A stretch of DNA of 64,000 bases from Patescibacteria group bacterium (GTDB lineage: Bacteria; Patescibacteriota; Minisyncoccia; Minisyncoccales; Staskawiczbacteraceae). Shown here one piece after another: positions 1 through 64,000 of this stretch (the first letter of the stretch is position 1; each line of letters starts with the position of its first letter). Below the pieces are notes generated by a model. The model did not search any database and had not been told where the DNA came from. It saw only the letters and a list, made by a program, of their open reading frames with translations. The stretch covers positions 9,314 through 73,313 of the forward strand of contig JAHJTG010000008.1 in NCBI GenBank assembly GCA_018829965.1, written 5' to 3'. Both the position numbers and the translations under genes were made by a program.

Positions 1-206
1 TCAAAAAGCTATTTCTTGAAGCTAATAAAGCTAGAAATGATTATATTTTAGGAGATCCACTACAAAAACAGATTATTGCAAATAATCTACTTTGGAACCT
101 TGGATTTCAAGGTCAAAAAGTACTCAATTTAAGACTAAAAATGCCATACGAACGTATGGCACAAGAACCAAAACCGACTGAATTATGCGAAATGTTGCGG
201 GGCTAG
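1..206 (+). CDS. 3' end of an unidentified CDS (partial, runs off the window start)
   Basis: Frame 3 is open from nt 3 to TAG at 204-206 (...KMPYERMAQEPKPTELCEMLRG*). No motif recognised. The last ~10 nt overlap tRNA-Gln on the other strand. Confidence 0.3.
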   Translation, partial: KKLFLEANKARNDYILGDPLQKQIIANNLLWNLGFQGQKVLNLRLKMPYERMAQEPKPTELCEMLRG

Positions 207-265
207 GATTCGAACCTAAATATGCTGCGCCAAAGGCAGCTGTCCTACCATTAGACGACCCCGCA
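195..265 (-). tRNA. tRNA-Gln (anticodon UUG)
   Basis: Reverse complement folds as a cloverleaf: acceptor UGCGGGG/CCCCGCA (U1-A72), U8, anticodon stem GCUGC/GCAGC with loop CUUUGGC, T arm UUAGG-UUCGAAU-CCUAG. No encoded CCA. Confidence 0.85.
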
Positions 266-278
266 ATAATTTAAAACT

Positions 279-1382
279 CTACTCCCCTTTTATTGTTATA
301 TCCACGACCGCTAACTCTATCGGCAGTTGCTGGATTGAACTGTATTTCATCTTATTTTCTGCTCCAAGAAAGGATTCTACCATAACTTGTAAATCTTTTT
401 CTGTTAATTTCGCCACCTGCTCTTTCATTTTAACAAGCTCTTCTTGGCTTAAACCTGATGTCTCCGGCTTTAAAAAGTCAGGGTTTATCTTTAATAATAG
501 AGATTGCCTTAGATAATAAGTCAGGGTTTTGACGAATTCCTGTAAATCTGCTCCGCTGTCTACCATTGAATTGATAAATAGCACTGCTTCTTTTGTATTT
601 TTTGAAATAAGAAAATCTACGAATTTTGAAATATGTCCTATTTCAATAATTCCCAACAAGTTTTCCACACCCTCTGAAGTTATTGCCGCTGTTTTGCCGG
701 AAAAACTTAAACATTCGTCCATCAAACTTTCGGCATCTCTAAAAGACCCGCGAGCATTCAAAGCAATCAAAGATAAAGCCGCTTTATCAAACTTTATTCC
801 TTCTTTTTGTGAAATATATTCTAATTTCTGAATAATTTCGGGAACTTGCAGGCGTTTAAAATCAAATCTTTGGCAACGAGAAATAATTGTTGGTATCATT
901 TTGTGAATTTCAGTAGTAGCTAAAACAAAAACTGCGTGAGCTGGCGGCTCTTCTAATGTTTTTAACAGAGCGTTAGCGGCATCTTTGCTTAATTGATGGC
1001 ATTCGTCAATTATAAAGACCTTGTATTTTGATTTTACCGGAGCAAATTTTATTCCATCCCTTAATTCACGGATGTCATCTATCCCTCTATGAGAAGCCGC
1101 ATCTATTTCTATTAAATCCATTGAATTGCCATTTGTAATTTCCAAGCAAGACGAACATTTATCACAAGGCTCAAATTGCTCGGGTCTTCTATTTTCACAA
1201 TTAATCGCTTTTGCAAAAACTCTGGCGAAAGTTGTTTTACCGGAACCGCGAGGCCCGGTAAATAAATAGGCGTGCGAAATTGAATTTGCAGAAATCGCAT
1301 TAGTTAAAGTTTGGGCAACGTGTACTTGCCCAATAATTTCTTTAAATATCTGGGGTCTGTATTTCCGATATAGGACTGTCAT
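279..1382 (-). CDS. dnaX: DNA polymerase III subunit gamma/tau (short form)
   Basis: YRPQ.F..IIGQ, Walker A GPRGSGKTT, Zn module CxxCxxC, IIDECHQL, sensor ISRCQRF. Confidence 0.95.
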   Translation of the reverse strand: MTVLYRKYRPQIFKEIIGQVHVAQTLTNAISANSISHAYLFTGPRGSGKTTFARVFAKAINCENRRPEQFEPCDKCSSCLEITNGNSMDLIEIDAASHRGIDDIRELRDGIKFAPVKSKYKVFIIDECHQLSKDAANALLKTLEEPPAHAVFVLATTEIHKMIPTIISRCQRFDFKRLQVPEIIQKLEYISQKEGIKFDKAALSLIALNARGSFRDAESLMDECLSFSGKTAAITSEGVENLLGIIEIGHISKFVDFLISKNTKEAVLFINSMVDSGADLQEFVKTLTYYLRQSLLLKINPDFLKPETSGLSQEELVKMKEQVAKLTEKDLQVMVESFLGAENKMKYSSIQQLPIELAVVDITIKGE

Positions 1383-1386
1383 ATTT

Positions 1387-1422
1387 TTTAGGGTATAGGG
1401 TTTAGGGTTTAGGGTATAGATT
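1387..1422. repeat. Heptamer-type repeat (GGGTTTA/GGGTATA units), family C
   Basis: tagggtatagggtttagggtttagggtatag in the dnaX-gtrA spacer. Related to the CCTAAAT arrays elsewhere in the window. Confidence 0.6.
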
Positions 1423-2082
1423 TGAGTCCGTTGGCTCTGTGTCTAATATTGGAACCTCTTTTTTAAATACAATAAATTTATAGCTTAAGAAATTCCAAAC
1501 AACAGCAACAATTGCGGCTAAGATTACGCTTACTTTGATCCAGATATCTTCAGATATTCCGAATTGCGGACCGACAATTTTTGAAAAATATAAAAAAGCA
1601 CCAACATTAAATAAAAGCCCGATAAAAGTAACTATTATAAATTTTAGAAACTTCTCTTTAATTCCTTTTGAGCTCGTTTCTTCAAAAACCCAGTATTTAT
1701 TCCCTACGAACTTAAAGCAAACCGCAGTTAAATATGAAACTGCTTTAAAGGTTCCGCTAACCAAAACAATTCCTGCACCTGCACCTACTAGCCAAGCTAA
1801 AAGCTCAAAAATCTCAAGGTCTATCAATGTTGCTAAAATCCCGATTAATAAATATCTTACTAATTGTAAAACAAATTTATATTTTTTAGCTATTAAATCA
1901 GCGGCCCACAGTAGAATAATCGCTAAAACCGGCATTAAGAACAACAACACCCATTTTATAACAGAATACGGATCGTATTCTTTCACAAGATCAGCTAGAA
2001 TTAAAGCCGAAGCTTCCCCGCAGATAATTGTTAGTATAATATCTACTAATTTCATATATATTTTGTTAAGCTTATCACACAT
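1402..2082 (-). CDS. GtrA-like membrane protein
   Basis: Four or more TM helices; the GNKYWVF and WNF..YKF.VF motifs are typical of the GtrA family. Confidence 0.7.
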   Translation of the reverse strand: MCDKLNKIYMKLVDIILTIICGEASALILADLVKEYDPYSVIKWVLLFLMPVLAIILLWAADLIAKKYKFVLQLVRYLLIGILATLIDLEIFELLAWLVGAGAGIVLVSGTFKAVSYLTAVCFKFVGNKYWVFEETSSKGIKEKFLKFIIVTFIGLLFNVGAFLYFSKIVGPQFGISEDIWIKVSVILAAIVAVVWNFLSYKFIVFKKEVPILDTEPTDSNLYPKP

Positions 2083-2175
2083 AATTTCTTTTGGAAAGAT
2101 TTCTTTATTCTTTATTCTTTCTTTATTCTCTTTTATCTAATTTATGTTAAAATATGTTAATAATTAAATACTCGT

Positions 2176-2793
2176 ATGTTTTCACAGTTAAAATCATTTT
2201 TAGAAAGAATTGACTACCACAGAGATCGATTGCTTTTTCCATTCATCAGAAAGTTTTGGCCTCGATATATCTGGCCGAATCATATAACAATTCTAAGGAT
2301 TATTATATCTGTAGTAATTGTTTTCTTGTTGATATTCGGCTTCCGAGATAGATTATGGCTGCTTTCACTCTTTATCATAGGCGCTCTATTAGATATGGTA
2401 GACGGTTCTGTTGCGAGAGCATTAAAAAGAGAAACTAAAATCGGGGCATTGTTAGACTCAATGGCTGACAGAATGTTGCTTTTACCAATTGGCGTTTTTA
2501 TTTTATTTAAAAATTATGTCTGGTTACTTCTATTTCTAATGATACCGGAAATTATTACAGGAATAATGATTCTATATTGCAGAACTAAGAATAAAATTAT
2601 TACAGCCACTATTTTTGGGAAAACAAAAATGGTTATTGAGTGTGTAGCTTTATCTGTAATAATTCTTTTTGATTTTCCGGATACTCCTTCCAGTTTTCCA
2701 ATAATATTGCTTTATTTTGCCGTTGCATTCGCTTTTCTGAATGTAGTTTTGAATATTAAAGTTCTAAAAAGTAAAGATGCTCAATTTTTATAA
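2176..2793 (+). CDS. CDP-alcohol phosphatidyltransferase family protein
   Basis: D-G-x2-A-R-x8-G-x3-D-x3-D signature ([27 protein letters not shown]); polytopic membrane protein. Confidence 0.85.
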
Positions 2794-4207
2794 CACTCTT
2801 ATAAGGAAAAAACAGGAGTTCAAACCCCTAAAAGACAAGGGGGTCGGAATATACTCTTGCGGACCGACGGTATATTGGTATCAACATATCGGAAATTTAA
2901 GGTCTTATATTTTTAGCGACATTCTGAAAAGAGTTTTGGAATATGACGGATATAAAACAAAGCATGTAATGAATATTACTGATGTCGGACATCTAACCTC
3001 TGATGCTGATTCAGGCGAAGATAAAATGGAAAAAGCAGCAACAAAAGAAGGAAAAAGTGCAAAAGAGATTTCCAATTATTACTGGAAAATATTCCGCGAT
3101 GATTTTAAGAAACTGAATATTATTGAGCCAGATATCTGGTGCAAAGCAACAGAACATATAAAGGAACAGGTTGATTTAATAGAAAAACTTGAAGAAAAAG
3201 GATTTACCTATAAAACAGCTGACGGAATATATTTTGATACTTCAAAGTTTAAAAACTATGGCCAATTAGCTAAAAAAAACATCGAGGGGATAGAGTCTGG
3301 AAAAAGAGTGAAAATGCGAGATAAAAAGAATCCAACTGATTTTGCCTTATGGAAGTTTTCTGAAAAGCCAGGGATAAGGCAACAAGAATGGAAAAGTCCA
3401 TGGGGAGTAGGATTCCCAGGTTGGCATATTGAATGCTCGGCAATGTCAATGAAATACTTGGGCGAAACCTTTGATATTCACACTGGCGGAGAAGACCATA
3501 TCTCAATACACCATACAAATGAAATCGCTCAATCAGAAGCTAGCACTGGCAAGAAGTTCGTTAACTTCTGGCTACATGGCGCTTTTCTAACCTTTAAAGG
3601 AGAAAAAGTAAGCAAAAGCAAAGGCGGTCTCTATACTATTTCAGGGCTTGAGGAAAAAGGGTTCAATCCCCTCGCCTATCGCTATCTATGTTTAACCGCG
3701 CATTACAGAAGTCCTTTAGGTTTTAACTTAGACAGTTTAAAGAGCGCGGAAAACGCTTACGATAGGTTAAAAAATATCGTTCAAGAGATTAAGAATGACA
3801 AAAAGATTCACCCCGTTAGAAGTCCGATGCGCTTACGCATCGGCAGCCGCCTTTGGCGACTTACTTCTAACGGGGTAAACGAAAAATATTTAAATGATTT
3901 TAAGAACGCAATCAATGACGATTTAGATATGCCAAAAGCAATAGCTATTTTATGGAATCTAATAAGAGATAAAAATGCTGTAGGAAAATTAGGAACAATT
4001 AAAGAAATGGATAAAGTTTTAGGTTTGGATTTGCTGAAAAAAGAAAAAAAAGAAATACCGGCAGCAATTAAGAAACTAGCGATAGAAAGGGAAAAAGCAA
4101 GAAAAAACAAAGATTGGCAGAAAGCTGACGAGTTGAGAAAACAAATTGAAAAATCAGGTTATTTAATAGAAGATACTGAAAACGGACCAAAATTAAGAAG
4201 AAAATAG
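2777..4207 (+). CDS. cysS: Cysteinyl-tRNA synthetase (carries an in-frame palindromic insert at 3810-3876)
   Basis: CGPTVY, HIGN (HIGH), WHIECS, KVSKS (KMSKS), C-terminal DALR-like helix bundle. Confidence 0.95.
3810..3876. repeat. Palindromic insert (family F, CCCCGTTAGAA termini) inside cysS
   Basis: accccgttagaagt...acttctaacggggt inverted termini enclose the hairpin ccgatgcgcttacgcatcgg. Translated as [23 protein letters not shown]. Confidence 0.8.
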
Positions 4208-4230
4208 AAATTAATAATTCACACTTTTTA

Positions 4231-4265
4231 CCCTTGCCGTCTATTGGCAAGGGTTTTTGTTTTTG
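4231..4265 (+). terminator. Rho-independent terminator after cysS
   Basis: cccttgcc-gtctat-tggcaaggg hairpin followed by tttttgttttt. Confidence 0.7.
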
Positions 4266-4288
4266 ATATAGTTGGTTATAGATATATT

Positions 4289-5650
4289 ATGGCAAAGCAA
4301 GAACTCCAAGAAAAACTTCCTCCCCAAAACATTGAAGCAGAACAAAGCCTGTTAGGCTGTTTGATGTTAGATAAAGACGCCATTATCAAAGTGTCTGATT
4401 TTACCAACGCAGACGACTTCTATAAAGACACTCATAAAGAAATATATCAAGCAATGCTAGAGCTCTACCGAAGAATGGAGCCGATCGACCTTTTATCTGT
4501 AACCAGCCGGCTCCGCGAGAAGGAAGGTTTGGAAAAAATTGGCGGGTCAAGTTATTTAACCTCTTTAATTAACGCTGTTCCAACGGCTACTCATGTTTTA
4601 AATTATGCAAAAATAGTCCGAGCAAAAAAGATTTTAAGAGATTTAATCGGAGCATCAGATGAAATAGGTTTAGCAGCTTTTGATGAAGCAGAGGATGTTG
4701 ATGTTTTATTGGATAAAGCGGAAAAAACAATATTTGGCATCGGGCAAAAATCATTAACACAAAATTTTATTGCGATAAAAGATATACTACCAGATACTTT
4801 TAATAGACTAGACGAACTTTCAAAACATAAAGGCGCTTTAAGGGGACTTCCAACCGGATTCCGCGATTTAGATAATAAGCTATCGGGCTTACAAAAATCA
4901 GACCTGATTATTTTAGCTGCCAGACCAGCTATGGGTAAAACTTCTTTAGCTTTAGATATTGCAAGACAGATAGCAACTAATCAGAAAGTTCCTGTCGGTA
5001 TATTCAGCTTAGAAATGTCTAAAGACCAGCTCGTAGACAGAGTGTTATCCGCCCAATCCGGCGTTGATTCTTGGAAATTAAGGTCGGGTAATCTTTCAGC
5101 TGATGGTCCCGATAATGATTTCACTCTGCTCCAAGAAGCAATGGGTCATTTATCAGAAGCTCCAATATATATTGACGATGCTGGTATGGTGAATATACTG
5201 CAAATGAGAGCAATGGCAAGACGCTTGCAGGCAGAAAAGGGTTTAGGATTACTAATTGTTGATTATCTCCAATTAATGGATTCGACTATTAGAAACTTTT
5301 CAGCCGTTCAGCAAGTAACTGAAATCTCAAAAGCATTGAAAGCTTTAGCGAAAGAATTAAATATTCCCGTCCTAGCAATATCCCAATTATCTAGAGCAGT
5401 TGAAGGTAGAACTCCGTCGATTCCAAGATTATCTGACCTTCGCGAAAGCGGAAGTTTAGAGCAAGATAGCGATGTAGTTTTATTTATTTATCGGGAAGAC
5501 AAATATATGGAAAATCCGGAAAAAAGAAATGTTGCCAAAATCATAATTGCAAAACACAGAAATGGCCCAGTCGGCGAAATTGAGCTATACTTTGACGAAA
5601 ACAGAACAACCTTTAGAAGTTTAGAAAAGGACGAATATGCTACATCATAA
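4289..5650 (+). CDS. dnaB: Replicative DNA helicase
   Basis: PPQNIEAEQSLLGCLML N-terminus, Walker A ARPAMGKTS, IVDYLQL, SQLSR, HRNGP. ATG at 4289 is preferred over the TTG at 4244, which lies in the terminator hairpin. Confidence 0.95.
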   Translation: MAKQELQEKLPPQNIEAEQSLLGCLMLDKDAIIKVSDFTNADDFYKDTHKEIYQAMLELYRRMEPIDLLSVTSRLREKEGLEKIGGSSYLTSLINAVPTATHVLNYAKIVRAKKILRDLIGASDEIGLAAFDEAEDVDVLLDKAEKTIFGIGQKSLTQNFIAIKDILPDTFNRLDELSKHKGALRGLPTGFRDLDNKLSGLQKSDLIILAARPAMGKTSLALDIARQIATNQKVPVGIFSLEMSKDQLVDRVLSAQSGVDSWKLRSGNLSADGPDNDFTLLQEAMGHLSEAPIYIDDAGMVNILQMRAMARRLQAEKGLGLLIVDYLQLMDSTIRNFSAVQQVTEISKALKALAKELNIPVLAISQLSRAVEGRTPSIPRLSDLRESGSLEQDSDVVLFIYREDKYMENPEKRNVAKIIIAKHRNGPVGEIELYFDENRTTFRSLEKDEYATS

Positions 5651-5697
5651 AATCCTAAATCCTAATTTCTAAATCCTAAATAAATCCAAAATCCAAA
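5651..5697. repeat. Heptamer array (AATCCTA/AATCCAA units), family C
   Basis: aatcctaaatcctaatttctaaatcctaaataaatccaaaatccaa directly 5' of the recR ATG. Confidence 0.7.
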
Positions 5698-6338
5698 TGG
5701 CTAATGATCAAAGCCCGATTATTCAAAAACTAATTGATTTATTCTCTAAATTCCCCACAGTTGGACAAAGAACCGCTAGCCGGTTTGTTTTTTATTTAAT
5801 AAAACAACCTCAAGAAAAGATTGAGGAATTAATCACTTCTATCCAAAACTTAAAAAGCAAGATCAAATGTTGTTCTTTTTGTTTTAATCCCTTTGAAGCA
5901 AACGACGATGATGATTTATGCGGAATATGCAACGATATGAGACGAGACAGAACATTGCTTTGTATTATTGAAAAAGAAAATGATTTGATTTCTATCGAAA
6001 GAACAAAAAAATATAAAGGCCTTTATTTCATCCTCGGCGGTACCGTAGCTACTTTAAAAAAAGACGATATTGAAAAATTAAGAATTAAAGAATTAGAGGA
6101 GCGATTAAGAAGCCCTCAAAGTTTTGGAATAATCACCTTGCTCAAAGAAATTATTATTGCCACTAATCCTACTCCGGAAGGTAAATCAACCGCAATTTTA
6201 GTTAAAAGGACAATTAAAGAAATCCTAAAAGACGACTCTATCAAAATTACTCATTTGGGTTTGGGATTGCCAGTAGGCGGTGAGCTTGAATACGCCGACG
6301 AAGAAACTCTAGAGAATGCTCTTGGGGGAAGGAAATAA
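5697..6338 (+). CDS. recR: Recombination protein RecR
   Basis: ~200 aa; C4 zinc finger CSFC...CGIC; Toprim-like C-terminal half. Confidence 0.9.
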   Translation: MANDQSPIIQKLIDLFSKFPTVGQRTASRFVFYLIKQPQEKIEELITSIQNLKSKIKCCSFCFNPFEANDDDDLCGICNDMRRDRTLLCIIEKENDLISIERTKKYKGLYFILGGTVATLKKDDIEKLRIKELEERLRSPQSFGIITLLKEIIIATNPTPEGKSTAILVKRTIKEILKDDSIKITHLGLGLPVGGELEYADEETLENALGGRK

Positions 6339-6408
6339 CAATTTAGTGTTAAATAAAAAAAATCCCGCGAAACTTCCTCGGAATTTTTTATCTGTTTGCA
6401 CAAATTGA

Positions 6409-7233
6409 CTATTTTGAACAAGGCGAGCTTTTATCGCAAATATACGCTCTTTCAAACCTTAAATCAATATAATCTAACGCTCCCCTACTTTCTTGCGGAA
6501 TTTCTTTCTCTAAAAGTAATTTTAACTTCGTAATTTGTAAATCCATATTAGAAGATACATTAAAATATACATTCCATCCTTCGCCTGTTAAAATATTCAT
6601 TCTTTCATCAGATGCTATATTTGCTTCTTTTATGTCTACGTTAAAATTATCTTTCAAGGTTTTTTTGATTTTAATAATAGAATCGACAATATCTTTTTTA
6701 GCTGCTTCTTTCCCCAACACAATTTCTTTCTTTTCGCTTTGTCTTATAACAATAAAATCAGCGACTGTATCTGCAGTTTCTTCAAATGCTACGCCGGTTT
6801 CATCAAGAAAGAAACACTTTTCGCTTGCCTCCGAATCGCAAAAAACAACTGATGGTACACGTTCTTTAATATTAATAACTAAGGTATTAATTAATCTTCT
6901 CTGAACTTTTACCAAACCGACATTAGGAAAGTTATCTATAATTGAATTGCTAATTGCATTCGGACTTATTAAAAATATGCTTTGCGAATTAAAAAACAAT
7001 ATTGGTCTTTTTATCTTTTCTGAAACCAATGCTTCAATATCGCTTGTCGCCGCTTTTTCGTTGCCAGAGATAACAATGTTTTTAATCTGGAAATAATCAA
7101 AAAAGAAAACGAGATAAAAAATCTCTGCTAAAAGAATTGCGATTAAAACTATCCGCCAAAAAAGCGGCTTTTTCAATAAACTTTTTTTTGCCTTTATTTT
7201 ATGCGGCCTTCTTTTTATTCTTCTTTTTGTCAT
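6409..7233 (-). CDS. ftsQ: Cell division protein FtsQ/DivIB-like
   Basis: Basic N-terminus, single TM helix, then a POTRA-like F.I..I.ISGN block. Confidence 0.6.
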   Translation of the reverse strand: MTKRRIKRRPHKIKAKKSLLKKPLFWRIVLIAILLAEIFYLVFFFDYFQIKNIVISGNEKAATSDIEALVSEKIKRPILFFNSQSIFLISPNAISNSIIDNFPNVGLVKVQRRLINTLVINIKERVPSVVFCDSEASEKCFFLDETGVAFEETADTVADFIVIRQSEKKEIVLGKEAAKKDIVDSIIKIKKTLKDNFNVDIKEANIASDERMNILTGEGWNVYFNVSSNMDLQITKLKLLLEKEIPQESRGALDYIDLRFERAYICDKSSPCSK

Positions 7234-7386
7234 CCCAGTATATCAACATCCAGAGCCAAACAAGATATAATTACGTTTTCGGCTTGAATGGTGTTCAATA
7301 TTTAATAAATTGATATTCAGTAATACTAACTCTCGTAGTGAGTTTGGCATTTTATTACCGAAAACACTGGATGTTGTATTACTGGG
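7234..7386. mobile_element. Internally deleted derivative of the GIY-YIG cassette seen at 59.6 kb
   Basis: Both ends (cccagtatatcaacatccagagccaaac... and ...cactggatgttgtattactgggcat) match the ends of the 59636-59950 element. The ~95-nt interior is non-coding. Confidence 0.65.
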
Positions 7387-7388
7387 CA

Positions 7389-8501
7389 TCAGAGCCCTCT
7401 TTTGGCTTTTCTTAATTTTTCAAACAAACAAGTGAGCCAGTATTTTTTTGAAATAATATAGTCCTGCGTTTTAATAAGCTCCCGGCGATAACCGCCGAAT
7501 CCCATTTTGAATAAAGTTAAACCATCCCACGGGTGTTTTTTGTTTAAAATTTTAAATTTAGAATTTCGGATTTGTTTAGGATTTAGGATTTCGGATTTAG
7601 GATTTACATTTTTTGTGTCGACGAAAAATGGCGATATTCCCCAAAAATTATATATTTCGCATCCCATCTTCTTTGCTTCTTTTATCGCCTCCCAGTGCAA
7701 AAGATAATTGACTGGTATTTTTGAATATTTAGTTAAAGAACCGCTATGATGATAAAAAGCAATGTTTTGCCAAAAAACAAAAATAGCAACAGAGATAATC
7801 TCTCCTTTATACTTCCCGAAGAAAATCTGAATCTGGTTATCCTTATTAAACGCTGAAAATTGATTTTTTAAGTATTTGATTGGAAAAACCACGAATTTAT
7901 GGCGTTTTGCTGTTTCTAAATAAACTGGAATAAACTTATCTAAGTCATCTATATTATTGCTTTTTACAATCTGAATATCTGGATTCTTTTGCGCTTGACG
8001 GATTAAATAACGGGTTGTTTTTCGCATTCCAGCGAGAAGTTCTTCTTCGGTGATGCTAATATCTAATTCCCACGTTACTTCAGCATGCATATGAATCGGC
8101 GCTTGTCTGAAACCCAAGTCTTTAAATATTTTGATATTATTCTCATCTCTTTCCCAAAAAGGAGCAATTCTAATAAAGCTCGCTTTTTCTTCTTGCGCTA
8201 TTTCTTTAAGTTTAGTTAGTAAAATTTCTAATACCTTATTTTTGGAAATTGGAAATTGGAAATTGGAAATTATATTTGGTCCATGAGGAACAAATAAAAA
8301 CGTTCCTCGCCTCGCAGATACCTTAGCGACTAAAGCCACGCCGACTAAATTTTCGTCATCATAAACACCGAATCTCCAAATTTTGCTTTTTTGCAATATC
8401 TGAAACTCTCCCCAATCCCACGATTGGAGGAATGTCTTTTCTTTAATGCCTACAAAGAAATCCTCCCAAATCTTTTTTTCCTTAATTTCTTTTATTTCCA
8501 T
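7389..8501 (-). CDS. FemAB-family peptidoglycan bridge-formation (aminoacyl-tRNA-dependent) transferase
   Basis: Size and overall pattern of Fem/MurM-like proteins (..SWDWGEF.., ..TRY.IRQA.., ..YHHSGS..). Contains two heptamer arrays. Confidence 0.7.
   Translation of the reverse strand: MEIKEIKEKKIWEDFFVGIKEKTFLQSWDWGEFQILQKSKIWRFGVYDDENLVGVALVAKVSARRGTFLFVPHGPNIISNFQFPISKNKVLEILLTKLKEIAQEEKASFIRIAPFWERDENNIKIFKDLGFRQAPIHMHAEVTWELDISITEEELLAGMRKTTRYLIRQAQKNPDIQIVKSNNIDDLDKFIPVYLETAKRHKFVVFPIKYLKNQFSAFNKDNQIQIFFGKYKGEIISVAIFVFWQNIAFYHHSGSLTKYSKIPVNYLLHWEAIKEAKKMGCEIYNFWGISPFFVDTKNVNPKSEILNPKQIRNSKFKILNKKHPWDGLTLFKMGFGGYRRELIKTQDYIISKKYWLTCLFEKLRKAKRGL
7548..7617. repeat. Heptamer array (TTAGGAT/TTCGGAT units), family C, inside the FemAB-like CDS
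   Basis: tttagaatttcggatttgtttaggatttaggatttcggatttaggattt; translated as NPKSEILNPKQIRNSKFKILN. Confidence 0.75.
8244..8271. repeat. (GGAAATT)x4 perfect tandem heptamer inside the FemAB-like CDS
   Basis: ggaaattggaaattggaaattggaaatt. Confidence 0.9.
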
Positions 8502-9802
8502 TGTTCTAAAAACTTAACTATTTTCTCTGCGTCTTTTTTAGAGATATTAATATGTGTTGGCAAATTAAGCGTTGTTTTTGAAAGTTTTTCAGCAGTTGGA
8601 CAAGAGCCCATTTTATAACCAATGCTTTCTAAATTTGTGTCGTAAGGGATAATTGGAGAAACATACCAATCCCCCACTATTATATTTTTCTTATGCCACG
8701 CCTCATAAATTATCTCGTGGGCCTTCGGATGTTTTATCGTGAAGCGCAAAAACCCGTGCTTTATATTTCTCGCGTCTAAGCTTTCCGGCGATAAATCTTC
8801 AGATATCTCAAAAGAAGTATCTTTTAATGAATTGTAATAAAACCTGCTTAATTCTTTGCGGTGGCTATAAAACCTGTCTATTTTCTTAAACTGATTTAAC
8901 GCCAGAATAGCTAAAGCATTCGGGTATCTTTTTGGGAAATACGAAGGCTTCTTTCCTATCTTCTCTTTCCAATGAACTGCTTTTGATAATATGCCGAACC
9001 ATTGTGATAAAACTAAAAATATTTTCCCTAAGTCTAAAACATTATAAAGAGGCAGTATTACCCAATTCATTAAAACCGGGTGCAATAATTGCTGAAAAAC
9101 CCAGTAATTATTGGGACGTCCGACGTCCCAATAAACTTTTCTTATTTTTGCGGCCAATTCGTCATCATCGGTGACTACGACACCGCCATAGACTGAAGAA
9201 ATATTCTTATCCCGTGAAAAACTAAAGAAAGAAGCTTTACCAAAAGTACCTACTTTCTTCCCATTGACTTCCGCTCCTAAGGCGTGAGCGCAATCCTCGA
9301 TTAAGATTAGGTTGTAGCGCTTTGCAAGGGCTATAATTCCGTCCATATTAGCTGGCAGGCCGAATGTATGCTGAATCATTAAAACCCTGCTATTTGAGCT
9401 TATTTTACGCTCTAAATCCCCTATATCTATATTAAAAGTGTCTTTATCGCAATCCACATAAACTGGCTTTAATCCTGCTTGCCTCGCCGAAGCTCGCAAG
9501 CGAAGGCGGGACCATAAAATAGGGTCTACAGCAGCAACGCAGGTGAAGGCTTGCAACAAAACCTCGCTCCCCGGCTTCAAGCCAAGCGATCTTAGGATTG
9601 CCATTAACCCCGATCTCCCGCTATTAAAGGAAATGGCGTGTTTTACGCTGAGATAGTTTTTAAACCTTTCTTCTAATTCTAAAACTGCCTTGCCTTGTTC
9701 CCATTTCCAAGGTTGGAAAATTAATTTCAAAGCCAGCAAGACATCATCTTTTTCCGTATTCGGCGATAATGATATTGAAATCGGCTTAAGGTATTGACAC
9801 AT
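8492..9802 (-). CDS. DegT/DnrJ/EryC1/StrS-family PLP-dependent aminotransferase
   Basis: Fold-type I sugar aminotransferase pattern; FSFSRDKNIS PLP-lysine block. GC-rich in-frame insert at 9474-9512. Confidence 0.8.
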   Translation of the reverse strand: MCQYLKPISISLSPNTEKDDVLLALKLIFQPWKWEQGKAVLELEERFKNYLSVKHAISFNSGRSGLMAILRSLGLKPGSEVLLQAFTCVAAVDPILWSRLRLRASARQAGLKPVYVDCDKDTFNIDIGDLERKISSNSRVLMIQHTFGLPANMDGIIALAKRYNLILIEDCAHALGAEVNGKKVGTFGKASFFSFSRDKNISSVYGGVVVTDDDELAAKIRKVYWDVGRPNNYWVFQQLLHPVLMNWVILPLYNVLDLGKIFLVLSQWFGILSKAVHWKEKIGKKPSYFPKRYPNALAILALNQFKKIDRFYSHRKELSRFYYNSLKDTSFEISEDLSPESLDARNIKHGFLRFTIKHPKAHEIIYEAWHKKNIIVGDWYVSPIIPYDTNLESIGYKMGSCPTAEKLSKTTLNLPTHINISKKDAEKIVKFLEQWK

Positions 9803-9949
9803 AGTTATGGATATAGTATAATATGAATATAGGATGAGATAGGAAATTTATTGATTTCGTCCTTTGAAAAATAAATTGTGATTCGCGAATATGTGTTTGC
9901 GGATGTGAAAAGATATAAATGAAACTGGAAAATTTTAAGGAGATGAAAA

Positions 9950-10306
9950 ATGAAATCTAGAATATTACTTATTGTTGTTGTACTAATAATTACCACATTA
10001 TTGATATATCATTTACTATATGCCGTCAGAATTGAAGGAGAGTTAATCGCTAAAGGAGAACCGATTGGTATTAGGTTTCGCGTATTTACGAATCCTAATA
10101 AAGGTGTTTGTTTTGAGGTTGACCGCTGGTATGAAAAAAGAAGTATACAGTTTTATGACTTTGGTTTTAATGGAACACTAGATTTAGTAATTTACTGGAT
10201 CAGCGGAAAAGAATATATCCTATATCCGAATTCCATTGATTCTGATTGGAATAATTGGGAAGAAAAGTATCTAAAAATCAGAAAACAAGCTACCGAAGGG
10301 AATTAA
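9950..10306 (+). CDS. Hypothetical membrane-anchored protein
   Basis: N-terminal TM helix. One of only two genes here with an AGGAG-like sequence upstream. Confidence 0.5.
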   Translation: MKSRILLIVVVLIITTLLIYHLLYAVRIEGELIAKGEPIGIRFRVFTNPNKGVCFEVDRWYEKRSIQFYDFGFNGTLDLVIYWISGKEYILYPNSIDSDWNNWEEKYLKIRKQATEGN

Positions 10307-10409
10307 TCTCTCCCTTTAACTCCTCATTTTCCCACCAAAAATCATATCTATGTCTTCACAGGACAAAAGGAGCATCACGATCCAAACGGATTTGGTTGCT
10401 CCTCTTTTT

Positions 10410-12044
10410 TTATTTCAATAAATCAATTATCTCTTTCGGCAATCTACCTTCTAAAAGAACTGCGTCTCCTGCTTGTGTAAACTCTTTAATTTTAGCTACA
10501 ATTTCTTGCGGTCTTTCAATAAGATGTGCTCGCGGAGACTTCATTTCCACATAATACTCTTTTGTAGTAATGATTGCCAAGTCGCAAACTTCAGATATTT
10601 TCTTACCTATTTTCTGATGAACTTCTTTTGCTTTATCCCCTAGTTCAATCAAACAAGGCATTACAATAATTTTCCTTGCCCTTCCGAAGCCCGTAGGCGA
10701 AGGAGGGTTGCCAGAATAGAGTTTTAAATATTCTAAATCAGCGACTACTCCATCAGGATTTGAAGAATAGGTTGAATTAATAACAAACACTCCGTCTTTA
10801 TTCTTCGCAACTTTGAACGATGAGTTCTTTTCAGTAATTCTTTCTGAAGCTTTCTCAATTTCTTTTAAACTCATCCCTAATTCTTTTGAAACTAATATAG
10901 CGCCTAATAAGTTTAAAACATTATGCCTGCCTAGAACATCTACCTTAAAATCAATATCATCAATCGAAAAAGAAGCGAAATTCTTCCTAATATCAATATT
11001 TTTTACTTGTCCATCCGAAGTTTTAACGAAGGAGGATAGTTTTTCGTCTAACCTATAAGCAATCTTTTTAACATCTGCTTTCCTATACAACTCCATGCAA
11101 TACTCATTCTCGCCATTAACAACAAGCAATCCGTCTATTGGCAAAGATTGCAGTAATTCCCAACCGCCTTCGGCAGACAATAAATTATCAATTGAGCCGA
11201 AAAGCGACAAATGCTGAGCGTTAACACCTGTCACAATACCAATCTCTGGTTTAACGAAATCACAAATTCTTTTAATAGTTCCCTTATCGTAAGCCCCCAT
11301 TTCTACAATAAATATTTCATGCTCTGGCTTCAACTCATTCAAAATACATAATGGTATGCCTAGTTCAGTGTTTTGGTGTTCCTTGGTGCTTAAAACTTTA
11401 AACTTTGAAGATAAAATAGCTGTTAAATACTCTTTAGTTGAAGTCTTACCATAACTTCCTGTAATAGCGATTATAGTCAGGTTTTTAAAATTCTTTAGCT
11501 TTTCTTTTGCTTTTTTTTGAAGAGATAAGCGATAGTGATCGGCTATTGGTTGAAATATTAGAACAACAATAGATACGACAACGGGTAATAGAATATCTAA
11601 AGCTAGCACAATAAGAGTGAACCAAAATATATCTTTAGTTATCGTCCAAACTAAAAGAGGAAACGTAATAAAAACTAAAAGACTAATTAAAATTAAAAAC
11701 CCTGTTTTCTTAGTTAACTTTGGATGTTTTGTTTTTCCTGAGAAAATCTTTCTGAAATATAACAGGGACTCTAGAAAATATATTAAAAATAATAAAGGGG
11801 GAAGAATTAATAGATAATTACCTTGAAAAAATAAAGCGCATATAGACGCAATAATAAACAAAAATGTTTTAAAAATCTGAAGTGGTTGACGGATTAATGT
11901 TTTACCGTTTTCTGTTTTAAAGTGAGCCAAAAAACGGCCAATATGATATTGCTTCAATTGCCATAAATAAACCCAGAAAAGAATATATTTTATAGACCTT
12001 ACGAACCAAAAAGATAATAAAAATGGAACAAACGAAAAAAACAT
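10410..12044 (-). CDS. Mur ligase family protein (MurF-like) fused to an N-terminal polytopic membrane domain
   Basis: ~190-aa N-terminus with ~5-6 TM helices, then ITGSYGKTSTKE P-loop, central and C-terminal Mur ligase domains (..DAVLLEG..). Confidence 0.75.
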   Translation of the reverse strand: MFFSFVPFLLSFWFVRSIKYILFWVYLWQLKQYHIGRFLAHFKTENGKTLIRQPLQIFKTFLFIIASICALFFQGNYLLILPPLLFLIYFLESLLYFRKIFSGKTKHPKLTKKTGFLILISLLVFITFPLLVWTITKDIFWFTLIVLALDILLPVVVSIVVLIFQPIADHYRLSLQKKAKEKLKNFKNLTIIAITGSYGKTSTKEYLTAILSSKFKVLSTKEHQNTELGIPLCILNELKPEHEIFIVEMGAYDKGTIKRICDFVKPEIGIVTGVNAQHLSLFGSIDNLLSAEGGWELLQSLPIDGLLVVNGENEYCMELYRKADVKKIAYRLDEKLSSFVKTSDGQVKNIDIRKNFASFSIDDIDFKVDVLGRHNVLNLLGAILVSKELGMSLKEIEKASERITEKNSSFKVAKNKDGVFVINSTYSSNPDGVVADLEYLKLYSGNPPSPTGFGRARKIIVMPCLIELGDKAKEVHQKIGKKISEVCDLAIITTKEYYVEMKSPRAHLIERPQEIVAKIKEFTQAGDAVLLEGRLPKEIIDLLK

Positions 12045-12048
12045 ACTT

Positions 12049-12801
12049 TTAAATCTCTTTTAAAACTTCTTGTGATAAAAACTCAGGCGTTCTCCAATTT
12101 AAATCATGTCCCGCCCCGGGGATAATCACAAGTTTTGAATTTTCTATTTTTTTATTTATAAAATAAGCATCTTCTAATAAAGTCGTGCTATCTTTATCTC
12201 CCCAAACAATAACTGTTGGAACTTTTATAAATGATAAATGCTGTGACAAATCTTCAGAAATCACCCTCAAAAAGGCTTCTTTCATCACTCCATTTGTTTG
12301 CAAATAATCGCTTTTCCCAACGACAAATTTGTAAAACGCCCTTCTAATAATATCGTATGACGGAAAAAAAGAGAAAATTTTAAAAATCTTTGAAATTCTC
12401 GCTAAAAATCGTTTTTTTATAGTTTTTCTTCTAATACAGGCGGCAGCAACCAAAAATAGCTTTTTGATTTTTTGAGGATGTTTTATCGCAAACTTTGAAG
12501 CTAAGGCTCCTCCGAAAGAATGCCCTAACAAATAAAAATCTTTTGTAAGTTCTGGTATGTTTATAACAAACTGTTCTATAAAATCACAATAATTATTTAA
12601 ATTCCAAGCAGTTGACGGTAACTCTGACCCTCCAAAACCGGGCAAATCAGGAATTATTACCTTAATATTGCCTGCCGCAATAAGCTTCGTAATCTTATCC
12701 CATCTCTCGGCACAAGAACCCCAGCCATGTAAAATTAAAAGAGGTTCACCCTCTCCCATGACTATATAATTTATTTTAAGACCGTTTATAATTATCTCCA
12801 C
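12049..12801 (-). CDS. Alpha/beta hydrolase
   Basis: HGWG oxyanion region, nucleophile elbow GHSFGG, C-terminal GAGHD. Confidence 0.8.
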   Translation of the reverse strand: MEIIINGLKINYIVMGEGEPLLILHGWGSCAERWDKITKLIAAGNIKVIIPDLPGFGGSELPSTAWNLNNYCDFIEQFVINIPELTKDFYLLGHSFGGALASKFAIKHPQKIKKLFLVAAACIRRKTIKKRFLARISKIFKIFSFFPSYDIIRRAFYKFVVGKSDYLQTNGVMKEAFLRVISEDLSQHLSFIKVPTVIVWGDKDSTTLLEDAYFINKKIENSKLVIIPGAGHDLNWRTPEFLSQEVLKEI

Positions 12802-12806
12802 TGCTT

Positions 12807-14057
12807 TTAAATCCTATTTTTAATTACTTTAAATCCGCAATGTTTTTGCAAAACCTTTGGCACTTTTACACTGCCATCTTTTTGTTGGAATTGTTCTAAA
12901 ATTGCAGGTATTAAACGACTGGTGGCAAGCCCTGAGGCATTTAAGGTATGCACAAACTCATTTTTATTAGCCTTTCTATTTCTAAATTTAATATTCCCTC
13001 GTCTAGCTTGATAATCTAAGGCATTGGAAGAACTGCTGACTTCTTTATAAATAGCCATGCTTGGAATCCATACCTCAATATCAATAGTTTTTGCCATGGC
13101 TGCCGAAGCATCTTGCGCAGCCAGCAATACAGACTGAAAATGCAAACCAAGCCCTTTGACTAATTTTTCTGCGTTGCCTGTCAATTCTTCAAACGCCTCC
13201 CACGATTTATCGGGTTTAGTAAATTGGAACATTTCAATTTTATTAAATTGATGTCCCCTTATCATACCTCTCTCTTCTTTTCTGTAACTTCCTGCTTCAC
13301 GCCTGAAGCAAGTAGAATAAGCAAAATATTTTAATGGCAAATCGTTTTCGTCTAAAACCTCATCTCTATGATAATTACCAATCATCATCTCGCTGGTTGC
13401 GTTCAAACAAAACTTATCTTGAGTCCAATACAGGTCGTCTCTAAATTTCGGGAGATGCCCCGATGTATAGGCGGATTTTTCAGTTAAAAGAAATGGCGGT
13501 ATCAAAAACGTATATTTATTCTTTCTATGGAAATCTATAAAATAATTTAAAAGCGCCCATTCTAAAATCGCGCCTTCGCCTTTATATATCCAAAAACCAT
13601 TTCCTGACATTTTGGCACCTCTCTCATAATCAATAAGATTTAAATCCTCAGCCAATTGAACGTGATCTTTCGGAGTGAACTTAAATTCTGGCTTTTTCCC
13701 AAAGGTTTTAATTACTTTATTATTTTCTTTCCCCCCAGCCACAACATCATCAGCCACAATATTCGGTAAAGAAGATAATTTATCTTTCAATTCTTCTTCA
13801 ACATTTCCAATCTGGTCGTCTAAACTTTTTATCCTATCCCCCACTTCTTTCATTTCCTTAATTATCTCTGGCGTTGGTTTCTGTTTTGATTGTTTGTTTT
13901 TTTCCGCTTTCAATACTTCTACCTCGGTTAAAAGACTTTTCCTTTTATCATCTATAGAGATAATTTCATCTAAATTAAAATCACCCTCATTTAATCTTTT
14001 AAGAAGAGACTTTTTAATTTCTTCTTTATTCTCCCGGATTTTATTAATATCTAACAT
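12807..14057 (-). CDS. serS: Seryl-tRNA synthetase
   Basis: N-terminal coiled-coil arm; class II motifs (FRREAGS..., GHQF.K.E, SGLATSR). Confidence 0.95.
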   Translation of the reverse strand: MLDINKIRENKEEIKKSLLKRLNEGDFNLDEIISIDDKRKSLLTEVEVLKAEKNKQSKQKPTPEIIKEMKEVGDRIKSLDDQIGNVEEELKDKLSSLPNIVADDVVAGGKENNKVIKTFGKKPEFKFTPKDHVQLAEDLNLIDYERGAKMSGNGFWIYKGEGAILEWALLNYFIDFHRKNKYTFLIPPFLLTEKSAYTSGHLPKFRDDLYWTQDKFCLNATSEMMIGNYHRDEVLDENDLPLKYFAYSTCFRREAGSYRKEERGMIRGHQFNKIEMFQFTKPDKSWEAFEELTGNAEKLVKGLGLHFQSVLLAAQDASAAMAKTIDIEVWIPSMAIYKEVSSSSNALDYQARRGNIKFRNRKANKNEFVHTLNASGLATSRLIPAILEQFQQKDGSVKVPKVLQKHCGFKVIKNRI

Positions 14058-14060
14058 AAA

Positions 14061-14462
14061 TTATTTATTTAATTTAGACGAATGATATATTTTTGGTTTA
14101 TATGCTTTTAATCTAACAATTTTAACTTTTAAATTTAATTTCCTAAGCCTTCCTTCTAAATCATCAGTAAATGAATTTTGGTCATAACCTAAACCAATAA
14201 TATTAGGATTTATTTTACTAATAATTTCATAGGGGTCAGATAAGCCGCCCAAAACAGCCTCCCCCACTATTCCCTGATTTCTGACATTTGATAATCTCTC
14301 TTGTTCGTTTTTTAAAGGATAACGGCCTTTTAATTTTTTAATATTCTCGTCTCTACCAACGACCACTATTAAATAATCTCCGTATTTTTTGGCTTGCTTA
14401 AATAAATTTAAATGACCTTCGTGAATTCCATCAAAAGTCCCGAAAACTATTACTTTTTTCAT
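14061..14462 (-). CDS. Cytidylyltransferase-fold nucleotidyltransferase (FAD synthetase/RibL-like)
   Basis: GTFDGIHEGH (HxGH) N-terminal motif; ~130 aa. Confidence 0.65.
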   Translation of the reverse strand: MKKVIVFGTFDGIHEGHLNLFKQAKKYGDYLIVVVGRDENIKKLKGRYPLKNEQERLSNVRNQGIVGEAVLGGLSDPYEIISKINPNIIGLGYDQNSFTDDLEGRLRKLNLKVKIVRLKAYKPKIYHSSKLNK

Positions 14463-14470
14463 TTAATATT

Positions 14471-14935
14471 TTATTTTTCTTGATAAAGTTTTTCGTAGTC
14501 TTTTTCCTCTCCATCTCCATTATAATCAGTACATTTACTGGGGTTAAATCTACCTTCTTTATTTTCTAATAGAACCGCTAAAACAGACGGGGAAATATCG
14601 GCTTTCAGAAGCTTATCACACGGCCATTCATCTTCAGTTGCCGCTACTTCTTTCCATTTACCTTCTTCTTTTTTTAAAATTACCCACGCTCCACCGGGAC
14701 CATTTTCCTCGCCTATTGTTGTTAGCGCAAAATTTTCAACAATATTATATACATCGATAGACATCCCTTTTTCGTAAAGAGGGAGTATATCTTTATTAAT
14801 TTCTTGATATTCTGATTTTGACTGTTCTATATTTCCATTGCCAGAATTACTTTTTTGGAAATAATAAACTAGAATGCCAACAATTAATATGACCGTTATT
14901 AATAAAAATATAATTATGATTCTTTTTTTGTCCAT
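14471..14935 (-). CDS. Hypothetical membrane-anchored protein
   Basis: N-terminal TM helix; no recognisable domain. Confidence 0.5.
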   Translation of the reverse strand: MDKKRIIIIFLLITVILIVGILVYYFQKSNSGNGNIEQSKSEYQEINKDILPLYEKGMSIDVYNIVENFALTTIGEENGPGGAWVILKKEEGKWKEVAATEDEWPCDKLLKADISPSVLAVLLENKEGRFNPSKCTDYNGDGEEKDYEKLYQEK

Positions 14936-14945
14936 TTCTAAAATA

Positions 14946-16403
14946 TTATTTCTTTCTCATCGTCGGGAATAATATTATCTCGCGTACTGCATGAGAATTT
15001 GTTAAAAGTAGAACTAATCTATCTATCCCCATCCCCCAACCAGCCGCAGGTGGCATTCCGTATCCCAATGCTTCTATAAAATCTTCGTCCATTCTTTGAG
15101 CTTCATCAAACCCAGCTTTAAATATTTTTTCTTGCTCTAAAAATCTTTGCTTCTGTAAAATTGGATCATTTAATTCTGAAAATGCTTTTACAATTTCCAT
15201 ACCAGCCACAATCAACTGGAAACTTCCTGATTTTTTAGGATTATCATCGAGGGGTTTTGCTAACGGAAAGGCTTCTACGGGATAATGAATCACAAAAACA
15301 GGACCTTGAAGTTTTTGGCGACAAATCTTTTTAAAAATTTCGTCAGCAATTTCAGCTTTTCCGCCGATCGCCTTTATACCAAGTTTTTTTGCCTCCTTTT
15401 TTAAAGCAACAAGATTTATTTCTTCATAATTAATTCCTGAATATTTCTTTAAAACATCGGTATATTCAATGCGGGGATACGGTGGTCTAAAATTTATACT
15501 GCTGTTCTCATATTCTAAATCAAGCTTCCCGAAAATATTTTTTATTACAGTTTCAAGTAATTCCTCTGTTAATTTCATTAATTGCTTATAGTCAGAATAA
15601 GCCCAATAAAATTCCATTATTGTAAAATCAGGGTTATGCGATTTATCCATTCCTTCGTTTCTAAAACATTTTCCGATTTCGTAGACTTTTTCAAAACCGC
15701 CAGCCAAAAGACGCTTTAAATATAATTCTGGAGAAATTCTTAGGTACAAATCCAAATCTAAGGCGTTAAGGTGGGTCTTAAATGGTTTAGCTGTCGCTCC
15801 ACCATAAATTGGTTGCAAGATAGGGGTTTCCACTTCTAAAAAATCTTTACTATCCAAAAACGCCCTTATCTCTTTAATGATTTTGGTTCTTGCCTCAAAT
15901 TTATTTTTTATTTCGGGATTAAAAATTAAATCCAAATAACGCTTACGAAAACGATCTTCAACATCTTGCAAGCCATGCCATTTTTCTGGAAGTGGCAAAA
16001 TCGATTTTGCCAACATCTTAAAGTCTTGCGCCTCAATAGTTCTCTCTCCCCTTTTTGTAGTGAATAAAACCCCTCTCACGCTAATAATATCTCCAATATC
16101 AAAGTTATCCAGGAAGAAATTATATCCTTTTTCGCCTAATTTATCTTCTCTAAAATGAGCTTGAATTTTCCCCGTACCGTCTTCAATATCAAGAAACAAC
16201 ATCTTGCCATGCTCTCTTAAAGATTTAATCCTACCGACTAAAATAACTTCTTCTTGCTTGTTTGAAATATTAGAAAAATCCTCAATTGCTTTTGAAATAG
16301 TATGAGTTCTTTTAACTTCTGTCGGATACGCAGAAAAACCAGCTTTTTTAATAGCTTCTAATTTCTTAATCCTATTTTTTTGTATTTCTTTTAAAGTTTT
16401 CAT
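14946..16403 (-). CDS. lysS: Lysyl-tRNA synthetase, class II
   Basis: OB-fold anticodon-binding N-domain; class II motifs (FRNEG, ...GMGIDRL). Confidence 0.95.
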   Translation of the reverse strand: MKTLKEIQKNRIKKLEAIKKAGFSAYPTEVKRTHTISKAIEDFSNISNKQEEVILVGRIKSLREHGKMLFLDIEDGTGKIQAHFREDKLGEKGYNFFLDNFDIGDIISVRGVLFTTKRGERTIEAQDFKMLAKSILPLPEKWHGLQDVEDRFRKRYLDLIFNPEIKNKFEARTKIIKEIRAFLDSKDFLEVETPILQPIYGGATAKPFKTHLNALDLDLYLRISPELYLKRLLAGGFEKVYEIGKCFRNEGMDKSHNPDFTIMEFYWAYSDYKQLMKLTEELLETVIKNIFGKLDLEYENSSINFRPPYPRIEYTDVLKKYSGINYEEINLVALKKEAKKLGIKAIGGKAEIADEIFKKICRQKLQGPVFVIHYPVEAFPLAKPLDDNPKKSGSFQLIVAGMEIVKAFSELNDPILQKQRFLEQEKIFKAGFDEAQRMDEDFIEALGYGMPPAAGWGMGIDRLVLLLTNSHAVREIILFPTMRKK

Positions 16404-16410
16404 CTTGTAA

Positions 16411-16830
16411 TTAATTACAAGTATATACGCTTCCGCTCCCTATTTGGGTACAGTACGAAGAAGAAATTTCTATCTCCACATCCTTGCTATCAATACACCA
16501 ACTGTTACTTGATCTATTTAGCGCTGCGCAAGCAACCCAATCGCCCGACCTACTGCTACAATTATACACTCCGCTTTTCGCAATTGGCAAAACCGCTGTT
16601 TTAATTCTTTGAAAATCATCACTAAGACATACATCAGTATAAGAACTATTAATATTATGATATATCTCACCCGCCAGCTTTAAAGAGCTTACATTAATCT
16701 TTATTGTATTATCTTTTGCCTTATCCTTGATGACTTTACCGGCGCTAACTAAAACGATGCTACTTAAAACAACGATGATAGTGAGAACTATCAATAATTC
16801 AATTAGACTAAAGCCTTTTGTTTTCTGCAT
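16411..16830 (-). CDS. Type IV pilin-like protein
   Basis: Prepilin cleavage/methylation motif KG|FSLIELLIVLTII. Confidence 0.8.
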   Translation of the reverse strand: MQKTKGFSLIELLIVLTIIVVLSSIVLVSAGKVIKDKAKDNTIKINVSSLKLAGEIYHNINSSYTDVCLSDDFQRIKTAVLPIAKSGVYNCSSRSGDWVACAALNRSSNSWCIDSKDVEIEISSSYCTQIGSGSVYTCN

Positions 16831-16899
16831 TTTCTATTCTGTTTATAGAATGTAATTCATTTATTCTATATTATTTTTACAACTCGGTCAAAAAAATAT

Positions 16900-18822
16900 T
16901 TATCTCCTAAAATACCAATCCAAAACATCTCTCGCCACCATTAAAGCTGGCACATGCAATCCCTCTACATCTTCAACCATAACGACTAAAACAATTTGAG
17001 GGTCATCATATGGAGCAAAAACACTAGCCCAAATTTCATAATAATTATCTCTGCCTGTTTGGGCAGTACCAGTTTTAGACGCTGATGTCACCGACAAAGA
17101 TTGTAAAACCCGTCCTGTTCCATCAATTGCGCCTTGTCGCATACCCTCCCGAACAACTTTAAGATTTTCCGGGTCAATAAAATTTTCTCTTATAATTTTT
17201 GGCTCTATTTCTTGAACTACTTTCATCGAACCTGTCGAAGTATCAACAATTTTTTTGACAATTTCTGGTTGATAAAGAATCCCTCCATTAGCAATAGAAG
17301 CAAAGGCAGTGGCTACCTGCAACGGAGTTGCAATAAGATCTCCTTGGCCGATTGATAAATGATAAGTATCTCCATCCCACCAATTTTCTTTCTTTGTTTG
17401 TTTTTTCCAATCTGGCGAAGGAACAAATCCTTGCGCTTCTCCCTGCAAATCAATCTGATTTTTATTCCCCCAGCCAAAAAGTTCAAGATATTTCTTTATT
17501 CTAGTAGGCCCCAATCCTTCCTGATCTTTATACCCACCACCAATAGTATAAAAATAAATATTACTGGATTGAGATATTGCCTTTCTCATATCATAATAGC
17601 CCGGTTGTTCCAAACCGCTATAACGATAAACAATATTGGGGTCATACTGATTTTTAACCTCTATATAGCCGGGATCATAAATTTCTTTATCCGGAGAAAT
17701 TATTTTTTCCTGAAGAGCGGCGGAAGCAATAAATGGTTTAATTGTAGACCCTACGGGATATTGGCCAGAAATTACTCTATTAAAAAACGGCTTTGCTGAA
17801 TCATTTTGGAGTTTTTGCAAATCGCTGACTGTTATTCCGCTGCTTAGGATATTATTGTCAAAAGAAGGCAAAGAAACCAACGCTAATATTCCGCCTGTTT
17901 TCGGGTCAATGGCCACTGCCGCTGCCTTTCTAAGGTTAGTCATTTTAAGCCTGCTCTCCAATACTTCTGTAAGTTTTTTCTGCAATTCCGCGTCTATATA
18001 CAAAACCAAACTCTTGCCAGATTCTGGTAAGGAAACAATTTTTTCTCCTTTTTTATTTCCCGAAACATTTTTTTCTATTTCAATTTTACCGGGGTTACCT
18101 CTTAATACTTCCTCATAAAATTTCTCAACACCAGTTTTACCTATATAGTCGCTAACCGAATAACCTTGATAAGAGGTCAGTTCTTCTTTGTTAACTTTGC
18201 CCATAAACCCAATGGAATGACTAAAAAAAGAACCGTCTGCATATTCTCTCAATGTATTTTTATCTATTTCGAATCCAGGAAAATCTTTAATTTTTGCTTC
18301 CAATATTAATAATGTTTGGTGAGGTATATTTTCAGCAACTAAAACTTGTGATTCTTTTTCTTTCTCAATTTCTTTTTTCAAAACTTCAGGGTCCTTGCCA
18401 ATAATTTTAGCCATTTCCTCAATTTCTTTTGTAATGTCTTTTGATAAAACAGCTAAATCTCTTTTATCGCACACTAAATCAAAGGCAGAATTATTAAAAA
18501 CTAATTGTTTTAAATTACTATCATAAATTACTCCCCTCTCGCCCCTAACATATTGGATTCGAACTCTATTACCCTCGCTTAAACCTGCTAATTCTTTGCC
18601 GTGGACAACCTGTAAATAAAAAGTTTTCCCAAAAAAGGAAAGTATAATAAGGATAAAAACTCCAAAAATTATATAAGTTAATTTTTCCCGGATAGGAATT
18701 TCGAGCCTTTTTTGGGTGATACCTAAATCTATTTCTTTTTCTTTTGCAAGGTTATCCAAAAAAACTTCGTGCTGTTCAATGTTCCATTCAGAATTTTTAA
18801 CTCTATATTTATTAAAATTCAT
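16900..18822 (-). CDS. mrdA: Penicillin-binding protein 2 (transpeptidase)
   Basis: N-terminal TM helix, dimerisation domain, STIKP (SxxK), SSN, KTGTA. Lies next to mreD and mreC. Confidence 0.9.
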   Translation of the reverse strand: MNFNKYRVKNSEWNIEQHEVFLDNLAKEKEIDLGITQKRLEIPIREKLTYIIFGVFILIILSFFGKTFYLQVVHGKELAGLSEGNRVRIQYVRGERGVIYDSNLKQLVFNNSAFDLVCDKRDLAVLSKDITKEIEEMAKIIGKDPEVLKKEIEKEKESQVLVAENIPHQTLLILEAKIKDFPGFEIDKNTLREYADGSFFSHSIGFMGKVNKEELTSYQGYSVSDYIGKTGVEKFYEEVLRGNPGKIEIEKNVSGNKKGEKIVSLPESGKSLVLYIDAELQKKLTEVLESRLKMTNLRKAAAVAIDPKTGGILALVSLPSFDNNILSSGITVSDLQKLQNDSAKPFFNRVISGQYPVGSTIKPFIASAALQEKIISPDKEIYDPGYIEVKNQYDPNIVYRYSGLEQPGYYDMRKAISQSSNIYFYTIGGGYKDQEGLGPTRIKKYLELFGWGNKNQIDLQGEAQGFVPSPDWKKQTKKENWWDGDTYHLSIGQGDLIATPLQVATAFASIANGGILYQPEIVKKIVDTSTGSMKVVQEIEPKIIRENFIDPENLKVVREGMRQGAIDGTGRVLQSLSVTSASKTGTAQTGRDNYYEIWASVFAPYDDPQIVLVVMVEDVEGLHVPALMVARDVLDWYFRR

Positions 18823-19322
18823 TTTTTAACAATAAGAATTCTTTTAAATATATAAAAGAATACTAATCCGATTATCAAGTTATATATAATTCTTACTAAA
18901 AATGCACAAACGCCGAAATAAATTGGAAAAGAATGATTTAAAAATATAGAAGACAAACCAAAGAAAAGTTCATAAAAAAGCATGGTGAAAATTAAAACAA
19001 TAATAAAATATAGAAATAAATATTTGGAAGGAATATCTTTTAAATGGCAAAGAATTTCTTTTATTAAAAAATAAATGATAATTAGGGATAAAGTTGATAT
19101 TCCAATAAATGACCCCGAAAAAATATCTAAAAAAAATCCGCCAATAACAGCTGAGACAAGACCATAATAAGTTTGTGTTTTTTCAAAAAATATAAAAAGG
19201 CAAACTAAAATTAAAACTAAGTTCGGAATAACCCCAAATATGCTGAAATGAACCAAAAAACTATTCTGGATTAAAGAAATAAAATAAAAAAAGACGATTA
19301 ATATTAAAGGCTTGTAGAACAT
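18819..19322 (-). CDS. mreD: Rod shape-determining protein MreD
   Basis: ~165-aa polytopic membrane protein between mreC and PBP2. Confidence 0.7.
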   Translation of the reverse strand: MFYKPLILIVFFYFISLIQNSFLVHFSIFGVIPNLVLILVCLFIFFEKTQTYYGLVSAVIGGFFLDIFSGSFIGISTLSLIIIYFLIKEILCHLKDIPSKYLFLYFIIVLIFTMLFYELFFGLSSIFLNHSFPIYFGVCAFLVRIIYNLIIGLVFFYIFKRILIVKK

Positions 19323-19325
19323 TAG

Positions 19326-20129
19326 CTAATTTTTGAAATTAGTTATAACAAATAGGATATCAGTGTTTTTAATATCAAAAAATGGCTCTACAATTGCTGT
19401 TTGAAAAGTTTTTGTATCTTCTTTAATAATCTTTAAAGCCTTACCGACTAAAAGGTTTTTCGGAAAACTTCCCGCCAAAGAAGAGGTTATTAACACATCG
19501 CCCTCTTTTAAATCAGCATCGCGAATAATAAGGTCTAAACGAAGATTTAAATTTCCATTACCTTTAATAATCCCCAAAGTTTCATTTTGAGTTTTAACAT
19601 CAAATACGAATATTTTATCGCTGATTAAAGTGATCCTTGAGAAGTTTTTATAAACATCAGAAATATTGCCAAACAAAACCTTTTGCTGATTAATTACAGG
19701 CATATCTTTTGAAATTCCGTCTTCAGAACCCTTATTAATTAAGATAGAATCTTTTGAAGCATCTTTGCTGATAACTTCAGCTGTAATAAATTTAAAATCT
19801 TTTTGCAAATCAGTATCTAAAGCTTCTCTTAGCGTTTGATTCTCTAACTTTAACTCTTCCAATAAAAAAAGCTCTGACAATAATTGCTGATTTTTAATAT
19901 TTAATTCAGCACTCTCTGTTTTTAACTTGCCGATCATTAAAAATGGCGTAAAAAAATTAGATGATTTTTGACCTATTTGCCAAAAGATTTTTTGAAAAGG
20001 GCTTGAAATTGAATAAAAAACATTTTTTATTCCTTGGCTGAAAAAATTTAAAATAAGAAAGAATAAAAGAGCGATAAAAACCGCTATTAGAATTTTAGGA
20101 TATTTTTTCTTCTTGTAACTTATCATCAT
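19326..20129 (-). CDS. mreC: Rod shape-determining protein MreC
   Basis: N-terminal TM helix, coiled coil, beta-rich C-terminus; synteny with mreD and mrdA. Confidence 0.8.
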   Translation of the reverse strand: MMISYKKKKYPKILIAVFIALLFFLILNFFSQGIKNVFYSISSPFQKIFWQIGQKSSNFFTPFLMIGKLKTESAELNIKNQQLLSELFLLEELKLENQTLREALDTDLQKDFKFITAEVISKDASKDSILINKGSEDGISKDMPVINQQKVLFGNISDVYKNFSRITLISDKIFVFDVKTQNETLGIIKGNGNLNLRLDLIIRDADLKEGDVLITSSLAGSFPKNLLVGKALKIIKEDTKTFQTAIVEPFFDIKNTDILFVITNFKN

Positions 20130-20194
20130 AAACTAAGTTTTCGTTTAATTATTTTACCCTGTTAGAGGTTTTATGTAAACAAAAAGAGCGCTAT

Positions 20195-20305
20195 TGTGGC
20201 AACTACCTACTTTCGCGACAAAATCACTATCATCGGCCTTAGAGTATTTCACTTCCGAGTTCGGAATGGGATCGGGTGGGACAACTCTAGTATAGTCGCC
20301 ACAGC
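20195..20305 (-). rRNA. rrf: 5S rRNA
   Basis: Reverse complement reads gcuguggcgacuauacuagaguugucccacccgaucccauuccgaacucggaagugaaauacucuaaggccgaugauagu..., the canonical 5S core. Confidence 0.9.
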
Positions 20306-20697
20306 AACGCTCTTTTTTAAACCCAGTTAAATAATTTTGCTTTTTCAAAATTAATGCAAAGCATTATTTAACGAGGTAAAGAATCAAAATAAAATAATGA
20401 ATAGCTAAAATCTGTATCTATCCTTATTCTTCCGCCTAAACTTTCTTGCGAAAATCTTGGCGGAGAAGCAAAGAATTTAACAATGATTTATTAGTACTTC
20501 TCGGCTGAATGGGTTGCCCCACTTACACCTGAAGCCTATCAACCTTGTCATCTTCAAGGAATCTAGGAGTTCTAATCTTGAGGTGGGTTTCGCGCTTAGA
20601 TGCTTTCAGCGCTTATCCCTTCCTAACTTAGCTACCCAGCAATGCTCCTGGCGGAACAACTGGTACACCAGAGGTTAGTCCAACCCGGTCCTCTCGT

Positions 20698-21461
20698 CAC
20701 ATAATCTTCTATCACTAGAAGTGTAGACTATATCTTCATCCCGCCTAGCGGGAGTCGGCGTATTATGATGGGTTTAAAGCCACCATCCTTCCTTAAAATA
20801 ATGATTTTAAGAAAAAGTCGTTACGGGGTCATATCTAAAATTTTTAATAATTCTTGCTTTGTTTTCTTTTTCTTGGCTATATAGTTATCCGATTGAATGG
20901 CTATAATATAATTTACTATCTTTTTTAATTCGTTTTTTGTTAAACAATTTTTCCTTTTCTTAGAAAAAAGACAAACAGCTTTATATAGTGCTTTCGCCTG
21001 CTTTTGTTTAAAACGAATAAAAGGTATTAAATCTTTTAGGATATTTTCTATTTGCTTGAATCCATTTATTCTTAATTCACTCATTCCGTCGTTTCTTTGA
21101 GAAAAATATCCTATACCAAGTTTTTTCTTTATCCAATGGAGTGGTTTTTCGTGACGACTATCTTGATAAAAACAGATAGTAGCCATTAAGCGCCAATTTG
21201 TTTTACCATCTTTGCGCTTCTTAATTTGAAGCATTAAGCTTCCGTCTCCATCGAGAAAACCTGCGATATAAGCTAAATTTATTTTAGATTGACTTCCCAC
21301 GGTATTATCTTAATAATTATAATTTCTGGTCCTCAAGTAAATTGTACCATAATTAATGGACCGATTGCAATTATGGTTATCAACGAACCAGATATATTAA
21401 GGTTTCACCGTTATTAGCCGAATTGTCATCGTGGATTACTCCACGAAGTAGCAAATTTCTT
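20698..21461 (-). mobile_element. Group I intron in the 23S sarcin-ricin loop
   Basis: Exons rejoin as CCCUAGU|ACGAGAGGACCGG. The intron follows U and ends in G. It contains AAUACCGUGGGAAG, CCCCGUAA.., and GAUAUAGUCU (S element). Confidence 0.85.
20821..21300 (-). CDS. LAGLIDADG homing endonuclease, single-motif (I-CreI-like, presumably homodimeric); GTG start
   Basis: LAYIAGFLDGDGSL near the N-terminus; 159 aa; lies wholly inside the intron. Confidence 0.9.
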   Translation of the reverse strand: MGSQSKINLAYIAGFLDGDGSLMLQIKKRKDGKTNWRLMATICFYQDSRHEKPLHWIKKKLGIGYFSQRNDGMSELRINGFKQIENILKDLIPFIRFKQKQAKALYKAVCLFSKKRKNCLTKNELKKIVNYIIAIQSDNYIAKKKKTKQELLKILDMTP

Positions 21462-21523
21462 ACTAGGGTCAGAGCCTCTCAAAACTCTACGATCGCGGTA
21501 GATAAGGACCAACCTGTCTCACG

Positions 21524-22214
21524 CATATTTGTCATTTATTACTAAATGTATGGACTATACCACTACCCAAATTAATTGGGTAATCGACGTTTTAGCCGCC
21601 GTTAGGCGACTCCGACCGATTAAGGTCAAGTCTCTACGGGGTCGATGTATACACCTTTCGATTCTTTGAATAATTTAATTCACGAAAAGTATCAATTAAT
21701 TTAGCAAGTTTATTAAAATCTTTCTGGCATTTAACTTTACTTTTTTGAACAATAATTTTTTTCAGGAGATTTATTTGAGCTTTCTTCATTAATACATACG
21801 GGCCAACGAGTCCGATAAATTTATTTATCCCCTCTTGGGTCCCAATAATATATTCGAGAATTCCATCTTTTCTAACCCTTAAATATCCTAAATTAATTAA
21901 AGCACAAACTTTAGCAAAATTATTTTGGTTTTTCTGTGATTGGAATAACACAATGTAATTTACAACTTGGAAACCATACTTATAAGTTTTGTTTGGTTTT
22001 AGTTGCGCATATACACTACCATCCCCATCAAGAAATCCAGCCAAATATGATCTTTGTGTTTGCGAAATTAATTTTTTCATACACGACTTCCCTCGGTATT
22101 ATCCTATCATACGACAGATTATAATGAAAGGACTTCACCGATATGAGTCGATTTATTCACTGTAATATTACTATTACAGGCCGCCTAGCTTGTTAACAGA
22201 TCAAGCTTTAGTCG
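21524..22214 (-). mobile_element. Group I intron in 23S domain V (after ~U2593, the I-CreI-type site)
   Basis: Exons rejoin as GGGUUCAAACCGU|CGUGAGACAGGUUGG. Core elements AAUACCGAGGGAAG, CCCCGUAGAGACUUGAC, GGUAUAGUCC. Confidence 0.85.
21634..22080 (-). CDS. LAGLIDADG homing endonuclease, I-CreI family
   Basis: SYLAGFLDGDGSVYAQLKPNKTYKYGFQV aligns by eye with I-CreI YLAGFVDGDGSIIAQIKPNQSYKFKHQL; 148 aa. Confidence 0.9.
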   Translation of the reverse strand: MKKLISQTQRSYLAGFLDGDGSVYAQLKPNKTYKYGFQVVNYIVLFQSQKNQNNFAKVCALINLGYLRVRKDGILEYIIGTQEGINKFIGLVGPYVLMKKAQINLLKKIIVQKSKVKCQKDFNKLAKLIDTFRELNYSKNRKVYTSTP

Positions 22215-22307
22215 ACGGTTTGAACCCAGCTCACGTAACACTTTAATTGGCGAACAGCCAAACCCTTGGGAGCGGCTTCACCCCCAGGATGTGTTGAGCC
22301 GACATCG

Positions 22308-22592
22308 CTGTCGGTAATTTTTCTCTCCTTACAGAGAGGTTCGGACTATATCTTCACCCTTTCTCAATAAGAAAGGGGCTGGCGTGTTAGCTCTCCAATT
22401 TTTTGGAGAACTCCGACTATTAAAAGTCAAGTCTCTACAGGGTTATAACCCAATCTTTTTAAGAATTGAGTTAAACTTCCCACGGTATTATCGTTTAGTT
22501 TTACTAATTTTACCATATGAACTAAGTACGATTCCACCGTTATAAGCCAGATTTTTGGTATAGCATTACTGCTATAGCACCCCGATTTGTTA
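22308..22592 (-). mobile_element. ORF-less group I intron in 23S domain V (after ~U2500) with a homing-endonuclease-gene relic
   Basis: Exons rejoin as GUUCGGCACCU|CGAUGUCGGCUC. Keeps AAUACCGUGGGAAG, CCUGUAGAGACUUGAC, GAUAUAGUCC. Only an 18-codon remnant (MGSLTQFLKRLGYNPVET*) lies between them. Confidence 0.8.
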
Positions 22593-23209
22593 AGGTGCCG
22601 AACAGAGCCGTCGCTATGGACGCTCGGGCTCTACCAGCCTGTTATCCCCGGAGTAGCTTTTGGTTGATGATCTTTCGCGGTTCTAATAACCACGATCGGT
22701 TCACTAAGTTCTGGTTTCCCAACTGCGCGACATATCCGTCTTGCAGTAAAGCCGGCATTTGGCTTTGCCCTATCGCTCCGATTTCCATCCGGAGCTAGCC
22801 GACCTTATAAACGCCTCCATTACCTTTTAGGAGGCAAGTGCCCCACTTAAACTGCCCATTAAACACTGTCTCCGCCTAAGGCGGATTAGAATCAGGGTTT
22901 TTAAAGGATGGTGTTTCATCGGCGACTCCACCCTGTCCGAAAACAAGGTTTCAAAGTCTCCCATCTACGCTACGCATTAAAAACCAAAACTCAATATCTA
23001 ACTACAGTAAAGCTTCCGGGGTCTTTCCGTCTAGCCGCGATTAACCGGCATCTTCACCGGTATTGCATTTTCACCGGGCTCCTCGTTGAGACAGTTCTCT
23101 AGTCGTTAAGCCATTCATGCGGGCCGGAACTTACCCGGCAAGGGATTACGCTACCTTTGGACGGTTATAGTTACCGCCGACGTTCACTGGTGCTTCAATC
23201 AATGAGCCC

Positions 23210-23320
23210 CACTCCGCTCCTTACTTCGTAAGAGCTTCGAAGGGGCAGGTATTCTTTTTTTCAGAATACTTGTCCTGCGTAGCTTTTTTTACGAAACAAA
23301 AAGCGAAGTAGGACCCTCAA
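23210..23320 (-). repeat. 23S hairpin insertion 1 (domain IV, ~E. coli 1860 region)
   Basis: ~110 extra nt relative to E. coli, with nested hairpins (caggtattc-ttttttt-cagaatacttg). Confidence 0.6.
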
Positions 23321-23427
23321 CTTTAACATTCCAGCACTGGTCAGGCTTCACCCCCTATACATCCTCTTACGAGTTAGCAGAGAGCTGTGTTTTTGATAAA
23401 CAGTCGCTAGAGATACGTTAGCTGCGT

Positions 23428-23572
23428 CCCACCGCACCTCGCTATGCTCGGTACTACCGCGGATTAACACGGATTTTAACTGATTAACACGGATAAAATA
23501 TCCGTATGAATCCAGTCGTATCCGCATGTATCCGTGGTACCAAACGCAGTGAGGTACGGTAGGAAGGCCATA
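23428..23572 (-). repeat. 23S hairpin insertion 2 (variable helix ~E. coli 1730)
   Basis: Outer arms cctcgctatgctcgg / ccaaacgcagtgagg enclose CGGAT-rich modules (family I, also at 38245-38300). Confidence 0.7.
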
Positions 23573-24712
23573 TTGCGAACTTACGGCCGCTTTTTTGCCG
23601 AGTTCCTTAACGAGGAATCACCCGTTCATCTTGGCACACTTACGCCGACCCACCTGTGTCGGTTTACGGTACGGTTCCCATTTTTTTAACCCTACGAGCT
23701 TTTCTAGACAACGCGCTCATCCGAATCGCCAGTGCCGAAGCACCAACTTTTCTCATTCCTTAGATTACTCCTAAGAACAAGAACATAAATCCAATAATTT
23801 GCTCGGACTACTGTGTTGTGTCACTCTTCAGAAAAAAATGGAAGGGACGGAATATTAACCGTCTAACCATTAGGTACGCCTTTCGGCTTCCCCTTAGGAC
23901 CGCCTAACCCTTGGCTGATTGCCATTGCCAAGGAACCCTTGGGTTTTCGATGTCCCGGTATTTCACCGAGATTGCGGTTACTCATGCCAACATTCTCTCT
24001 TCTTAACGCTCCACCAGACCTCACAGTCTAGCTTCGCAGCGATAAGAATGCTCTCCTACCACGCATAAAAACCTGAGTTTCTATGCATCCATATCTTCGG
24101 TATTAAGCTTTAGTCCCGATGAATCTTCGGCGCACTTTGCCTATATAGGACAGTGAGTTGTTACACACTCTTTAAAAGATAGCTACCTCTAAGCTAACTT
24201 CCTGCCTGTAAAGGGCAAAATACTTCCTTAATCTACACTTAGCTTAATTTTGGGACCTTAGATGATGATCTGGACTGTTCTCCTTACGACCATGGAGCTT
24301 AGCCCCCACAGTCTAACTGCCTTTTTGACGATGCTGGTATTCGGAGTTTAATTAGAATATCTGAGCGAAGCCCAAGAAATTCTATTTAGTGCTCTACCCC
24401 CAGCACCTAAACAAAAGACGCTAGCCCTAAAGCTATGTCGGAGAGAACCAGCTATTACCAAGCTCGATTAGCTTATCACTTCTTACCACAGGTCATCCCA
24501 GAGTATTGCACGGCTCAAGGGTTCGGACCTCCCCCGCTCTTTCGAGAGGGTTCATCCTGCCCATGGCAAGCTCGCCTGGCTTCGGGTCTCAACCACTCAG
24601 CTTAATTGTTTGCGCTATTAACGCTCGCTTTCGCTATGCCTCCACCCCGTAAGGGTTTAGACTAGCTGAGTAACTGAACTCGTTGGCTCGTTCTGCAAAA
24701 AGCACGCCATCA

Positions 24713-24898
24713 CCAGCCACATCTCGCTGCGCTCGATGTGTCTGGAAACCCTAAATCCTAAATCCGAAATCCTAAACAATAACTAAAATCCAAAATCAAA
24801 AACTTATTTTAAATTTGAAATTTAGAATTTGGAATTTGTTTAGAGTTTCGTGTTTAGTGCTTAGAATTTCCGCATCGAACAAAGTGAGATGCGGCCAG
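24713..24898 (-). repeat. 23S hairpin insertion 3 (helix 25 region, ~E. coli 540)
   Basis: Outer arms catctcgctgcgctcgatg / catcgaacaaagtgagatg enclose inverted heptamer arrays of family C. Confidence 0.7.
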
Positions 24899-25286
24899 CT
24901 CTGACTCGTTGTAAGCAAATGGTTTCAGGTTCTATTTCATCGGGGTCGCCCCCCTACTTTTCACCTTTCCCTCACGGTACTGGTTCACTATCGGTAATAT
25001 TGAGTATTTAGCCTTGGCCGTATAGTTCGGCCTGATTCCTGCCAGGTTATCATTCCCGACAGTACTTAAGTAAAATAGCAAGGAGCGTAAAGTCGTTTTC
25101 GTCTACAGGACTATTACCTTCTATGGTCACCCTTTCCAGGGTTATTTGACTAACGAAAAATTTATTCTTGCAGAGCAAAAATAAATTTACACTTTACCAA
25201 AATGTTCTCCCTCGGATAGAATCCAGCACTCTTTAACGTTTCAAAAAGTACTGGATGCTCCCGACGCTAAATCCTTGCAACCCCAA

Positions 25287-25425
25287 TCGCTCGCGCCTCG
25301 CTATGCTCGTCGCTTCGCTCTCCTACCAATTACGAATTTTTTCGAATTACGAATATTCGTAATTAGTTTAAATTGGTAATTCGTAGGAAGAGTAAGTGCC
25401 GAACGCAGTAAGGCACGAACGAATG
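25287..25425 (-). repeat. 23S hairpin insertion 4 (domain I, ~E. coli 270 region)
   Basis: Outer arms gcctcgctatgctcg / cgaacgcagtaaggc enclose ACGAAT modules of family B. Confidence 0.7.
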
Positions 25426-25471
25426 GTTTGGGCTCTTCCCTTTTCGCTCGCCACTACTAAGGGAATAACTG

Positions 25472-25747
25472 GTCCTACATCTCACAAATTCCGCTAAATT
25501 TAGAAACGAAATAATGCGCTAAATTCAAGACGCGATGACGAAACGCATAAGTGAAACGATGCGTTGAGGAAGAGCCTCGCAGAAGTTAGCCATTATTTCG
25601 CTTCCCTTTCGGGCGGGCGAATTCTGGACATATTCTTTGTTGCTCGTCGCTCACGTATCGCGTTGCTTATACGCTGTCGCTCCTCGCGTCGCGAATCTGT
25701 CGCAGAATTCGCTTCGCTAAATTAGTGCAATTTGTGAGATGCAGGAC
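25472..25747 (-). repeat. 23S insertion 5: 276-nt element with 19-bp terminal inverted repeats (domain I, ~E. coli 215)
   Basis: gtcctacatctcacaaatt ... aatttgtgagatgcaggac (18/19 complementary), with an internal gcgaattctg/cagaattcgc hairpin. No ORF and no group I core. Confidence 0.75.
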
Positions 25748-26333
25748 ATTTGTTCTCTTTTCCTCTGGGTACTGTGATGTTTCGCTTCCCCAGGTCTACC
25801 CCTAACCTTGCGGTCAGGTAATCCCGTTCTGCGGGATTGGGTTGCCCCATTCAGAAACCTCCGGATCAAAGGTTGCTAGCCACCTCCCCGAAGCTTATCG
25901 CAGGCACGCCACGTCTTTCATCGCCTCAATATTCCAAGGCATCCACCATTTGCCTATAAAATTATTTTCTTTGCGTAAGTTTATTCAACAATATAAATAC
26001 TGCTGAATGAATAGATACAGATTTTAGATATCTATTACTATTATATTTTTAGATGATTCTTTACTCTGTTAAAAAAAGACCCCTGTCTAAAGTTTAACAG
26101 AGTGGCCTAATTATATCTTTTTAAAAAAAGCAAGATTATAATTAGGGTTGTATTTTCAAAGTTCTTGATAAATATACTATTCTTAAAAAATTAAAAACCG
26201 CCTAGTTAAAGCGGTCCATCAGACATATACCCGCCTGCATCGCCTGTGGCGAAAGCCACTGCGGGCAGGCAAAAACTCGGAGTTTAACCGCTTCTTTTTC
26301 TAAAAATGGTTTTAATATTTATCATGTAAGGTT

Positions 26334-26362
26334 ATATTATTCTATAAATAAAAACGTGTCAA
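26334..26362 (-). promoter_or_regulatory. Candidate sigma70-type promoter for the 23S-5S unit
   Basis: Minus strand reads TTGACA-17 nt-TAATAT, ~360 nt upstream of the 23S 5' end and upstream of the processing stem. Confidence 0.45.
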
Positions 26363-26499
26363 GCCTTTCACCCTTTAAAAGAAGGTGTAGGGCACAGACC
26401 ATTGTCCTCCTGACGCGAAACTGGATCAATAATTTATGATATTATATACAAAATCTGTCACACAATATTGGGAGACCCGACCTCCCAATTAAATTAATT

Positions 26500-26533
26500 G
26501 AAAACAAAGCCCGGTCGCCTTAGGCGACCGGGC
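26500..26533 (-). terminator. Rho-independent terminator after the 26560-27240 gene
   Basis: gcccggtcgcc-taa-ggcgaccgggc hairpin followed (minus strand) by uuuguuuu. Confidence 0.7.
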
Positions 26534-26559
26534 TAATGTTTTCAATACTGAAAATTTAT

Positions 26560-27240
26560 CTATTTAATCTTTCTCTTTAAGTTCTCAATTGCTTGAGCTG
26601 CAGCATCTTTTCCACCTAAACCGAAAGCCAACATAACCGAACCGGCAATAGCGGCAACAATACCATAAACTATACCCTTGTATAGAATCTGGACTAAATC
26701 TGATTTTGGTAATAATTGATCTAAGATCATGAATATTAAGAAAATCCAAATTGTCCATCTTACGATAGAGGCTGCTAAATGAGCGTAACCGATTTTCATT
26801 TTCTCAACTGTTGCTCTTACTAACTTTTCTACGATATCAGCAATAACTACACCGACTACAAAAATTAAAACAGCGATAATGATGTTTGGGATATAGTTTA
26901 AGATATCCCTTAGAAGTTCTCCAAATTTAGTTAAATTTAGAATATCAACTGTTAATAATAATGTGACGATTACAAATATCCATTTAACGATAGCTCCAAT
27001 AAAAGCAGACGGATCCACTTTTATATCAGCTTTCTCAATGGCTTTCTGCCAACCTTCTTTTTCAAAAAGACGGTTGAATTTTAGTCCCTTCAAAAGTTCG
27101 GTTATAAATCTGCCGATTCCGACAGAGATGATATAGCCGATAACGAAGACAATTATTGCTATTATAAGTTGAGGAAGAAACGAAACCAATTCTTTAAGAA
27201 ATGGTTGTATAATTGTTACGTACCATTCTGGTGTTACCAT
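26560..27240 (-). CDS. Polytopic membrane protein (repeated TM-helix type, possibly mechanosensitive-channel-associated)
   Basis: ~6 TM helices with internal repeats; no catalytic motif. Confidence 0.5.
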   Translation of the reverse strand: MVTPEWYVTIIQPFLKELVSFLPQLIIAIIVFVIGYIISVGIGRFITELLKGLKFNRLFEKEGWQKAIEKADIKVDPSAFIGAIVKWIFVIVTLLLTVDILNLTKFGELLRDILNYIPNIIIAVLIFVVGVVIADIVEKLVRATVEKMKIGYAHLAASIVRWTIWIFLIFMILDQLLPKSDLVQILYKGIVYGIVAAIAGSVMLAFGLGGKDAAAQAIENLKRKIK

Positions 27241-27411
27241 ATTTATTTTAGGTTTAATTATCGATTTATTAATAAATAATTCGACCTTTATAAATTAGGC
27301 TTCTTGTCTGCCTGCGGTAGATCTCCCAAAGGGAGACAACCAGCCTAATCGTTAAACATTATTTTATTATGTGCTTATCTGCCTAAGAATCAACCCCTTA
27401 TGTGGATAATT

Positions 27412-28500
27412 CTATCCATGCTTTATCTCAATCACATCTCCGTCTTGAATGATATATTCCTTTCCTTCTGTTCTTATTAATCCCCTCTCTCTTGCCTTAG
27501 AAAAACCGCCGGCTTCAATCAAATCTTTCCAATTAATAACCTCGGCTTTAACAAACGTCTTTTCAAAATCGCTATGGATTACTCCTCCTGCTTGCGGAGC
27601 CATCTCCCCTCTTTTTATTGTCCAAGCACGCGTCTCATCTGTCCCAGTTGTCAAAAAAGTAATTAGACTTAACAGCTCGTAAGATTTTTTAACTAAAATA
27701 TCTGTTTCTGACTCTGGAGGAAATCCCAAAGAGATTCTTTCTTCTTTTAAGAAACCTGCTGTTTCAAATTCTGAAGCGATGTCTACTATTAAATACGGCC
27801 AACTTGTCTCGCCAGAATTGGCTGGGTTATTCTTTTTAAAAACCTCTAAAGTATTTTGATCCACCTCCTCATCTTTTCCGTTTAAAAGATACAGCCTTGG
27901 TTTTAATGTTAATAATTGAAAACTATCCAAAATTTTCTTCTCTTCATCTGTAAAGCTTTGCTCAACTAATATTTTTTCTTCAGTTAAAAATTCTTTTGCT
28001 TTTTTTAATACTTCCATTTCCTTAATCGCCTCCTTCCTATTAGCCCTTACATCACCCTCCAAGCCATGTATTCTTTTCGTAATAGTATCTAAATCTTTTA
28101 AAATTAATTCTACGTCTAAGATCCCTTTATCTCTTAATGGACTTATTGATTCTTGCGTGTTAATAATATCGGAATTAGAAAAAGCGCGAAGGATATATAT
28201 GATTGCATCTGTTTCACGAATATTTGCTAAAAACTTGTTTCCCAAGCCTTCGCCTTCGCTCGCCCCTTTTACCAAGCCGGCGATATCAACAAACTCAATG
28301 GTTGTATAAATCTTCTTTGCAGAACTAGTTAATTCAGCTAATTTATCAACTCTTTCGTCTGGAACCAAAACAACCCCTACATTAGGGTCAATTGTACAAA
28401 AAGGATAATTAGCAATATCCACTTCCTTTTTGGTTAATGTTTTAAATAGAGTGGACTTACCTACATTCGGTAATCCTACAATGCCTATACTAAGTGCCAT
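27412..28500 (-). CDS. ychF: Ribosome-binding ATPase YchF
   Basis: G1 GLPNVGKST, NYPFCTIDPN, DIAGLV.GAS.G.GLGN.FL, C-terminal TGS-like domain. Confidence 0.95.
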   Translation of the reverse strand: MALSIGIVGLPNVGKSTLFKTLTKKEVDIANYPFCTIDPNVGVVLVPDERVDKLAELTSSAKKIYTTIEFVDIAGLVKGASEGEGLGNKFLANIRETDAIIYILRAFSNSDIINTQESISPLRDKGILDVELILKDLDTITKRIHGLEGDVRANRKEAIKEMEVLKKAKEFLTEEKILVEQSFTDEEKKILDSFQLLTLKPRLYLLNGKDEEVDQNTLEVFKKNNPANSGETSWPYLIVDIASEFETAGFLKEERISLGFPPESETDILVKKSYELLSLITFLTTGTDETRAWTIKRGEMAPQAGGVIHSDFEKTFVKAEVINWKDLIEAGGFSKARERGLIRTEGKEYIIQDGDVIEIKHG

Positions 28501-28529
28501 TTATAAATTTTTAAAATTATTTTTTTATA

Positions 28530-28883
28530 TTAAAACCTATAAATATTGCCCTCCGATGGAGTTTCAATATTAGTATTTGCTAAAACTTTTTTTATTCTCT
28601 CTGCTTCATTTTCAATTATTTCCCCGTCGTATTCTCCACTATGACTATGCGCTCCACTATTTTCATATGAAGCAAACTTCTGATCTAAATGAAGATTGAA
28701 GATAAACTCGTTATGGTCCTCATCTTTTTTTATAAACACATGGAATCTCGGGTAACCATATCCCCTGCTTAAATCCTTAACAAGGCTTTCTTCGCCGTTC
28801 TCGCTTTTTCTGCCAATCTTATATCCAATCTTCTTCGCCATATTTACAATAGTTTCGTTAGTGTTTTTAACTATAAATTTCAT
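28530..28883 (-). CDS. Hypothetical protein (117 aa; start moved to Met66 of the tracked ORF)
   Basis: The ORF-track N-terminus reads through tRNA-Ala and repeat DNA. MKFIVKN... begins 8 nt downstream of the tRNA. Confidence 0.5.
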   Translation of the reverse strand: MKFIVKNTNETIVNMAKKIGYKIGRKSENGEESLVKDLSRGYGYPRFHVFIKKDEDHNEFIFNLHLDQKFASYENSGAHSHSGEYDGEIIENEAERIKKVLANTNIETPSEGNIYRF

Positions 28884-28891
28884 ATTATTTA

Positions 28892-28962
28892 TGGACCCTG
28901 CGAGAATCGAACTCGCATCTCCTCGTTGCAAACGAGGTGTGCTACCACTATACCAAGGGCCC
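28892..28962 (-). tRNA. tRNA-Ala (anticodon UGC)
   Basis: Acceptor GGGCCCU/AGGGUCC with the G3:U70 identity pair; anticodon stem CCUCG/CGAGG with loop UUUGCAA; T arm GCGAG-UUCGAUU-CUCGC. Confidence 0.85.
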
Positions 28963-28965
28963 ACC

Positions 28966-29060
28966 AAAGCTATCGAGAATCTTCGATTTCTTTCAGAAAT
29001 CGGGACAAATGTCCCGATGGCTGTTGCCATCGCGGATGCTCGATTTTGCTCGGCAAAATC
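28966..29060. repeat. Family A module cluster (GTCCCGAT / TCGAGnATCnTCGA words)
   Basis: atcgagaatcttcgat, tttctttcagaaatcgggac, gtcccgatggctgttgccatcg, cgattttgctcggcaaaatcg: concatenated small hairpins. Confidence 0.75.
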
Positions 29061-29092
29061 GGCAAGGTGTTCTACCACTAAACTAAAGCCCC
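29061..29092 (-). pseudogene. Orphan tRNA 5' half (acceptor strand, U8, D arm, start of anticodon stem)
   Basis: GGGGCUU-UA-GUUU-AGUGGUA-GAAC-A-CCUUG then runs straight into family A repeats. No matching 3' half (CAAGG... AAGCCCC) before tRNA-Ala. Confidence 0.5.
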
Positions 29093-29093
29093 C

Positions 29094-29423
29094 CTAATTT
29101 ATCCCCCAGAATTTTATTATTTGGACATCATCTAACCCCCAAATTCTCATTAGAATAAAATCCTTGAAATCGCTTATAATTATACCCATACTCAAAAAAA
29201 TCAAAACGTATCCAACATATTTTCTGCTTTTTTTAAAAAACAAATAAGATAAACTGATAAATAACAATAACAACCCAAATATCCAATGATGCGGAATCCA
29301 TATTATCTGCCCCCCAATGATATGCCCTATTCTCCCGATAGCATATCCCATAAACACTGCGAAGGTATATATAAAATATTTTATAGACATTATTGCTCTT
29401 AATAATATCTTACCTTTTTCCAA
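29094..29423 (-). CDS. Small membrane protein
   Basis: Three predicted TM helices; 109 aa. Confidence 0.5.
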   Translation of the reverse strand: MEKGKILLRAIMSIKYFIYTFAVFMGYAIGRIGHIIGGQIIWIPHHWIFGLLLLFISLSYLFFKKSRKYVGYVLIFLSMGIIISDFKDFILMRIWGLDDVQIIKFWGIN

Positions 29424-29483
29424 TAGTTTTTCAAGCCAGCAGGCGCAGGATTGCCAAGCACTAATCTACGGATAGTGCTCGGC

Positions 29484-29512
29484 TAAAACAAAAAACCGCA
29501 TTTCACGGTTTT
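29484..29512 (-). terminator. Rho-independent terminator downstream of the 16S gene
   Basis: aaccg-ugaaau-gcgguu hairpin followed by uuuuuguuuu on the minus strand. Confidence 0.6.
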
Positions 29513-29698
29513 TTGTTTTAGTTTCTTAAAGCTGTTTCGAATATCCGATTTTGACGATTTCGTACAGTAGCAAGCTGTATGAAACATTACTTCGGTAAAC
29601 GTTTTAACTTGAAATCCAAATTTAAGACTTCAAATTAAGTCGACAAAAAAATATAAAAAAATTGATCCACGACCAGGTTCCCCTAGCCGTGCCTTGTT

Positions 29699-30477
29699 CA
29701 TGCTATTCCCCTATATCGCTATAAGGCATGGACTATATCATCATCCTTTCACAAAATATTTTTGACTTTACTGGATGGTAAGAATTTACAATTTTAGCAA
29801 ATCTCTCGTGATGTTTAGTAGAAACAAATATTCTCCAATAATCAGGGTCAACTTTTTTACTCGGATTATGGATTTTTCCAGTTTCTATCTTTAAACTTTT
29901 GAGAAGTAACTTTAATTGCTTGATTTTGCTTAAATCCTTTTGGACTAACTGAATATAAAATCTGTCTTTTGTATGAGGAACGCCACCTTCGGCGTCAAAA
30001 AATCCTTTTACATAAAACAATTTTTCATAATAGTTATCCAAATTTATAGGATTAAATTTGAAATCTAAGTCTTTACAAAGTGTCTCTAAAACATACATAT
30101 TTCTATCCTTTCCCTCTTTGTAAATCCATGATTTGCAATTAATTTTACCTAGCAAAATTTGTAAATTTTCCAACCACTGCTTATTTTTCTGGGAGAATCT
30201 AATTCTCTTTCCTTTGTTTAAAGAGGCATCATGAATCGCTCCATTTAAATAAGCTATAATCTCATATTTTGTGGTAGGAGTTCGGCGTGTAGTCTCTGAG
30301 GGGTCAATTCTAATTTTATTAGAACGACTTCCCTGCTGATTGTCTGCACTAGAAACATTTTCACTCATATTATCTTATTATAATATGAGTAGTCCTAGAT
30401 TCACAGATGTTCCAGCATACAGCCAACTTTTTCTCTAAGGGTTACCCCTATGAGGTCGCAACATGCAGATTGCACTG
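29699..30477 (-). mobile_element. Group I intron in 16S after U1498 (decoding centre, inside the 1492R primer site)
   Basis: Exons rejoin as GGGGCUAAGUCGU|AACAAGGCACGG. ACAAUCAGCAGGGAAG and CCCCUCAGAGACUAC lie 5' of most of the ORF; GAUAUAGUCC lies 3' of it. Confidence 0.85.
29733..30368 (-). CDS. LAGLIDADG homing endonuclease (double-motif)
   Basis: IIAYLNGAIHDAS and VKGFFDAEGGV motifs. The tracked N-terminus reads through intron core elements, so the true start is uncertain. Confidence 0.8.
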   Translation of the reverse strand: MSENVSSADNQQGSRSNKIRIDPSETTRRTPTTKYEIIAYLNGAIHDASLNKGKRIRFSQKNKQWLENLQILLGKINCKSWIYKEGKDRNMYVLETLCKDLDFKFNPINLDNYYEKLFYVKGFFDAEGGVPHTKDRFYIQLVQKDLSKIKQLKLLLKSLKIETGKIHNPSKKVDPDYWRIFVSTKHHERFAKIVNSYHPVKSKIFCERMMI

Positions 30478-30893
30478 ACGACTTAGCCCCTCTTATTAAG
30501 CCCAGCGTAGGATCCCGTAAACGGGACACTTCGGCTGTTCCTAACTCGCTTGGCTTGACGGGCGGTGAGTACAAGACTCAGGAACATATTCATCGCCGCA
30601 TAGCTGATCGGCGATTACTAGCGATTCCAACTTCATGAGGGCGGGTTTCAGCCCTCAATCCGAACTAAGACCGATTTTGGTGGGATTTGCTTCACCTTGC
30701 GGTTTTGCGTCCCATTGTCTCGGCCATTGTACCACGTGTGCGGCCCAAGTCATCAAAGGGCCATGCTGATTTGGCGTCATCCTCGCCTTCCTCCCAGTTG
30801 TCCCGGGCAGTCCCCTATGACATATAAAACATAGGGCAAGGGTTGCGCTCGTTACCCGAATTAACGGTACGTCTCAAGACACGAGCTGACGAC

Positions 30894-31713
30894 CATATTG
30901 ATCTATAATTTCTTATAGTATGGACTATACCATCTTCCATCCGCCTGAGGCGGATTAGGAGACCAGCGTTTAATGATAGGTTATATCATTAAGTTTTCTC
31001 GCCTTTAGAGAAAACTAAGTCTCTACGGGGTATAAAAACTAATTTTTGTAATTTTATCGAATAATTATAAATTTTTTCTAAAAATTCTCTTGCCTGGTAT
31101 CGCGAGATATAAAGGCAAAATGTCTTTGCTGTTTTGTAGTAATAAATTTTTGTATTACTAATTCCTATCCTTAAAAGAAGACTTTTATCAATTTCTGCTT
31201 CATTTTTATTTCCATATACTATCCTGCAATCATTTCTAAAGTTCTTATCGATTGAACCGTCTCCATCAAACCTTCCTGCAAAATATGCATTAATTAAATT
31301 ATCTTTTTCTAATTTAATTAAATTATTTCGTGCCTCTCTAAATTCTCTCAGGAATGGACGGCTATTAACAAAAATATGATTTCTATTAAATTTTATCCTA
31401 TCTTCAGAAAAAAACTTCAATAGAAAATCTTTAAACTTGGCTATCAAAGCAGGGTCTACATTACTTAGACCAATCGAACTTGACCACCAATAACTATCTG
31501 CACACCAAAGTCCTAAGATATAAGAATCTTCTTCTCTAGAGAAAAAATTACAAAAATTAGTTTTTATACTTCCCACGGTATTGCCATTAATTATTATATT
31601 TTAACATAATAATTAGAAGGTTTCACCGTTATGAGCTGGTTTTTTACCGTATTAAAATAAATTAGTACGGGGCATTTCACTAAAAATTACTTTTTAGTGG
31701 GTCGTTATAACAC
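30894..31713 (-). mobile_element. Group I intron in 16S helix 34 (after ~U1060)
   Basis: Exons rejoin as GGUGCUGCAUGGUU|GUCGUCAGCUCGUG. Core elements AAUACCGUGGGAAG, CCCCGUAGAGACUUAG, GGUAUAGUCC. Confidence 0.85.
30989..31576 (-). CDS. LAGLIDADG homing endonuclease (double-motif); GTG start
   Basis: YILGLWCADSYWW and AYFAGRFDGDGSI motifs; 195 aa. Confidence 0.85.
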   Translation of the reverse strand: MGSIKTNFCNFFSREEDSYILGLWCADSYWWSSSIGLSNVDPALIAKFKDFLLKFFSEDRIKFNRNHIFVNSRPFLREFREARNNLIKLEKDNLINAYFAGRFDGDGSIDKNFRNDCRIVYGNKNEAEIDKSLLLRIGISNTKIYYYKTAKTFCLYISRYQAREFLEKIYNYSIKLQKLVFIPRRDLVFSKGEKT

Positions 31714-31981
31714 AACCATGCAGCACCTGTTCTGCTGCCTTGTGGGGGGCCATCCTTTCAGACGGCTTTCAACAGAATTTCTAGACTTGGTAAGGTTCTT
31801 CGTTTGTTGTCGAATTAAGCCACATGGTCCACCGCTTGTGTGAGTCCCCGTCTATTTCTTTGAGTTTTAGCCTTGCGGCCGTACTTCCCAGGCGGATCAC
31901 TTAACGCATTAGCTTCGCCACTGACAGGGTCGACACTGCCAATAGCCAGTGATCATCGTTTACAGCGTGGACTACAAGGGT

Positions 31982-32961
31982 CATCTTGTAGTTTTTTCTT
32001 ATTTCTTCGATTACTCGAAGGATCGGACTATATCATTTTCTGAAGTTTTTCCATTTGTTTTTCTTTTCAGTAATATATTTTTCTACTACTGCTTTAGAAA
32101 AACCTGTCAATTCACTAACTTCAGAAATCCAGCGTTGTTGTAAATCATGGTCTTTGTAAATAATCAAGACCTTCGGTAGCATTTCTGCCACTTTTATATG
32201 CGGCATTATAATCCGCAAAAACTTCTTTAACTCTTCGCTTGAGCGAATCCATAAACGATAATATATTCTTTCTTCATTCATCCATTTTCTAGTTATTTTA
32301 CCAATATGAACATTTATGTCCCATACTTTTTTTAAGTAATTAGACAATAATTTTTGCTCTTCATAAGAAAAACAATCTGTACAAAATACTCCCTTCCTTC
32401 CATTACCTATTATAGATCCATCATCAAGCCACCATATCGCTAAAGATAAAGGAGTTATTGCATTAAGCCACTTACGGCTAATTTTAAATACTCCTTTTTT
32501 ATGAGTTAAATCATATAACTCTGTTAATTCTGGTATTGCTACGCTTTGATATCGCAATTTTTGACCGCCAAATCCATCTTTTATTTCTGATTTCCAAAAA
32601 TAGTTTTCCCCGGAAATTTCCTTTAATTCATTTACTTTCCAGAAAAAATATTCCTTTTGCTTGATAGAATGACGGAAAGAAAAACGAGCATTTTTATAAT
32701 TATCGTTAATCTTCAGCGATCCATCGCCTAGCAAAGAACCAAGAATAATATCTTTGCAATTTTTAGACAAAAATGAATTTTTCATTTTCTATCTTTTTGA
32801 CTTACATAGTCTCTACGGGGTCGCTATCTTAAAAAGACGCGACTTCCCTCGGGATTATCCATCCGACTAAAATGGGTTTCCCCGATACAGCTAGATGCTC
32901 ACCATATTGTCACCAATATGGAGGACACCATTTAGTCTGTTAATTTCACAGACAAGGATTT
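31982..32961 (-). mobile_element. Group I intron in the 16S 790 loop (after U793, inside the 806R primer site)
   Basis: Exons rejoin as GGAUUAGAU|ACCCUUGUAGUCCACGC. AAUCCCGAGGGAAG and CCCCGUAGAGACUAUG precede the ORF; GAUAUAGUCC follows it. Confidence 0.85.
32033..32785 (-). CDS. LAGLIDADG homing endonuclease (double-motif, with C-terminal helical extension)
   Basis: IILGSLLGDGSL and LAIWWLDDGSI motifs; 250 aa. Confidence 0.9.
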   Translation of the reverse strand: MKNSFLSKNCKDIILGSLLGDGSLKINDNYKNARFSFRHSIKQKEYFFWKVNELKEISGENYFWKSEIKDGFGGQKLRYQSVAIPELTELYDLTHKKGVFKISRKWLNAITPLSLAIWWLDDGSIIGNGRKGVFCTDCFSYEEQKLLSNYLKKVWDINVHIGKITRKWMNEERIYYRLWIRSSEELKKFLRIIMPHIKVAEMLPKVLIIYKDHDLQQRWISEVSELTGFSKAVVEKYITEKKNKWKNFRK

Positions 32962-33239
32962 ATCTAATCCTTTTTGATCCCCACGCTTTCATTCCTCAGT
33001 GTCAGAATCGTCCCAGCTAACTGCCTTCGCTTTTGGTGTTCCCGACGATATCAACGGATTTCACCCCTACACCGTCGGTTCCGTTAGCCTCTAACGTCCT
33101 CTAGTCAAATAGTATCTTTAGCAATTCAAAGGTTAAGCCGATGAGTTTTAACTAAAGACTTATTTAACCACCTACGAATCCTTTATGCCCAGTAAATCCG
33201 GGTAACGCTCGGGGGTTCTGTATTACCGCTCCTGCTGGC

Positions 33240-34072
33240 CGAATAACGAAAAATTATTCGTTTTGGACTATATCATCACCTCGCTTCAGCGAGGGTTCGG
33301 CGTCTGATGATGGGTTCAAATACCACCATCTCATCCACTTAAGGATTCAGTCTCTGAGGGGTTAAAGCACAATAAGGTAATCTTTTTGAAAAACACGAAA
33401 TAATATTCGGAGAGATCAAATTTAAAAATTTATCTCTTCCTTTTGCCCCGATATATATTTCAGGATATCTTTTGCCTCTGCAAAGAGGCGTATGAATATT
33501 GGATTCTATTCCGAAGTTTTTCTTTAAAACCTCAACCAATAATTTATTCTCTTCGACGCTAAATGCATTTGTGCAAAAAGAAAAATTATAATGGTCTTTC
33601 GGTCTGAAATCTAAACTTCCATCGTCCATATACCATACAGCTAAACTTAATGGAGAAATTAATAACTCCTGAATGTTTTTTGGAACAATTTTCTTTCCAT
33701 TTTTATAAAATATTTCTTTGTATCTAGAGATATCTTCTAAAAATTTCGTTTGAAAATACCATTGCTTATTATCTTTCCTCTGTTTTGGCGAACTTTTGCA
33801 TAAATTTTCAAAGCAAGAATATAACCAGAATACATATTCTTTATGTGCTTCTGATTGTTTTATTCTCAAGCATTTTCCATCTATCCAAGCATCGCCCAAA
33901 AGAGTGCCGATAATAATTTCGTGTTGTTTCTTTGTCATTACCTAATTATACTCAACTTCCCTGCTGATTGTCACATTAAAATTATCAACTTTGTGATAAA
34001 GGAGCATTAATGTGCTTTCCAGCATATAAGCCGAATTTTGATTCTGCGCCCGCCAACCTTCATGGGTTGGCC
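33240..34072 (-). mobile_element. Group I intron in the 16S 530 loop (after U516, inside the 515F primer site)
   Basis: Exons rejoin as CCUAAUUCUGU|GCCAGCAGGAGCGGUAAUAC. Core elements ACAAUCAGCAGGGAAG, CCCCUCAGAGACUGAAUCC, GAUAUAGUCC. Confidence 0.85.
33339..33938 (-). CDS. LAGLIDADG homing endonuclease (double-motif)
   Basis: IIIGTLLGDAWI and LAVWYMDDGSL motifs; 199 aa. Confidence 0.9.
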   Translation of the reverse strand: MTKKQHEIIIGTLLGDAWIDGKCLRIKQSEAHKEYVFWLYSCFENLCKSSPKQRKDNKQWYFQTKFLEDISRYKEIFYKNGKKIVPKNIQELLISPLSLAVWYMDDGSLDFRPKDHYNFSFCTNAFSVEENKLLVEVLKKNFGIESNIHTPLCRGKRYPEIYIGAKGRDKFLNLISPNIISCFSKRLPYCALTPQRLNP

Positions 34073-34371
34073 ACAGAATTAGGACCCCCTTATTCCTTCG
34101 GTACTGTCAGTCGCCAAAGGCGACTTCCTCCCGAAGAAAAGAACTTTACACTCCGAAGAGTTTCTTCATTCACGTAACGTCGCTCCATCAGGCTTTCGCC
34201 CATTGTGGAAGATTCTCGACTGCAGCCTCCCGTAGGAGTATGGCCCGTGTCGCAGTGCCATTGTTGGGGAACACGCTCTCACGCCCCCTACCCGTCATAG
34301 TCTTGGTAGGCCGTTACCCTGCCAACTAACTGATAGGCCGCAGGCCCATCTCAAAGTGGATTGCTCCTTTA

Positions 34372-34498
34372 CTCCTCCTTCGCTCTTCATTCCATTCAGA
34401 GCTACGACGGACGAGCCTTGCTTTACGCTTGCAAAGTATAAATACCTTGCGGCTTTGTCCATCTGAAGCTTTTTATGAAATAAAAAGCGAAAGAGGAG
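34372..34498 (-). repeat. 16S hairpin insertion (~E. coli 190-220 region)
   Basis: ~125 extra nt bounded by ctcctccttcgc / gcgaaagaggag inverted arms; no ORF. Confidence 0.65.
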
Positions 34499-34952
34499 AC
34501 TATCGGAAATTAGCCAATCTTTCGACTGGTTATGTCCGTCTTTGAGGTTGGTACCTACGTGTTACTAACCCGTTCGCCACTGACCCTTGCGGGTCCGTTT
34601 GACTTGCATGCCTTATCCACGTTACCAGCGTTCACCCTGAGCTAGAATCAAACTCTCAAAAAATTGAAGTTTGATTTAAAAGAAAATAAATTCTCTTTTG
34701 AATCTAGTTACAATGTGATAGCTTTATTCGAAACAACTTTAAAAAACTAATTATTTATCCAGTTTAAATAGGTTATTTTAAACTGGGGTGCATTATTAAT
34801 TTATCAATGTACGGGGTATTTGTTTTGAAAAACAAATCCCGAAGATATCCATCTTTACTTAAAGATAAATATCTTCGGGGTTCATTCAACCATTTTAAAT
34901 TTTAATTCTCCATCAATTTATATTTTTTATTTATTTTTTATATGCAATTACT

Positions 34953-34980
34953 ATTTTAGTGTTTTAAATCCCTTTGTCAA
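34953..34980 (-). promoter_or_regulatory. Candidate sigma70-type promoter for the 16S unit
   Basis: Minus strand reads TTGACA-16 nt-TAAAAT, ~300 nt upstream of the 16S 5' end. Confidence 0.45.
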
Positions 34981-35009
34981 TAGCTTTCTCAATAATTTTT
35001 CGTAAAAAA

Positions 35010-35081
35010 AGCCGGTGAGGTGGATCGAACACCTGGCCTACTGTTTACAAAACAGTTGCTCTACCGCTGAGCTACACCGGC
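35010..35081 (-). tRNA. tRNA-Thr (anticodon UGU)
   Basis: GCCGGUG-UA-GCUC-AGCGGUA-GAGC-A-ACUGU-UUUGUAA-ACAGU-AGGCC-AGGUG-UUCGAUC-CACCU-CACCGGC-U. Confidence 0.9.
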
Positions 35082-35413
35082 GTAATTGGTGGAGTTGTTG
35101 GTGAATTATTCTCTTCTTTTTTAACTTCCTCCTGCTTCTTCACAATCTTTTTTCTCGTTTTCTGTAAATGATTATCAATAAACTTTTCTATCTTCAAAAT
35201 AAACACTCTTGTTTTTGAAAGAGTCTTTAAGAATATTAACTTATCAAAACTAATACTTTTAACTTTCTTTTTAAATAAGCCTACAATGTTTTCTCTTTGA
35301 ACGCCTTCGTGAACTTCCGGCATCTGAATTAAAACCGGAATCTTCTTCCACAAAATAATCCCTATCCCAATTAAACTTAAGAATAAAATTATTGATGCTA
35401 TTAATACTGCCAT
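35072..35413 (-). CDS. Hypothetical membrane-anchored protein
   Basis: N-terminal TM helix, Lys/Glu-rich body. The last 3 codons overlap the tRNA-Thr 5' end. Confidence 0.45.
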   Translation of the reverse strand: MAVLIASIILFLSLIGIGIILWKKIPVLIQMPEVHEGVQRENIVGLFKKKVKSISFDKLIFLKTLSKTRVFILKIEKFIDNHLQKTRKKIVKKQEEVKKEENNSPTTPPITPV

Positions 35414-35415
35414 AT

Positions 35416-36000
35416 TTATATCTCGTACCTAGTAAATTTCTTTACTTCTATGTTTTCTCCAATTTTAGCAATGGCCTCTTCAATTAGATTTTTAATGGTT
35501 TTTGAGTCATCTTTTATCCATAGTTGAGACAATAAAGAAACTCCTTCTTTATATTTCTTTAGCTTCCCTTCAATTATTTGATCGACTATCTTTTGAGGTT
35601 TGCCAGAATCTTTTACCTGTTCTTGGTAAATTTTCTTTTCTCCGTCTATAAACTCCTCAGGGATATCTTCCTCTTTTACAAAAAAGGGCTTCATAGCTGC
35701 AATTTGCAAAGCTATCTCATGAGCTAGTTTCTTAAACTCTTCTGAGTTAGCAACAAAATCGGATTCACACCTAATATCTAATAAAACTCCTGTTTTTGAA
35801 TTTAAATGGATATATCCTTCAATCAATCCGCTCTTTACTTCTCTTGTAACCTTTTTATTAGCAACCGTCTTCCCCCATATTCTTAAGAGCTCTTTTGCTT
35901 TTTCAACATCACCCTTTGCTTCTGTTAAGGCTTTCTTGCATTCTGTTGGAGAAACTCCAGTTTCTTCCCTAAGTTGTTTAATTTCTTCTATAGTAGTCAT
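35416..36000 (-). CDS. tsf: Elongation factor Ts (short form)
   Basis: UBA-like N-terminus IKQLREETG....CKKAL.EA.GD.EKA...LR. Confidence 0.9.
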   Translation of the reverse strand: MTTIEEIKQLREETGVSPTECKKALTEAKGDVEKAKELLRIWGKTVANKKVTREVKSGLIEGYIHLNSKTGVLLDIRCESDFVANSEEFKKLAHEIALQIAAMKPFFVKEEDIPEEFIDGEKKIYQEQVKDSGKPQKIVDQIIEGKLKKYKEGVSLLSQLWIKDDSKTIKNLIEEAIAKIGENIEVKKFTRYEI

Positions 36001-36006
36001 AGAATT

Positions 36007-36726
36007 TTATTCTTTTACTCTCTTATTCTCAACTTCTTCTTTAGCTTTTAACACAACCTCTTTAATCTTCTCTAAAATATATTTTGCAGAACTTATAGAG
36101 TCATCGTTGGCTGGAATAGGATAGTCAGCTAAAGAAGGATCAATATTAGTATCGCAAACTGCAATAATCTTAATCCCCTTTCTTTTTGCTTCTCTGGCAG
36201 CCAAGCCATCTTTATTCATATCTAATACTAAAACTGCTTCAGGCAATTTTTGCATATCTTTTACTCCTTCAAACTTTATGCGAAGAGATTCAATCTCTTT
36301 TTCAATTTTCATTTTTTCCTTCTTAGTATATTTTTCTAACCCCCCGACTTCTTTCTGCTTTAATAAGTCCTTAAAATGAGTAACTCTTTTTAAAATTGTT
36401 TCAAAATTAGTAAAGGCACCACCCAACCATCTTTCATTTACATAAGGCAATCCGCAAATTTCAGCGTTTTCTTTTATTAACGCTTTTATTGGAACCTTTG
36501 TTCCGACAAGAAGCATATTCTTACCTTCAGAGATAAGAGCTTCAATAAACTTTAGTGCTTCATCAAACTCTTCTACAGTTTTCTCAAGATCAATAGTATG
36601 AACTGAGTTTTTTATACCTGAAACATACTGTTTCATCTTTGGATGAAGTTTAGAAACACGGTGCCCGAATTGGACATTCGCCTTTTCCATATCTTGGATA
36701 TTTAAACTAAACAAGTTTTTTACCAT
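36007..36726 (-). CDS. rpsB: 30S ribosomal protein S2
   Basis: GHRVSKLHPKM, ...NERWLGG..TN, ...D.N..AV.EA.K.GIP; adjacent to tsf. Confidence 0.95.
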   Translation of the reverse strand: MVKNLFSLNIQDMEKANVQFGHRVSKLHPKMKQYVSGIKNSVHTIDLEKTVEEFDEALKFIEALISEGKNMLLVGTKVPIKALIKENAEICGLPYVNERWLGGAFTNFETILKRVTHFKDLLKQKEVGGLEKYTKKEKMKIEKEIESLRIKFEGVKDMQKLPEAVLVLDMNKDGLAAREAKRKGIKIIAVCDTNIDPSLADYPIPANDDSISSAKYILEKIKEVVLKAKEEVENKRVKE

Positions 36727-36737
36727 ATTTTAATTGA

Positions 36738-36843
36738 ACGCGATACTAATCTACGAATAACATACCAATTATACGAATAACTTATAGTGAGTTTATTGAA
36801 CCATTTGTATTATTGGTATGCGAATTAGTATCATTGGTATCGC
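36738..36843. repeat. 106-nt structured repeat (copy 1 of 2) filling the rpmE-rpsB spacer
   Basis: ~80% identical to 51380-51486. Imperfect long inverted arms gcgatactaatctacgaataacataccaat / attggtatgcgaattagtatcattggtatcgc. Confidence 0.85.
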
Positions 36844-37056
36844 TTATTTTTTCTTTTTCTTAGCCATTCTGTCTTTAAACTTCTGCACCTGACCTAAGGT
36901 ATCAATAACCTTTTCCTTGCCGGTATAGAAAGGATGACAGTTAGCACAAATTTCTGTCTCAATAAACTCTTTAGTTGAGCCAATATTAAAAGAAGCGCCA
37001 CAGGCACAAGTGGCTTTTGTTTTCGGATAATAAATAGGATGTATATTTTTCTTCAT
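36844..37056 (-). CDS. rpmE: 50S ribosomal protein L31
   Basis: [10 protein letters not shown]...C.CG...CHPFYTGK; start moved to Met71 of the tracked ORF. The upstream part is repeat DNA. Confidence 0.9.
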
Positions 37057-37067
37057 ATTTGTATATT

Positions 37068-37235
37068 TTGTCCCGATTTTCGGTCTGCCGAAAATCGAGA
37101 ATCCTCGATTTATTTTTAATTTAAAAAATAAACCGGGAGATGAATGTCTTTCTTCATGTTTCCTACGAATTACGAATATTTTCGAATTACGAATTCGTAA
37201 CATTACATAAAATTCGTAAATTTGAATTATGTTTA
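37068..37235. repeat. Family A plus family B modules in the rpmE-prfA divergent spacer
   Basis: gtcccgattttcggtctgccgaaaatcgagaatcctcgat, then cctacgaattacgaatattttcgaattacgaattcgtaa. Confidence 0.75.
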
Positions 37236-37290
37236 TTATATTACCAAACCCTCTTCTTAAAATCAATAGGTTATGATATAAAGATAAAAT

Positions 37291-38133
37291 ATGAACGAAG
37301 AAATTATAAAAAGCGGGGGGCTAGGAAAAAGTCCCACTTCGCCTGATGGCTTCGCGGGACAACAATCACAGCAAGCTGTAATTGTTGAAATCCGGGCAGG
37401 AACTGGCGGAGACGAAGCTAGCTTATTTGCTAGGGATTTGTTTCGTATGTACTCAAGATTCAGCCAAAATCAAGGATGGAGCCAGAAGATTTTAGATTCT
37501 AGTTTAAACGATTTAGGCGGGTATAAAGAAATCATTTTTGAGTTATCAGGTCCCAATGTCTATGAAAGTATGAAATATGAAGGTGGAGTACATCGCGTCC
37601 AAAGAATTCCCAAAACAGAAAAGCAAGGCAGGGTTCATACATCAACAACAACCGTAGCGGTTTTAAAAAAGCCAAAGAAAACAGAAATTAATATCAGCCC
37701 AAGCGATTTAAAAATTACTACTTACAAAGCTTCTGGTCCTGGAGGACAATATGTTAACAAAACAGAGTCAGCTATAAGAATCGTTCATATTCCAACAGGA
37801 CTTGTGGTTACTTCTCAATCTGAAAGGAACCAACTCCAAAATAAAGAAAGCGCTATGACTATTTTAGCAGCAAGATTACTGGAAAAAAAACAAAAAGAAG
37901 AACAATTGCAGATTACAGGAGCGCGACGCGAACAAATCGGTTGGGCAAAAAGAGCTGAGAAGATGAGAACATATAACTTCCCTCAAGATAGGATAACAGA
38001 CCATAGAATAAATAAGTCTTGGCATAATTTAGAAAATATATTAAATGGAAATTTAGAACCGATCATAAAAGCATTTAAAAAGACAAATCCTGGTCCCGAT
38101 GCCGCAAACGGCGGCATCGAGGATCCTCGATAA
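37291..38133 (+). CDS. prfA: Peptide chain release factor 1 lacking most of domain 1
   Basis: RAGTGGDEA, tripeptide PKT (PxT) in [37 protein letters not shown]. Only ~34 aa precede RAGTGG, against ~105 in E. coli RF1. Confidence 0.85.
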
Positions 38134-38300
38134 CTCCGATTGCGTCGTGAGTCCACGACTTTGTCGGGACTTCGTTATCGGGACACGATATAGAAAGTAT
38201 AATGGACGGCAAAATGGAAGGAATCGTCAAGGCGTTCAAAAAAGCGGAAACCGCAGATTAATACGGATTTATAGCGGATTTATAGCGGATTTACACAGAT
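38093..38300. repeat. Family A modules, then CGGAT tandem units (family I), spanning the prfA 3' end
   Basis: ggtcccgatgccgcaaacggcggcatcgaggatcctcgat...gtcgggac...atcgggac; cggatttatagcggatttatagcggattt. Confidence 0.75.
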
Positions 38301-38303
38301 ATT

Positions 38304-38333
38304 AAAAAACCAGAGGTAACCTCGGGTTTTTTA
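38304..38333. terminator. Bidirectional terminator between the convergent prfA and the 38350-39783 gene
   Basis: aaaaaa-ccagagg-uaa-ccucggg-uuuuuu. Confidence 0.65.
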
Positions 38334-38349
38334 ATTACAAAATAACTAT

Positions 38350-39783
38350 TTAATTCTCCAAAGCTGCGATATCATCTGTATAACCAGTAGCAATTGCCAA
38401 TACTGATCTCCCGTAAAACTCTTCTGACTTTCTCCAATATGACCCAGAAAAATACATCATAACTGCTTTAAATTCTTTTGATTTAACATTAGCGCCATTA
38501 TCCTTTAAAAGAATAGCTGCTGCTAAAAACGCGTCTCTTATATCCCAAGGATCTGCAGTTTTGCCGGTTATCGCTTCTACTTTTTTATCGTAACCATATT
38601 TTGACCAAGTTGATGGGATAAACTGAGCTGGACCCATTGCACCGCCATACCCGCCGACACTGGCTATTGGGCAAGATACAGGAGTCTCAAACGGATCTCT
38701 TTCCAAGCCCTTACTTTTGTTCAACTTATCAATAATATTTAGGAAATAAGGGATTGAAGTCATACTCATTACGTGAGAAACACTTTTCCCAGTCTTAATA
38801 AACACTCCACTGCCATTCTTTGTATCTTTTAAATAACATTGTCCTACTTGTTTACCAATATTTGATTCTTGAGTTAATACAGCCAATATTAAAGCGACCC
38901 TAACGCCAGTTATACTTGAAGCATATTTTGCAATTTCGTATGCTTCACCAAAAGTCGGAGCCTTTGAGACACCGAGCAAATCAAAAATTCTCGCCCTAAT
39001 TGTAGCTGATTTTTTCTGCGCTTCTTGTTTTTCTTTAAGTTGTTTTTGGTATTCTGCCTCCGTTAATTTCAAAAGGCCCTCTTGCTGTTTTTTACTAGAT
39101 TCTGATTCTTGCTTTTGAAGAGACTGTACCTTTATCGCCCTTTCTGTTTGCGATTTTTCATCATCCATTTTAACTTCTTGTCCTTCAAGATACAACTTCA
39201 AATCTTGTGTGTTTTTCAAAAGGTCTCTAAGTTTCGTATTTAATCCCTCAAGATATACTAGATTATTAAAAAAAGCAGAAAGATTCCCCTCAATTAAAAT
39301 TTCTATGGATGACTTTTGGTCTTCTTCGTTTATTGTTCTTAAGACATTTGAAATTTGATATTTTGATTCTTCTATTTGCAATATAATTTTACCAATAGAA
39401 GATTTAGTTTCTTTTATTTGTAATGTTAAATCTTTAATAATAATATTTCCCTGTTTAATCTCATATCCTAATCCTTGGACTTTCTTTTTTAATGTGGTGA
39501 TTTGGCTCTGAAGTGTTTTCTTCTCTTTTTCGGTTTTTGTTATATCTTGAGCGATTCTATCTGATTCTTCTTCATAAAAAGTAGCGCATTTCTCAAGCAA
39601 TATACGACAATCTGACCCCGTCATACCGCCACAATTGAAATCGTTCTCGGCAATTTGAAGACAAGTTTGTTCTAAATTTTCTTCAGCTAAAACCGTGCCT
39701 ACCGGTAAGTAAACAAATGTCGATAAAATTAAAATCGAAATAAGTGTAAATAATACAATTAATTTTGAGAGAAAATAATTCAT
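38350..39783 (-). CDS. Secreted coiled-coil protein with C-terminal lytic transglycosylase (MltB/SLT-like) domain
   Basis: Signal/TM N-terminus, ~230 aa of heptad-rich sequence, then LTQESN (catalytic Glu) and GAMGPAQFIPSTW. Confidence 0.7.
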   Translation of the reverse strand: MNYFLSKLIVLFTLISILILSTFVYLPVGTVLAEENLEQTCLQIAENDFNCGGMTGSDCRILLEKCATFYEEESDRIAQDITKTEKEKKTLQSQITTLKKKVQGLGYEIKQGNIIIKDLTLQIKETKSSIGKIILQIEESKYQISNVLRTINEEDQKSSIEILIEGNLSAFFNNLVYLEGLNTKLRDLLKNTQDLKLYLEGQEVKMDDEKSQTERAIKVQSLQKQESESSKKQQEGLLKLTEAEYQKQLKEKQEAQKKSATIRARIFDLLGVSKAPTFGEAYEIAKYASSITGVRVALILAVLTQESNIGKQVGQCYLKDTKNGSGVFIKTGKSVSHVMSMTSIPYFLNIIDKLNKSKGLERDPFETPVSCPIASVGGYGGAMGPAQFIPSTWSKYGYDKKVEAITGKTADPWDIRDAFLAAAILLKDNGANVKSKEFKAVMMYFSGSYWRKSEEFYGRSVLAIATGYTDDIAALEN

Positions 39784-39814
39784 TTTAAATATAACAAAAG
39801 TGAAAAGTTAAAGG

Positions 39815-40194
39815 TTGTACTATCTATTATCTCTTTTTTTTTGTAAAAAAACCAGCCCTATGTCGCCTCCTCCTCCGCATAAAGCTACGGAGGACAAAGT
39901 AAGGCGATTGGGCTGGCACAAGAATTTCTATTTTGTAGCTTTCTTTTGTTCTACTGGCTTTGCCTCGCCGGTTTGTCCCGCCGAAGCCTTGGCAGAGGCG
40001 GAAGCTTTAGCGGAGGCGGGTTTCTCTTCATCAATCTCTTCTTCTTTAATTTTTCCCAGTAGTAGGTCGCCTGAAGCGACCACTACGGGACTAACCCCGT
40101 ACCAGAATAAGCACGGCACGGGACTCTGTCCAGTAGAATAATTTTGGCTTATTTATAAAAAGATTTTTCGGAGAAAAATACTGCCAAAATTATT
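39815..40194. repeat. Repeat-saturated 380-nt spacer downstream of rplY
   Basis: Nested hairpins ccagccc...gggctgg; GC-rich gccgaagccttggcagaggcggaagctttagcggaggcggg; an 18-bp perfect inverted repeat cagtagaataattttggc/gccaaaattattctactg. Confidence 0.7.
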
Positions 40195-40884
40195 CTACTG
40201 GGCTTTTCTTTCTGTTGGCTTAATTTCCGGTTCTTTATCGTCCACCACCTCTTCCTCTTTTTTCTCCTTTACTACCTTTTCTACATCTTCCACTTTTTCT
40301 TCAATCGGTTCTTCTAATTCCTCTTCAATCTTAGTTTGAGGAATAACCTTAGCAACAATTTCATCTAATCCTTTCAAAACCTTAACATCAGAAGAAAATT
40401 TTAAATCTTTAACAAAAATTTCATCTTCAAAAGTATTTAAAACACTAATATCAATCTTAACATCGTGAGGTAGGTTTTGAGGAAGAGCTTTCACTTTAAT
40501 TTCCTGAATTTCTTTAACTAGTGTCCCTCCTAAGTCTTTAACGGCAAGAGAAATACCTTCAAAAATTATAGGAATTGCAACTTCTACTTCTTGTTTCATT
40601 GAAGCTTGATAAAAATCAATATGTATAAATTTATCAGTGACATAGTCATGTTGAATTTCGTGAATTAAAACTGGCCTTTCTTTACTATCCCCTTCTATCT
40701 TTAAAGAAACCAAAGAACTTTCTCCAGTTTGAGAAAATATTTTTCTAAATTCTTCGTAATCTACTTCTATTGAAACACTTTTAACACCAGGGCCATAAAC
40801 TACTGCTGGAATTTTTCCTTGTTTCTTAATAGATTTAGTTTTCTTGCCAATCTCTTTTCTAATTTTTGCGTTTAAAGTAAGCAT
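40195..40884 (-). CDS. rplY: 50S ribosomal protein L25 (Ctc form)
   Basis: R...GK...K.....G.IPAV.YG N-terminus, two-domain length, acidic C-terminal tail. Confidence 0.9.
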   Translation of the reverse strand: MLTLNAKIRKEIGKKTKSIKKQGKIPAVVYGPGVKSVSIEVDYEEFRKIFSQTGESSLVSLKIEGDSKERPVLIHEIQHDYVTDKFIHIDFYQASMKQEVEVAIPIIFEGISLAVKDLGGTLVKEIQEIKVKALPQNLPHDVKIDISVLNTFEDEIFVKDLKFSSDVKVLKGLDEIVAKVIPQTKIEEELEEPIEEKVEDVEKVVKEKKEEEVVDDKEPEIKPTERKAQ

Positions 40885-40892
40885 AAAAAATG

Positions 40893-40950
40893 AAAATTCT
40901 AAATTCTAAGCACTAAATCCTAAATAAATTCAAAATTCAAATATTTAAAT
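40893..40950. repeat. Heptamer array, family C
   Basis: aaattctaaattctaagcactaaatcctaaataaattcaaaattcaaat; shares tttagtgcttagaattt with the 23S insertion at 24.86 kb. Confidence 0.7.
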
Positions 40951-40973
40951 TATTGTGGCATTGCCACATAATC

Positions 40974-41063
40974 ATTTCGCTCGGTTGAAATGAAAATTTC
41001 GGTTGTCAAAAATAAAAGTAAATTTTTATTTTCTCCTTTCTCAATTTTCATTTTTCCTCACTC
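40974..41063 (+). repeat. Family E element (AAAGTAAATTT core), copy in + orientation
   Basis: ~85% identical to the reverse complement of 43321-43408. Confidence 0.85.
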
Positions 41064-41080
41064 ATGATTATAAACACTTT

Positions 41081-41141
41081 TGGATTTTGGGTTTTGAAAT
41101 TTGGGCTTATTTAGAGTTTAGAATTTGGGATTTGGGATTTA
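41081..41141. repeat. Heptamer array, family C (supplies the ferredoxin C-terminus)
   Basis: tggattttgggttttgaaatttgggcttatttagagtttagaatttgggatttgggattt. Confidence 0.7.
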
Positions 41142-41356
41142 ATAATGTGGATACATTGGACGGGACAACTATCAACTGCGGCTGTCGCGCACTCAATTTT
41201 ATCTGTTTCTAATTCTTCATTACCTGTTTTAGGGTCTCTTTTCCCGTTCTTTAAAGATGCCTTCCCATCGTCAATAACTTCAAAGTATTTTGGGCAAAGA
41301 GCGACGCAGGAACCGCATCCTATACATTTTTCTCTTTCAATAATAATTTTGCTCAT
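41111..41356 (-). CDS. 4Fe-4S ferredoxin
   Basis: CIGCGSCVALCP plus a distal C...CP motif; 81 aa. The last ~8 residues are encoded by the heptamer array. Confidence 0.8.
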   Translation of the reverse strand: MSKIIIEREKCIGCGSCVALCPKYFEVIDDGKASLKNGKRDPKTGNEELETDKIECATAAVDSCPVQCIHIIKSQIPNSKL

Positions 41357-41375
41357 ATAATGTATAAAAAAATAA

Positions 41376-42239
41376 TTATACCTTATTTTTACTATTAAAC
41401 AACCTTATCTTATCCTCAACCACCCCTTTCACTGCTTTTACTGTTTCGGGCAAATATTTATATGGTGTAATCTCTTTAGGGTTTTCTTTTAAAAATTTCT
41501 TTAAAGTATCTGTATAAATTAGCCTTAATTCTGTATTAATATTAATTTTAACTATTCCTAATTTTATTGCTTTTTTAATATCTTTTTTCGGAGTCCCTGA
41601 CCCACCATGTAAAACCAGAAAGCTATCCTTTATATTTTTTTTAATATCTTTTAATTTTTCGAAATTCAAATTTGGATTACTCTCTGTACTTACACCGTGA
41701 AAACTACCGATACTTACGGCCAAACAATCAACCCCTGTTTCTTTTATATACTCTACGGCTTCTTTTAGATTGGTCAAATTTTTTTCTTCAATTTCAAATT
41801 TTCCCTCATAAACCTTGGATACATCAGTTCCTATTATCCCAATTTCACCCTCAACTAAAACTCCAAATTTTTTTGCATATTTTACAACCTCTTTTGTAGT
41901 TGAAATATTTTCTTTAAGAGAAAGCTTTGAGCCATCAAAGTGCACCATATCATAACCTAATTCAATTGCTTTCTTTATATAATCAAAAGATTTACCATGA
42001 TCTAGATTTAAAAAAATTGGCAAGCCAGTTTCCATCTGATAAGCCTTTTTCAAAGCCACTGCCTGCTTTAACCCTAAAAACCTACTTTCTCCCTCAGAAG
42101 TCCCCAAAATTATTGGGGAGTGCATTTCTTTTGCCGCCTCAATTATTCCTTCAAGTTGAGGTAGTTCAGAAAAATTAAATTGGCCTATCGCCCATTTCTC
42201 CCTTTTTGCTTTTTTAAAATAATATTCTAGGCTCTTCAT
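41376..42239 (-). CDS. fba: Class II fructose-bisphosphate aldolase
   Basis: NLDHG, FDGS, LVLHGGSG, INTE blocks. Confidence 0.9.
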   Translation of the reverse strand: MKSLEYYFKKAKREKWAIGQFNFSELPQLEGIIEAAKEMHSPIILGTSEGESRFLGLKQAVALKKAYQMETGLPIFLNLDHGKSFDYIKKAIELGYDMVHFDGSKLSLKENISTTKEVVKYAKKFGVLVEGEIGIIGTDVSKVYEGKFEIEEKNLTNLKEAVEYIKETGVDCLAVSIGSFHGVSTESNPNLNFEKLKDIKKNIKDSFLVLHGGSGTPKKDIKKAIKLGIVKININTELRLIYTDTLKKFLKENPKEITPYKYLPETVKAVKGVVEDKIRLFNSKNKV

Positions 42240-42315
42240 ATCCTACGAATTACGCTGGACCCCGCAGGGGACTCCCCGAAGGGTTGCTTAAATCGAATTA
42301 CGAATTTCTAATACT
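42240..42315. repeat. Family B (ACGAAT) module with a GC-rich hairpin
   Basis: tcctacgaattacgctggaccccgcaggggactccccgaagggttgcttaaatcgaattacgaatttc. Confidence 0.7.
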
Positions 42316-42318
42316 GAT

Positions 42319-43293
42319 TTATATTTTGGATTTTGTAATCTTCACCTTACCGAATTTCTCATTTTTTTTCAAGAGTCCAGTCTTCGCACCGATTTTTTTA
42401 AGACAAGAAACATTGTTGGCCATACCTAATTGCTCAGCATATTCTATATCGCCTTTTGATTTTATAAACCCGGAAACAAATCCAGAATTGCCAGCATCGC
42501 CAGCGCCGGTCCTGTCAAGCACTTTTATTTTCGGCACCTCGGCATAATAGATATATTTCCCATCAGAAGCCACTCCCCTTTTACTATTTCCCATCATAAC
42601 AATCCCCGGGCAAAACTCATCTAATTTCTTAAATATTTCTTTTTCTTTTTGATAAGGGACTTTTGTCAAAAAAGACGCTTCTTCCTGATTTAAAAACAAT
42701 ATGTCCACTTTTTTGAGTATTTTCTCCAATCTTTTAATCGGTAGATTAAGTTGACAATTGCCTGGATTCAAAGCCACCTTAATCTTATTCTTATATGCAA
42801 AATCAATTATCTCTCCGAATTTACTGCATAATGAACCTGAAAGCGGAGCAATATAAAACCATTTTGCCTGAAGTTTTTTCCAGGAAATATCTTGTTTTTT
42901 TAATTCTCCCGATGCTCCGCGGTAAACAAATGCCGTCCTCTCTCCTTTAGAGTCGATAAAGATTATAGAGTGATTTGTCGGTTTTTCTTTCTTAATAATA
43001 AAATTAGTATCGACGCCGAACCCGTCAAGTTCTTCAATTATCTCCTTGCCTGCTAAATCATCTCCAACAGCTCCACAATAAGCAACCTTAAACCCTTGGT
43101 TTGCAAAAGTTGCCGCAGTGTTTGTCCCGCCTCCTCCAGAAGAAAAAAATATTTCCTCAATATCAATTTTAGAACCAAGATTAAAACAAACTCCTTTTCC
43201 GGTAACAAAACCCTTCCCACTCGCTGTTTTTAATTTATCTGTCTTTAAAAATATATCTTTCGCAGCGGAACCAAACGTTATGATATCGTACAT
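42319..43293 (-). CDS. PfkB-family carbohydrate kinase
   Basis: GGGGTN, ...DRTGAGDA... signature. Start moved to MYDIITFGSA; the tracked N-terminus is family E repeat DNA. Confidence 0.85.
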   Translation of the reverse strand: MYDIITFGSAAKDIFLKTDKLKTASGKGFVTGKGVCFNLGSKIDIEEIFFSSGGGGTNTAATFANQGFKVAYCGAVGDDLAGKEIIEELDGFGVDTNFIIKKEKPTNHSIIFIDSKGERTAFVYRGASGELKKQDISWKKLQAKWFYIAPLSGSLCSKFGEIIDFAYKNKIKVALNPGNCQLNLPIKRLEKILKKVDILFLNQEEASFLTKVPYQKEKEIFKKLDEFCPGIVMMGNSKRGVASDGKYIYYAEVPKIKVLDRTGAGDAGNSGFVSGFIKSKGDIEYAEQLGMANNVSCLKKIGAKTGLLKKNEKFGKVKITKSKI

Positions 43294-43320
43294 AATATGA
43301 AAATTTTTAATAATTGGCAG

Positions 43321-43408
43321 CGAGTAAGGAATGAAAACTGAGGGAGGAAAAAATAAAAATTTACTTTCATTTTTGACAACCGAAATTTTCATTCCGAGCG
43401 AGCGAACC
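43321..43408 (-). repeat. Family E element, copy in - orientation
   Basis: Reverse complement ttcgctcgctcggaatgaaaatttcggttgtcaaaaatgaaagtaaatttttatttttt... matches 40974-41063. Confidence 0.85.
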
Positions 43409-43438
43409 AATTATATAGATTATTTATAATCTCTATTT

Positions 43439-43639
43439 TTAATTAATTTCAAATTTTTCAACTAAATTCTCTTGTTTTTTGGAATATTCAACAGGATTAA
43501 TTTCTTTTCCATTTATAAAACTTTCGTCTTCAAGTCCCACAGCAACCCAACGCCATTGCTTTTTTCCGTTGATAATACATTTTATCGCCTGCAAATGTGT
43601 ACCAGTAGAAAAAATTGTCATATTTTTAATTTTTGACAT
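43439..43639 (-). CDS. Small hypothetical protein downstream of the R-M pair
   Basis: 66 aa, no HTH recognisable; 13 nt from the methyltransferase stop. Confidence 0.4.
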   Translation of the reverse strand: MSKIKNMTIFSTGTHLQAIKCIINGKKQWRWVAVGLEDESFINGKEINPVEYSKKQENLVEKFEIN

Positions 43640-43652
43640 ATTTTTATAATTA

Positions 43653-44555
43653 TCAATTGAATAATGTATTTTGTTCTTGCAAAAATTTTTTTATTCTTTG
43701 CCCAGATAAATCACAATATTTTCTATCTATATCATAACCGACATACTTTCTATTAGTTTTTAGAGCAGCGATACAGGTTGTCCCAGCTCCAACGAAAGGA
43801 TCCAACACGACATCTCCTTCAAAAGTATAAAGTTGAATTACGCGATAAGGTAAATCAACTGGAAATGGTGCGGGGTGTCCAATTTTTCTTGCCCTTTCAG
43901 CTGAAAATCTCCAAATACTTTTTGTAAATTCCAAAAATTCTTCCTTACTTATAGTGCTCTTTTTTTTCTGTAAATTAGAACGACTAAATGTATCCTTGCA
44001 GAAAACAAGAATATATTCATGGACATCCCGCAACACAGGATTGTTTGCTTTTAAATAAGACCCCCAAGCAGTGGACGGACTTGCGCTGTTTCCTTTATCC
44101 CAAAGAATTTCGCCACGCATCAAGAAACCCAATGCATTCATATCTTCAACAATATAAGAGTGAAGTGGCAAATATGGTTTTCTGCCCAAATTAGCAACAT
44201 TTATGCATACCCTACCGCCAGGAACTAAAACTCGGTGCGTCTCTTTAAATACTCTTTTTAATAATTCTCTATATTCTTTGAGAGATAAATTTTTATCGTA
44301 TTCTTTCCCAACATTATACGGAGGGGAAGTAACCATCAGATGGACACTATTATCTGGAAGTTCTGTCATCGCCTCACTACTTTTACAAAAAATTTTGTTT
44401 ATATTTTGAGGAAGAATTTGATTTTCAATATAATCAACATCTTTTCCGTTATTCAACCCCTCATATAATCGACCTGCATAAAATACAGCAGAATCGTGAT
44501 TTATTTTTGCAGGAGCGCCGAATGAACTTGTTTTAGAGCCGTTAGTAATTTTCAT
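43653..44555 (-). CDS. Type II DNA methyltransferase, beta-class (N4-cytosine or N6-adenine)
   Basis: TSPPYN (motif IV) is N-terminal to DPFVGAGTT (motif I), the circular permutation of beta-class amino-methyltransferases. Confidence 0.85.
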   Translation of the reverse strand: MKITNGSKTSSFGAPAKINHDSAVFYAGRLYEGLNNGKDVDYIENQILPQNINKIFCKSSEAMTELPDNSVHLMVTSPPYNVGKEYDKNLSLKEYRELLKRVFKETHRVLVPGGRVCINVANLGRKPYLPLHSYIVEDMNALGFLMRGEILWDKGNSASPSTAWGSYLKANNPVLRDVHEYILVFCKDTFSRSNLQKKKSTISKEEFLEFTKSIWRFSAERARKIGHPAPFPVDLPYRVIQLYTFEGDVVLDPFVGAGTTCIAALKTNRKYVGYDIDRKYCDLSGQRIKKFLQEQNTLFN

Positions 44556-44577
44556 TTATATTTATATTTTAATTTTA

Positions 44578-45207
44578 TTATTCCTTCCAATAATCAACCC
44601 ATTTTTTATATGGATCATAATCTAATTTGGTCTTTTGCCATGTTATTTTAATAAAATTTGTTCCTTCAGAATCAACTATTTTTGATAACGCCTCTTTTGT
44701 AATTTCAACCCCTCTTGGGTTTGTACCGGGTTTAGGAAGTTTGATATATTTTTTACGACCCATTTCTCCAAATATCTTTTTCTGAATTTCTAATGGAATA
44801 TAATAAAATCCACCGACAGAACCCCAATTTATTTGAATCAATAAAATATCACAATTAGGATAATAATTCTCGCGAAACTCTTTCGCTTTTTGAGCGTCTA
44901 CTGTCCAAACTAATTTAACACCGCTAAATCCCTTACCTGTAATTGTTTTTATAGAAATTGGTTCACCAAATAATTCAACATCAATTTCTGCTTTAGTAAT
45001 TGGGATATCTGTTTTCACATTTTCCTCTCCAAATCTATGAATTAACAGGGCGACTAGCATTCTTTCTCGAAGAGAACCTACTTCCATTCCAACCTTACCA
45101 GCTCTTGAGCTTTCTATTTCGGCAATTTGAAATAAATATGGTAAACGTTTTTTAATTTTATCTATGAGCTCTTGGTCCTCAAATATTTTTACTAAATGAT
45201 TTATCAT
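44578..45207 (-). CDS. Putative type II restriction endonuclease
   Basis: 209-aa ORF immediately upstream of and co-oriented with the methyltransferase. E..E/K-rich core. Family not identifiable by eye. Confidence 0.55.
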   Translation of the reverse strand: MINHLVKIFEDQELIDKIKKRLPYLFQIAEIESSRAGKVGMEVGSLRERMLVALLIHRFGEENVKTDIPITKAEIDVELFGEPISIKTITGKGFSGVKLVWTVDAQKAKEFRENYYPNCDILLIQINWGSVGGFYYIPLEIQKKIFGEMGRKKYIKLPKPGTNPRGVEITKEALSKIVDSEGTNFIKITWQKTKLDYDPYKKWVDYWKE

Positions 45208-45228
45208 TTTTAATTTTTTAATTTTAAG

Positions 45229-45461
45229 CTGTCGAGCGAGGCGACGAGTTTGAAAGTAAATTTCGCAGGCTCAATTCCTAAACTGTCGAGCGAGGCAATA
45301 ATGTATACGGGAGCACTTCGAATAGTTAAGCAAGGTAGTAGTTATAAAAGTGCCTCTCGCAGGCGATTTTGCATGGTCCACCGCCAAAGCGGGGGAAAAT
45401 CGCCGAGAGTGGAGATGACCAAACCTCGCAGGGGTTTGGATTATCGCCACTTTTATGGCTA
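45229..45461. repeat. Family E composite element (GTTTGAAAGTAAATTTCGCAGGC) with nested hairpins
   Basis: Shares tgtcgagcga, g(t)ttSaaagtaaatttcgcaggc and cgcaggcNNtt...aaNNgccgaga hairpins with 53780-53971. Confidence 0.8.
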
Positions 45462-47900
45462 CTACCGAGCGCCCTTCTCTTTCTCCGCAACAATCAAATG
45501 GGTTTTTAAAACTACATTTGGGCTTAAAGACATTGACTCAATACCCTCTTCTATTAAAAATTCAACAAATTCAGGATAATTAGACGGCGCCTCGCCACAT
45601 ATCCCGATATATTTCCCTTTTTCCTTACATACTCTGATTGCTTCTGAAATCATTTCTAAAACTGATTCGTTTCTTTCATCGCCGATGTAAGCAATTCCTC
45701 CATTGTCCCTGTCTAATCCCAAAGTCAATTGAGTCAAATCATTGCTACCGATTGAAAAACCATCAAATATTTCCAAGAACTTATCTGCCATAATAACATT
45801 AGACGGGATTTCGCACATGACAAAAATCTTAAGATTTTTGTCATCCCGCGAAGCTCCATCTTGCGGAGCGGAGTGGGATTCTCTTTTTAATCCCGTTTTC
45901 TCTATCAATTCTACCACTTTTTTGCCTTCTTCAACGGTTCTGCAGAAAGGAACCATTACATTTACATTTTTTAAACCAAACACATCCCTTACCCTTTTTA
46001 TTGCCACGCATTCCATTAAAAATGCCGGCTGGTATTTTTCTGAAATATACCTGCAGGCTCCCCGAAATCCGAGCATTGGATTTGCCTCCCCCTCTTCATA
46101 AAGAGAACCTCCTATTAAATTTTTGTACTCATTAGTTTTAAAATCAGAAAACCTTACAATAATTTCTTTTGGATAAACTGCGGCAGCTATTTGAGCAATA
46201 CCCTCTGCTAATTCTTTAACAAAGAATTCTTTTTTGTTTTTATGCTCAATTGTAATTTCTTGGATTTTCTTCTTTAATTTTGCGTCTTTTATTTTTTCAA
46301 AATTATAAAGAGCCATCGGATGAACCTTAATTTTTTCAGCAATTATAAACTCTTCTCTTGCTAATCCGATTCCCTCATTTGGCAAAAACGACGCTTTAAA
46401 AGCTGTTTGAGGGTCACCGATGTTCATCATTATTTTAGTTTTAATCTTCGGGATGCTGGATAAATTTGTTTTCTTAACCTCAAAAGGAACGTTTCCTGAA
46501 AATACTCTTCCTTTCATACCTTGCGTACAATCAACTGTCACAATTTGTCCAGTCTTCAGAATTTTTGTAGCTGTTCTACTACCAACAATCGCAGGAACTC
46601 CCAACTCCCTGCTAACTATTGCCGCATGACAAGTTTTTCCACCCTCATCTGTTATAATTGCTGAAGCAATTCTCATTACAGGAACCCAATCAGGGTCTGT
46701 CATTTTAGTTACTAAAACATTGCCGGGTTTGAACTGACTAATTTTTGAAGCGTCTTTAATTATTTGAACCTTGCCAACTCCTATTTTTTCACCAATTGCT
46801 ATACCTGATAAAATTGGCGGTTTATCGGTTTTTATTTGATACTCTTCTAAAACTCTCTCACCTTTAGGCATATGAACGGTTTCCGGCCTTGATTGAACGA
46901 TATATAGCTGGCCAGTTTTACCATCTTTTGCCCATTCAATATCTTGAGGCATCCATTTTTTAAATTTTGCAGAATAATGGTCCTCTATAATCACCGCCCA
47001 TTTAGCTAAAGTTAAAATTTCCTCATCATTTAAAGAAAATTTTAATTGCTCTGATGGCTTAACTTTGATTTCTTTTAATCCTCCTTTCTGCGAATAAATA
47101 TCTTTTATTGTTTTCCTTCCTAAATTCTTTACAATTATAGGATTGAATCCTTTTTTCAGCGTAGGCTTGAAAACATAAAATTCGTCTGGGGTAATTCTCC
47201 CTTTAACAATTAATTCTCCAATTCCCCATATTGAGTTTATAAGAACGATATTGGGGAATCCTGTTTCAGTATCTAACGTAAACATTATCCCAGAAGAAGC
47301 TAAGTCAGATCTTATCATCTTTAAAACCCCGACCGATAAACCGAACTCTAATTGATTTATCTTTTTCTCATCCCTATAGGCAATCGCCCTGTCGGTAAAA
47401 GTTGAAACAATGCTTTTTCTTACTGCATCCAACAATTCTTCGTTTCCTCTTACATTAAGATATGTTTCAAATTGACCGGCAAACGAAGCATTAGGCATAT
47501 CTTCGGCAACGCCAGACGTTCTGACAGCAATATCCGGATCTGGACCGAACTTTTCAGCTAATTTTGCATAAGCCCCGAGAACCTCTGCCTTCAAATTATC
47601 TGGGAATACACCTTTTAAAATAGCCTCTCTGGATAATCTGCCAACCTCCTGAATACTTTCTATTTTTTGAGGATTCAAATTTTTAAATATTCCTTCAAGA
47701 ACCTTGTTTAACCCGTTCGCCTTCAGAAAGTTCCAATAGAAATTAGTTGTCAAAGCAAACCCTTCGGGCAAGTTCACGCCTTTTGGAACGAGATTAACAT
47801 ACATTTCCCCCAATGAAGCATTCTTGCCTCCGACTAATGGAACATCTTCAATTCCAATTTCTGATAACCATAAAATATTTTTTTGTGATTTTTCTACCAT
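45462..47900 (-). CDS. ppsA: Phosphoenolpyruvate synthase (pyruvate, water dikinase)
   Basis: ATP-grasp N-domain, phosphohistidine GGKTCHAAIVSRELG, PEP-utilising C-domain SIGSNDLTQ. Confidence 0.95.
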   Translation of the reverse strand: MVEKSQKNILWLSEIGIEDVPLVGGKNASLGEMYVNLVPKGVNLPEGFALTTNFYWNFLKANGLNKVLEGIFKNLNPQKIESIQEVGRLSREAILKGVFPDNLKAEVLGAYAKLAEKFGPDPDIAVRTSGVAEDMPNASFAGQFETYLNVRGNEELLDAVRKSIVSTFTDRAIAYRDEKKINQLEFGLSVGVLKMIRSDLASSGIMFTLDTETGFPNIVLINSIWGIGELIVKGRITPDEFYVFKPTLKKGFNPIIVKNLGRKTIKDIYSQKGGLKEIKVKPSEQLKFSLNDEEILTLAKWAVIIEDHYSAKFKKWMPQDIEWAKDGKTGQLYIVQSRPETVHMPKGERVLEEYQIKTDKPPILSGIAIGEKIGVGKVQIIKDASKISQFKPGNVLVTKMTDPDWVPVMRIASAIITDEGGKTCHAAIVSRELGVPAIVGSRTATKILKTGQIVTVDCTQGMKGRVFSGNVPFEVKKTNLSSIPKIKTKIMMNIGDPQTAFKASFLPNEGIGLAREEFIIAEKIKVHPMALYNFEKIKDAKLKKKIQEITIEHKNKKEFFVKELAEGIAQIAAAVYPKEIIVRFSDFKTNEYKNLIGGSLYEEGEANPMLGFRGACRYISEKYQPAFLMECVAIKRVRDVFGLKNVNVMVPFCRTVEEGKKVVELIEKTGLKRESHSAPQDGASRDDKNLKIFVMCEIPSNVIMADKFLEIFDGFSIGSNDLTQLTLGLDRDNGGIAYIGDERNESVLEMISEAIRVCKEKGKYIGICGEAPSNYPEFVEFLIEEGIESMSLSPNVVLKTHLIVAEKEKGAR

Positions 47901-47902
47901 AA

Positions 47903-49258
47903 TTAATAACGAGTTAACGCCCGAAGGGCGATGATTCCTCTTTTTAATTCTCCGTAGTTAGGAATATTATTATCTTCCAAAAATTTAATCGCTTCAGAAG
48001 ACATTTTTCCGCCTAAAAAGAAGCAAACGATTGGCTTTTTCGGAAAAAGCCGCTTAGCTTCTACAATTATTTTAGCATTTTCCAAAGGGTCTGTCATAAT
48101 CTGCGGTGTTTGTATAATTATCAATCCTCTAATGTTTTTCTGGCTTAAAACCGCCTCAATAGCAACTTTGTAGCGCGCCGGTGAAGCATCTCCGACAATA
48201 TCAATTGGATTAGATTTAGACCAGAGAGAAGGCATCTCCGCAGAACCAGAAATTCTAGAGATGGTATCCTTTGAAAGTTCGGCTAAATTAATTCCCTGGC
48301 TTTTGCAATAATCTGCGGCTAAGACTCCGCATCCTCCCCCATTTGTAATTATTGCTACGGAGTTTTCGCACTTCGACTCTAAAGCTAAAATCTTTGAAAC
48401 ATCTAAAAGCTCTTCCAGGGAATCAGTTTCTATAACCCCTGACTGTTTAAAAGCAGATTTATAGACTTGGTAATCCCCGGCCATTGTTCCGGTGTGACTT
48501 TTAATAGCTCTCTGCCCTTCGTAATTCTTCCCAGCCTTTATGACAATTATTGGCTTTTTAGACACAATTCTCTTTGCTATTTCCATAAACTTTCTGCCGT
48601 CTTTCAGCCCTTCCAGATATAACGCTATGACTTTGGTTTCTACGTCTTCAGCAAACGATTTCAAGAAATCAGTTAGAGTAACGCCAGCTTCATTGCCGTA
48701 AGAAACCATGGAGGAAATTCCGTAATTCTCTTCTGCCGCCTTATCCGCTAAAATATCAAGGATTGCTCCTGATTGGGAAATGAGGGCGACATTTCCCTTA
48801 GGCGGAGTTGCTGGAGCAAAAGAAGCATTAAGATTGTTTTTCGTATTAATAATTCCCAGGCAATTGGGCCCGACAAGAGCTATTCCCGCCCTGCACGTCA
48901 TTTCCGCTAATTCATTCTGGATTTTTTCTCCTTTGCTTCCAATCTCGCTGAAACCGGCTGAAATAACTATTATGCCTCCTACCTTTTTTTTACAGCAATC
49001 TTCAACCACTTTAAGAACAATGGAAGCAGGAACCGCGACAATTGCCAAATCAACCACTTCGGGAATATCTGTAATTATAGGGAAAGTTTTTCTGCCGAAA
49101 ATTTCATTCTGATTCGGATTAACTAAAAAAACTTTCCTTTCTCCTTCTCCTAAAAGCATATTTTTAACAAGACCTGCACCGACAGATCCGATTCTGTCCG
49201 TCGCCCCTATAATCGCCGCTGTCCGCGGATTAAAAATTCTTCCTAATTTATTTACCAT
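47903..49258 (-). CDS. ADP-forming acetyl-CoA synthetase, CoA-binding/ligase (alpha-like) subunit
   Basis: Rossmann CoA-binding N-terminus AIIGATDR.GSVG; succinyl-CoA-ligase-like fold with GHTG-type SHTGTMAG. Confidence 0.8.
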   Translation of the reverse strand: MVNKLGRIFNPRTAAIIGATDRIGSVGAGLVKNMLLGEGERKVFLVNPNQNEIFGRKTFPIITDIPEVVDLAIVAVPASIVLKVVEDCCKKKVGGIIVISAGFSEIGSKGEKIQNELAEMTCRAGIALVGPNCLGIINTKNNLNASFAPATPPKGNVALISQSGAILDILADKAAEENYGISSMVSYGNEAGVTLTDFLKSFAEDVETKVIALYLEGLKDGRKFMEIAKRIVSKKPIIVIKAGKNYEGQRAIKSHTGTMAGDYQVYKSAFKQSGVIETDSLEELLDVSKILALESKCENSVAIITNGGGCGVLAADYCKSQGINLAELSKDTISRISGSAEMPSLWSKSNPIDIVGDASPARYKVAIEAVLSQKNIRGLIIIQTPQIMTDPLENAKIIVEAKRLFPKKPIVCFFLGGKMSSEAIKFLEDNNIPNYGELKRGIIALRALTRY

Positions 49259-49874
49259 AAGATAATATTTTAAAATCAACTGCTAGCACCTTCTTCTCGT
49301 TGGCTATAACAGGATTCAGGTCTATTTCTTCTATTTCCTTCTCTTTTATTAAAAGATTTGAAACGCTGACAACAATAGAAACTAATGATTTAAAATTTAT
49401 CGGCTTTTCTCCCCGAGAACCAGCTAAATAATCATATCCCTGCAATTCTTTCAACATCAATCTGGCTTCGACTGCTGATACCGGAGCAACTCTTAACGAA
49501 AAATCTTTGATTATCTCTGTGAATATTCCGCCAAGACCCACTAAAACAACAGGGCCGAATTGAGAATCCCTTTTTGCGCCGATTATAATTTCTTTTCCAA
49601 AAATTGTTTCTTGTACAAGAACACCTTTTGCTTTTTTCATTAATTTTTTAAAAGAAGACTTCAATTCTTTTTCATTGTTTATCCCTCCAATCACTCCTTT
49701 TATATCCGTCCTATGAAGAATATCTTTCCCATAAGCTTTTAAAAACACTGGGTAGCCTATTTTTTCAGCCGCAATCAAAGCTTCTTTCTCCGAAACAACA
49801 AAAAAAGTTCGGCAAATTGGAATTTTGTATTTAAAAAGAATTTTTTCAGCGGATTGAAAATTAATTAATCCCAT
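49248..49874 (-). CDS. ADP-forming acetyl-CoA synthetase, ATP-grasp (beta-like) subunit
   Basis: ATP-grasp_5-like pattern (GYPV.LK......HK.D.GGV); adjacent to the CoA-binding subunit. Confidence 0.75.
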   Translation of the reverse strand: MGLINFQSAEKILFKYKIPICRTFFVVSEKEALIAAEKIGYPVFLKAYGKDILHRTDIKGVIGGINNEKELKSSFKKLMKKAKGVLVQETIFGKEIIIGAKRDSQFGPVVLVGLGGIFTEIIKDFSLRVAPVSAVEARLMLKELQGYDYLAGSRGEKPINFKSLVSIVVSVSNLLIKEKEIEEIDLNPVIANEKKVLAVDFKILSYGK

Positions 49875-49877
49875 AAT

Positions 49878-50288
49878 TTAACTTGCTTTTGATAAATAAA
49901 ACATATAATATATCGCTAAACCTACTACATACAGAAACCAATAACCAATAGCTGTATTATAAATAATCTTCTTTTCATTTTTTGATATGGTTTTTAAGAC
50001 AGACTTCTTCCCCTTCTTCTGTTTTTTGGCAAAAAAACTAATAAGCCTTAAAAATAAATATATTAAAATCGGGAAAACAGTAAATCCTAAAATTAGATAA
50101 AATACAAAAAATAGGATATTAAAAAAACTCTGAACTTGAACGTGAGTTTCGCTATCAATTATCAAGAATGTATCGTAAAAGGTAAAAAGAAGCCAGAAAA
50201 AAGATAGGGTAATCACAACCGCCACAAAACTTGCCGAACAATACCCCACTAACTTAGGTATCTTTTTTAATTTTCTCGCTGTTGCCAT
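49878..50288 (-). CDS. Hypothetical membrane protein
   Basis: Four predicted TM helices. Confidence 0.45.
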   Translation of the reverse strand: MATARKLKKIPKLVGYCSASFVAVVITLSFFWLLFTFYDTFLIIDSETHVQVQSFFNILFFVFYLILGFTVFPILIYLFLRLISFFAKKQKKGKKSVLKTISKNEKKIIYNTAIGYWFLYVVGLAIYYMFYLSKAS

Positions 50289-50329
50289 AATTATTTCTTT
50301 ATTATACCCCGTAGAATAAATTTAACAAA

Positions 50330-50362
50330 CTAAAAAGGCCCACACATGCAGGCCTTTTTTTA
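50330..50362. terminator. Terminator after gap
   Basis: aaaaaggcc-cacacaugc-aggccuuuuuuu; reads as a hairpin plus U-run on both strands. Confidence 0.65.
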
Positions 50363-50371
50363 TTTACAAAC

Positions 50372-51376
50372 TTATATCTTCTTCCCCACAAACTCCGCAA
50401 ACTCAGCTATTCTACAGGCGTAAGCAAACTCGTTATCATACCAACCAACCACTTTAATCATATTCTCCTTTACCATCGTAAGAGACTTATCGACAATTGC
50501 CGATAAAGGATTGCCAATGTAATCAGAAGAAACTAGTTGTTCTTTTTCTATGCCTAATATCCCTTTCATCTGCTTCTGGCTGGCTTTTTCAAATTCTTTA
50601 TTCACCTCTTCAATGCTTGCTGATTTTTCAACCTCAACAATCAAATCTAAAACCGAAACAGTCGCTGTAGGAACTCTCATTGCAATCCCATCTAATTTTC
50701 CTTTTAATTCAGGGATTACTTTGCCCAACGCTTTTGCCGCACCAGTAGAAGTCGGAATTATATTTAAAGCGGCTGCTCTTGCCCTTCTTAAATCCTTATG
50801 GGGCAAATCTAAAATCTTCTGATCATTAGTATAACTATGGACAGTGGTCATAAATCCTTTCACAATTTTAAAATTATCGTTTAAAATTTTTGCTATCGGC
50901 GCTATGCAGTTTGTCGTGCAAGAACCCATATCTATAATCTTGTCTTTTCCAGGATTAAATTTTTGTTCGTTAACCCCTAAAACATAGCTTGGGATTTCAA
51001 CATCTTTTGCCGGAGCTGAGATAATAACTTGTTTGGCTCCTACTTTTATGTGTTTCTCCGCTCCTTTCAAGTCGGTAAATAATCCAGTGCATTCTAAAAC
51101 TATATCTATCCCCAATTTACCCCATGGCAAATTCTCAGGGTCTTTTTCAGCGAAAACTTTTATCTCTTTCCCGCCTACTATCAAACTATTTTCCGTAAAA
51201 GAAACTTCTTTGTCGTAATTACGATAAATAGAATCGTGCTTTAAAAGATGGGCTAAGGTTTTTGTGTCGGTTAAGTCATTAATCGCAACAACATCCAAAT
51301 CTGGATGATTTTTTAAAATCCTCCGTAAAACAGGCCTTCCTATTCTACCAAAACCATTTATTGCTACTTTTATCAT
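50372..51376 (-). CDS. gap: Glyceraldehyde-3-phosphate dehydrogenase
   Basis: INGFGRIGR, SCTTNC active site, WYDNE. Confidence 0.97.
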   Translation of the reverse strand: MIKVAINGFGRIGRPVLRRILKNHPDLDVVAINDLTDTKTLAHLLKHDSIYRNYDKEVSFTENSLIVGGKEIKVFAEKDPENLPWGKLGIDIVLECTGLFTDLKGAEKHIKVGAKQVIISAPAKDVEIPSYVLGVNEQKFNPGKDKIIDMGSCTTNCIAPIAKILNDNFKIVKGFMTTVHSYTNDQKILDLPHKDLRRARAAALNIIPTSTGAAKALGKVIPELKGKLDGIAMRVPTATVSVLDLIVEVEKSASIEEVNKEFEKASQKQMKGILGIEKEQLVSSDYIGNPLSAIVDKSLTMVKENMIKVVGWYDNEFAYACRIAEFAEFVGKKI

Positions 51377-51379
51377 GAT

Positions 51380-51486
51380 AACGCGATACTAATCTACGAA
51401 TAACATACCAATTATACGAATAATTTATGGTGAACTTATCGAAACATTAGTATCATTGGTATGCGAATTAGTATTATTGGTATCGC
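51380..51486. repeat. 106-nt structured repeat (copy 2 of 2) filling the grx-gap spacer
   Basis: Matches 36738-36843; ends 3 nt from the gap ATG. Confidence 0.85.
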
Positions 51487-51490
51487 TTTT

Positions 51491-51730
51491 TTACTCTATT
51501 ATTTTTAATAACTCATTAATTCTTTTTTTATCAAACCCAACTATAAATTCTCCATTAATATCTATAACAGGCACTGACATTTGTTCGGACTTTTCAATCA
51601 TCTCATTTAGAGCCTGTTCGTCCAAGCTTACATCAATATATTCAAAAGAAATATTATGGCTTTTTAAATATTCTTTTAATGTAACGCAATAGACGCAGCT
51701 TGGAGTGGAAAAAATTCTTACCTTTGGCAT
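51491..51730 (-). CDS. Glutaredoxin/NrdH-like thioredoxin-fold protein
   Basis: 79 aa; CVYC redox motif near the N-terminus; ..VP...I.G..I.G. Confidence 0.75.
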   Translation of the reverse strand: MPKVRIFSTPSCVYCVTLKEYLKSHNISFEYIDVSLDEQALNEMIEKSEQMSVPVIDINGEFIVGFDKKRINELLKIIE

Positions 51731-51869
51731 ACCTTGTTAGAAGTCCTTGAAGAAAAAATTTAATTATAAATTTTTTCTTTGGCTAATAAATAAATTATTT
51801 AGTAAAAAGACATTTCGCTCCATTAAGATTGTCTGTTTTAATGCGCCAGACTTCTAGCGTGGCATATAT

Positions 51870-52940
51870 TTACTCTCCGCAACTGGCATCGCTGTTTGAT
51901 GTTGAATCAGAAACATAGGCTGTAGAAAAACCAGATGTGGCTGATTCTTTAGATAATTCCTTTGAGCAGTAATCTGCTTGGTTATTAGATGCGCAACAAA
52001 TTATTGATTTTAATGCATCCTCTGTCCTGCCACCAAAAGAAAATTCGTCTATTTTATCGTTTCCTAAAATTAATGTCGGCGAACCAGCTACCTCATACTG
52101 CGCCGAAAGGTCAAAATCTGTTTTAGCGTATTCTAACCCGCGAGAAGCATCTTTTACACAAGTATCAAGATTGGTTTTATCAACTCCTACTGAAGCTAAA
52201 CAAGAATCTGATTTTCCTTCTGCAATATAGCAAGAAATATAATTCCAATATTTAGTACTTTGTTCCTCTCTTAAGCAAATCTGTCTTAAATTTTCTTGCG
52301 CTTCTTCGTCCCCATGCATAGATTCTATTTTGCCATTAGTAATAGACCCGATATATCTTACTTTTATATTCTCCTTTGTAACTGACTCATCTTTTACTAA
52401 TTTTGCAATGATTCTCTGCATTTGGAGACCATATGGACATTGACTCACAACAAAAGCATCTAAAAAAGGCTTATCTGCTTTTTTAATTGACTCGCAAGAT
52501 GTTATTTGGCTACCAGCATCTGCAGTCTCCGCCAGTTTTTCGTCTAAATTAATAGGGACGCCCTGCATTTCTGGAAATGCATACTTCCCATCTTTAGTAA
52601 GATAAATTATTTCATCTTGACTTTCAGTTTGACCTGTCATAGTTAATTTAAATACAACCTTATACAAGGTGCTAAATTCGGCAGCTTCTTTTAACTCGGC
52701 CTTACCAGCATCTTTTAGATAATTTTCGTTAATAAAACTTACAACTTTCTGGCCTGCCTCGTTAGCTGAAATAGTTTTTTCAAAATTTTTCTCAAAATAA
52801 AGCTTGTAAACTAATAAACCTGCGAGCGCTAAAATAATAATAATGATAATAACTACTATTCTGATAATATTTTTCTTGGTAGATTGCCAAGTGTCTTGAA
52901 AAGCCCTTTTTATTACATTCTTTATATTCTCTATATTCAT
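51870..52940 (-). CDS. Membrane-anchored Cys-rich protein with DsbA/thioredoxin-like domain (tentative)
   Basis: N-terminal TM helix; FVVSQCPYG where DsbA-like proteins have CxxC; many paired Cys. Confidence 0.35.
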   Translation of the reverse strand: MNIENIKNVIKRAFQDTWQSTKKNIIRIVVIIIIIILALAGLLVYKLYFEKNFEKTISANEAGQKVVSFINENYLKDAGKAELKEAAEFSTLYKVVFKLTMTGQTESQDEIIYLTKDGKYAFPEMQGVPINLDEKLAETADAGSQITSCESIKKADKPFLDAFVVSQCPYGLQMQRIIAKLVKDESVTKENIKVRYIGSITNGKIESMHGDEEAQENLRQICLREEQSTKYWNYISCYIAEGKSDSCLASVGVDKTNLDTCVKDASRGLEYAKTDFDLSAQYEVAGSPTLILGNDKIDEFSFGGRTEDALKSIICCASNNQADYCSKELSKESATSGFSTAYVSDSTSNSDASCGE

Positions 52941-53042
52941 AATTTTTTACTTGTCCGCCTAAGTTTTAAGATTAAAATTTTGGCGGATTATTATTTAATT
53001 ATAATATTAATATCTTACCACAAAAAAATAAACTGCAACAAC

Positions 53043-53738
53043 TCACCCTGTTGAATCCCAATCAACCTTTTTATTTTGCAGTTTTAATTTTTCATCAAAA
53101 TCATATTTGATCAACCCGGCATAAGGAATTTCCAAATCAATAATTTTATCATCAGCTATCTTCTCAATATATTTTACTATTGCTCTCAAGGCATTATGGC
53201 TAGCTACGATTAAAACGTTGCTACCTTTTTTTAAATCTTTCTCTATATATTTTTTATAAAATGGAATTGCTCTTTTAAAAACATCTTTCAAACTTTCTCC
53301 TCCTGGCGGAGCTATAGCATAACTTCTTCTCCAAAGATGCACTTTCTCTTCTCCATATTTTTTTATTGTTTCTTCTTTATCCATACCCTGTAATTTTCCG
53401 TAATATCTTTCGTTTAAATTATTTGAAATGTAGACAGGGACATCATTATCGCTGATATCAATGAAATGACCCCGTCTTTTCTCTTTGCTCTTATCAAGAT
53501 GTAAAAATATCGGATATTTTTTGTTGCCAAACTCAAACATTCTAGTTATTGTGTCTTGGTTTCTAAAAAGCGACGAACAATAAATTTTACCTATCTTAAA
53601 TTTATTTACTGTTTTATCCGCCAAAGATTTGGCGTCATTAATTTCATTTTCATCAAGAGGAACATCCATCCAACCACTAAATCTGCTTTCTTCATTCCAT
53701 TGCGATTTTATATGTCTTAGTAAAAATAGTTTTGGCAT
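53043..53738 (-). CDS. gpmA: Histidine-phosphatase-family phosphoglycerate mutase
   Basis: LLRH..S.WN N-terminal catalytic-His motif, later ..SHNA(L)RA. Lies in the glycolytic block. Confidence 0.75.
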   Translation of the reverse strand: MPKLFLLRHIKSQWNEESRFSGWMDVPLDENEINDAKSLADKTVNKFKIGKIYCSSLFRNQDTITRMFEFGNKKYPIFLHLDKSKEKRRGHFIDISDNDVPVYISNNLNERYYGKLQGMDKEETIKKYGEEKVHLWRRSYAIAPPGGESLKDVFKRAIPFYKKYIEKDLKKGSNVLIVASHNALRAIVKYIEKIADDKIIDLEIPYAGLIKYDFDEKLKLQNKKVDWDSTG

Positions 53739-53779
53739 AAATTTATTTTGTAGTAAGTAATAGATAAAAAATGCTATTA

Positions 53780-53971
53780 AAGTGAGGCAACAAGTTCAAA
53801 AGTAAATTTCGCAGGCAATTTAACATGGTGTCGCCTTAGGCGACTAAATTGCCGAGAATTTAGATAGCAAAACCTCGTCCCGATTTCTGAAAGAAATCGA
53901 GGATGCTCGATTGTTATACAATCGGCACTGGGAATTTTGACTATCGGTATTTTTAAACTTATTGTCGAGCG
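53780..53971. repeat. Family E plus family A composite element in the eno-gpmA spacer
   Basis: gttcaaaagtaaatttcgcaggcaattt...aaattgccgaga; cgtcccgatttctgaaagaaatcgaggatgctcgattgttatacaatcg; ends in tgtcgagcg. Confidence 0.8.
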
Positions 53972-55345
53972 TTAATGCCGAGCGATATCTTCTTCAATCT
54001 CCAACAACCTGTTATATTTTACCATTCTTTCCGGAGTTATAGGAGCTCCAGCTTTAATAAATTCTGCCCCTATTCCAACCGCCAAATCTGCGATAAAATC
54101 ATCCGTTGTTTCTCCCGACCTATGGGCAACGAGGATTTTCCAATCAGCTGCTCTTGCTAATTTCACCGCTTCTAAGGTTTCCGTAACCGTGCCTATTTGG
54201 TTTGGTTTTAGGATAAGACCATTGCAAGCTAACTTTGCCTGTGCTTCTTTAATTCTTTTGATATTAGTAGTCAAAAGGTCGTCGCCGAATATAATTATTT
54301 TATCAGATAATTCTTTAGTAATTTCTTCAAATCCCTGCCAATCATCTTCTGCAAATGCATCTTCAATAAAAATAATTGGAAATTTATCAATTAAATCTTT
54401 GTAGAAACCTAGTAATTCGCTCCTATTTAATTCTTGATTTTCAATCTTATATCTCCCATCTTGGTAAAATTGAGATACTGCGGCATCTAAGCCGATCTTA
54501 GTATCAGGATGCTTTTCTATGGCGCTTTTTATTAGATAGAGCGCTTGCTCTGTTTTTGAAACTTGGGGAGCAAAACCTTTCTCATCCCCTATTTTTAAAT
54601 TATTTTTACCAAAGTTCTTAATTAATATTTCTTTTAAACTTTGGAATATCTCGCTGCCAACTCTAAAATTATCTCTAAAATTTTGCTTTTGAGGGATTAC
54701 CATAAACTCCTGTATGTCTAAACTACCATCCGTCCCGACTTTGTCGAGTCCCGACTTTGTCGAGGATCCTCGATTTAATCGGGAGATCCTCAACGGCTCT
54801 ACCATCGGGACATGCGCTCCTCCTTCAATAATATTAAAACAGGGTTTAGGCAGATTTAGCGGGTTTCTTAAACCCGCTAGCTGAGCTATATATTTATAAA
54901 GAGGCAGATTTTGGTCAGTAGCTAACGCCCTACATGCTGCCACAGAAACCGGCAAAATCGCGTTTACTCCCAGCCGTGATTTATTTTCCGTTCCATCAAG
55001 TTTTATTAAAAAGTCATCAACCTCTCTTTGATTAGAAAATTCTTTATCTTTTAGGGCTGGAGCGACAATTTTCTTAATATTACTTATCGCTTTCTTCACC
55101 CCTTTCCCGTCTTCATCTCTTAATTCTAGGGCTTCGTATTTTCCTTTTGATTTCCCTGAAGGAACTGATGCTAAAAAATTGCCGTTATTTGTCCCGACTC
55201 TGTTGAGTCCCGACTTTGTCGAGGATCCTCGATGAAATCGGGAGATCCTCGATGGTTTTACCATCGGGATTTCTAATTCAACTTCAATAGTCGGATTCCC
55301 ACGCGAGTCCAAAATCTCTCTTGGTATTATATTTCTAATCTTCAT
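53972..55345 (-). CDS. eno: Enolase with two in-frame copies of a family A repeat
   Basis: EILDSRGNPT, SVPSGKSKG, LDGTENKS, DIQEFM, IEDAFAEDDW, GDDL..TN, LKPNQIGT.TE, SHRSGET. Confidence 0.95.
   Translation of the reverse strand: MKIRNIIPREILDSRGNPTIEVELEIPMVKPSRISRFHRGSSTKSGLNRVGTNNGNFLASVPSGKSKGKYEALELRDEDGKGVKKAISNIKKIVAPALKDKEFSNQREVDDFLIKLDGTENKSRLGVNAILPVSVAACRALATDQNLPLYKYIAQLAGLRNPLNLPKPCFNIIEGGAHVPMVEPLRISRLNRGSSTKSGLDKVGTDGSLDIQEFMVIPQKQNFRDNFRVGSEIFQSLKEILIKNFGKNNLKIGDEKGFAPQVSKTEQALYLIKSAIEKHPDTKIGLDAAVSQFYQDGRYKIENQELNRSELLGFYKDLIDKFPIIFIEDAFAEDDWQGFEEITKELSDKIIIFGDDLLTTNIKRIKEAQAKLACNGLILKPNQIGTVTETLEAVKLARAADWKILVAHRSGETTDDFIADLAVGIGAEFIKAGAPITPERMVKYNRLLEIEEDIARH
54732..54811. 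repeat. Family A element inside eno (copy encoding ...VPMVEPLRISRLNRGSSTKSGLDKVGT...)
   Basis: gtcccgactttgtcgagtcccgactttgtcgaggatcctcgatttaatcgggagatcctcaacggctctaccatcgggac. Confidence 0.9.
55191..55269. repeat. Family A element inside eno (copy encoding ...PMVKPSRISRFHRGSSTKSGLNRVGT...)
   Basis: gtcccgactctgttgagtcccgactttgtcgaggatcctcgatgaaatcgggagatcctcgatggttttaccatcggga; ~90% identical to 54732-54811, same orientation. Confidence 0.9.
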
Positions 55346-55382
55346 TTTAATTTTTAATTAGATAAAACACTTATTAGTTTTT

Positions 55383-55455
55383 TAATCAGAGCACTTAAAT
55401 GAGCTTAAGTGCTCGACCGAGCACTAATTTATGAGATTAGTGCTCTGGTTTTTTA
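55383..55455. repeat. Family G double-hairpin element (CCAGAGCACTAA)
   Basis: cagagcacttaaatgagcttaagtgctcgaccgagcactaatttatgagattagtgctctgg; a related copy is at 61523-61585. Confidence 0.8.
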
Positions 55456-55489
55456 CTTTTATATTTTTAACCTTCATTATATTTTAAAA

Positions 55490-56341
55490 TTACTTCTCGG
55501 CTAATAATCCTTTCTTTTTCGCTCCTTCAACATAGTGTTGTTGAATTTGAGCTAAGGTCAGAGATTTGCCATAAATACGGATTTCGTCTAAATTCCCTTT
55601 AAAAAAATACGCTGTTACCATTCCTCCTCTACCGATTCTTAATGGATAATTGTTAGGAGTAATCGGAGTAGAATAATTAGCGCTGCTTACTTCCGCACCA
55701 TTGATATAATATCTGACTTGATTGGAAGTTTTGTTTCTGTTGTAAGTAACGGTAACATGATACCAACGATTATCTGAAATTACTTCTCCGCTATTTCCTG
55801 CCAATTTGCCATTTAAATTAAGAAATATATATTTTCCATAATTGACTAAAGCATACTGATAACTCCACCAATTTGCGCCGCTTTTTGCCAAGACATAACG
55901 AGTGCCTGTGGAGGGCTGCTTGTATATCCAAGCTTCAATAGTAATTTCATCGCCCGAGATATTTAGACTAGGACTACTCCCACATATTGCGGCATTACTT
56001 GAGCCATTAAAATTAAGCGCTACGCCTAAATTATCAGATGCGGTGTTATCGAGATAAGTCGGTCCCGCACCAGACCAATCACAATTATTACCATTCCCTG
56101 AGCTGTCATAAAGATTATTCTCAAAACTCCATTCTCCTACCAACTCATCTCCTATACCGTTTTTTATATTTTGACTGAATTGTAAACCAGCGGCAATTCT
56201 CGCTTTTTCTCTGACACCGCCTACACCAGCTACAACGATAGAAACAAGAATGCCAAAAATAACCATCGCTGCAGCGAGTTCAACTAAAGTAAACCCCGTT
56301 AGAAGTTTGTTTTTCTCTTTTTTTATTTCTTTATTTCCCAT
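55490..56341 (-). CDS. Pilin-like protein with LamG/concanavalin-type lectin domain
   Basis: Prepilin motif G|FTLVELAAAMVIFGIL; the C-terminal ..LDEIRIY.. is typical of LamG jelly-roll domains. Confidence 0.75.
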   Translation of the reverse strand: MGNKEIKKEKNKLLTGFTLVELAAAMVIFGILVSIVVAGVGGVREKARIAAGLQFSQNIKNGIGDELVGEWSFENNLYDSSGNGNNCDWSGAGPTYLDNTASDNLGVALNFNGSSNAAICGSSPSLNISGDEITIEAWIYKQPSTGTRYVLAKSGANWWSYQYALVNYGKYIFLNLNGKLAGNSGEVISDNRWYHVTVTYNRNKTSNQVRYYINGAEVSSANYSTPITPNNYPLRIGRGGMVTAYFFKGNLDEIRIYGKSLTLAQIQQHYVEGAKKKGLLAEK

Positions 56342-56464
56342 AAATAATTAATGGTTTAGATACCCGCAAAGCACGTAAAGATTTTTGAATTCAAAAATCT
56401 TTACCAAAAACTTCTAACGGGGTAAACCCCCCCTCTTTTTGATGAAATAAAAGTTTTTTCTCTT

Positions 56465-57400
56465 TTATATTTTTTGCTTATGAACATATTCGTAGGCGGC
56501 CAAGGCAGCTTTACACCCTTCTCCTGCCGCTGTAACTATTTGTTTGTATTTCCCGACATTTACGTCGCCGACCGCAAATAAACCCGATGTTTTTGTTTGA
56601 AAAGTTTCAAATTCCACTTTAATTTCATCCCTTTCGTTAAAATCAACAAGCCCCTTTGCCAATGCTGTTGCTGGTTGAGAGCCAATTTCAACGAAAACTC
56701 CCTGAATATCTAAGGTTTTTATTTTTTTAGTAGCTAAATCTTCATAAACCAAAGCATTCACTATCTTATCCCCTTTTATTTCTTTTACTTCGGCATTGGT
56801 AATTATTTCAATTTTTCCAAATTTTTTTGCTTCTTCTTGGTTTTCTGCGTCTGCCATTGCCTTTAATCCGCATTCTAAAATATAAATATTATCTGCGTAG
56901 TTTACCATAAAAATCGCTGCCTCAAATCCAGCATTTCCTCCGCCAATAACTACTATGTCTTTGTTTTTAAAAACTGGGCCGTCGCAAGTAACACAATAAC
57001 TTAGGCCACGACCAATAAACTCTTTTTCTCCGGGAACTTCCAACGGTCTTGGGTCGGCGCCTGTTGCGATAATCACAGATTTGGCATAAATTTTCTCTTT
57101 TTCAGTCGTGATAACAATAAAATTTTCTTTATCTTTTTCTATTTTTCCTACTTCAGCAAACTTTTTCTCAATAAACTCTTGAACATCCAAATGGTCTACA
57201 AACTTTTTTATTAACTTTTGTCCTCCAATTTTACCAAACCCGGGATAATTACAAACTTCGGTGGCTTTTTTCCCCATCTGACCACCATATTCTTTAGTAA
57301 TAAGCAAGGTTTTCATCCTTTGGCGAGTAACGTAGATACCCGCTGTAATACCAGCGGGACCACCTCCTATTATAATAATATCATAAATGTTTTCTTTCAT
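56465..57400 (-). CDS. trxB: Thioredoxin reductase
   Basis: YDIIIIGGGPAG, redox CVTCDG, second GGGNAGFEAA dinucleotide fold, GDV. Start set at MKENIYD. Confidence 0.9.
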   Translation of the reverse strand: MKENIYDIIIIGGGPAGITAGIYVTRQRMKTLLITKEYGGQMGKKATEVCNYPGFGKIGGQKLIKKFVDHLDVQEFIEKKFAEVGKIEKDKENFIVITTEKEKIYAKSVIIATGADPRPLEVPGEKEFIGRGLSYCVTCDGPVFKNKDIVVIGGGNAGFEAAIFMVNYADNIYILECGLKAMADAENQEEAKKFGKIEIITNAEVKEIKGDKIVNALVYEDLATKKIKTLDIQGVFVEIGSQPATALAKGLVDFNERDEIKVEFETFQTKTSGLFAVGDVNVGKYKQIVTAAGEGCKAALAAYEYVHKQKI

Positions 57401-57415
57401 ATGAAACAGCATAAA

Positions 57416-57481
57416 CCCCCACACCAAACAAGTACAAATTTATTTTTTGTGCGGAGCACAGTGCTTGTTATGGTGTGGGGG
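57416..57481. repeat. 66-nt palindromic element between trxB and a duplicated trxB-like 5' fragment
   Basis: cccccacaccaaacaagtac ... gtgcttgttatggtgtggggg (18/20 complementary arms). Confidence 0.8.
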
Positions 57482-57537
57482 TAAATAGCTGCAGTGATAC
57501 CTCCTGCTCCACCACCGATAATTATTAAATCGTACAT
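57481..57537 (-). pseudogene. Orphan 19-codon FAD-Rossmann N-terminus (MYDLIIIGGGAGGITAAIY)
   Basis: ATG at 57537; the reading frame runs into the palindromic element and stops at the trxB start region. Confidence 0.6.
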
Positions 57538-57601
57538 TATTAATTAATTAATAGTAATTCTATTATTTTACTAAATTTTCAATCATTACGCAAAATTATC
57601 T

Positions 57602-57671
57602 CCTGCCCGCAATGTTTCGCCCGCCAGAAACGCTGTATTTACTGCGGGCTGGCATAGCGATGCAGGCGGGC
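57602..57671. repeat. Family D GC-rich element (CCCGCCAG...GCGGGCTGG)
   Basis: cctgcccgcaatgtttcgcccgccagaaacgctgtatttactgcgggctggcatagcgatgcaggcgggc; homologous to the ftsZ-internal copy at 61793-61865. Confidence 0.8.
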
Positions 57672-57790
57672 TGAAAGGCAAAAATCGCTTAGAGGCGATT
57701 TTTATCTTAAGCCATTAGACCTGTTGCTTAATAATTTTCGCAACGAAAATTATTAAGCAACAGATCTATTATACTAACTGTATTATTTCT

Positions 57791-58021
57791 TTAGAATTCA
57801 TGCCAATCAATCTCAAAAACCTTGTTCCGCGAAGAAGCGCCGGAGATAAGTAAGATATCCGACCAGCCAATATTAAAATACTCTGTAATGACTTTCATAA
57901 CTGCCATATTCGCCTTGCCATTTTCAGGCGGTTCTTTTACCCATATTATGAAATGAGCGTCGTCAACCTTTTCTATTTTCTCTTGCTTCGCCTTAGGTTT
58001 TACCTTAACGAAGATTTTCAT
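57791..58021 (-). CDS. DUF167 (YggU-like) protein
   Basis: 76 aa; ...P.NGKAN..... pattern of the UPF0235 family. Confidence 0.65.
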   Translation of the reverse strand: MKIFVKVKPKAKQEKIEKVDDAHFIIWVKEPPENGKANMAVMKVITEYFNIGWSDILLISGASSRNKVFEIDWHEF

Positions 58022-58121
58022 AATTATAAACGAGGAAGGAATATGAAAATTTATTTTTATATTCCGACCGAGAGATTAATTATATAAATTGCTTCAGCAA
58101 TTTCTATAAATATAATACTGA

Positions 58122-58808
58122 TTAGTCTAAAATACTTTTTGGTCTTAATTTTTTTATAATCTTTTTTATAGCTTTGCTTATTAAAGAAAAAATTAGGATA
58201 ATTATTATTAATAACGCCACCAACACCATTGCACCGATTAATACAAATGGAGTTTTAAAAAACTCTATGATTGGAGTTTTAAAAAAGTATATTTTTAATT
58301 GCGGTAAAACCCAATAAACTTTCAAAATTTCTTCTGGCGTGAATTTTTCCTCTTTTCCGATAGCCAAAACATATTTCCCTTGATTATCATTCCCAGAGAT
58401 AACAATCTTATAACTCCCCGCTTCTACCTGTTTTTCAAACTCAGGTCCTTTGAAATAAAAATCTCTGCCGAAATCTTCCCAATATTCTTGCCACTTTATT
58501 GCCACGCCATCAACAAAAACGACTAATTCTTCTTTCCCGTCCTTTATTTGAAATATATTTGCAGAATATCTTCCATCTGGGTTAGAAGATTCTGGCACTA
58601 ATAGATTGATATATAGATTAAAGCTGGCATCTGAGTTAATTAAATACTCTGCAGGTTTTCCTTGTAACTCGGCATAAAACGCCTGCGACACTTCTGGAGT
58701 TTGAATAATAACACTCTCCCCATTTACGATTCTTGGCAAATGAGCAGAAGCACTACTTGCCACTCCTAGAAATATGACTATAGATAAAATTAAAACTATT
58801 TTTTTCAT
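58122..58808 (-). CDS. Hypothetical secreted protein with C-terminal membrane anchor
   Basis: Signal peptide ...ASSASA|H, C-terminal TM helix plus basic tail. Confidence 0.5.
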   Translation of the reverse strand: MKKIVLILSIVIFLGVASSASAHLPRIVNGESVIIQTPEVSQAFYAELQGKPAEYLINSDASFNLYINLLVPESSNPDGRYSANIFQIKDGKEELVVFVDGVAIKWQEYWEDFGRDFYFKGPEFEKQVEAGSYKIVISGNDNQGKYVLAIGKEEKFTPEEILKVYWVLPQLKIYFFKTPIIEFFKTPFVLIGAMVLVALLIIIILIFSLISKAIKKIIKKLRPKSILD

Positions 58809-58812
58809 TATT

Positions 58813-59055
58813 TTATTCTTGTTTTTCTTTTGGTTGCTCTTGCGTCTGCTCTTTCGGCTCTTCTTTGTTAATTGGCTCTTCTTTATTTTGTTTTTTGGAA
58901 AAATATAATATTAGATCGATGAGTCCAACAAGTATCATAACAGCTGCGATAATACGAATAAAAATCGCAAGAAAAGCTATCAACCATAGGACTATCCATA
59001 AGATAAGCCCTGTTGGCAATAGAAATTCCCATTTTATATATTTTTTGTAATCCAT
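58813..59055 (-). CDS. Small membrane protein
   Basis: Two TM helices; Glu/Lys/Pro-rich tail. Confidence 0.45.
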   Translation of the reverse strand: MDYKKYIKWEFLLPTGLILWIVLWLIAFLAIFIRIIAAVMILVGLIDLILYFSKKQNKEEPINKEEPKEQTQEQPKEKQE

Positions 59056-59067
59056 ATTTTTTATTAA

Positions 59068-59634
59068 TTATTTATTATTCTTAAACATCGGACCGTGGCC
59101 TGGAATTATCCAATCGGCTATCTCTAAAATCTTTTTACGGCTCTCTTCTAATCTTTGTGGATCATCAGCATAAGAATCTTTTTCAGGAAGATTTTCTTTC
59201 CAGAAAACATCTCCGCAAATAGCAACCAAGCCTTTATTTGTTTTTACTAATAAGCTTAAAGATGTTTTGTCGTGCCCCGGAGTTTCAATAATTCTGATGT
59301 TTTCTGTGAATTGTTCTTCCCTATCCTCAATTGTGTTTTTATCCCAAATCCCAAAATACTCTAAAGTTTTAGCCTTCGGAAACATTCCGATATTTCTGTA
59401 ATGGTCTAGATGAGAATGAGTTATAAAAACAAAGTTTACATCATTAACCGTCAAACCTTCTTTTTTCAGCTCTTTAATTAATATTTTTTGGTCTTCTAAA
59501 ATTCCTGGGTCCACAACCATTACAATATCTTTATCGCGCACTAAACTAATTGTAGCACAAGTTTTTTCTTCGCCATTATTATTAATTGAATCTGCAGTTG
59601 TATAACCTTCAGCTAAAATTTTAACTTCTGCCAT
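59068..59634 (-). CDS. MBL-fold metallo-hydrolase
   Basis: THSHLDH metal motif. Start set at MAEVKI, because upstream codons lie in the GIY-YIG element terminus. Confidence 0.8.
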   Translation of the reverse strand: MAEVKILAEGYTTADSINNNGEEKTCATISLVRDKDIVMVVDPGILEDQKILIKELKKEGLTVNDVNFVFITHSHLDHYRNIGMFPKAKTLEYFGIWDKNTIEDREEQFTENIRIIETPGHDKTSLSLLVKTNKGLVAICGDVFWKENLPEKDSYADDPQRLEESRKKILEIADWIIPGHGPMFKNNK

Positions 59635-59644
59635 ACCCAATATA

Positions 59645-59950
59645 TCAACTTCCAGAGCCAAACGTTGTTTTATGACGCTTGTATTCTTGAAGTCTTAAAC
59701 CTAAAAATCTCCGACCTTGAGTAGTTTTTAAATAATTTTCTCTACGTTTGGCATCTTCCATATTCTTACATCCTTCAAAATAAATAAGTTGAATGGGTAA
59801 TTTTATCTTTGTAGAAAAAGATAATCATTTATTATGTTCTTCTAATCTTCTCCTAAGGTTGTTGGTATATCCGATATATCTATCACCATCTTTTTGACTT
59901 TCCAAAACATAGATATAGAAGAACGTACTGGAAGTTGTATTACTGGGCAT
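59645..59950 (-). pseudogene. GIY-YIG nuclease gene (URI/YhbQ-like, 101 codons) with an in-frame TGA at codon 42
   Basis: FFYIYVLES..DGDRYIGYTNNLRRRLEEHNK-TGA-LSFSTKIKLPIQLIYFEGCKNMEDAKRRENYLKT..GRR. The TGA (59825-59827) sits where the family has Gly (HN.G). Confidence 0.75.
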
Positions 59951-60518
59951 ATTATTTTGACTTTTTACCGCTTACATTACTGTGTTCTAGCCGAGTTGCG
60001 TTGCCCCAAAACCGATTTACTGTTTTCGGTTTAGGAGCTTTCCGGTTCTTTTTATTTTTTTGATTTAATTTTGAAAAATTATTTTTCATATATTTATTAT
60101 TACTTCATTGTACACTCAAGAACACCTGTTGCAAGAGAACACAATTAAAAACACAACCTACTTAAATAGATAGTGGATAACTTTATATTGACCGTCTTTC
60201 TATAATTATCTATAATTAAAGCGTAACAAAGACTCTTCTTTGTTATCCGCAACAAATAGCTCTTTGAAATCGTACAATTATGATTTCTAAATAACACCTA
60301 CTCAATAATAAATTTATGTAACACACGCAGGGCAAATTCACTGCCTTATACTTGGACAATTTTGTCTATTAACATAAATAAAAAAAAGGCGTTGTGAATC
60401 ACACCGAATCACTAAACCACAAAAACAACCCGCAATAAAAATCTTCTAAAAAGTACCAACAAAAAAATCTCCTAAAAAAACCAAAGCCCTAATAACGTAA
60501 ATGTTATATTGAAATCAT

Positions 60519-60557
60519 AAAAAAAATAAAGCCTCTGGAAAACCTCCGAGGCTTTTT
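60519..60557. terminator. Terminator after galU (bidirectional hairpin)
   Basis: aaaaaaaauaaa-gccucugg-aaaacc-uccgaggc-uuuuu. Confidence 0.7.
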
Positions 60558-60631
60558 CATTTACCTAAAATTAAAAAGGCGGCCATGCCACCCATTTTAA
60601 CAAAAAGTTAAAAAATGATTAATAAAAATAA

Positions 60632-61510
60632 TTATTTAATATCTTTTAAATATTTTCTTAAATCCGGACCAAACCGATTATCTTTCATCGCAAAATATAA
60701 AAATGATTTTAGCCATTTTAATTTATCACCGCATTCCAACCATTTGCCTTTAAATTCATACCCATAAATTACTTTTCCGTCCATTAACATTTTTTCAAAA
60801 ACTTCAGCTAAAATTATTTCTCCTTTTTTTGATGGCCTTGCTTTCTTTAAATACGCGAACACTTCCGGAGTTAAAATATATTTTCCGACAATTACCAAAT
60901 CAGAAGGAGCTTCTCCTAAAGCCGGCTTCTCAATAATCTTTTTTACCTTATAAAGACGGCTAGCAATTTTCTCTACGCCTGCTACTCCATAGGCAGGCAG
61001 TTTTTCGTTCGGCAATCTATTCAAAGCTATTACTGGGGCGTTGCAAGTTCTATAAATATCTATTAATTGGGAAATAGCCGGAGTTTCTCCATCTACAATA
61101 TCGTCCGAGAATAAAACAGCTACGGGCTCGTTGTTAATAAGTTTTTCTGCCTGTAAGATTGCGTGGCCATCGCCCATTGGCTTTCTCTGTATAACAAAAT
61201 GAATCGTAAGATCATTTAAGATTGATTCAAATTCTTTTAATTCCTTTAAGAGTTCCTCTTTTTTCTTTTTTGTTAAAATCTTTTCTAATTCTTTAGCTGG
61301 CTTGAAATAATTCAGTATCATCTTCTGAGTAGGACTGATAACAAAAATCAATTCAGTGATGCCTGATTTTTTTGCTTCTTCTACAATATATTGAATTATT
61401 GGCTTATCAACTATAGGAAAAAATTCCTTTGGCAATATTTTAGAAAGAGGCAAAAACCTGGTACCTAGACCAGCAACAGGAATAATAGCTTTTTTAATTT
61501 CGTTAGACAT
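60632..61510 (-). CDS. galU: UTP-glucose-1-phosphate uridylyltransferase
   Basis: AIIPVAGLGTRFLP.SK..PKE, ...EKP motif (IIEKPALGEAPS). Confidence 0.9.
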   Translation of the reverse strand: MSNEIKKAIIPVAGLGTRFLPLSKILPKEFFPIVDKPIIQYIVEEAKKSGITELIFVISPTQKMILNYFKPAKELEKILTKKKKEELLKELKEFESILNDLTIHFVIQRKPMGDGHAILQAEKLINNEPVAVLFSDDIVDGETPAISQLIDIYRTCNAPVIALNRLPNEKLPAYGVAGVEKIASRLYKVKKIIEKPALGEAPSDLVIVGKYILTPEVFAYLKKARPSKKGEIILAEVFEKMLMDGKVIYGYEFKGKWLECGDKLKWLKSFLYFAMKDNRFGPDLRKYLKDIK

Positions 61511-61522
61511 ATTTTATGTTTT

Positions 61523-61585
61523 AAACCAGAACACATATTCTATGTGCTCGGTCGAGCACTAAATTTTATTTAGTGCTCTGGTTTC
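61523..61585. repeat. Family G double-hairpin element; supplies the ftsZ stop and last codons
   Basis: aaccagaacacatattctatgtgctcggtcgagcactaaattttatttagtgctctgg. Confidence 0.8.
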
Positions 61586-63117
61586 ATTCTTCTTAAAAAA
61601 GCTGGGATTTCCCATTCAGCTTCCTGATTTATTCTTTTATTCTCTTCCAACTCTTGAGCTGTTTTAACTTCTAAAGCGTTTCTTCTAATCATTCCTTTTT
61701 TATCTTCTGTCTTGTCAGTTGAAGACGAAACCACTATTGGGACTGATGTTTTTATAACTGGCGCGTGAAATGATTGTTTTTTTATTTTCTTCCCCGCCTG
61801 CAACTCTTTGCCCGCCAGCAACGCTTTGCGTAGCGATGCGGGCTGGCGTAGCAATGCGGGTAGGTTTTTTTCTATTTTCATTTTAATCTTTTTCTTAGGG
61901 ACTTTCTTCTTTTCTTCTTTTTTTACAATAATAGGTTTCTTTATCTCAACAGGCTCTGGCGTAGGAGCAAATGATGGACCAGTAATTAAAAGCGTTGTTT
62001 TAATTTTATTTTTTGATTTTGTATTTTTGGAAATGCCAAAAATTATTTTTGCTTTAGGGTTTAAAATAGATATGCTTTTGCTAATTTTTTCAACTTCTAT
62101 CATGCCAAGATTCTTTCCGCCCGAGATATTAAATAACATTTTTTCCGCTTTTATATTACTGTTATATAAAGGGTTATTAAGGATATTTTGTACTACTTCT
62201 TCTGCTCTATTTTTACCAGTAGCTTCAGCGCTGTTCAAAAATGCCATCATTCCCCTGCCTTTTAATATTGTTCTTACATCGGCAAAATCAATATTAATTA
62301 ACCCGGGGTTATAAATTAAATCAATTAAACTTTCTAAAGATTCTATAAGATTTTTATTCACTAATGAAAAAGCTTCTGTAATAGAAGTTTTCTCGCCGAT
62401 AATTTTAAAAATTCTTTCGTTAGGAATTACGATTAAAGCGTTCAAACATTCTCTTATATCCCGAACAGATTTTGAACTAATTTTTGATTTTTTCTTACCT
62501 TCAAAACGAAATGGCAAGGTAAAGATTCCCAAAGTAACATTACCCAATTTTTGGCTCAACTCGGCAAAAACAGGAGTAGCGCCAGAGCCCAGCCCTCCAC
62601 CCAAAGACGAAACAAGAATAATAATATCTTGACCCTCTAAGAGTTTTGTAATTTTTTCTTTTTCTTTTTCGGCTGCTTGGCGCGCTAATTCTGGATTCAT
62701 TCCAGTTCCCAAGCCGTGAGTTACATCTTTACCAAAATAAAAATATTTAATTCCAGGTTTTTTCCCTATTGCCCTTATATCAGTATCGGCAATTACAAAA
62801 CTGGCTTTTTCTAAAGACCTGCCGATTTCAGAAACAATTGACCCTCCACCACCACCAACTCCAATAACTCTTATTTTGGGCCTAAAAATTGCGTTAGCAG
62901 ATAAATCAAACTTTTGAGGTTTGTGAAAAACCATTTTTTGTTTATCCGTCCGTAACCCAGAGGCGAAGGAGGGTTTTTTTATCTTTACTGCCCTTCTCAC
63001 CTTCACCTTCTTTGCTTTTTTCACAATCTTAACTCTCTTTGCCCTTTTTGCCTTTTTAACTCTTCTTATCTTTTTAGCCCTTTTTATCTTTTTTATGTAA
63101 GTTTTCTTTTTTTTCAT
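61570..63117 (-). CDS. ftsZ: Cell division protein FtsZ with Lys-rich N-terminal extension and long repeat-containing C-terminal linker
   Basis: GVGGGGGS, GGLGSGATP (tubulin signature GGGTGSG variant), NERIF/LIN.DFADV blocks; ~80-aa KKAKR-rich N-terminus. Confidence 0.9.
   Translation of the reverse strand: MKKKKTYIKKIKRAKKIRRVKKAKRAKRVKIVKKAKKVKVRRAVKIKKPSFASGLRTDKQKMVFHKPQKFDLSANAIFRPKIRVIGVGGGGGSIVSEIGRSLEKASFVIADTDIRAIGKKPGIKYFYFGKDVTHGLGTGMNPELARQAAEKEKEKITKLLEGQDIIILVSSLGGGLGSGATPVFAELSQKLGNVTLGIFTLPFRFEGKKKSKISSKSVRDIRECLNALIVIPNERIFKIIGEKTSITEAFSLVNKNLIESLESLIDLIYNPGLINIDFADVRTILKGRGMMAFLNSAEATGKNRAEEVVQNILNNPLYNSNIKAEKMLFNISGGKNLGMIEVEKISKSISILNPKAKIIFGISKNTKSKNKIKTTLLITGPSFAPTPEPVEIKKPIIVKKEEKKKVPKKKIKMKIEKNLPALLRQPASLRKALLAGKELQAGKKIKKQSFHAPVIKTSVPIVVSSSTDKTEDKKGMIRRNALEVKTAQELEENKRINQEAEWEIPAFLRRMKPEH
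61793..61865. repeat. Family D GC-rich element inside the ftsZ linker
   Basis: cccgcctgcaactctttgcccgccagcaacgctttgcgtagcgatgcgggctggcgtagcaatgcgggtagg; translated as LPALLRQPASLRKALLAGKELQAGK. Confidence 0.85.
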
Positions 63118-63262
63118 TAAGTTTAGTTTACCCCGTTAGAAATTTTTATCAAGACCCTATCCTGCATATATTGATTTTTTCAGCTTTATGTTGTAAACAG
63201 AATACGATATATGGAATTGTGTTTCTTTAAAGAAATCGAAAAACTATTGAAAGGAGGGGAAA

Positions 63263-63862
63263 ATGTCCCAGTGGCTCTTTAAAAATTTCGCTAATTTTAT
63301 TACTGTTTTTGGGGTAATCACAACTATTTTATTTTTGATTGTGGGAATAAGCTATCCCAATATGCTCTGGCTACTTTTGATATTAGGAATCTTGACAAGC
63401 CTTTCTGATTTTTTTGATGGGAATATTGCTCGTCGGTTCAGCATAACATTGTTCGGAACTGCATTAGACAGGTTGAGAGATAAATTTTTTGTTTGCTCCG
63501 CCCTAGCTTTGCTCTTCTGGCAGTATTGGCCGACTGATAAAAGCATTATTATCACTATTTTTACTGAATTGCTTGTAATATTAGTAATCTCCTTTGAATT
63601 ACTTATAAACTCCACGTGGCTTTATGCATTGATAAAGAAACTTGACGCTACGACTAGTAAAGATGGCAAAATCAAAGTAACCTGCGAATTTTTTGCAATA
63701 GCAATTTGGCTGACTTCTCTTAATATCGATAAATATTGTATTGCCGATACTCTAAGTATCTCAATATTCTTTATTGATCTTTTGCTGATCGTCTCATTTT
63801 ACTTTCAAGTCAGAAGTTTCGGCTATTACTATTTAAAGTACAGTAGAAACAACAAGCAATAA
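63263..63862 (+). CDS. CDP-alcohol phosphatidyltransferase-like membrane protein
   Basis: DFFDGNIARRFSITLFGTALDRLRD signature; GGAGG 8 nt upstream of the ATG. Confidence 0.7.
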   Translation: MSQWLFKNFANFITVFGVITTILFLIVGISYPNMLWLLLILGILTSLSDFFDGNIARRFSITLFGTALDRLRDKFFVCSALALLFWQYWPTDKSIIITIFTELLVILVISFELLINSTWLYALIKKLDATTSKDGKIKVTCEFFAIAIWLTSLNIDKYCIADTLSISIFFIDLLLIVSFYFQVRSFGYYYLKYSRNNKQ

Positions 63863-63895
63863 AAACCGCGGAGGTTATCCCCGCGGTTTTGTTTT
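63861..63895. terminator. Bidirectional terminator between convergent genes
   Basis: aaaaa-ccgcgg-aggttatcc-ccgcgg-ttttgtttt. Confidence 0.75.
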
Positions 63896-63901
63896 GAAAA
63901 T

Positions 63902-64000
63902 CTATTTTTCTGCCCAATATACTTTAGCTTCCTCTTCCAATTTATCTAAACGAGTATAATAATCTGAGAACTCATTCAAATGAGCCAAAGCAATCTTGCC
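63902..64000 (-). CDS. 3' end of an unidentified CDS (partial, runs off the window end)
   Basis: 33 open codons ending ...EEEAKVYWAEK-TAG. Confidence 0.35.
   Translation of the reverse strand, partial: GKIALAHLNEFSDYYTRLDKLEEEAKVYWAEK

Follow-up and report, generated by a model that had tools for sequence, protein, structure and literature searches.

A translated palindrome in cysS belongs to a widespread family of in-frame hairpin elements that share their ends with small GIY-YIG nuclease elements

In-frame palindromes of Rickettsia have been on record since 2000, and to our knowledge nobody has shown what moves them. These Rickettsia palindromic elements (RPEs) are ~100-150 bp in length, Rickettsia-specific and described without an identified mobilizing enzyme (Ogata et al. 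2000, summarised in PMC10969869). A second related system is that of the Ssn enzymes, single-domain GIY-YIG proteins of ~94 aa whose genes are flanked by hairpin repeats (Chenal et al. 2025, PMC11893778). The Ssn enzymes bind these repeats in single-stranded DNA and cut upstream of them, and the authors likened the gene-repeat arrangement to an insertion sequence; their report mentions neither target duplications nor in-frame insertions, and Patescibacteria do not feature in it (PMC11893778). The locus described here links the two subjects, since translated hairpins in essential genes and minimal GIY-YIG nuclease elements are connected by one family of terminal arms.

The locus lies in cysS, within a 64-kb stretch of DNA that was analyzed as a whole (the window). 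The original prediction described a palindrome with perfect arms around an inner hairpin, of ~60% GC in an AT-rich gene and translated as part of cysS, and took it for a member of a family of in-frame mobile palindromes. The features of this copy are as follows.

2777-4207, plus strand: host gene cysS (CysRS, 476 aa), from the list of open reading frames; its homologues are annotated as cysteine--tRNA ligase
3807-3810, plus strand: left flank TTCA, decayed copy of the 4-bp target-site duplication, with 2 differences from TAAA
3810-3823, plus strand: left terminal arm ACCCCGTTAGAAGT, translated as (H)PVRS
3811-3875, plus strand: 65-bp hairpin element running from CCCC to GGGG, read as non-autonomous, member of a 65-nt subfamily
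3824-3843, plus strand: inner hairpin B, CCGATGCG-CTTA-CGCATCGG, with stem halves at 3824-3831 and 3836-3843
3844-3862, plus strand: inner hairpin A, CAGCCGCC-TTT-GGCGACTT, with compensatory changes in the stem between copies
3863-3876, plus strand: right terminal arm ACTTCTAACGGGGT, translated as TSNG(V)
3876-3879, plus strand: right flank TAAA, intact copy of the 4-bp target-site duplication

As predicted, the arms ACCCCGTTAGAAGT and ACTTCTAACGGGGT are perfect 14-nt inverted repeats; extended to 3807-3879, they match over 17 nt at 94%. The GC content of the palindrome is 58.2% versus 34.8% in the remainder of cysS, close to the earlier estimate. Its predicted fold is very stable both as RNA (-40.8 kcal/mol, z=-7.1) and as DNA (-28.7 kcal/mol, z=-8.7). 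The sequence of hairpin B is conserved across 53 metagenome stretches. Hairpin A is a second inner hairpin (paired region 3845-3861) that had gone unremarked; in cysS it carries one C/A mismatch relative to the family consensus CAGACGCC..GGCGTCTG. A search of Rfam at the gathering threshold gave no match at the palindrome, and permissive E-values yielded chance hairpins (miRNA precursors, CopA), all far under their cut-offs. Together with a single copy of the 4-bp duplication, the 65-bp element amounts to 69 bp, or 23 codons, and the segment does encode 23 residues in frame. The two flanks are unequal (TTCA versus TAAA), which indicates that the insertion is old.

The insert in the CysRS of the window comprises exactly 23 residues, preceded by a conserved DDKKI and followed by NKKYL; the homologues of the protein contain PF01406 and PF09334. 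Alignment of CysRS orthologues (69-80% identity) revealed an empty site in 22 of 23, and no orthologue carried an equivalent insert encoded without a palindrome; the lone orthologue with an insert at the site (P0042) has an unrelated one. In the closest relatives the empty site reads A-TAAA-C/T, which is compatible with the target of the family, and is set in the codons AAA ATA AAC (P0002) or AAA ATA AAT (P0003). The target would thus have been a YNNR tetranucleotide, probably TAAA or TTAA, within the Ile-Asn codons of CysRS, of which 4 bp would have been duplicated. In the AlphaFold model, residues 344-364 form a coil with pLDDT <50 flanked by two helices, so that the insert was probably received by a predicted unstructured linker that leads from helix 318-337 to helix 369-380. 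Because the 69 bases are whole codons, contain no in-frame stop and fall in this predicted linker, the insertion could be retained, and for the same reasons the insert is expected to be translated as a 23-residue loop. The same cysS sequence was independently assembled from run SRR6514730. No presence/absence polymorphism was found within one species, the sole other contig with this cysS being identical.

The cysS arm is not alone in the window. With up to 2 mismatches, its 14-mer occurs 7 times compared to 0.27 expected, and three paired copies of the family are present in all. The features outside cysS are listed below.

20157-20167, plus strand: degenerate solo arm CCCTGTTAGAG, adjoining the 5S rRNA gene
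51732-51862, plus strand: third, decayed family member of 131 bp, CCTTGTTAGAAGT...ACTTCTAGCGTGG, intergenic, with a perfect duplication CATA/CATA
56294-56422, minus strand: second family member of 129 bp, in which both the arms and the duplication (minus-strand TTTA) are perfect
59681-59950, minus strand: pseudogene of a small single-domain GIY-YIG nuclease (PF01541, E=9e-17)
63131-63141, plus strand: solo arm CCCCGTTAGAA, upstream of the start of a 515-aa ORF (61570-63117, minus strand)

The terminal word of the cysS palindrome had been said to recur at two intergenic places, and both words are real (63128-63141 and 56412-56425); the second has a partner arm (56293-56306) that is not intergenic but falls within the 5' part of a pilin gene, which makes the locus a complete second element. 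The pilin gene (55490-56341, minus strand) takes both its start codon and its leader from this element, one arm of which encodes LTG immediately ahead of the prepilin cleavage site G|FTLVEL. For the solo arm at 63131-63141, upstream of a putative FtsZ-like gene, no partner was found. The partner arm at 56293-56306, the decayed copy at 51732-51862 and the degenerate arm at 20157 had all escaped earlier notice. The GIY-YIG pseudogene is interrupted by an internal stop after EEHNK and is 43% identical to the arm-flanked nucleases described below; no recognizable family arms were found beside it.

Beyond the window, searches with the arm and with the inner hairpin recovered copies by the hundred at unrelated loci, where target-site duplications and nested insertions were seen, and the wide nucleotide search thereby bears out the family that had been proposed. 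Its defining arms are CCCCGTTAGAA/TTCTAACGGGG, in extended form CCCCGTTAGAA(R)(Y), and the 11-nt core of the arm is conserved over 142 paired copies. More than 120 family loci were located in GTDB genomes whose records are labelled with at least 8 phyla, these labels being those of the MAG records, in which some bins are possibly wrong. The elements measure 32-170 bp, with arms of 11-14 bp and extremely varied interiors. A perfect 4-nt direct repeat flanks 69 of 120 copies, compared to 7.4 in permutations (maximum 17); the signal is confined to a repeat width of 4, and the consensus of the target is g-YNNR-c. Some copies form arrays or are nested in one another, the nested ones with duplications of their own. 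Among 28 aligned copies, 96% of the cells pair and 6 base pairs exhibit compensatory changes, which could stem from intrastrand repair or hairpin gene conversion rather than from selection. In viral contigs the element was encountered just 3 times and the nuclease had no relative, and phages are therefore no obvious vector. Literature searches with the arm sequence and its sub-words returned unrelated primers only, searches by keyword for MITEs or in-frame palindromes of CPR, Planctomycetes or Omnitrophica gave nothing relevant, and a broad survey of MITEs (PMC11602168) mentions none of these three taxa and no GIY-YIG protein.

The length of the elements is adapted to reading frames. In 84 of 120 copies, the element plus its duplication is a multiple of three (p=2.6e-16), and at least 34 copies are read through within long ORFs. 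Ten host ORFs submitted to a Pfam search include SecA, DNA polymerase III alpha, UvrA, CarB, LigA, DNA polymerase I, a Mur ligase and a class II aminoacyl-tRNA synthetase, such that the essential genes secA, dnaE, uvrA, ligA and polA are among those read through. For the 65-nt subfamily, 39 distinct sites were counted, of which 36 are multiples of three and 19 are inside long ORFs, and near-identical copies are located in unrelated genes and organisms. The peptide of the cysS insert is also found, nearly unchanged, as an insert in further long ORFs at unrelated loci, and the peptides of the subfamily recur in both orientations, with one 22-residue type for each. Each arm contains one stop, TAG on the left and TAA on the right. 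When element plus duplication is a multiple of three, both stops share a frame, which leaves two of the three frames open in either orientation, and the resulting peptides are of the form PVR...SNG or PLE...LTG. The members of the family are thus built for harmlessness in genes.

The same arms also bound larger elements of 266-290 bp, in which the sole gene codes for an 86-aa single-domain GIY-YIG nuclease. PF01541 covers residues 1-68 of this protein (E=3e-16), with no second domain above the cut-off. Arm-bounded GIY-YIG ORFs were observed at three loci (L152, L127 and L121), and seven further distinct loci all display the same order, namely an arm, 6-10 nt, a start codon, the GIY-YIG ORF and the second arm. 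Four of the nuclease loci, L127 among them, have a perfect TGAA/TGAA duplication, and the stop codon of the nuclease falls within the target duplication. The nuclease elements are positioned on host start codons, and the 14.7-kb contig of L152 contains additional family copies besides its nuclease element. The best 120 of 2508 homologues are 73-85% identical to the nuclease and mostly exactly 86 aa long. Most of 20 retrieved sequences end in ...RFL[SA]LTG, which is the right arm in translation, and 94-aa forms start with M-x-PVRE, which is the left arm. Since the ORF ends in the right arm and starts 6-10 nt from the left one, gene and arms appear to be a co-evolving unit, as opposed to a passenger in a foreign element. 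The best relative of solved structure is the UPF0213 protein BH0048 (PDB 1ZG2, E=1e-8). Among proteins of cultured organisms, those closest to the nuclease are YazA-like (35-44% identity), and a search of plasmid proteins gave YazA/UPF0213-like relatives only (26-44% identity). In the 64-kb window there is no intact arm-matched nuclease, the diverged and armless pseudogene being the only relative, and none of the loci from Planctomycetota or Omnitrophota revealed a nuclease with family arms.

The palindrome of cysS is thus, very probably, a non-autonomous foldback element of the MITE type that was inserted in frame, and we infer from the common ends that it was mobilized by the nuclease in trans. 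The 86-aa protein would act on gene-less elements by recognizing their arms once the element has folded, as a Y-shaped hairpin, in single-stranded DNA; this recognition would start mobilization, and ligation and repair by the host would complete the move. We know of no transposition chemistry for GIY-YIG nucleases. They hydrolyze DNA without a covalent intermediate, which leaves the joining of strands and the origin of the 4-bp duplication unexplained by the proposed scheme. More tentatively, the arms and the 86-aa GIY-YIG gene may together represent an unrecognized class of autonomous transposons of ~280 bp, whose gene-less derivatives reside in essential genes.

The family might instead be moved by a conventional DDE transposase (IS5-, IS701- or IS1380/piggyBac-like) that has so far eluded detection, with the GIY-YIG gene as a passenger or as a selfish gene that adopted the ends; we consider this unlikely. 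Terminal inverted repeats combined with a 4-bp duplication are classically a mark of DDE transposases, and the symmetric g-YNNR-c target is equally typical of their transposition. The ends of piggyBac, TTAA-CCCTAGAAAG, are similar to the family ends TNNA-CCCCGTTAGAAA, and IS1380 combines CC ends with 4-5-bp duplications; a 4-bp duplication and CC(C) ends are what is found here. The highly varied interiors would also be expected if the ends alone matter. Against a DDE enzyme, no such transposase gene was found between family arms within ~1.3 Mb around the copies, and the same flanking DNA holds no arm-bounded, duplication-matched element of >700 bp, one coincidence aside: among arm pairs 0.7-5 kb apart, the only matching duplication belongs to a 3.9-kb span over two separate elements. 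A 1.2-kb arm pair in L146, considered as a candidate autonomous element, was rejected, as the ORF between the arms is an ordinary one of the host and the flanking sequences do not match. Clustering of 884 ORFs near the copies revealed no recurring partner protein, the commonest neighbor appearing at 7 of 120 loci, and the GIY-YIG frame is itself tied to both arms, as befits a co-evolving unit. An origin by insertion, whichever enzyme drives it, is at odds with the improbable view that the hairpin mainly serves the host, either as a site bound or cut by an Ssn-type nuclease to control the uptake or recombination of transforming single-stranded DNA, in the manner of the NTS repeats of Neisseria, or as a regulatory or stabilizing structure in the cysS mRNA. 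Ssn/NTS interactions do modulate natural transformation in N. meningitidis, and only 2% of NTS repeats are in genes, compared to about half of the 65-nt subfamily (PMC11893778). The stability of the structure as RNA and as DNA and the type IV pilin-like protein encoded in the window would suit such a role; yet all but one of the cysS orthologues lack the insert, that of the remaining one is unrelated, and copies at unrelated gene sites, with duplicated targets and nesting, reflect insertion and not gene-specific regulation. A secondary, domesticated role for the hairpin may nevertheless exist.

Two further readings are of much lower probability. Perfect 14-bp inverted repeats around a 39-bp core, itself a multiple of three, would befit a segment that a site-specific recombinase inverts, thereby recoding or silencing CysRS, and family repeats also flank the promoter/leader region of the pilin gene, a classic target of phase variation. 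We regard inversion as very improbable, since the flipped core would bring an in-frame TAA (AAG TCG CCA AAG GCG GCT GCC GAT GCG TAA) into an essential gene, direct 4-nt flanking repeats are not a product of inversion and no recombinase recurs beside the copies; moreover, 39 bp is far under the spacing required by known invertases. That the loop is specific to the lineage and its palindrome coincidental, or that the palindrome is an artefact of assembly, is hardly credible: inserts do occur in or near the same loop in other CysRS orthologues, but the fold z-scores of -7 to -9, the excess of arms in the window, the near-identical 65-nt copies elsewhere and the independent assembly of an identical sequence all oppose it. 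Several known identities were also rejected. The GTT and AAC boxes are of opposite polarity to those of an integron attC site; neither a DNA uptake sequence nor a protein operator explains the flanking direct repeats; the three-way junction lacks the unpaired conserved core of a hammerhead or other small ribozyme; and translational bypassing does not apply to an insert that is an open reading frame.

If the nuclease is the mobilizing enzyme, it would constitute a new enzymatic class for DNA transposition and define a very small autonomous element. No described insertion sequence that we know of is as small as such a transposon of ~280 bp would be; its only enzyme would be a hairpin-recognizing GIY-YIG protein, in place of a DDE, HUH, tyrosine or serine recombinase, and it would borrow the ribosome-binding site and ATG of the host gene, with the ATGA overlap restoring the host ATG. 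A means by which RPE-like in-frame palindromes move would also be suggested. The movement of in-frame palindromes and the role of Ssn-type nucleases outside Neisseria thereby become questions for the bench, for which the materials are a protein of 86 residues and an oligonucleotide of 65 nt. The family likewise bears on annotation, as its elements add PVR...SNG loops of 17-28 residues to housekeeping proteins of uncultured phyla and create or replace the leaders of pilin genes.

Comparison with the RPEs reveals a common mode of insertion. In both cases short palindromes are found in frame in unrelated and often essential genes, are translated as extra surface peptides, and occur in multiple copies in reduced genomes. 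Unlike the RPEs, the present family ranges from 32 to 170 bp with 11-14-bp arms, is accompanied by a 4-bp YNNR duplication, extends to genomes labelled with at least 8 phyla and has ends in common with nuclease elements; the likeness thus concerns the mode of insertion, in hosts other than Rickettsia. The Ssn/SRM system resembles the nuclease elements in that a gene for a single-domain GIY-YIG protein of ~86-94 aa is bracketed by a hairpin repeat of which many copies are scattered over the genome. In the Ssn case a complete ~28-nt hairpin stands on each side of the gene, whereas here the gene is enclosed by the two halves of one inverted repeat, so that the whole element forms one hairpin. The published SRM consensus matched none of 237 elements on either strand and nothing in the window, the Neisseria NTS serving as positive control; in addition, the target duplications that are clear in the present family are unmentioned in the Ssn paper (PMC11893778).

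The REP/REPIN-RAYT and IS200/IS605 systems are also alike, in that they spread hairpin repeats by means of a small enzyme that recognizes folded single-stranded DNA, and the single-copy gene of this enzyme is flanked by the repeats. Their enzymes are of the HUH/Y1 type, the target is not duplicated and the repeats lie outside genes, as opposed to the 4-bp duplication, GIY-YIG enzyme and frequent intragenic insertion observed here, and we therefore do not assign the family to them. The bacterial MITEs derived from DDE insertion sequences (Correia elements, Nezha) share with the present elements their terminal inverted repeats, target-site duplication and small size, and they too are non-coding, present in many copies, nested and occasionally fused in frame with host genes. 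The ends of known MITEs are also those of a DDE transposase gene, and a known MITE is usually confined to one genus or family; in the present family, GIY-YIG is the only gene found between the ends, conservation of the arms extends across phyla and lengths divisible by three are systematic. The cysS element and its family nonetheless combine several of the properties by which a MITE is defined, namely inverted repeats, a duplication of fixed length (decayed in the cysS copy), a small size with many copies, and empty sites in relatives.

The palindrome translated within cysS has perfect inverted arms, ACCCCGTTAGAAGT (3810-3823) and ACTTCTAACGGGGT (3863-3876), which enclose the inner hairpin of the original prediction, CCGATGCG-CTTA-CGCATCGG (hairpin B, 3824-3843), together with another small hairpin, at 3845-3861 (hairpin A). 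The strand folds as a Y-shaped three-way junction (-40.8 kcal/mol, z=-7.1 for the RNA fold; -28.7 kcal/mol, z=-8.7 for the DNA fold). The predicted composition (about 60% GC) and translation were also confirmed: the segment has 58% GC versus 35% in the rest of cysS and in the window, and the 476-codon cysS ORF (2777-4207) is open across it, with 23 residues encoded. The source contig belongs to the Patescibacteria (CPR), has 35% GC and carries large insertions within its rRNA genes. At up to 2 mismatches, the window contains 7 occurrences of the arm 14-mer versus 0.27 expected.

The rRNA operon (20194-34663, minus strand) contains very large insertions, typical of CPR bacteria: ORFs separate the two segments in which the 16S gene is matched (30456-31890 and 33974-34663), and the 23S gene extends over 3.8 kb. 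The window also holds strong palindromes unrelated to the cysS-element family, which may represent the other palindrome families of the original prediction:
40130-40201, perfect 19-nt arms separated by 34 nt, at the 3' end of ORF 40195-40884
57716-57768, 25-nt arms with a 3-nt gap, in an intergenic spacer
54749-54784 and 55208-55243, a twice-repeated palindrome, TCCCGACTTTGTCGAGGATCC, inside ORF 53972-55345

Most of the listed CysRS homologues are 452-456 residues long. Alignment of 24 sequences places exactly 23 extra residues in the window protein between the conserved DDKKI and NKKYL; 22 of the 23 other proteins have no residues there, the exception being homologue P0042, with an unrelated 37-residue insert at the same position. 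The empty site reads AAA ATA AAC and AAA ATA AAT in the two closest relatives. An assembly artefact was ruled out as the source of the segment, since a second assembly from an independent run contains a contig identical to the one carrying it. In the AlphaFold model (pTM 0.78), residues 344-364 are a low-confidence coil between helices 318-337 and 369-380, that is, in the linker from the catalytic body to the C-terminal helical domain, a place expected to tolerate an added loop. The copy is flanked by TTCA (left) and TAAA (right); the latter is the tetranucleotide of the orthologous empty sites, and the former differs from it at 2 positions. Alternatively, both flanks could derive from TTAA, one substitution from each. 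Under either origin the insertion is old: the duplication has drifted, yet the 14-bp arms are still perfect.

Different inserts occur in or beside the same linker in P0042 (locus L201), P0043 (L202), P0113, P0046, P0014/P0025 and P0076. The insert DNA of P0042 and P0043 is AT-rich and unrelated to the cysS-element family, with several short palindromes, e.g., TCAAGAATC-AAA-GATTCTTGA and AGAAAATC-TAAA-GATTTTCT. P0014 and P0025 have a 25-residue insert in common, but elsewhere in CysRS. Palindromic elements seem to have landed in this linker repeatedly.

A scan of one genome per GTDB species with CCCCGTTAGAA, 28-58 unspecified bases and TTCTAACGGGG returned at least 120 loci. Those listed are labeled as many Patescibacteria classes, Omnitrophota, Pirellulales, Phycisphaerae, Desulfobacterota, Nitrospirota, Elusimicrobiota, KSB1, Riflebacteria, Ratteibacteria and others, although individual phylum labels may be wrong, because all records are MAGs or single-cell genomes. 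The interiors vary widely, and the ends behave as transposon ends. The 4 nt left of CCCC recur as a direct repeat right of GGGG in 69 of the 120 listed copies, versus 7.4 (maximum 17) when flanks are permuted; flank identity per position is 0.74-0.83 at repeat width 4 and at background at all other widths. Duplications are of YNNR tetranucleotides, mostly TNNA, with G enriched directly before and C directly after. Nesting also occurs, with a separate duplication for each copy, as do dense arrays, and the arms covary (e.g., TCCC...GGGA, GTTACAA...TTGTAAC and AGAGA...TCTCT). In MAG JBAZQK01, the same 78-nt element lies on two contigs in opposite orientation (L024 153-230 and L075 210-287), with similar but not identical flanks, which reflect either paralogous sites or strain variants.

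The family is also built to keep genes open. In 84 of the 120 listed copies, the element and 4 further nucleotides add up to a multiple of three (p=2.6e-16). In such copies the sole left-arm stop (TAG) and the sole right-arm stop (TAA) share one frame, which leaves two frames open whichever way the element lies, as follows directly from the sequence. At least 34 copies lie within long ORFs and are read through; of 20 examined, 18 read x-PVR(S/N)...SNG(V/A)-x and 2 PLE...LTG. Pfam assignments for ten host ORFs include SecA, DNA polymerase III alpha, UvrA, carbamoyl-phosphate synthase, NAD-dependent ligase, DNA polymerase I, Mur ligase, class II aminoacyl-tRNA synthetase and sulfatase. The cysS element is an insertion, one of a family with terminal repeats, 4-bp YNNR duplications and nested copies; together with the in-frame copies and the empty CysRS site, these features bear out the proposed family of in-frame mobile palindromes.

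In seven cases, from records labeled as four phyla, the arm adjoins a prepilin cleavage site, ...(L/F)LTG|FT(L/I)(V/I)E:
window 55490-56426 (minus strand), one site
L052 and L076, one site each
L093 and L117, two sites each
The consensus target g-TTTA-c is contained in the Gly-Phe-Thr codons of this site, GGN TTT ACN; an element landing there recreates G|F and comes to lie in the cleaved leader. The start codon and leader (MGNKEIKKEKNKLLTG) of the window pilin lie inside a 129-bp element.

Scanning metagenomes for hairpin B yielded 53 stretches, representing 39 distinct insertion sites of the 65-nt cysS subfamily (window included). Its consensus, CCCCGTTAGAAGT-(CCGATGCG nnnn CGCATCGG)-(CAGACGCC nnn GGCGTCTG)-AC-TTCTAACGGGG, folds as a three-way junction almost without unpaired junction bases. 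Of the 39 copies, 36 are multiples of three, the duplication is perfect in 18, and 19 fall within long open reading frames. A 22-residue peptide, nearly the one translated in CysRS, recurs at several other unrelated loci, and copies in the opposite orientation encode another recurring 22-residue peptide. In an alignment of 28 copies, 96% of cells pair, with compensatory changes in 6 base pairs, mostly in hairpin A and the outermost arm positions; hairpin B is uninformative here, being fixed by the search pattern. CPR contigs bearing the subfamily carry a family member every ~3-5 kb.

The ends of these hairpins are also those of minimal nuclease-encoding elements. Each of three longer arm pairs has a small GIY-YIG ORF between its arms (PF01541, E about 1e-16):
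L152, 277-nt arm pair, intact ORF
L127, 266-nt arm pair, decayed ORF, duplication TGAA/TGAA
L121, variant arms CCCTGTTAAATA/TATTTAACAGGG, ORF directly upstream of the cysS encoding CysRS homologue P0002

The L152 protein, used as query, had 2508 matches, the best 120 of which are 73-85% identical and mostly exactly 86 residues long. In most of 20 retrieved nucleases the C-terminus, ...NRLKRFL[SA]LTG, is the right arm (CTA ACG GGG), and 94-residue forms start with M-x-PVRE, the left arm translated from an ATG further upstream. Seven further distinct loci share the layout A-TGAA, TCCCGTTAGAG, 6-10 nt, start codon, GIY-YIG ORF, TCTCTAACGGGA, TGA-A. The TGAA/TGAA duplication is found at four nuclease loci, including L127, and contains the nuclease stop codon. 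At five loci (L190, L191, L194, L198 and L180) the element is placed precisely on the host start codon: the downstream host gene begins at an ATGA overlap with the nuclease stop TGA, its ATGAAR start recreated by the duplication plus the terminal A of the arm, and from the upstream ATG copy the nuclease gains an in-frame MNPVRE extension. The sole in-frame ATG upstream of the L190 ORF is that of the left flank, and the nuclease would therefore use the former host start site. The elements have no space for a promoter and, judged from this arrangement, seem to depend on host start codons.

A small GIY-YIG pseudogene in the window (59681-59950, minus strand; stop after EEHNK) is 43% identical to the arm-flanked nucleases; clear family arms were not found in its flanks. 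Locus L074 contains two more small GIY-YIG genes (4075-4308 and 4488-4736) within other inverted repeats, CCCCGCACCTATTAAGCAC/GTGCTTGATAGGTGCGGGG and CTCTTCACCCC/GGGGTGAAGAG, which suggests several arm dialects, each with a different nuclease subfamily.

We infer that the GIY-YIG protein, like Ssn enzymes, would recognize the arms once the strand is folded and may start mobilization of the gene-less hairpins as well as of its own element. A hydrolytic nuclease as starter leaves rejoining and the 4-bp duplication unexplained. The main rival, still plausible, is mobilization by a DDE transposase, but no such enzyme appeared in ~1.3 Mb of DNA flanking family copies.

For the proposed GIY-YIG enzyme, the closest parallel is Ssn, a single-domain GIY-YIG protein of ~94 residues (CDD family cd10448) that binds a single-stranded DNA hairpin repeat and cuts upstream (PMC11893778). 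Its genes are flanked by their own hairpin repeat (Chenal et al. 2025, PMC11893778) and are present where repeats number in the hundreds, as in Rickettsia, Wolbachia and Neisseria; the authors liken the arrangement to an insertion sequence, and Patescibacteria, target duplications and in-frame insertions go unmentioned (PMC11893778). The degenerate repeat consensus of that paper matches 0 of 237 elements. The best solved relative of the arm-flanked nuclease is UPF0213 protein BH0048 (1ZG2). GIY-YIG genes have been reported in non-intron insertions of CPR rRNA genes, with no apparent spread by homing (PMC11270868), and RPEs are the textbook case of in-frame palindromes (PMC10969869). Our literature searches for the family and for its arms found no description. 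In its behavior the cysS element resembles MITEs and RPEs, and in its associated enzyme the family resembles Ssn; the element is thus a variant of MITE-like/RPE-like elements with an Ssn-like associated enzyme, distinguished by the unusually wide distribution of its family and by a specific, testable candidate for the mobilizing enzyme.

Follow-up and report, generated by a model that had tools for sequence, protein, structure and literature searches.

A probable mobile group I intron within the 23S sarcin-ricin loop in a Patescibacteria bacterium

We analyzed an insert in the 23S rRNA gene of a Patescibacteria (CPR) bacterium, located in a 64,000-nt stretch of DNA (the window). The insert is very probably a mobile group I intron of IA-like architecture, lying between U2656 and A2657 inside the sarcin-ricin loop (SRL). 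This interpretation, which agrees with the original prediction made for this DNA, is supported and is ordinary for CPR; both the intron family and its site were catalogued in 2024 (Tsurumaki et al. 2024, J Bacteriol 206:e00074-24, PMC11270868). What we add is a secondary structure backed by covariation, an organization in which an open reading frame (ORF) sits in P6 and overlaps the ribozyme core, the assignment of its product to the I-CreI family, and the explicit identification of the CPR site '2657' with the SRL.

Insertion site and exon junctions

Direct reading and reverse complementation gave an insert of exactly 764 nt on the minus strand, at window positions 20698-21461. Intron position i corresponds throughout to window position 21462 − i. 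The insert and its borders comprise the following features:

20698-21461, minus strand: whole group I intron, L2656, with the same boundaries in 74 homologous loci
21462-21465, minus strand: 5' exon end UAGU, the 5' strand of P1 (E. coli 2653-2656)
21462, minus strand: U2656, which makes the U·G splice-site wobble
20698-20698, minus strand: terminal G (omega-G), the last intron base, G in every homologue
20680-20697, minus strand: 3' exon start ACGAGAGGACCGGGUUGG (E. coli 2657-2674), the remaining SRL and the 3' strand of helix 95

On the minus strand, the junctions read ...GGCUCUGACCCUAGU / AAGAAAUUUGCUAC...GAAGAUAUAGUCUACACUUCUAGUGAUAGAAGAUUAUGUG / ACGAGAGGACCGGGUUGG, or, with longer context, ...GACCCUAGU / AAGAAAUUUGCUAC ... 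GAUUAUGUG / ACGAGAGGACCGGGUUGG. Rejoining the exons yields AGUACGAGAGGACC, which is the SRL and begins at E. coli 2654; AGTACGAGAGGACC begins at the same position. BLAST against E. coli rrlH placed the exon break after U2656 and before A2657, with two bases separating it from the downstream GAGA tetraloop (2659-2662): rrlH up to position 2500 ends at window 22593 on the minus strand, 2501-2595 correspond to window 22307-22213, 2594-2660 to 21523-21458, and 2657-2887 to 20697-20487. The BLAST alignments and the junction read therefore both confirm that the exons rejoin inside the SRL, and the other predicted hallmarks, namely a 764-nt insert that follows U, ends in G and carries a GAUAUAGUCU element, were read directly in the sequence. 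The first bases of the insert are AAGAAA and the last are GUG. Its boundary is ambiguous by one base (intron base 1 and 3' exon base 1 are both A), and we chose L2656 because, under the group I rule, U precedes the intron and G ends it.

Model-based alignment left the coordinate in the SRL, as had been predicted. When the Rfam bacterial LSU covariance model was applied to an ORF-less homologue (L096), an insert of ~370 nt was placed within the helix-95 loop, and the insertion coordinate fell inside E. coli 2653-2667. Furthermore, the two strands of the helix-95 stem on either side of the intron (bases −5 to −10 and +12 to +17, counted from the intron) vary in concert: 41 distinct combinations occur, which are 95-100% paired and include C-G, U-A, A-U and G-C alternatives. 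Selection therefore acts on the exons to maintain a normal, working helix 95. The SRL is intolerant of breaks, and sarcin cleavage at 2661/2662 inactivates ribosomes. We infer that the intron is spliced out: at L2656, no outcome other than excision with ligation seems reasonable, and the conserved ribozyme core makes it very unlikely that mature rRNA retains the insert.

Host and rRNA gene surroundings

All rRNA genes of the window lie on the minus strand, and the 23S gene carries two further introns:

20194-20303, minus strand: 5S gene (Rfam)
22161-25969, minus strand: 5' body of the 23S gene (Rfam)
22308-22592, minus strand: ORF-less 285-nt intron at L2500, matching Rfam Intron_gpI at 65.9 bits, above the gathering score
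L2593 of the same 23S gene, minus strand: 691-nt intron carrying a 148-aa LAGLIDADG ORF

Four insertions interrupt the 16S gene, and every one of them contains a LAGLIDADG_2 or LAGLIDADG_3 ORF; between the 23S and 16S genes lie a gene for the GTPase YchF and one for a membrane protein that has a mechanosensitive-channel TM-helix domain. A chloroplast or mitochondrial origin, suggested by the AT-rich, intron-laden rRNA genes, was rejected on account of these bacterial genes between 16S and 23S and of the named homologues of the 159-aa ORF in the L2656 intron, all of which come from Patescibacteria/CPR genomes. Among the loci fetched, the closest 23S 3' exons were those of a Patescibacteria MAG (86.6%) and of Ca. 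Staskawiczbacteria (82-84%). An 80-kb contig in ENA and Logan contigs also encode the exact 159-aa protein. Since the same arrangement recurs on these independent contigs and in 74 other genomes, it is not an assembly artefact.

The three 23S introns of the window (L2500, L2593 and L2656) share AUAACGGUGRAA, GAUAAUACCG.GGGAAGU, CCCYGUA..GACUU and ACGCC, together with the P7.1/P7.2 hairpins and GAAGAUAUAGUC, of which the L2593 copy has only GGUAUAGUC. The three are one structural family. Their shared motifs are consistent with spread to new rRNA sites through occasional ectopic insertion, a route among rRNA sites suggested by Tsurumaki et al. 2024 (PMC11270868).

Intron structure and covariation

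We drew the secondary structure by hand from the window sequence and an alignment of 55 homologous introns. Its elements are listed here in 5' to 3' order, with the two strands of a long-range helix kept together:

21449-21454, minus strand: internal guide sequence UUGCUA, the 3' strand of P1 (intron 8-13); UUGCUAC is invariant in the alignment
21429-21446, minus strand: P2 hairpin UCGUGGA-GUAA-UCCACGA; 7/7 pairs compensatory, 99% of cells paired
21417-21421, minus strand: P3 5' strand UCGGC, pairing with 20755-20759
20755-20759, minus strand: P3 3' strand GCCGA
21407-21411, minus strand: P4 5' strand ACGGU, pairing with 21299-21303; 99.6% paired
21299-21303, minus strand: P4 3' strand ACCGU, overlapping the GUG start codon (21298-21300)
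21308-21402, minus strand: P5 (CCUU/AAGA) with a distal extension; P5 and P5c covary
21347-21376, minus strand: hairpin P5c in the P5 extension
21358-21363, minus strand: conserved P5c loop hexamer CGGUCC (intron 99-104)
21327-21334, minus strand: invariant GAGGACCA in the P5 extension (intron 128-135)
21291-21298, minus strand: P6 5' strand GGGAAGUC, ORF codons 1-4, pairing with GACCCC at 20825-20830
20825-20830, minus strand: P6 3' strand GACCCC, the final ORF codons
20816-20819, minus strand: P7 5' strand GACU, with a bulged C before it; 55/55 paired, invariant
20765-20815, minus strand: P7.1 and P7.2 hairpins between P7 and P3'; two hairpins in 14/14 sequences folded
20739-20753, minus strand: P8 hairpin UCCCGC-UAG-GCGGGA, from the Rfam alignment; covarying pairs, the alignment of this variable hairpin being rough
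20726-20738, minus strand: J8/7 UGAAGAUAU and P7 3' strand AGUC; invariant AAGAUAUAGUCU, the 'S-like element' of the original prediction
20699-20724, minus strand: P9.0 (ACA/UGU) around the P9 hairpin CUUCUA-GUGA-UAGAAG

In P1, the exon UAGU and the intron AA pair with UUGCUA, and all four exon pairs, including the splice-site U·G, form in 55/55 introns. In three of the five P3 pairs both partners change, with U-A replacing C-G in 19 sequences, and P4 shows one compensatory change (G-C to A-U). P7 consists of GACU/AGUC in an invariant context, A-C(bulge)-GACU / AGUC-U, and the J8/7 consensus UGAAGAUAU is present. Within P7, the G at intron 643 pairs with the C at intron 736, presumably the guanosine-binding pair by analogy with Tetrahymena P7. 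Compensatory changes affect all three pairs of P9.0 and five of the six pairs of P9, which is closed by a GUGA loop. The P7.1/P7.2 extension is typical of subgroup IA.

Scored on the 55 introns, the 63 proposed pairs form in 93.5% of cells, compared with 36-45% in a control in which the partners were slid by 1-3 columns. Changes on both sides occur in 33 of the 63 pairs (396 cells), and in 500 shuffles the observed value was never attained for any measure. The compensatory changes fall in P2, P3, P5, P5c, P8, P9.0 and P9; P1, P4, P6 and P7 are nearly invariant (99.6-100% paired), and so fit the fold and add little covariation. The terminal G precedes ACGAGAGG in every locus. With permissive filters, Rfam Intron_gpI (RF00028) matched the window at 26.6 bits (E = 1.4e-4) over the 3' part only (P8, J8/7, P7' and P9), and the full model matched the ORF-less L096 at 40 bits (E = 1.3e-8); both matches are significant by E-value and below the gathering score of 50 bits. 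The weak score of the window arises because the 480-nt ORF splits the core, and not because the ribozyme is aberrant. A group II intron was rejected, as the ends of the insert are AAGAAA/GUG rather than 5' GUGYG and 3' AY, and Rfam group II models gave zero matches to the insert, even at E up to 10. The fold and its covariation across 55 introns, together with weak but significant Rfam matches, support the predicted identity of the insert as a genuine group I intron.

The LAGLIDADG ORF and its overlap with the ribozyme

The intron encodes one protein, as had been predicted, with a GTG start and a single LAGLIDADG motif:

20821-21300, minus strand: 159-aa single-motif LAGLIDADG homing-endonuclease gene in the P6 loop, with a GUG start and a UAA stop in J6/7

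The translation contains ...LAYIAGFLDGDGSL... and matched Pfam LAGLIDADG_1 at 47.9 bits (cut-off 23.1). Full-length alignments of the protein were obtained with I-CreI, I-MsoI and I-CvuI (E ~1e-14 to 1e-16, with ~1e-14 for I-CreI), and on this homology we class it in the I-CreI/I-MsoI family of single-motif LAGLIDADG enzymes. All 27 homologues have D19, which lies in the motif's GDG, as well as Q46 and K98, and we take these residues to correspond to the catalytic D20, Q47 and K98 of I-CreI; the alignment with I-CreI supports the equivalence of the motif and of K98, with the Q46/Q47 match unconfirmed there. The enzyme is just 29% identical to that of the window's L2593 intron, and the two must recognize different DNA. 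More than 100 clusters of ~159-aa relatives were found at 64-78% identity, and the window enzyme reaches at most 76-78% identity to any other sequence found.

Both ends of the ORF overlap the core. The blocks ACCGUGGGAAGUC (P4', start codon and P6) and UUGACCCCGUAACGACU (P6', stop codon in J6/7 and P7) are invariant in DNA, synonymous codon positions included. A metagenome scan also revealed introns at this site that lack the ORF (369-457 nt); they keep both blocks, the P6 stem and the core, with unrelated sequence between the blocks; one of them (L108) reads GGGAAGCU...AGCCCC, a compensatory change in P6 (GCU/AGC). The ORF is therefore an insertion in the P6 loop whose ends are constrained by the RNA. 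Such ORF-less derivatives are as expected from a homing cycle. The start codon sits inside P4/P6, and we found no obvious Shine-Dalgarno sequence.

Using an alignment of the 27 homologous enzymes, we scanned GTDB species genomes and found at least 547 stretches that encode a relative of the endonuclease. We kept the best 80 of these at least 547 loci for junction analysis. In 74 of the 80, the ORF lies in an insert of 724-1040 nt with the boundaries ...YUAGU / A...G / ACGAGAGGACC, and the ORF is intact in 73 of these 74 introns. An intact AGTACGAGAGGACC near the ORF was seen in 0 of the 80 best loci. L2656 is thus used very often, so far only in CPR/Patescibacteria.

Proposed splicing and homing

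Once transcribed, the intron would fold into the P1-P9 core, in which the guide UUGCUA would pair with the exon UAGU and the first two intron bases and so place a U·G wobble at the junction of the 5' exon and the intron. That junction would be attacked by an external guanosine docked on the P7 G-C pair; P9.0 would then deliver the terminal G to the same pocket, and the freed 3'-OH of U2656 would attack the 3' splice site, ligating the exons into an intact SRL. The I-CreI-family endonuclease, presumably a homodimer, would cut intron-less 23S genes at or near ...CCCTAGT/ACGAGAGGACC..., within the intron-less SRL target GAGGCTCTGACCCTAGTACGAGAGGACCGGGTTGG, and repair from an intron-bearing copy would spread the intron (homing). 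Splicing itself, the activity of the enzyme, its target and present-day mobility are all what we infer from these features. For the L2656 enzyme family, a homing interpretation appears reasonable by analogy with I-ShaI.

When we scanned the intron-less target for palindromes, symmetry was best at 6/11 positions, 3 bp upstream of the insertion site; it was 5/11 at the GTAC centre, and the site of I-CreI itself scores 7/11. We rejected the pseudo-palindrome as a guide to the cleavage centre, as symmetry was not above chance across the 17 centres tested. A weakly palindromic target is slightly unexpected for a homodimeric enzyme.

The ribozyme could instead be active while the ORF no longer encodes a working endonuclease, serving as a maturase that assists intron folding or drifting, in an intron inherited mainly vertically. 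This would suit the acquisition by a CPR ancestor and long retention suggested by Tsurumaki et al. (PMC11270868), and the overlap of the ORF ends with the core and the weak palindrome of the target also point that way. However, the catalytic D19, Q46 and K98 show no variation in 27 homologues, the existence of ORF-less relatives indicates that the core is probably independent of a cis-encoded protein, and I-ShaI, another LAGLIDADG enzyme from CPR, has been shown to cleave at the site where its own intron is inserted. We therefore consider a defunct or repurposed endonuclease unlikely, though still deserving some weight, and favor a mobile intron that encodes a homing endonuclease.

The conserved P5c hexamer

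Inspection for P10 found no convincing pairing of the 3' exon start with the bases beside the guide sequence. The nearly invariant CGGUCC of the P5c loop (intron 99-104) is fully complementary to the SRL 3' strand GGACCG (E. coli 2663-2668), and it is also complementary over 5 bp to the invariant internal GAGGACCA (intron 128-135); the invariant CUUGAGGACCAG lies 25 nt downstream of the hexamer. A distal exon-binding pairing might accordingly replace P10, with the internal sequence as a competing mimic, and would couple SRL folding to splicing. At an initial look, the hexamer U seemed always to occur together with exon +12 A. With 29 further loci carrying the rare exon variant GGACCA added to the hexamer/exon test, hexamer position 1 against exon +12 (C/U vs G/A) gave the 2 × 2 table 31, 11 / 3, 4 (Fisher p = 0.18), and the pairing is unsupported. 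The internal GGACC (intron 130-134) pairs with the loop hexamer in 86.9% of cells, with zero covariation, and with an upstream UGGUY strand ('P5a') in 77.7% of cells. We regard a distal replacement of P10 as improbable.

Other origins of the insert

Short RNase III-like insertions that are not introns occur elsewhere in CPR 23S genes (PMC11270868), and the present insert could likewise be an intervening sequence cut out by RNase III-type processing without ligation, leaving a 23S rRNA fragmented in the SRL, as the helix-95 stem could in principle form in trans. Its group I core, however, is complete and covaries, with a U·G pair at the 5' splice site and G as the last base; its ends, which showed no long stem on inspection, are engaged in P1 and P9.0; and it occupies a universally conserved site rather than a variable helix. 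A break in the SRL, like that made by sarcin, also inactivates ribosomes. Processing of this kind is very hard to credit here, and the group I reading stands. A decaying pseudogene or assembly chimera with a functionless insert, as the crowded genes, at least three introns in the 23S gene and four insertions in the 16S gene might suggest, can be dismissed, because the same structure is found on independent ENA/Logan contigs and in 74 other genomes, the exon helix 95 covaries, all ORFs are intact, and a heavy intron load is normal in CPR, with insertions in 82% of 23S genes (PMC11270868).

Implications and comparison with known systems

A mobile intron can reside even in the ribosomal loop that binds elongation factors, since accurate splicing would restore that loop, and this is a further case of homing endonucleases choosing an invariant rRNA sequence. 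I-CreI-like enzymes at this site would recognize the universally conserved ...CCTAGTACGAGAGGACC..., with possible minor use as meganuclease scaffolds. For annotation, the L2656 locus explains the failure of standard rRNA and intron models in CPR genomes: the Rfam LSU match ends before the last 23S exons, and with the curated threshold applied the intron is missed. Biologically, such introns have been described in CPR before and open no new question.

Tsurumaki et al. surveyed 348 CPR 23S genes, 82% of them with insertions, named 14 frequent insertion sites, and found LAGLIDADG_1 predominantly at 1917, 1931, 1952, 2593, 2604 and 2657, that is, 23IS6-8 and 23IS12-14 (PMC11270868). Since position 1952 in their numbering equals the classical L1951, 2657 (23IS14) equals L2656. 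The original prediction had proposed a comparison with catalogues of LSU intron sites, and '2657' (23IS14) is already listed as frequent by Tsurumaki et al. (PMC11270868). 23IS14 resembles the window intron in CPR clade, gene, coordinate, group-I-like structure and single-domain LAGLIDADG_1 ORF, and the window intron belongs to this catalogued class. The main text of Tsurumaki et al. 2024 (PMC11270868) presents 23IS14 without a secondary structure, reports biochemistry on 23IS7 (I-ShaI) instead, and has 0 occurrences of 'sarcin-ricin loop'; the text supplement has no 23IS14 entry. A 2007 compilation of bacterial LSU introns lists L1917, L1931, L1951 and L2593 only (Haugen et al., PMC1995217). 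Full-text literature searches yielded nothing relevant on the SRL together with group I introns, nor on L2655, L2656 or L2657. L2656 is not known as one of the classical chloroplast/mitochondrial LSU intron sites.

The L2593/I-CreI-family systems comprise Cr.LSU/I-CreI of the Chlamydomonas reinhardtii chloroplast and those of Synechococcus C9/C1 and Thermosynechococcus (PMC1995217). The short P2 and the P7.1/P7.2 extension of the L2656 intron are also features of L2593 introns (Haugen et al. 2007, PMC1995217), and these systems share a single-motif LAGLIDADG enzyme of ~150-190 aa and an ORF that runs into the ribozyme core. Within the window, the L2593 and L2656 introns have GAUAAUACCG.GGGAAGUC, GACCCCGUA..GACUU and AUAGUC in common. 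In contrast, the L2656 insertion lies 63 nt downstream, and the L2656 intron has a long P5 extension. We take L2656 to lie in helix 95 of domain VI and L2593 in domain V.

I-ShaI (Ca. Shapirobacteria, 23S 23IS7) cuts its own insertion site and dimerizes (PMC11270868). As a single-domain LAGLIDADG_1 enzyme of a CPR 23S group I intron, and the sole one tested biochemically, it is comparable to the L2656 enzyme and offers the strongest experimental precedent for the mechanism proposed here, but it acts at another site, has I-CeuI and not I-CreI as its closest relative, and stems from a thermophilic source. Finally, the phage introns of subgroup IA (Twort orf142-I2 and T4 td) share the P7.1/P7.2 domain around the guanosine pocket, placed in them as well between P7 and P3', whereas they interrupt protein-coding genes and, where they carry endonucleases, these belong to other families, such as the GIY-YIG enzyme I-TevI of T4 td.

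The ribozyme core and P6 stem of the L2656 intron are retained in the homologous metagenome loci L096, L098/L110, L090, L108 and L106, in which the intron is ORF-less or ORF-degraded (369–457 nt); such persistence of the core after loss or degradation of the ORF is as expected from the gain–decay–loss cycle of homing introns. A further carrier of the L2656 intron, L042 (CAILAO010000867.1), is labelled 'uncultured proteobacterium'. Its intron and exons resemble those of the Patescibacteria loci, which makes a mistake in binning or labelling likelier than a host outside the Patescibacteria (CPR).

Within the focal L2656 intron, a conserved loop hexamer is complementary to two segments, one internal and one in the sarcin-ricin loop (SRL):

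21358–21363 (−), conserved loop hexamer CGGUCC
21327–21334 (−), invariant internal GAGGACCA
20686–20691 (−), SRL 3′ strand GGACCG in the 3′ exon

No covariation for either pairing was found among the homologous L2656 introns. Additionally, an internal 12-mer of the focal intron, CUUGAGGACCAG, resembles the 5′ exon CUUGAGG and 3′ exon GAGGACC joined together.

The 16S gene (window ~29700–34660, −) is split by four insertions, and all four contain a LAGLIDADG ORF (approximate E. coli positions):

33339–33938 (−), LAGLIDADG_2 ORF, insertion after about 453–517
32033–32785 (−), LAGLIDADG_2 ORF, insertion after about 794
30989–31576 (−), LAGLIDADG_3 ORF, insertion after about 1062
29733–30368 (−), LAGLIDADG_3 ORF, insertion after about 1420

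The last of these insertions has an Rfam group I match of 43 bits at 30280–30472. Rather than lying side by side, the 16S and 23S genes are ~4.5 kb apart, with the following features within 26560–29078 (−):

26560–27240 (−), membrane protein with a mechanosensitive-channel TM-helix domain
27412–28500 (−), YchF GTPase
28530–29078 (−), 182-aa ORF without a Pfam match
28892–28962 (−), tRNA

The tRNA and the 182-aa ORF share sequence in the same orientation, and the ORF could be spurious.

BLAST alignment of the 23S gene to that of E. coli left gaps near positions 227/233, 270/305 and 540/548, with ~180–290 nt unaccounted for in each:

~25750–25466 (−), alignment gap
~25429–25139 (−), alignment gap
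~24898–24718 (−), alignment gap

One possibility is that they are short intervening sequences like those reported at the CPR 23S sites 23IS2 and 23IS4 (Tsurumaki et al., PMC11270868); alternatively, the regions could simply be too divergent for BLAST.

Two other group I introns interrupt the 23S gene:

22308–22592 (−), ORF-less L2500 intron, 285 nt
~21524–22214 (−), L2593 intron, 691 nt, at the classical I-CreI site
21634–22080 (−), single-motif LAGLIDADG ORF of the L2593 intron, 148 aa

The L2500 intron, which is preceded by U and ends in G, matches Rfam Intron_gpI at 65.9 bits and has core motifs in common with the focal L2656 intron. The L2593 enzyme shares 29% identity with the focal enzyme, and its C-terminus (...TP*) falls over GACCCCGUAGAGACU, the same overlap of ORF and ribozyme core as in the focal L2656 intron.

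Follow-up and report, generated by a model that had tools for sequence, protein, structure and literature searches.

The window analysed here, a 64,000-nt stretch from a Patescibacteria group bacterium (GCA_018829965.1, JAHJTG010000008.1:9314-73313), carries on its minus strand 16S and 23S rRNA genes, both single copies in this genome, that are interrupted by seven group I introns. These are located after E. coli positions 516, 793, 1060 and 1498 in the 16S gene (S516, S793, S1060 and S1498) and after positions 2500, 2593 and 2656 in the 23S gene (L2500, L2593 and L2656). YchF and MreC encoded in the window are listed at NCBI as proteins of a 'Patescibacteria group bacterium'. In agreement with the boundary rule for group I introns, under which the 5' exon closes with the U of the G.U pair in P1, all seven are preceded by an exon U and end with G; positions 20698 and 34072 are the exact end of the L2656 intron and the exact start of the S516 intron, respectively.

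A first-pass annotation had reported near-identical words in all seven introns. Degenerate Q (AATMMSSWGGGAAGT), R (CCCYKYARMGACT) and S (GRTATAGTCY) words indeed have exactly seven matches each in the 64-kb window, one per intron, with 0.00, 0.03 and 0.29 matches expected by chance. Identity does not extend to L2500 (CCCUGUAGAGACU), L2656 (CCCCGUAACGACU and GAUAUAGUCU), L2593 and S1060 (both GGUAUAGUCC) or S793 (AAUCCCGAGGGAAGU), which contain variants. We take the words to represent essentially the classical P/Q/R/S consensus together with the GGG/CCC pairing of P6.

Group I cores

Comparative sequence analysis supports the assignment of all seven introns to genuine group I ribozymes, the cores of which fall into a single broad class of IA-like structure. 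The helices P3, P4, P6 and P7, including the P3/P7 pseudoknot that characterizes group I introns (RF00028), covary. In the core alignment 99.5% of the cells are paired compared with 32-44% in slid controls, a percentage that is biased by the location of core blocks via motifs and required P3/P4 pairing. Both sides have changed in 12 of 21 pairs, the observed covariation score was reached by none of 500 shuffles, and the covarying set takes in P6 and P7 pairs that were unused in block extraction. All 116 sequences have a G-C, A-U or U-A pair at the outer position of P7; in L2656 it is A-U in place of G-C.

In a search with the Rfam model Intron_gpI (RF00028; gathering score 50) the L2500 intron scored 65.9 bits, or 60.3 bits with a full P1-P9 alignment, and the cmscan alignment contains the P1 pairing GCACCU/GGGGUGC. 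Scores were 43.4 bits for S1498 (5' part), 26.6 for L2656, 21.2 for L2593 and 14 for S1060, and this search returned no match for S516 and S793, both of which have ORF-split cores. With their cores split by ORFs of 450-750 nt, five or six introns do not reach the gathering score. P7.1 and P7.2, the extra helices between P7 and P3' that characterize subgroup IA, are present in five of the seven introns (S516, S1060, L2500, L2593 and L2656), where spacers of 38-54 nt can be folded by eye into two hairpins. In S793 an ORF fills this region, and ORF-less introns at the same site in the comparison loci L159 and L093 have P7.1/P7.2 where the ORF of the window sits. S1498 lacks both helices and has a spacer of 2 nt.

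Endonuclease genes and their positions

Six of the seven introns carry LAGLIDADG genes, all of which pass the curated Pfam cut-off (E 1e-9 to 1e-40). The two element orders noted earlier were confirmed: the ORF lies between Q and R in S516, S1060, L2593 and L2656 (Q-ORF-R-S), and between R and S in S793 and S1498 (Q-R-ORF-S). ORF position depends on the site and is stable across genomes: P6 in S516, S1060, L2593 and L2656, P8 in S1498 and the P7.1/P7.2 region in S793. The earlier proposal of different LAGLIDADG genes in P6- versus P8-type loops holds in so far as three Pfam families (LAGLIDADG_1, _2 and _3) occupy different peripheral positions, but not for S793, where the ORF is inserted in the P7.1/P7.2 region and not in P8. 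Likewise, an overlap of the stop codon with R, claimed for four introns, applies to L2593 (UAG) and L2656 (UAA) only; the S516 and S1060 frames read through R and end 8 and 27 nt beyond it, in P7.1/P7.2.

The S516 intron (833 nt, after 16S U516; 34072..33240, minus strand; Q 33969..33956, R 33361..33349, S 33274..33266) carries its ORF in P6, a placement shared by 21 of the 23 introns at this site in other genomes. It encodes an I-SceI-like LAGLIDADG_2 protein of 199 aa (33339..33938, minus strand; Pfam E 1.4e-40; I-SceI E 4e-15), has its stop in P7.1 and possesses homologues in other Patescibacteria with identities of up to 91%. The S793 intron (980 nt, after 16S U793; 32961..31982, minus strand; Q 32856..32843, R 32820..32808, P3' 32135..32129, S 32034..32026) likewise harbours a LAGLIDADG_2 gene (250 aa; 32033..32785, minus strand; Pfam E 3.6e-39). 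The frame starts in the P7.1/P7.2 region, its last ~35 codons at the 3' end encode P3' and the 94-nt P8, and it terminates with UGA in J8/7, that is in the S word. In loci L087 and L104 the P8 stem UUCUGAAGUU/AACUUCAGAA has undergone compensatory changes. The protein is 59-65% identical to S793 enzymes of other genomes and 29% identical to the S516 enzyme of the window.

The other two 16S introns contain LAGLIDADG_3 genes. In the S1060 intron (820 nt, after 16S U1060; 31713..30894, minus strand; Q 31582..31569, R 31030..31018, S 30931..30923) the gene (195 aa; 30989..31576, minus strand; Pfam E 1.1e-12) is located in P6, starts with GUG inside Q (ACC GUG GGA AGU) and reads through R and P7.1. 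Its product is 50-70% identical to S1060 endonucleases elsewhere, and comparison with solved structures gave no match. An ORF-less intron of 273 nt occupies the S1060 site in L159. In the S1498 intron (779 nt, after 16S U1498; 30477..29699, minus strand; Q 30341..30328, R 30303..30291, S 29739..29731) P3' follows directly 3' of R and the body of the ORF lies in P8 (211 aa; 29733..30368, minus strand; Pfam E 1.7e-16). As called mechanically, the open frame begins with an AUG in the P5 hairpin upstream of Q, crosses Q, P6, R and P3' and stops in the S word. The start AUGAGUGA is retained in L082 and in the ORF-less 270-nt S1498-site intron of L102, and L093 has GUGAGUGA there. Identity to S1498 endonucleases elsewhere amounts to 42-55%, and this site harbours ribozymes of two types, which differ in their endonuclease families and loops.

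Among the 23S introns, L2500 (285 nt, after 23S U2500; 22592..22308, minus strand; Q 22489..22476, R 22442..22430, S 22352..22344) is free of an ORF, as are nine introns at the same site elsewhere; five others carry a LAGLIDADG_2 gene in P6. The L2593 intron (691 nt, after 23S U2593; 22214..21524, minus strand; Q 22100..22087, R 21641..21629, S 21561..21553) resides at the I-CreI site and contains in P6 a single-motif LAGLIDADG_1 gene of the I-CreI/I-MsoI type (148 aa; 21634..22080, minus strand; Pfam E 9.8e-10), the UAG stop of which lies within CCCCGUAG. The product matches I-CreI over its full length (E 3.5e-19) and is at most 73% identical to L2593 endonucleases elsewhere.

The L2656 intron (764 nt, after 23S U2656 in the sarcin-ricin loop; 21461..20698, minus strand; Q 21306..21293, R 20828..20816, S 20734..20726) has counterparts at the same site in 63 of 80 related loci, and the ORF lies in P6 in 67 of 70 cases. 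Its single-motif LAGLIDADG_1 gene (159 aa; 20821..21300, minus strand; Pfam E 2.7e-12) starts with GUG in Q, so that the initial MGS is encoded by ACC-GUG-GGA-AGU, and the frame closes with ACC-CCG-UAA of R, which specifies the final TP and the stop. The residues G2, S3, T158 and P159 are invariant. The protein database holds 3306 homologues, hundreds of them with 65-76% identity and a length of 159 aa. Endonucleases of this type are encoded in at least 547 species genomes, and the distance between Q and R is 464 nt in most genomes.

Relationships of cores and endonucleases

The catalytic cores (95-97 nt) were compared with those of ~140 introns of other Patescibacteria, from loci fetched with two endonuclease queries only. 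For all seven introns of the window the nearest cores belong to introns at the same site in other genomes (identity 0.86-0.97), with small comparison sets for S1060 (n=4) and S793 (n=6) and with some neighbouring-site introns included in the set for L2593. The identity of the seven cores to each other is 0.60-0.80, the S516/S1498 pair reaching 0.75-0.80, and in this core comparison none of them is the nearest relative of another. Overall, the nearest neighbour is an intron of the same site for 104 of 116 cores, as opposed to 30 expected from shuffled labels. The 21 pairs within the window gave no same-genome excess over the cross-genome background of the same site pairs (+0.010; median percentile 0.54). 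Introns of phage protein genes have cores closer than any genome-mate for five of the seven introns and equally close for two. The words common to the seven introns are hence the mark of a broad IA-like class.

The endonucleases give a congruent picture. Those of the window are at most 29% identical to each other or without significant match, and identities to same-site homologues are 42-73% in the fetched loci and reach 91% in the protein database. LAGLIDADG_2 proteins occur in S516, S793, S1498 and L2500 introns, the cores of which belong to different types.

The proposed similarity between the 3' portions of S516 and L2656 is real, both containing GAUGGUGG..CCCAUCAU..ACGCCGA, and their 3'-domain identity in this genome corresponds to the 98.6th percentile of cross-genome pairs. 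Their P7.2 hairpins differ by an edit distance of 3. Cross-genome S516 x L2656 pairs also reach distances of 1, 2 and 3, and the underlying GAURG..CYAU module is common to both families, with a few examples in L2500 and L2593.

Discussion

We conclude, with a probability of about 0.85, that the window contains seven IA-like introns, each belonging to a separate site-specific family of intron and endonuclease that is widespread in Patescibacteria, as the nearest relatives of cores and endonucleases come from other genomes and there occupy the same rRNA position. This agrees with the general finding that introns and endonuclease genes are most closely related to those found at their own rDNA position (Haugen et al., 2007, PMC1995217). 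As judged from its sequence, the endonuclease of L2593 also has relatives in green algae, namely I-CreI and I-MsoI. The postulated paralogy of the seven cores reduces to membership in a common class: the Q, R and S words that all of them contain, like the GGG/CCC pairing of P6, reflect class-level conservation of the catalytic core and provide no evidence of recent paralogy here.

Each intron would fold (P1-P9) in the rRNA precursor and, with a guanosine cofactor, would splice itself out, thereby restoring functional rRNA. Each LAGLIDADG protein may cut its own rRNA site where incoming or sister DNA lacks the intron, and repair of the cut would copy the intron in. Such homing would tie each family to one site and spread it between lineages. 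I-ShaI, a CPR relative but none of the six enzymes described here, has been shown to be active (Tsurumaki, 2024, PMC11270868).

It is possible, though we put it forward tentatively, that a single IA-type lineage reached many rRNA sites early or repeatedly in Patescibacteria, for example by reverse splicing, with each copy subsequently locked to its site by its own endonuclease and with endonuclease genes moving in and out of different loops. Core identity between sites (0.60-0.77) exceeds that of the window cores to the td intron of phage T4 (0.47-0.59), the GAURG..CYAU module connects the S516 and L2656 families and a few L2500 and L2593 introns, and the S516 intron of L103 has an S1498-type core (identity 0.90-0.92). 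The two ribozyme types at S1498, the occurrence of LAGLIDADG_2 in different core types and closely related endonucleases at different sites (Tsurumaki, 2024, PMC11270868) point in the same direction. On the other hand, introns in phage genes for RNR and capsid proteins have cores that are 0.76-0.92 identical to these families and the class is therefore not specific to Patescibacteria. Furthermore, chloroplast and cyanobacterial introns occupy the site of the L2593 family and, like it, encode an I-CreI-like endonuclease (PMC1995217), an indication that at least this family was imported separately. A core of 95 nt cannot resolve deep branching.

Gene conversion in this genome that homogenised P7.2 of S516 and L2656, while the rest of both introns kept its family identity, appears unlikely. 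The window S516 hairpin is 3 edits away from that of L2656 versus at least 8 from the best stretch of other S516 introns, the window L2656 hairpin is at least 6 edits away from other L2656 introns, and the high percentile of the 3'-domain identity fits the same idea. However, when explicit GAURG..CYAU hairpins are considered, 4 of 153 S516 x L2656 pairs lie within distance 3, and three of these are between different genomes; the adjoining P7.1 and P8 are dissimilar; and the stem comprises only ~7 bp with a loop that follows the consensus, which makes convergence plausible.

The first-pass scenario of one founder intron that moved ectopically to seven rRNA targets within this genome and then gained different LAGLIDADG genes is highly improbable and a family of intragenomic paralogues was rejected, since the single core class with its common words and P6, the S516/S1498 core identity and the P7.2 hairpins only 3 edits apart are outweighed by the lack of mutual nearest neighbours and of same-genome excess, by endonucleases with at most 29% identity, by the occurrence in many genomes of same-site families whose ORFs are placed alike, by cross-genome P7.2 distances of 1 and 2, and by phage introns that are as close or closer.

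Comparable systems have been described before. Brown and co-workers reportedly described insertion sequences and group I introns in rRNA genes of CPR/Patescibacteria in 2015, and a study from 2012, cited in PMC3984707, is said to have found a bacterial 16S gene with several group I introns, at sites near 794 and 1495, a case that by its description resembles the window. An unusual intragenomic diversification, as suggested initially, is not indicated: seven rRNA introns are ordinary for Patescibacteria and the phenomenon has already been published (Tsurumaki, 2024, PMC11270868; Haugen, 2007, PMC1995217). CPR rRNA genes contain up to 16 insertions and LAGLIDADG_1, _2 and _3 cluster by site (PMC11270868). 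There is no essential difference between those introns and the ones of the window: both data sets feature 16S or 23S genes with multiple group I introns each, the three LAGLIDADG families with LAGLIDADG_3 in 16S only, recurrent sites including 23S 2593 and 2657 and 16S 1498, clustering of endonucleases by site across hosts, ORF-less besides ORF-bearing versions at one site and hairpin-type intervening sequences in the 5' half of the 23S gene. Ribozyme cores, subgroups and ORF position in the ribozyme were not analysed in that work, and positions 516, 793, 1060 and 2500 are not named in its text.

The L2593 introns of green-algal chloroplasts and cyanobacteria (I-CreI/I-MsoI type) occupy the same rRNA position as L2593 of the window and share with it a short P5, the P7.1/P7.2 extension and a single-motif LAGLIDADG gene, with ORFs overlapping core elements (Haugen et al., 2007, PMC1995217). 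Bacteria in that study also contain several endonuclease-bearing introns in one rRNA gene, at most three in one 23S, while the patescibacterial host studied here has seven introns distributed over both genes. Phage introns (the IA2 intron in T4 td and those in RNR and capsid genes) have the same core class with P/Q/R/S words and carry ORFs in peripheral loops including P8. The introns on viral contigs exhibit the signature GGGAAG..CCCC[GU][CU]AGAGACU, and their cores show 0.76-0.92 identity to those of the S1498 and S516 families. Unlike the introns of the window, phage introns sit in protein-coding genes and their endonucleases are not of the LAGLIDADG type, T4 td encoding a GIY-YIG enzyme and one viral locus an HNH-like protein, as read from the ORF translation.

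Seven introns, seven site-specific families

The seven group I introns in the rRNA genes of the window are members of seven site-specific families that belong to one broad, widespread IA-like class. Alignment of E. coli rrsB and rrlB to the region and direct reading of the junctions showed that each insertion lies 3' of an exon U and has G as its last base. All are on the minus strand and are named here after gene (S, 16S; L, 23S) and E. coli position: S516 (34072..33240, 833 nt), S793 (32961..31982, 980 nt), S1060 (31713..30894, 820 nt) and S1498 (30477..29699, 779 nt) in the 16S gene, and L2500 (22592..22308, 285 nt, without an ORF), L2593 (22214..21524, 691 nt) and L2656 in the sarcin-ricin loop (21461..20698, 764 nt) in the 23S gene. 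The genes adjoining the rRNA encode MreC, YchF, an MscS-like channel and EF-Ts. YchF and MreC match NCBI proteins of a 'Patescibacteria group bacterium' exactly; a chloroplast origin of the window was rejected, since MreC, YchF, EF-Ts and the NCBI names all indicate Patescibacteria. L2500 exceeds the threshold of the Rfam group I model with 65.9 bits (60.3 bits for the full P1-P9 alignment). Rfam matches of the ORF-bearing introns are partial and sub-threshold or absent, and the search returned no match for S516 or S793.

The short core words Q, R and S, which the first-pass annotation had described as near-identical in all seven introns, are real. In degenerate form each of them has exactly seven matches in the 64 kb, one in every intron, which is well above the chance expectation of 0.00, 0.03 and 0.29, respectively. 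They are indeed common to all seven, but several differ by one or two bases. The type-b words of the window (UAUGCUGGAA, AAUCAGCAGG, UCAGAGACUACA, GAUAUAGUCC) correspond essentially to the consensus of the classical P, Q, R and S elements, and the common words exceed the generic consensus only modestly. The core of the T4 td intron, an IA2 intron retrieved and verified for comparison, is 0.47-0.59 identical to window-type cores, as compared with 0.60-0.77 for different site families among themselves. The shared words represent class-level conservation of the ribozyme core. Their repetition across the introns of one genome is not evidence of recent intragenomic transposition, and it is in this correction that the main value of the analysis lies.

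Ribozyme anatomy

For each intron five core blocks (P3-J3/4-P4, J5/4-P4'-P6, P6'-J6/7-P7, P3' and J8/7-P7') were located by sequence anchors and the obligatory pairing of P3 and P4. Among 116 distinct cores from the window and other genomes, compensatory changes are numerous in P3 and P4, and covariation is also present at pairs outside the extraction criteria, namely in the P6 extension (one pair occurs as UA, CG and AU, the next as CG, UA, AU and GC) and at the outer P7 pair (G-C, A-U and U-A). In total, 99.5% of the core cells are paired, as opposed to 32-44% with slid partners, and none of 500 shuffles reached the observed covariation score. Five of the window introns carry, as read by eye, P7.1 and P7.2 hairpins between P7 and P3', a hallmark of subgroup IA. 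In S793 this region is filled by the ORF, and S1498 lacks both hairpins, its spacer between P7 and P3' being only 2 nt long. A GACGCCGAAGG inside the S1498 ORF is a chance match and not P3'.

Same-site and same-genome relatives

The endonucleases served as probes for finding same-site introns in other genomes. For the L2656 protein 3306 homologues were found, and hundreds of these share 65-76% identity and a length of exactly 159 aa. A one-genome-per-species scan found its relatives in at least 547 genomes, from which 80 loci were kept, and a metagenome scan with S516-type proteins yielded 80 further loci. Exon anchors of 13-25 nt were used, as short exon-motif regular expressions were too permissive and chained BLAST hits of spliced rRNA were unable to place the junctions because inter-intron exons of 62-93 nt were missed. 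In this way 27 S516, 8 S793, 5 S1060, 15 S1498, 15 L2500, 24 L2593 and about 70 L2656 introns were recovered, with the L2593 set including a few introns of neighbouring sites. Since that set is mixed and the L2656 entry of comparison locus L150 probably spans two introns, the same-genome outliers from loci L150 and L041 are likely artefacts.

Over a core of 95-97 nt, each window intron is nearest to same-site introns elsewhere (0.86-0.97 identity), and identity among the window introns themselves is 0.60-0.80. The nearest neighbour came from the same site for 104 of the 116 cores, compared with about 30 expected with shuffled labels. When the 21 window pairs were set against the cross-genome background for the same pairs of sites, the excess amounted to only +0.010 (median percentile 0.54). 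The endonucleases behave alike: within the window genome, identity is 29% for both S516/S793 and L2593/L2656, and S1060 and S1498 have no significant similarity to each other; in the fetched loci, same-site enzymes are 42-73% and other-site enzymes of the same Pfam family 25-38% identical. The earlier proposal that one lineage spread ectopically to seven sites within this genome is therefore not supported.

It is an established rule that rDNA introns and endonucleases of the same site are each other's closest relatives (PMC1995217). In CPR bacteria, 48% of the 16S genes and 82% of the 23S genes contain insertions, a single gene having as many as 16; rRNA group I introns of this group carry LAGLIDADG_1, _2 and _3 genes at recurrent sites including 2593, 2657 and 1498, and their endonucleases cluster by site with hints of ectopic moves (Tsurumaki et al., 2024, PMC11270868). 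The supplement of that study lists sites 16IS4-7 without numeric positions. Furthermore, nearly all tRNA introns of Patescibacteria have been classed as IA (Nakagawa et al., 2026, PMC13011429). In the literature searched, no core phylogeny or subgroup assignment was found for Patescibacteria rRNA introns.

Site 1498 harbors two ribozyme types in different genomes (loci L159, L137 and L085 versus L082, L093 and L102). P4 is UGCUG/CAGCA in one type, which is without P7.1/P7.2 and bears its LAGLIDADG_3 gene in P8; the other type combines P4 UCGGU/ACCGA with a LAGLIDADG_2 gene located in P6. The S516 intron of locus L103 is also devoid of P7.1/P7.2 and shares 0.90-0.92 core identity with the S1498 type; judged from these sequences, an ectopic move between 16S sites 516 and 1498 is likely, in another lineage than that of the window.

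Endonuclease genes and the ribozyme core

The six ORFs of the window encode LAGLIDADG_2 (S516, S793), LAGLIDADG_3 (S1060, S1498) and LAGLIDADG_1 (L2593, L2656) proteins. ORF position is a trait of each site family and not of the window genome. It is P6 in 21 of 23 S516, 4 of 5 S1060 and 67 of 70 L2656 introns (Q-R spacing 464 nt in most of the latter), and in the L2593 and L2500 families the ORF is in P6 or missing. S1498 introns of the window's type have it in P8, and in all four ORF-bearing S793 introns it lies between R and P3', that is in the P7.1/P7.2 region. The P8-type placement given in the first-pass annotation therefore holds for S1498 but is wrong for S793. Here, the last ~35 codons contain P3' (ACGCUGGAU) and a 94-nt P8, the stem of which shows compensatory changes between genomes, and the UGA stop falls in J8/7. 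Likewise, the overlap of the ORF stop with CCCCGUAG/CCCCGUAA, noted for four introns, applies to L2593 and L2656 but not to S516 and S1060, the ORFs of which pass R and stop in P7.1/P7.2.

The sole possible start of the L2656 and S1060 genes is a GUG within the P4' strand of Q (21300..21292 and 31576..31568, respectively; ACC-GUG-GGA-AGU, read as M-G-S from the GUG). At the other end of the L2656 gene (20826..20821), the last codons and the stop form the P6'/J6/7 strand (ACC-CCG-UAA, T-P-stop). Residues G2, S3, T158 and P159 do not vary among 29 homologues, which is consistent with a dual constraint on RNA and protein. ORFs reaching into core elements have been described previously (PMC1995217).

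The L2593 protein resembles I-CreI and I-MsoI (E 3.5e-19). In green-algal chloroplasts these enzymes are found at this same position of the 23S gene, according to a tabulation covering bacteria and organelles (Haugen et al., PMC1995217). Among solved structures, a search found no relative of the S1060 endonuclease and only marginal I-DmoI matches for that of S1498.

Viral relatives and the origin of the families

When viral contigs were searched for the P6-R signature, 55 loci were obtained, none of which has rRNA similarity. For 32 of them a core was recovered, with 0.76-0.92 identity to families including S1498 and S516. Five window introns have a best viral core that is closer to them than every genome-mate, and for the other two, L2593 and L2656, it ties; with the pattern columns removed, the advantage is kept for the five and slightly reversed for the other two. 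An ancient common origin of the families with radiation within Patescibacteria is a possibility to which we give distinctly less than even odds, and the alternative is that the families were imported separately into these bacteria.

With a probability of about 0.3, the introns at seven or more rRNA sites of Patescibacteria and a set of those in phage genes would together form one IA-type superfamily that has undergone repeated site moves (e.g. from S1498 to S516), has exchanged endonuclease modules among P6, P7.1/P7.2 and P8, and has start and stop codons built into core strands (GUG in P4', stops in J6/7 or J8/7). If this superfamily exists, ribozyme folding and endonuclease translation would be mechanistically coupled. 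The locus offers a clean, fully delimited case with seven introns and three LAGLIDADG families, suited to studying the overlap of endonuclease coding sequence and ribozyme core. It is a candidate source of new site-specific LAGLIDADG enzymes for universally conserved rRNA targets including the sarcin-ricin loop.

The cores on large phage contigs (viral loci L163-L217; e.g. L180 1100..1970 and L209 ~5480..5620) reach 0.92 identity to the S1498/S516 type. Going by ORF translations, one viral intron appears to split a ribonucleotide-reductase gene and to carry an HNH-like ORF in P8, and another appears to lie within or next to a capsid-protein ORF. Such a core, translated in one frame, reads ..NQQGS..PSETTRR.., the N-terminal peptide of the window S1498 ORF.

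The 3' domains of S516 and L2656

The whole 3' domains of S516 and L2656 in the window are 0.64 identical, which places this value at the 98.6th percentile for S516 x L2656 pairs from different genomes (maximum 0.66). The likeness is concentrated in P7.2 (edit distance 3), and a small gene-conversion patch might be considered, but a GAURG-stem-loop-CYAU P7.2 module is present in many members of both families and, among explicit hairpins of this kind, pairs from different genomes come as close as 1, 2 and 3 edits, so that convergence within a constrained module would explain the resemblance and gene conversion is improbable.

Other features of the rRNA genes

The locus could be useful for annotating Patescibacteria rRNA genes because standard rRNA models fragment such genes. 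The 16S and 23S genes are separated (26560..29000) by tRNA-Ala and the genes for the YchF GTPase and the MscS-like channel; the spacer lacks tRNA-Ile. Near E. coli positions 181-210, the 16S gene contains about 105 extra nt (~34500..34380) that look like an expansion segment and not like an intron. Its 3' end (29672..29650) reads ...GGAUCAAUUUUUUUAUAUU and lacks the CCUCC anti-Shine-Dalgarno motif. Of the 16S 3' ends from other Patescibacteria among the fetched loci, about half likewise lack it (e.g. L082, L093, L109, L110); the remainder retain CCUCCUUUCU.

Relative to the bacterial LSU model, the 5' half of the 23S gene has four more insertions on the minus strand (25748..25470, 25430..25278, ~25230..25130 and 24893..24721). 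None of these is an intron, and at least two consist of long near-perfect hairpins (186 nt, -75 kcal/mol, z -10.4; 291 nt, -125 kcal/mol, z -10.2). The helix-25 hairpin (E. coli ~544) has matches in both orientations in other Patescibacteria loci. These insertions resemble RNase III-type intervening sequences.
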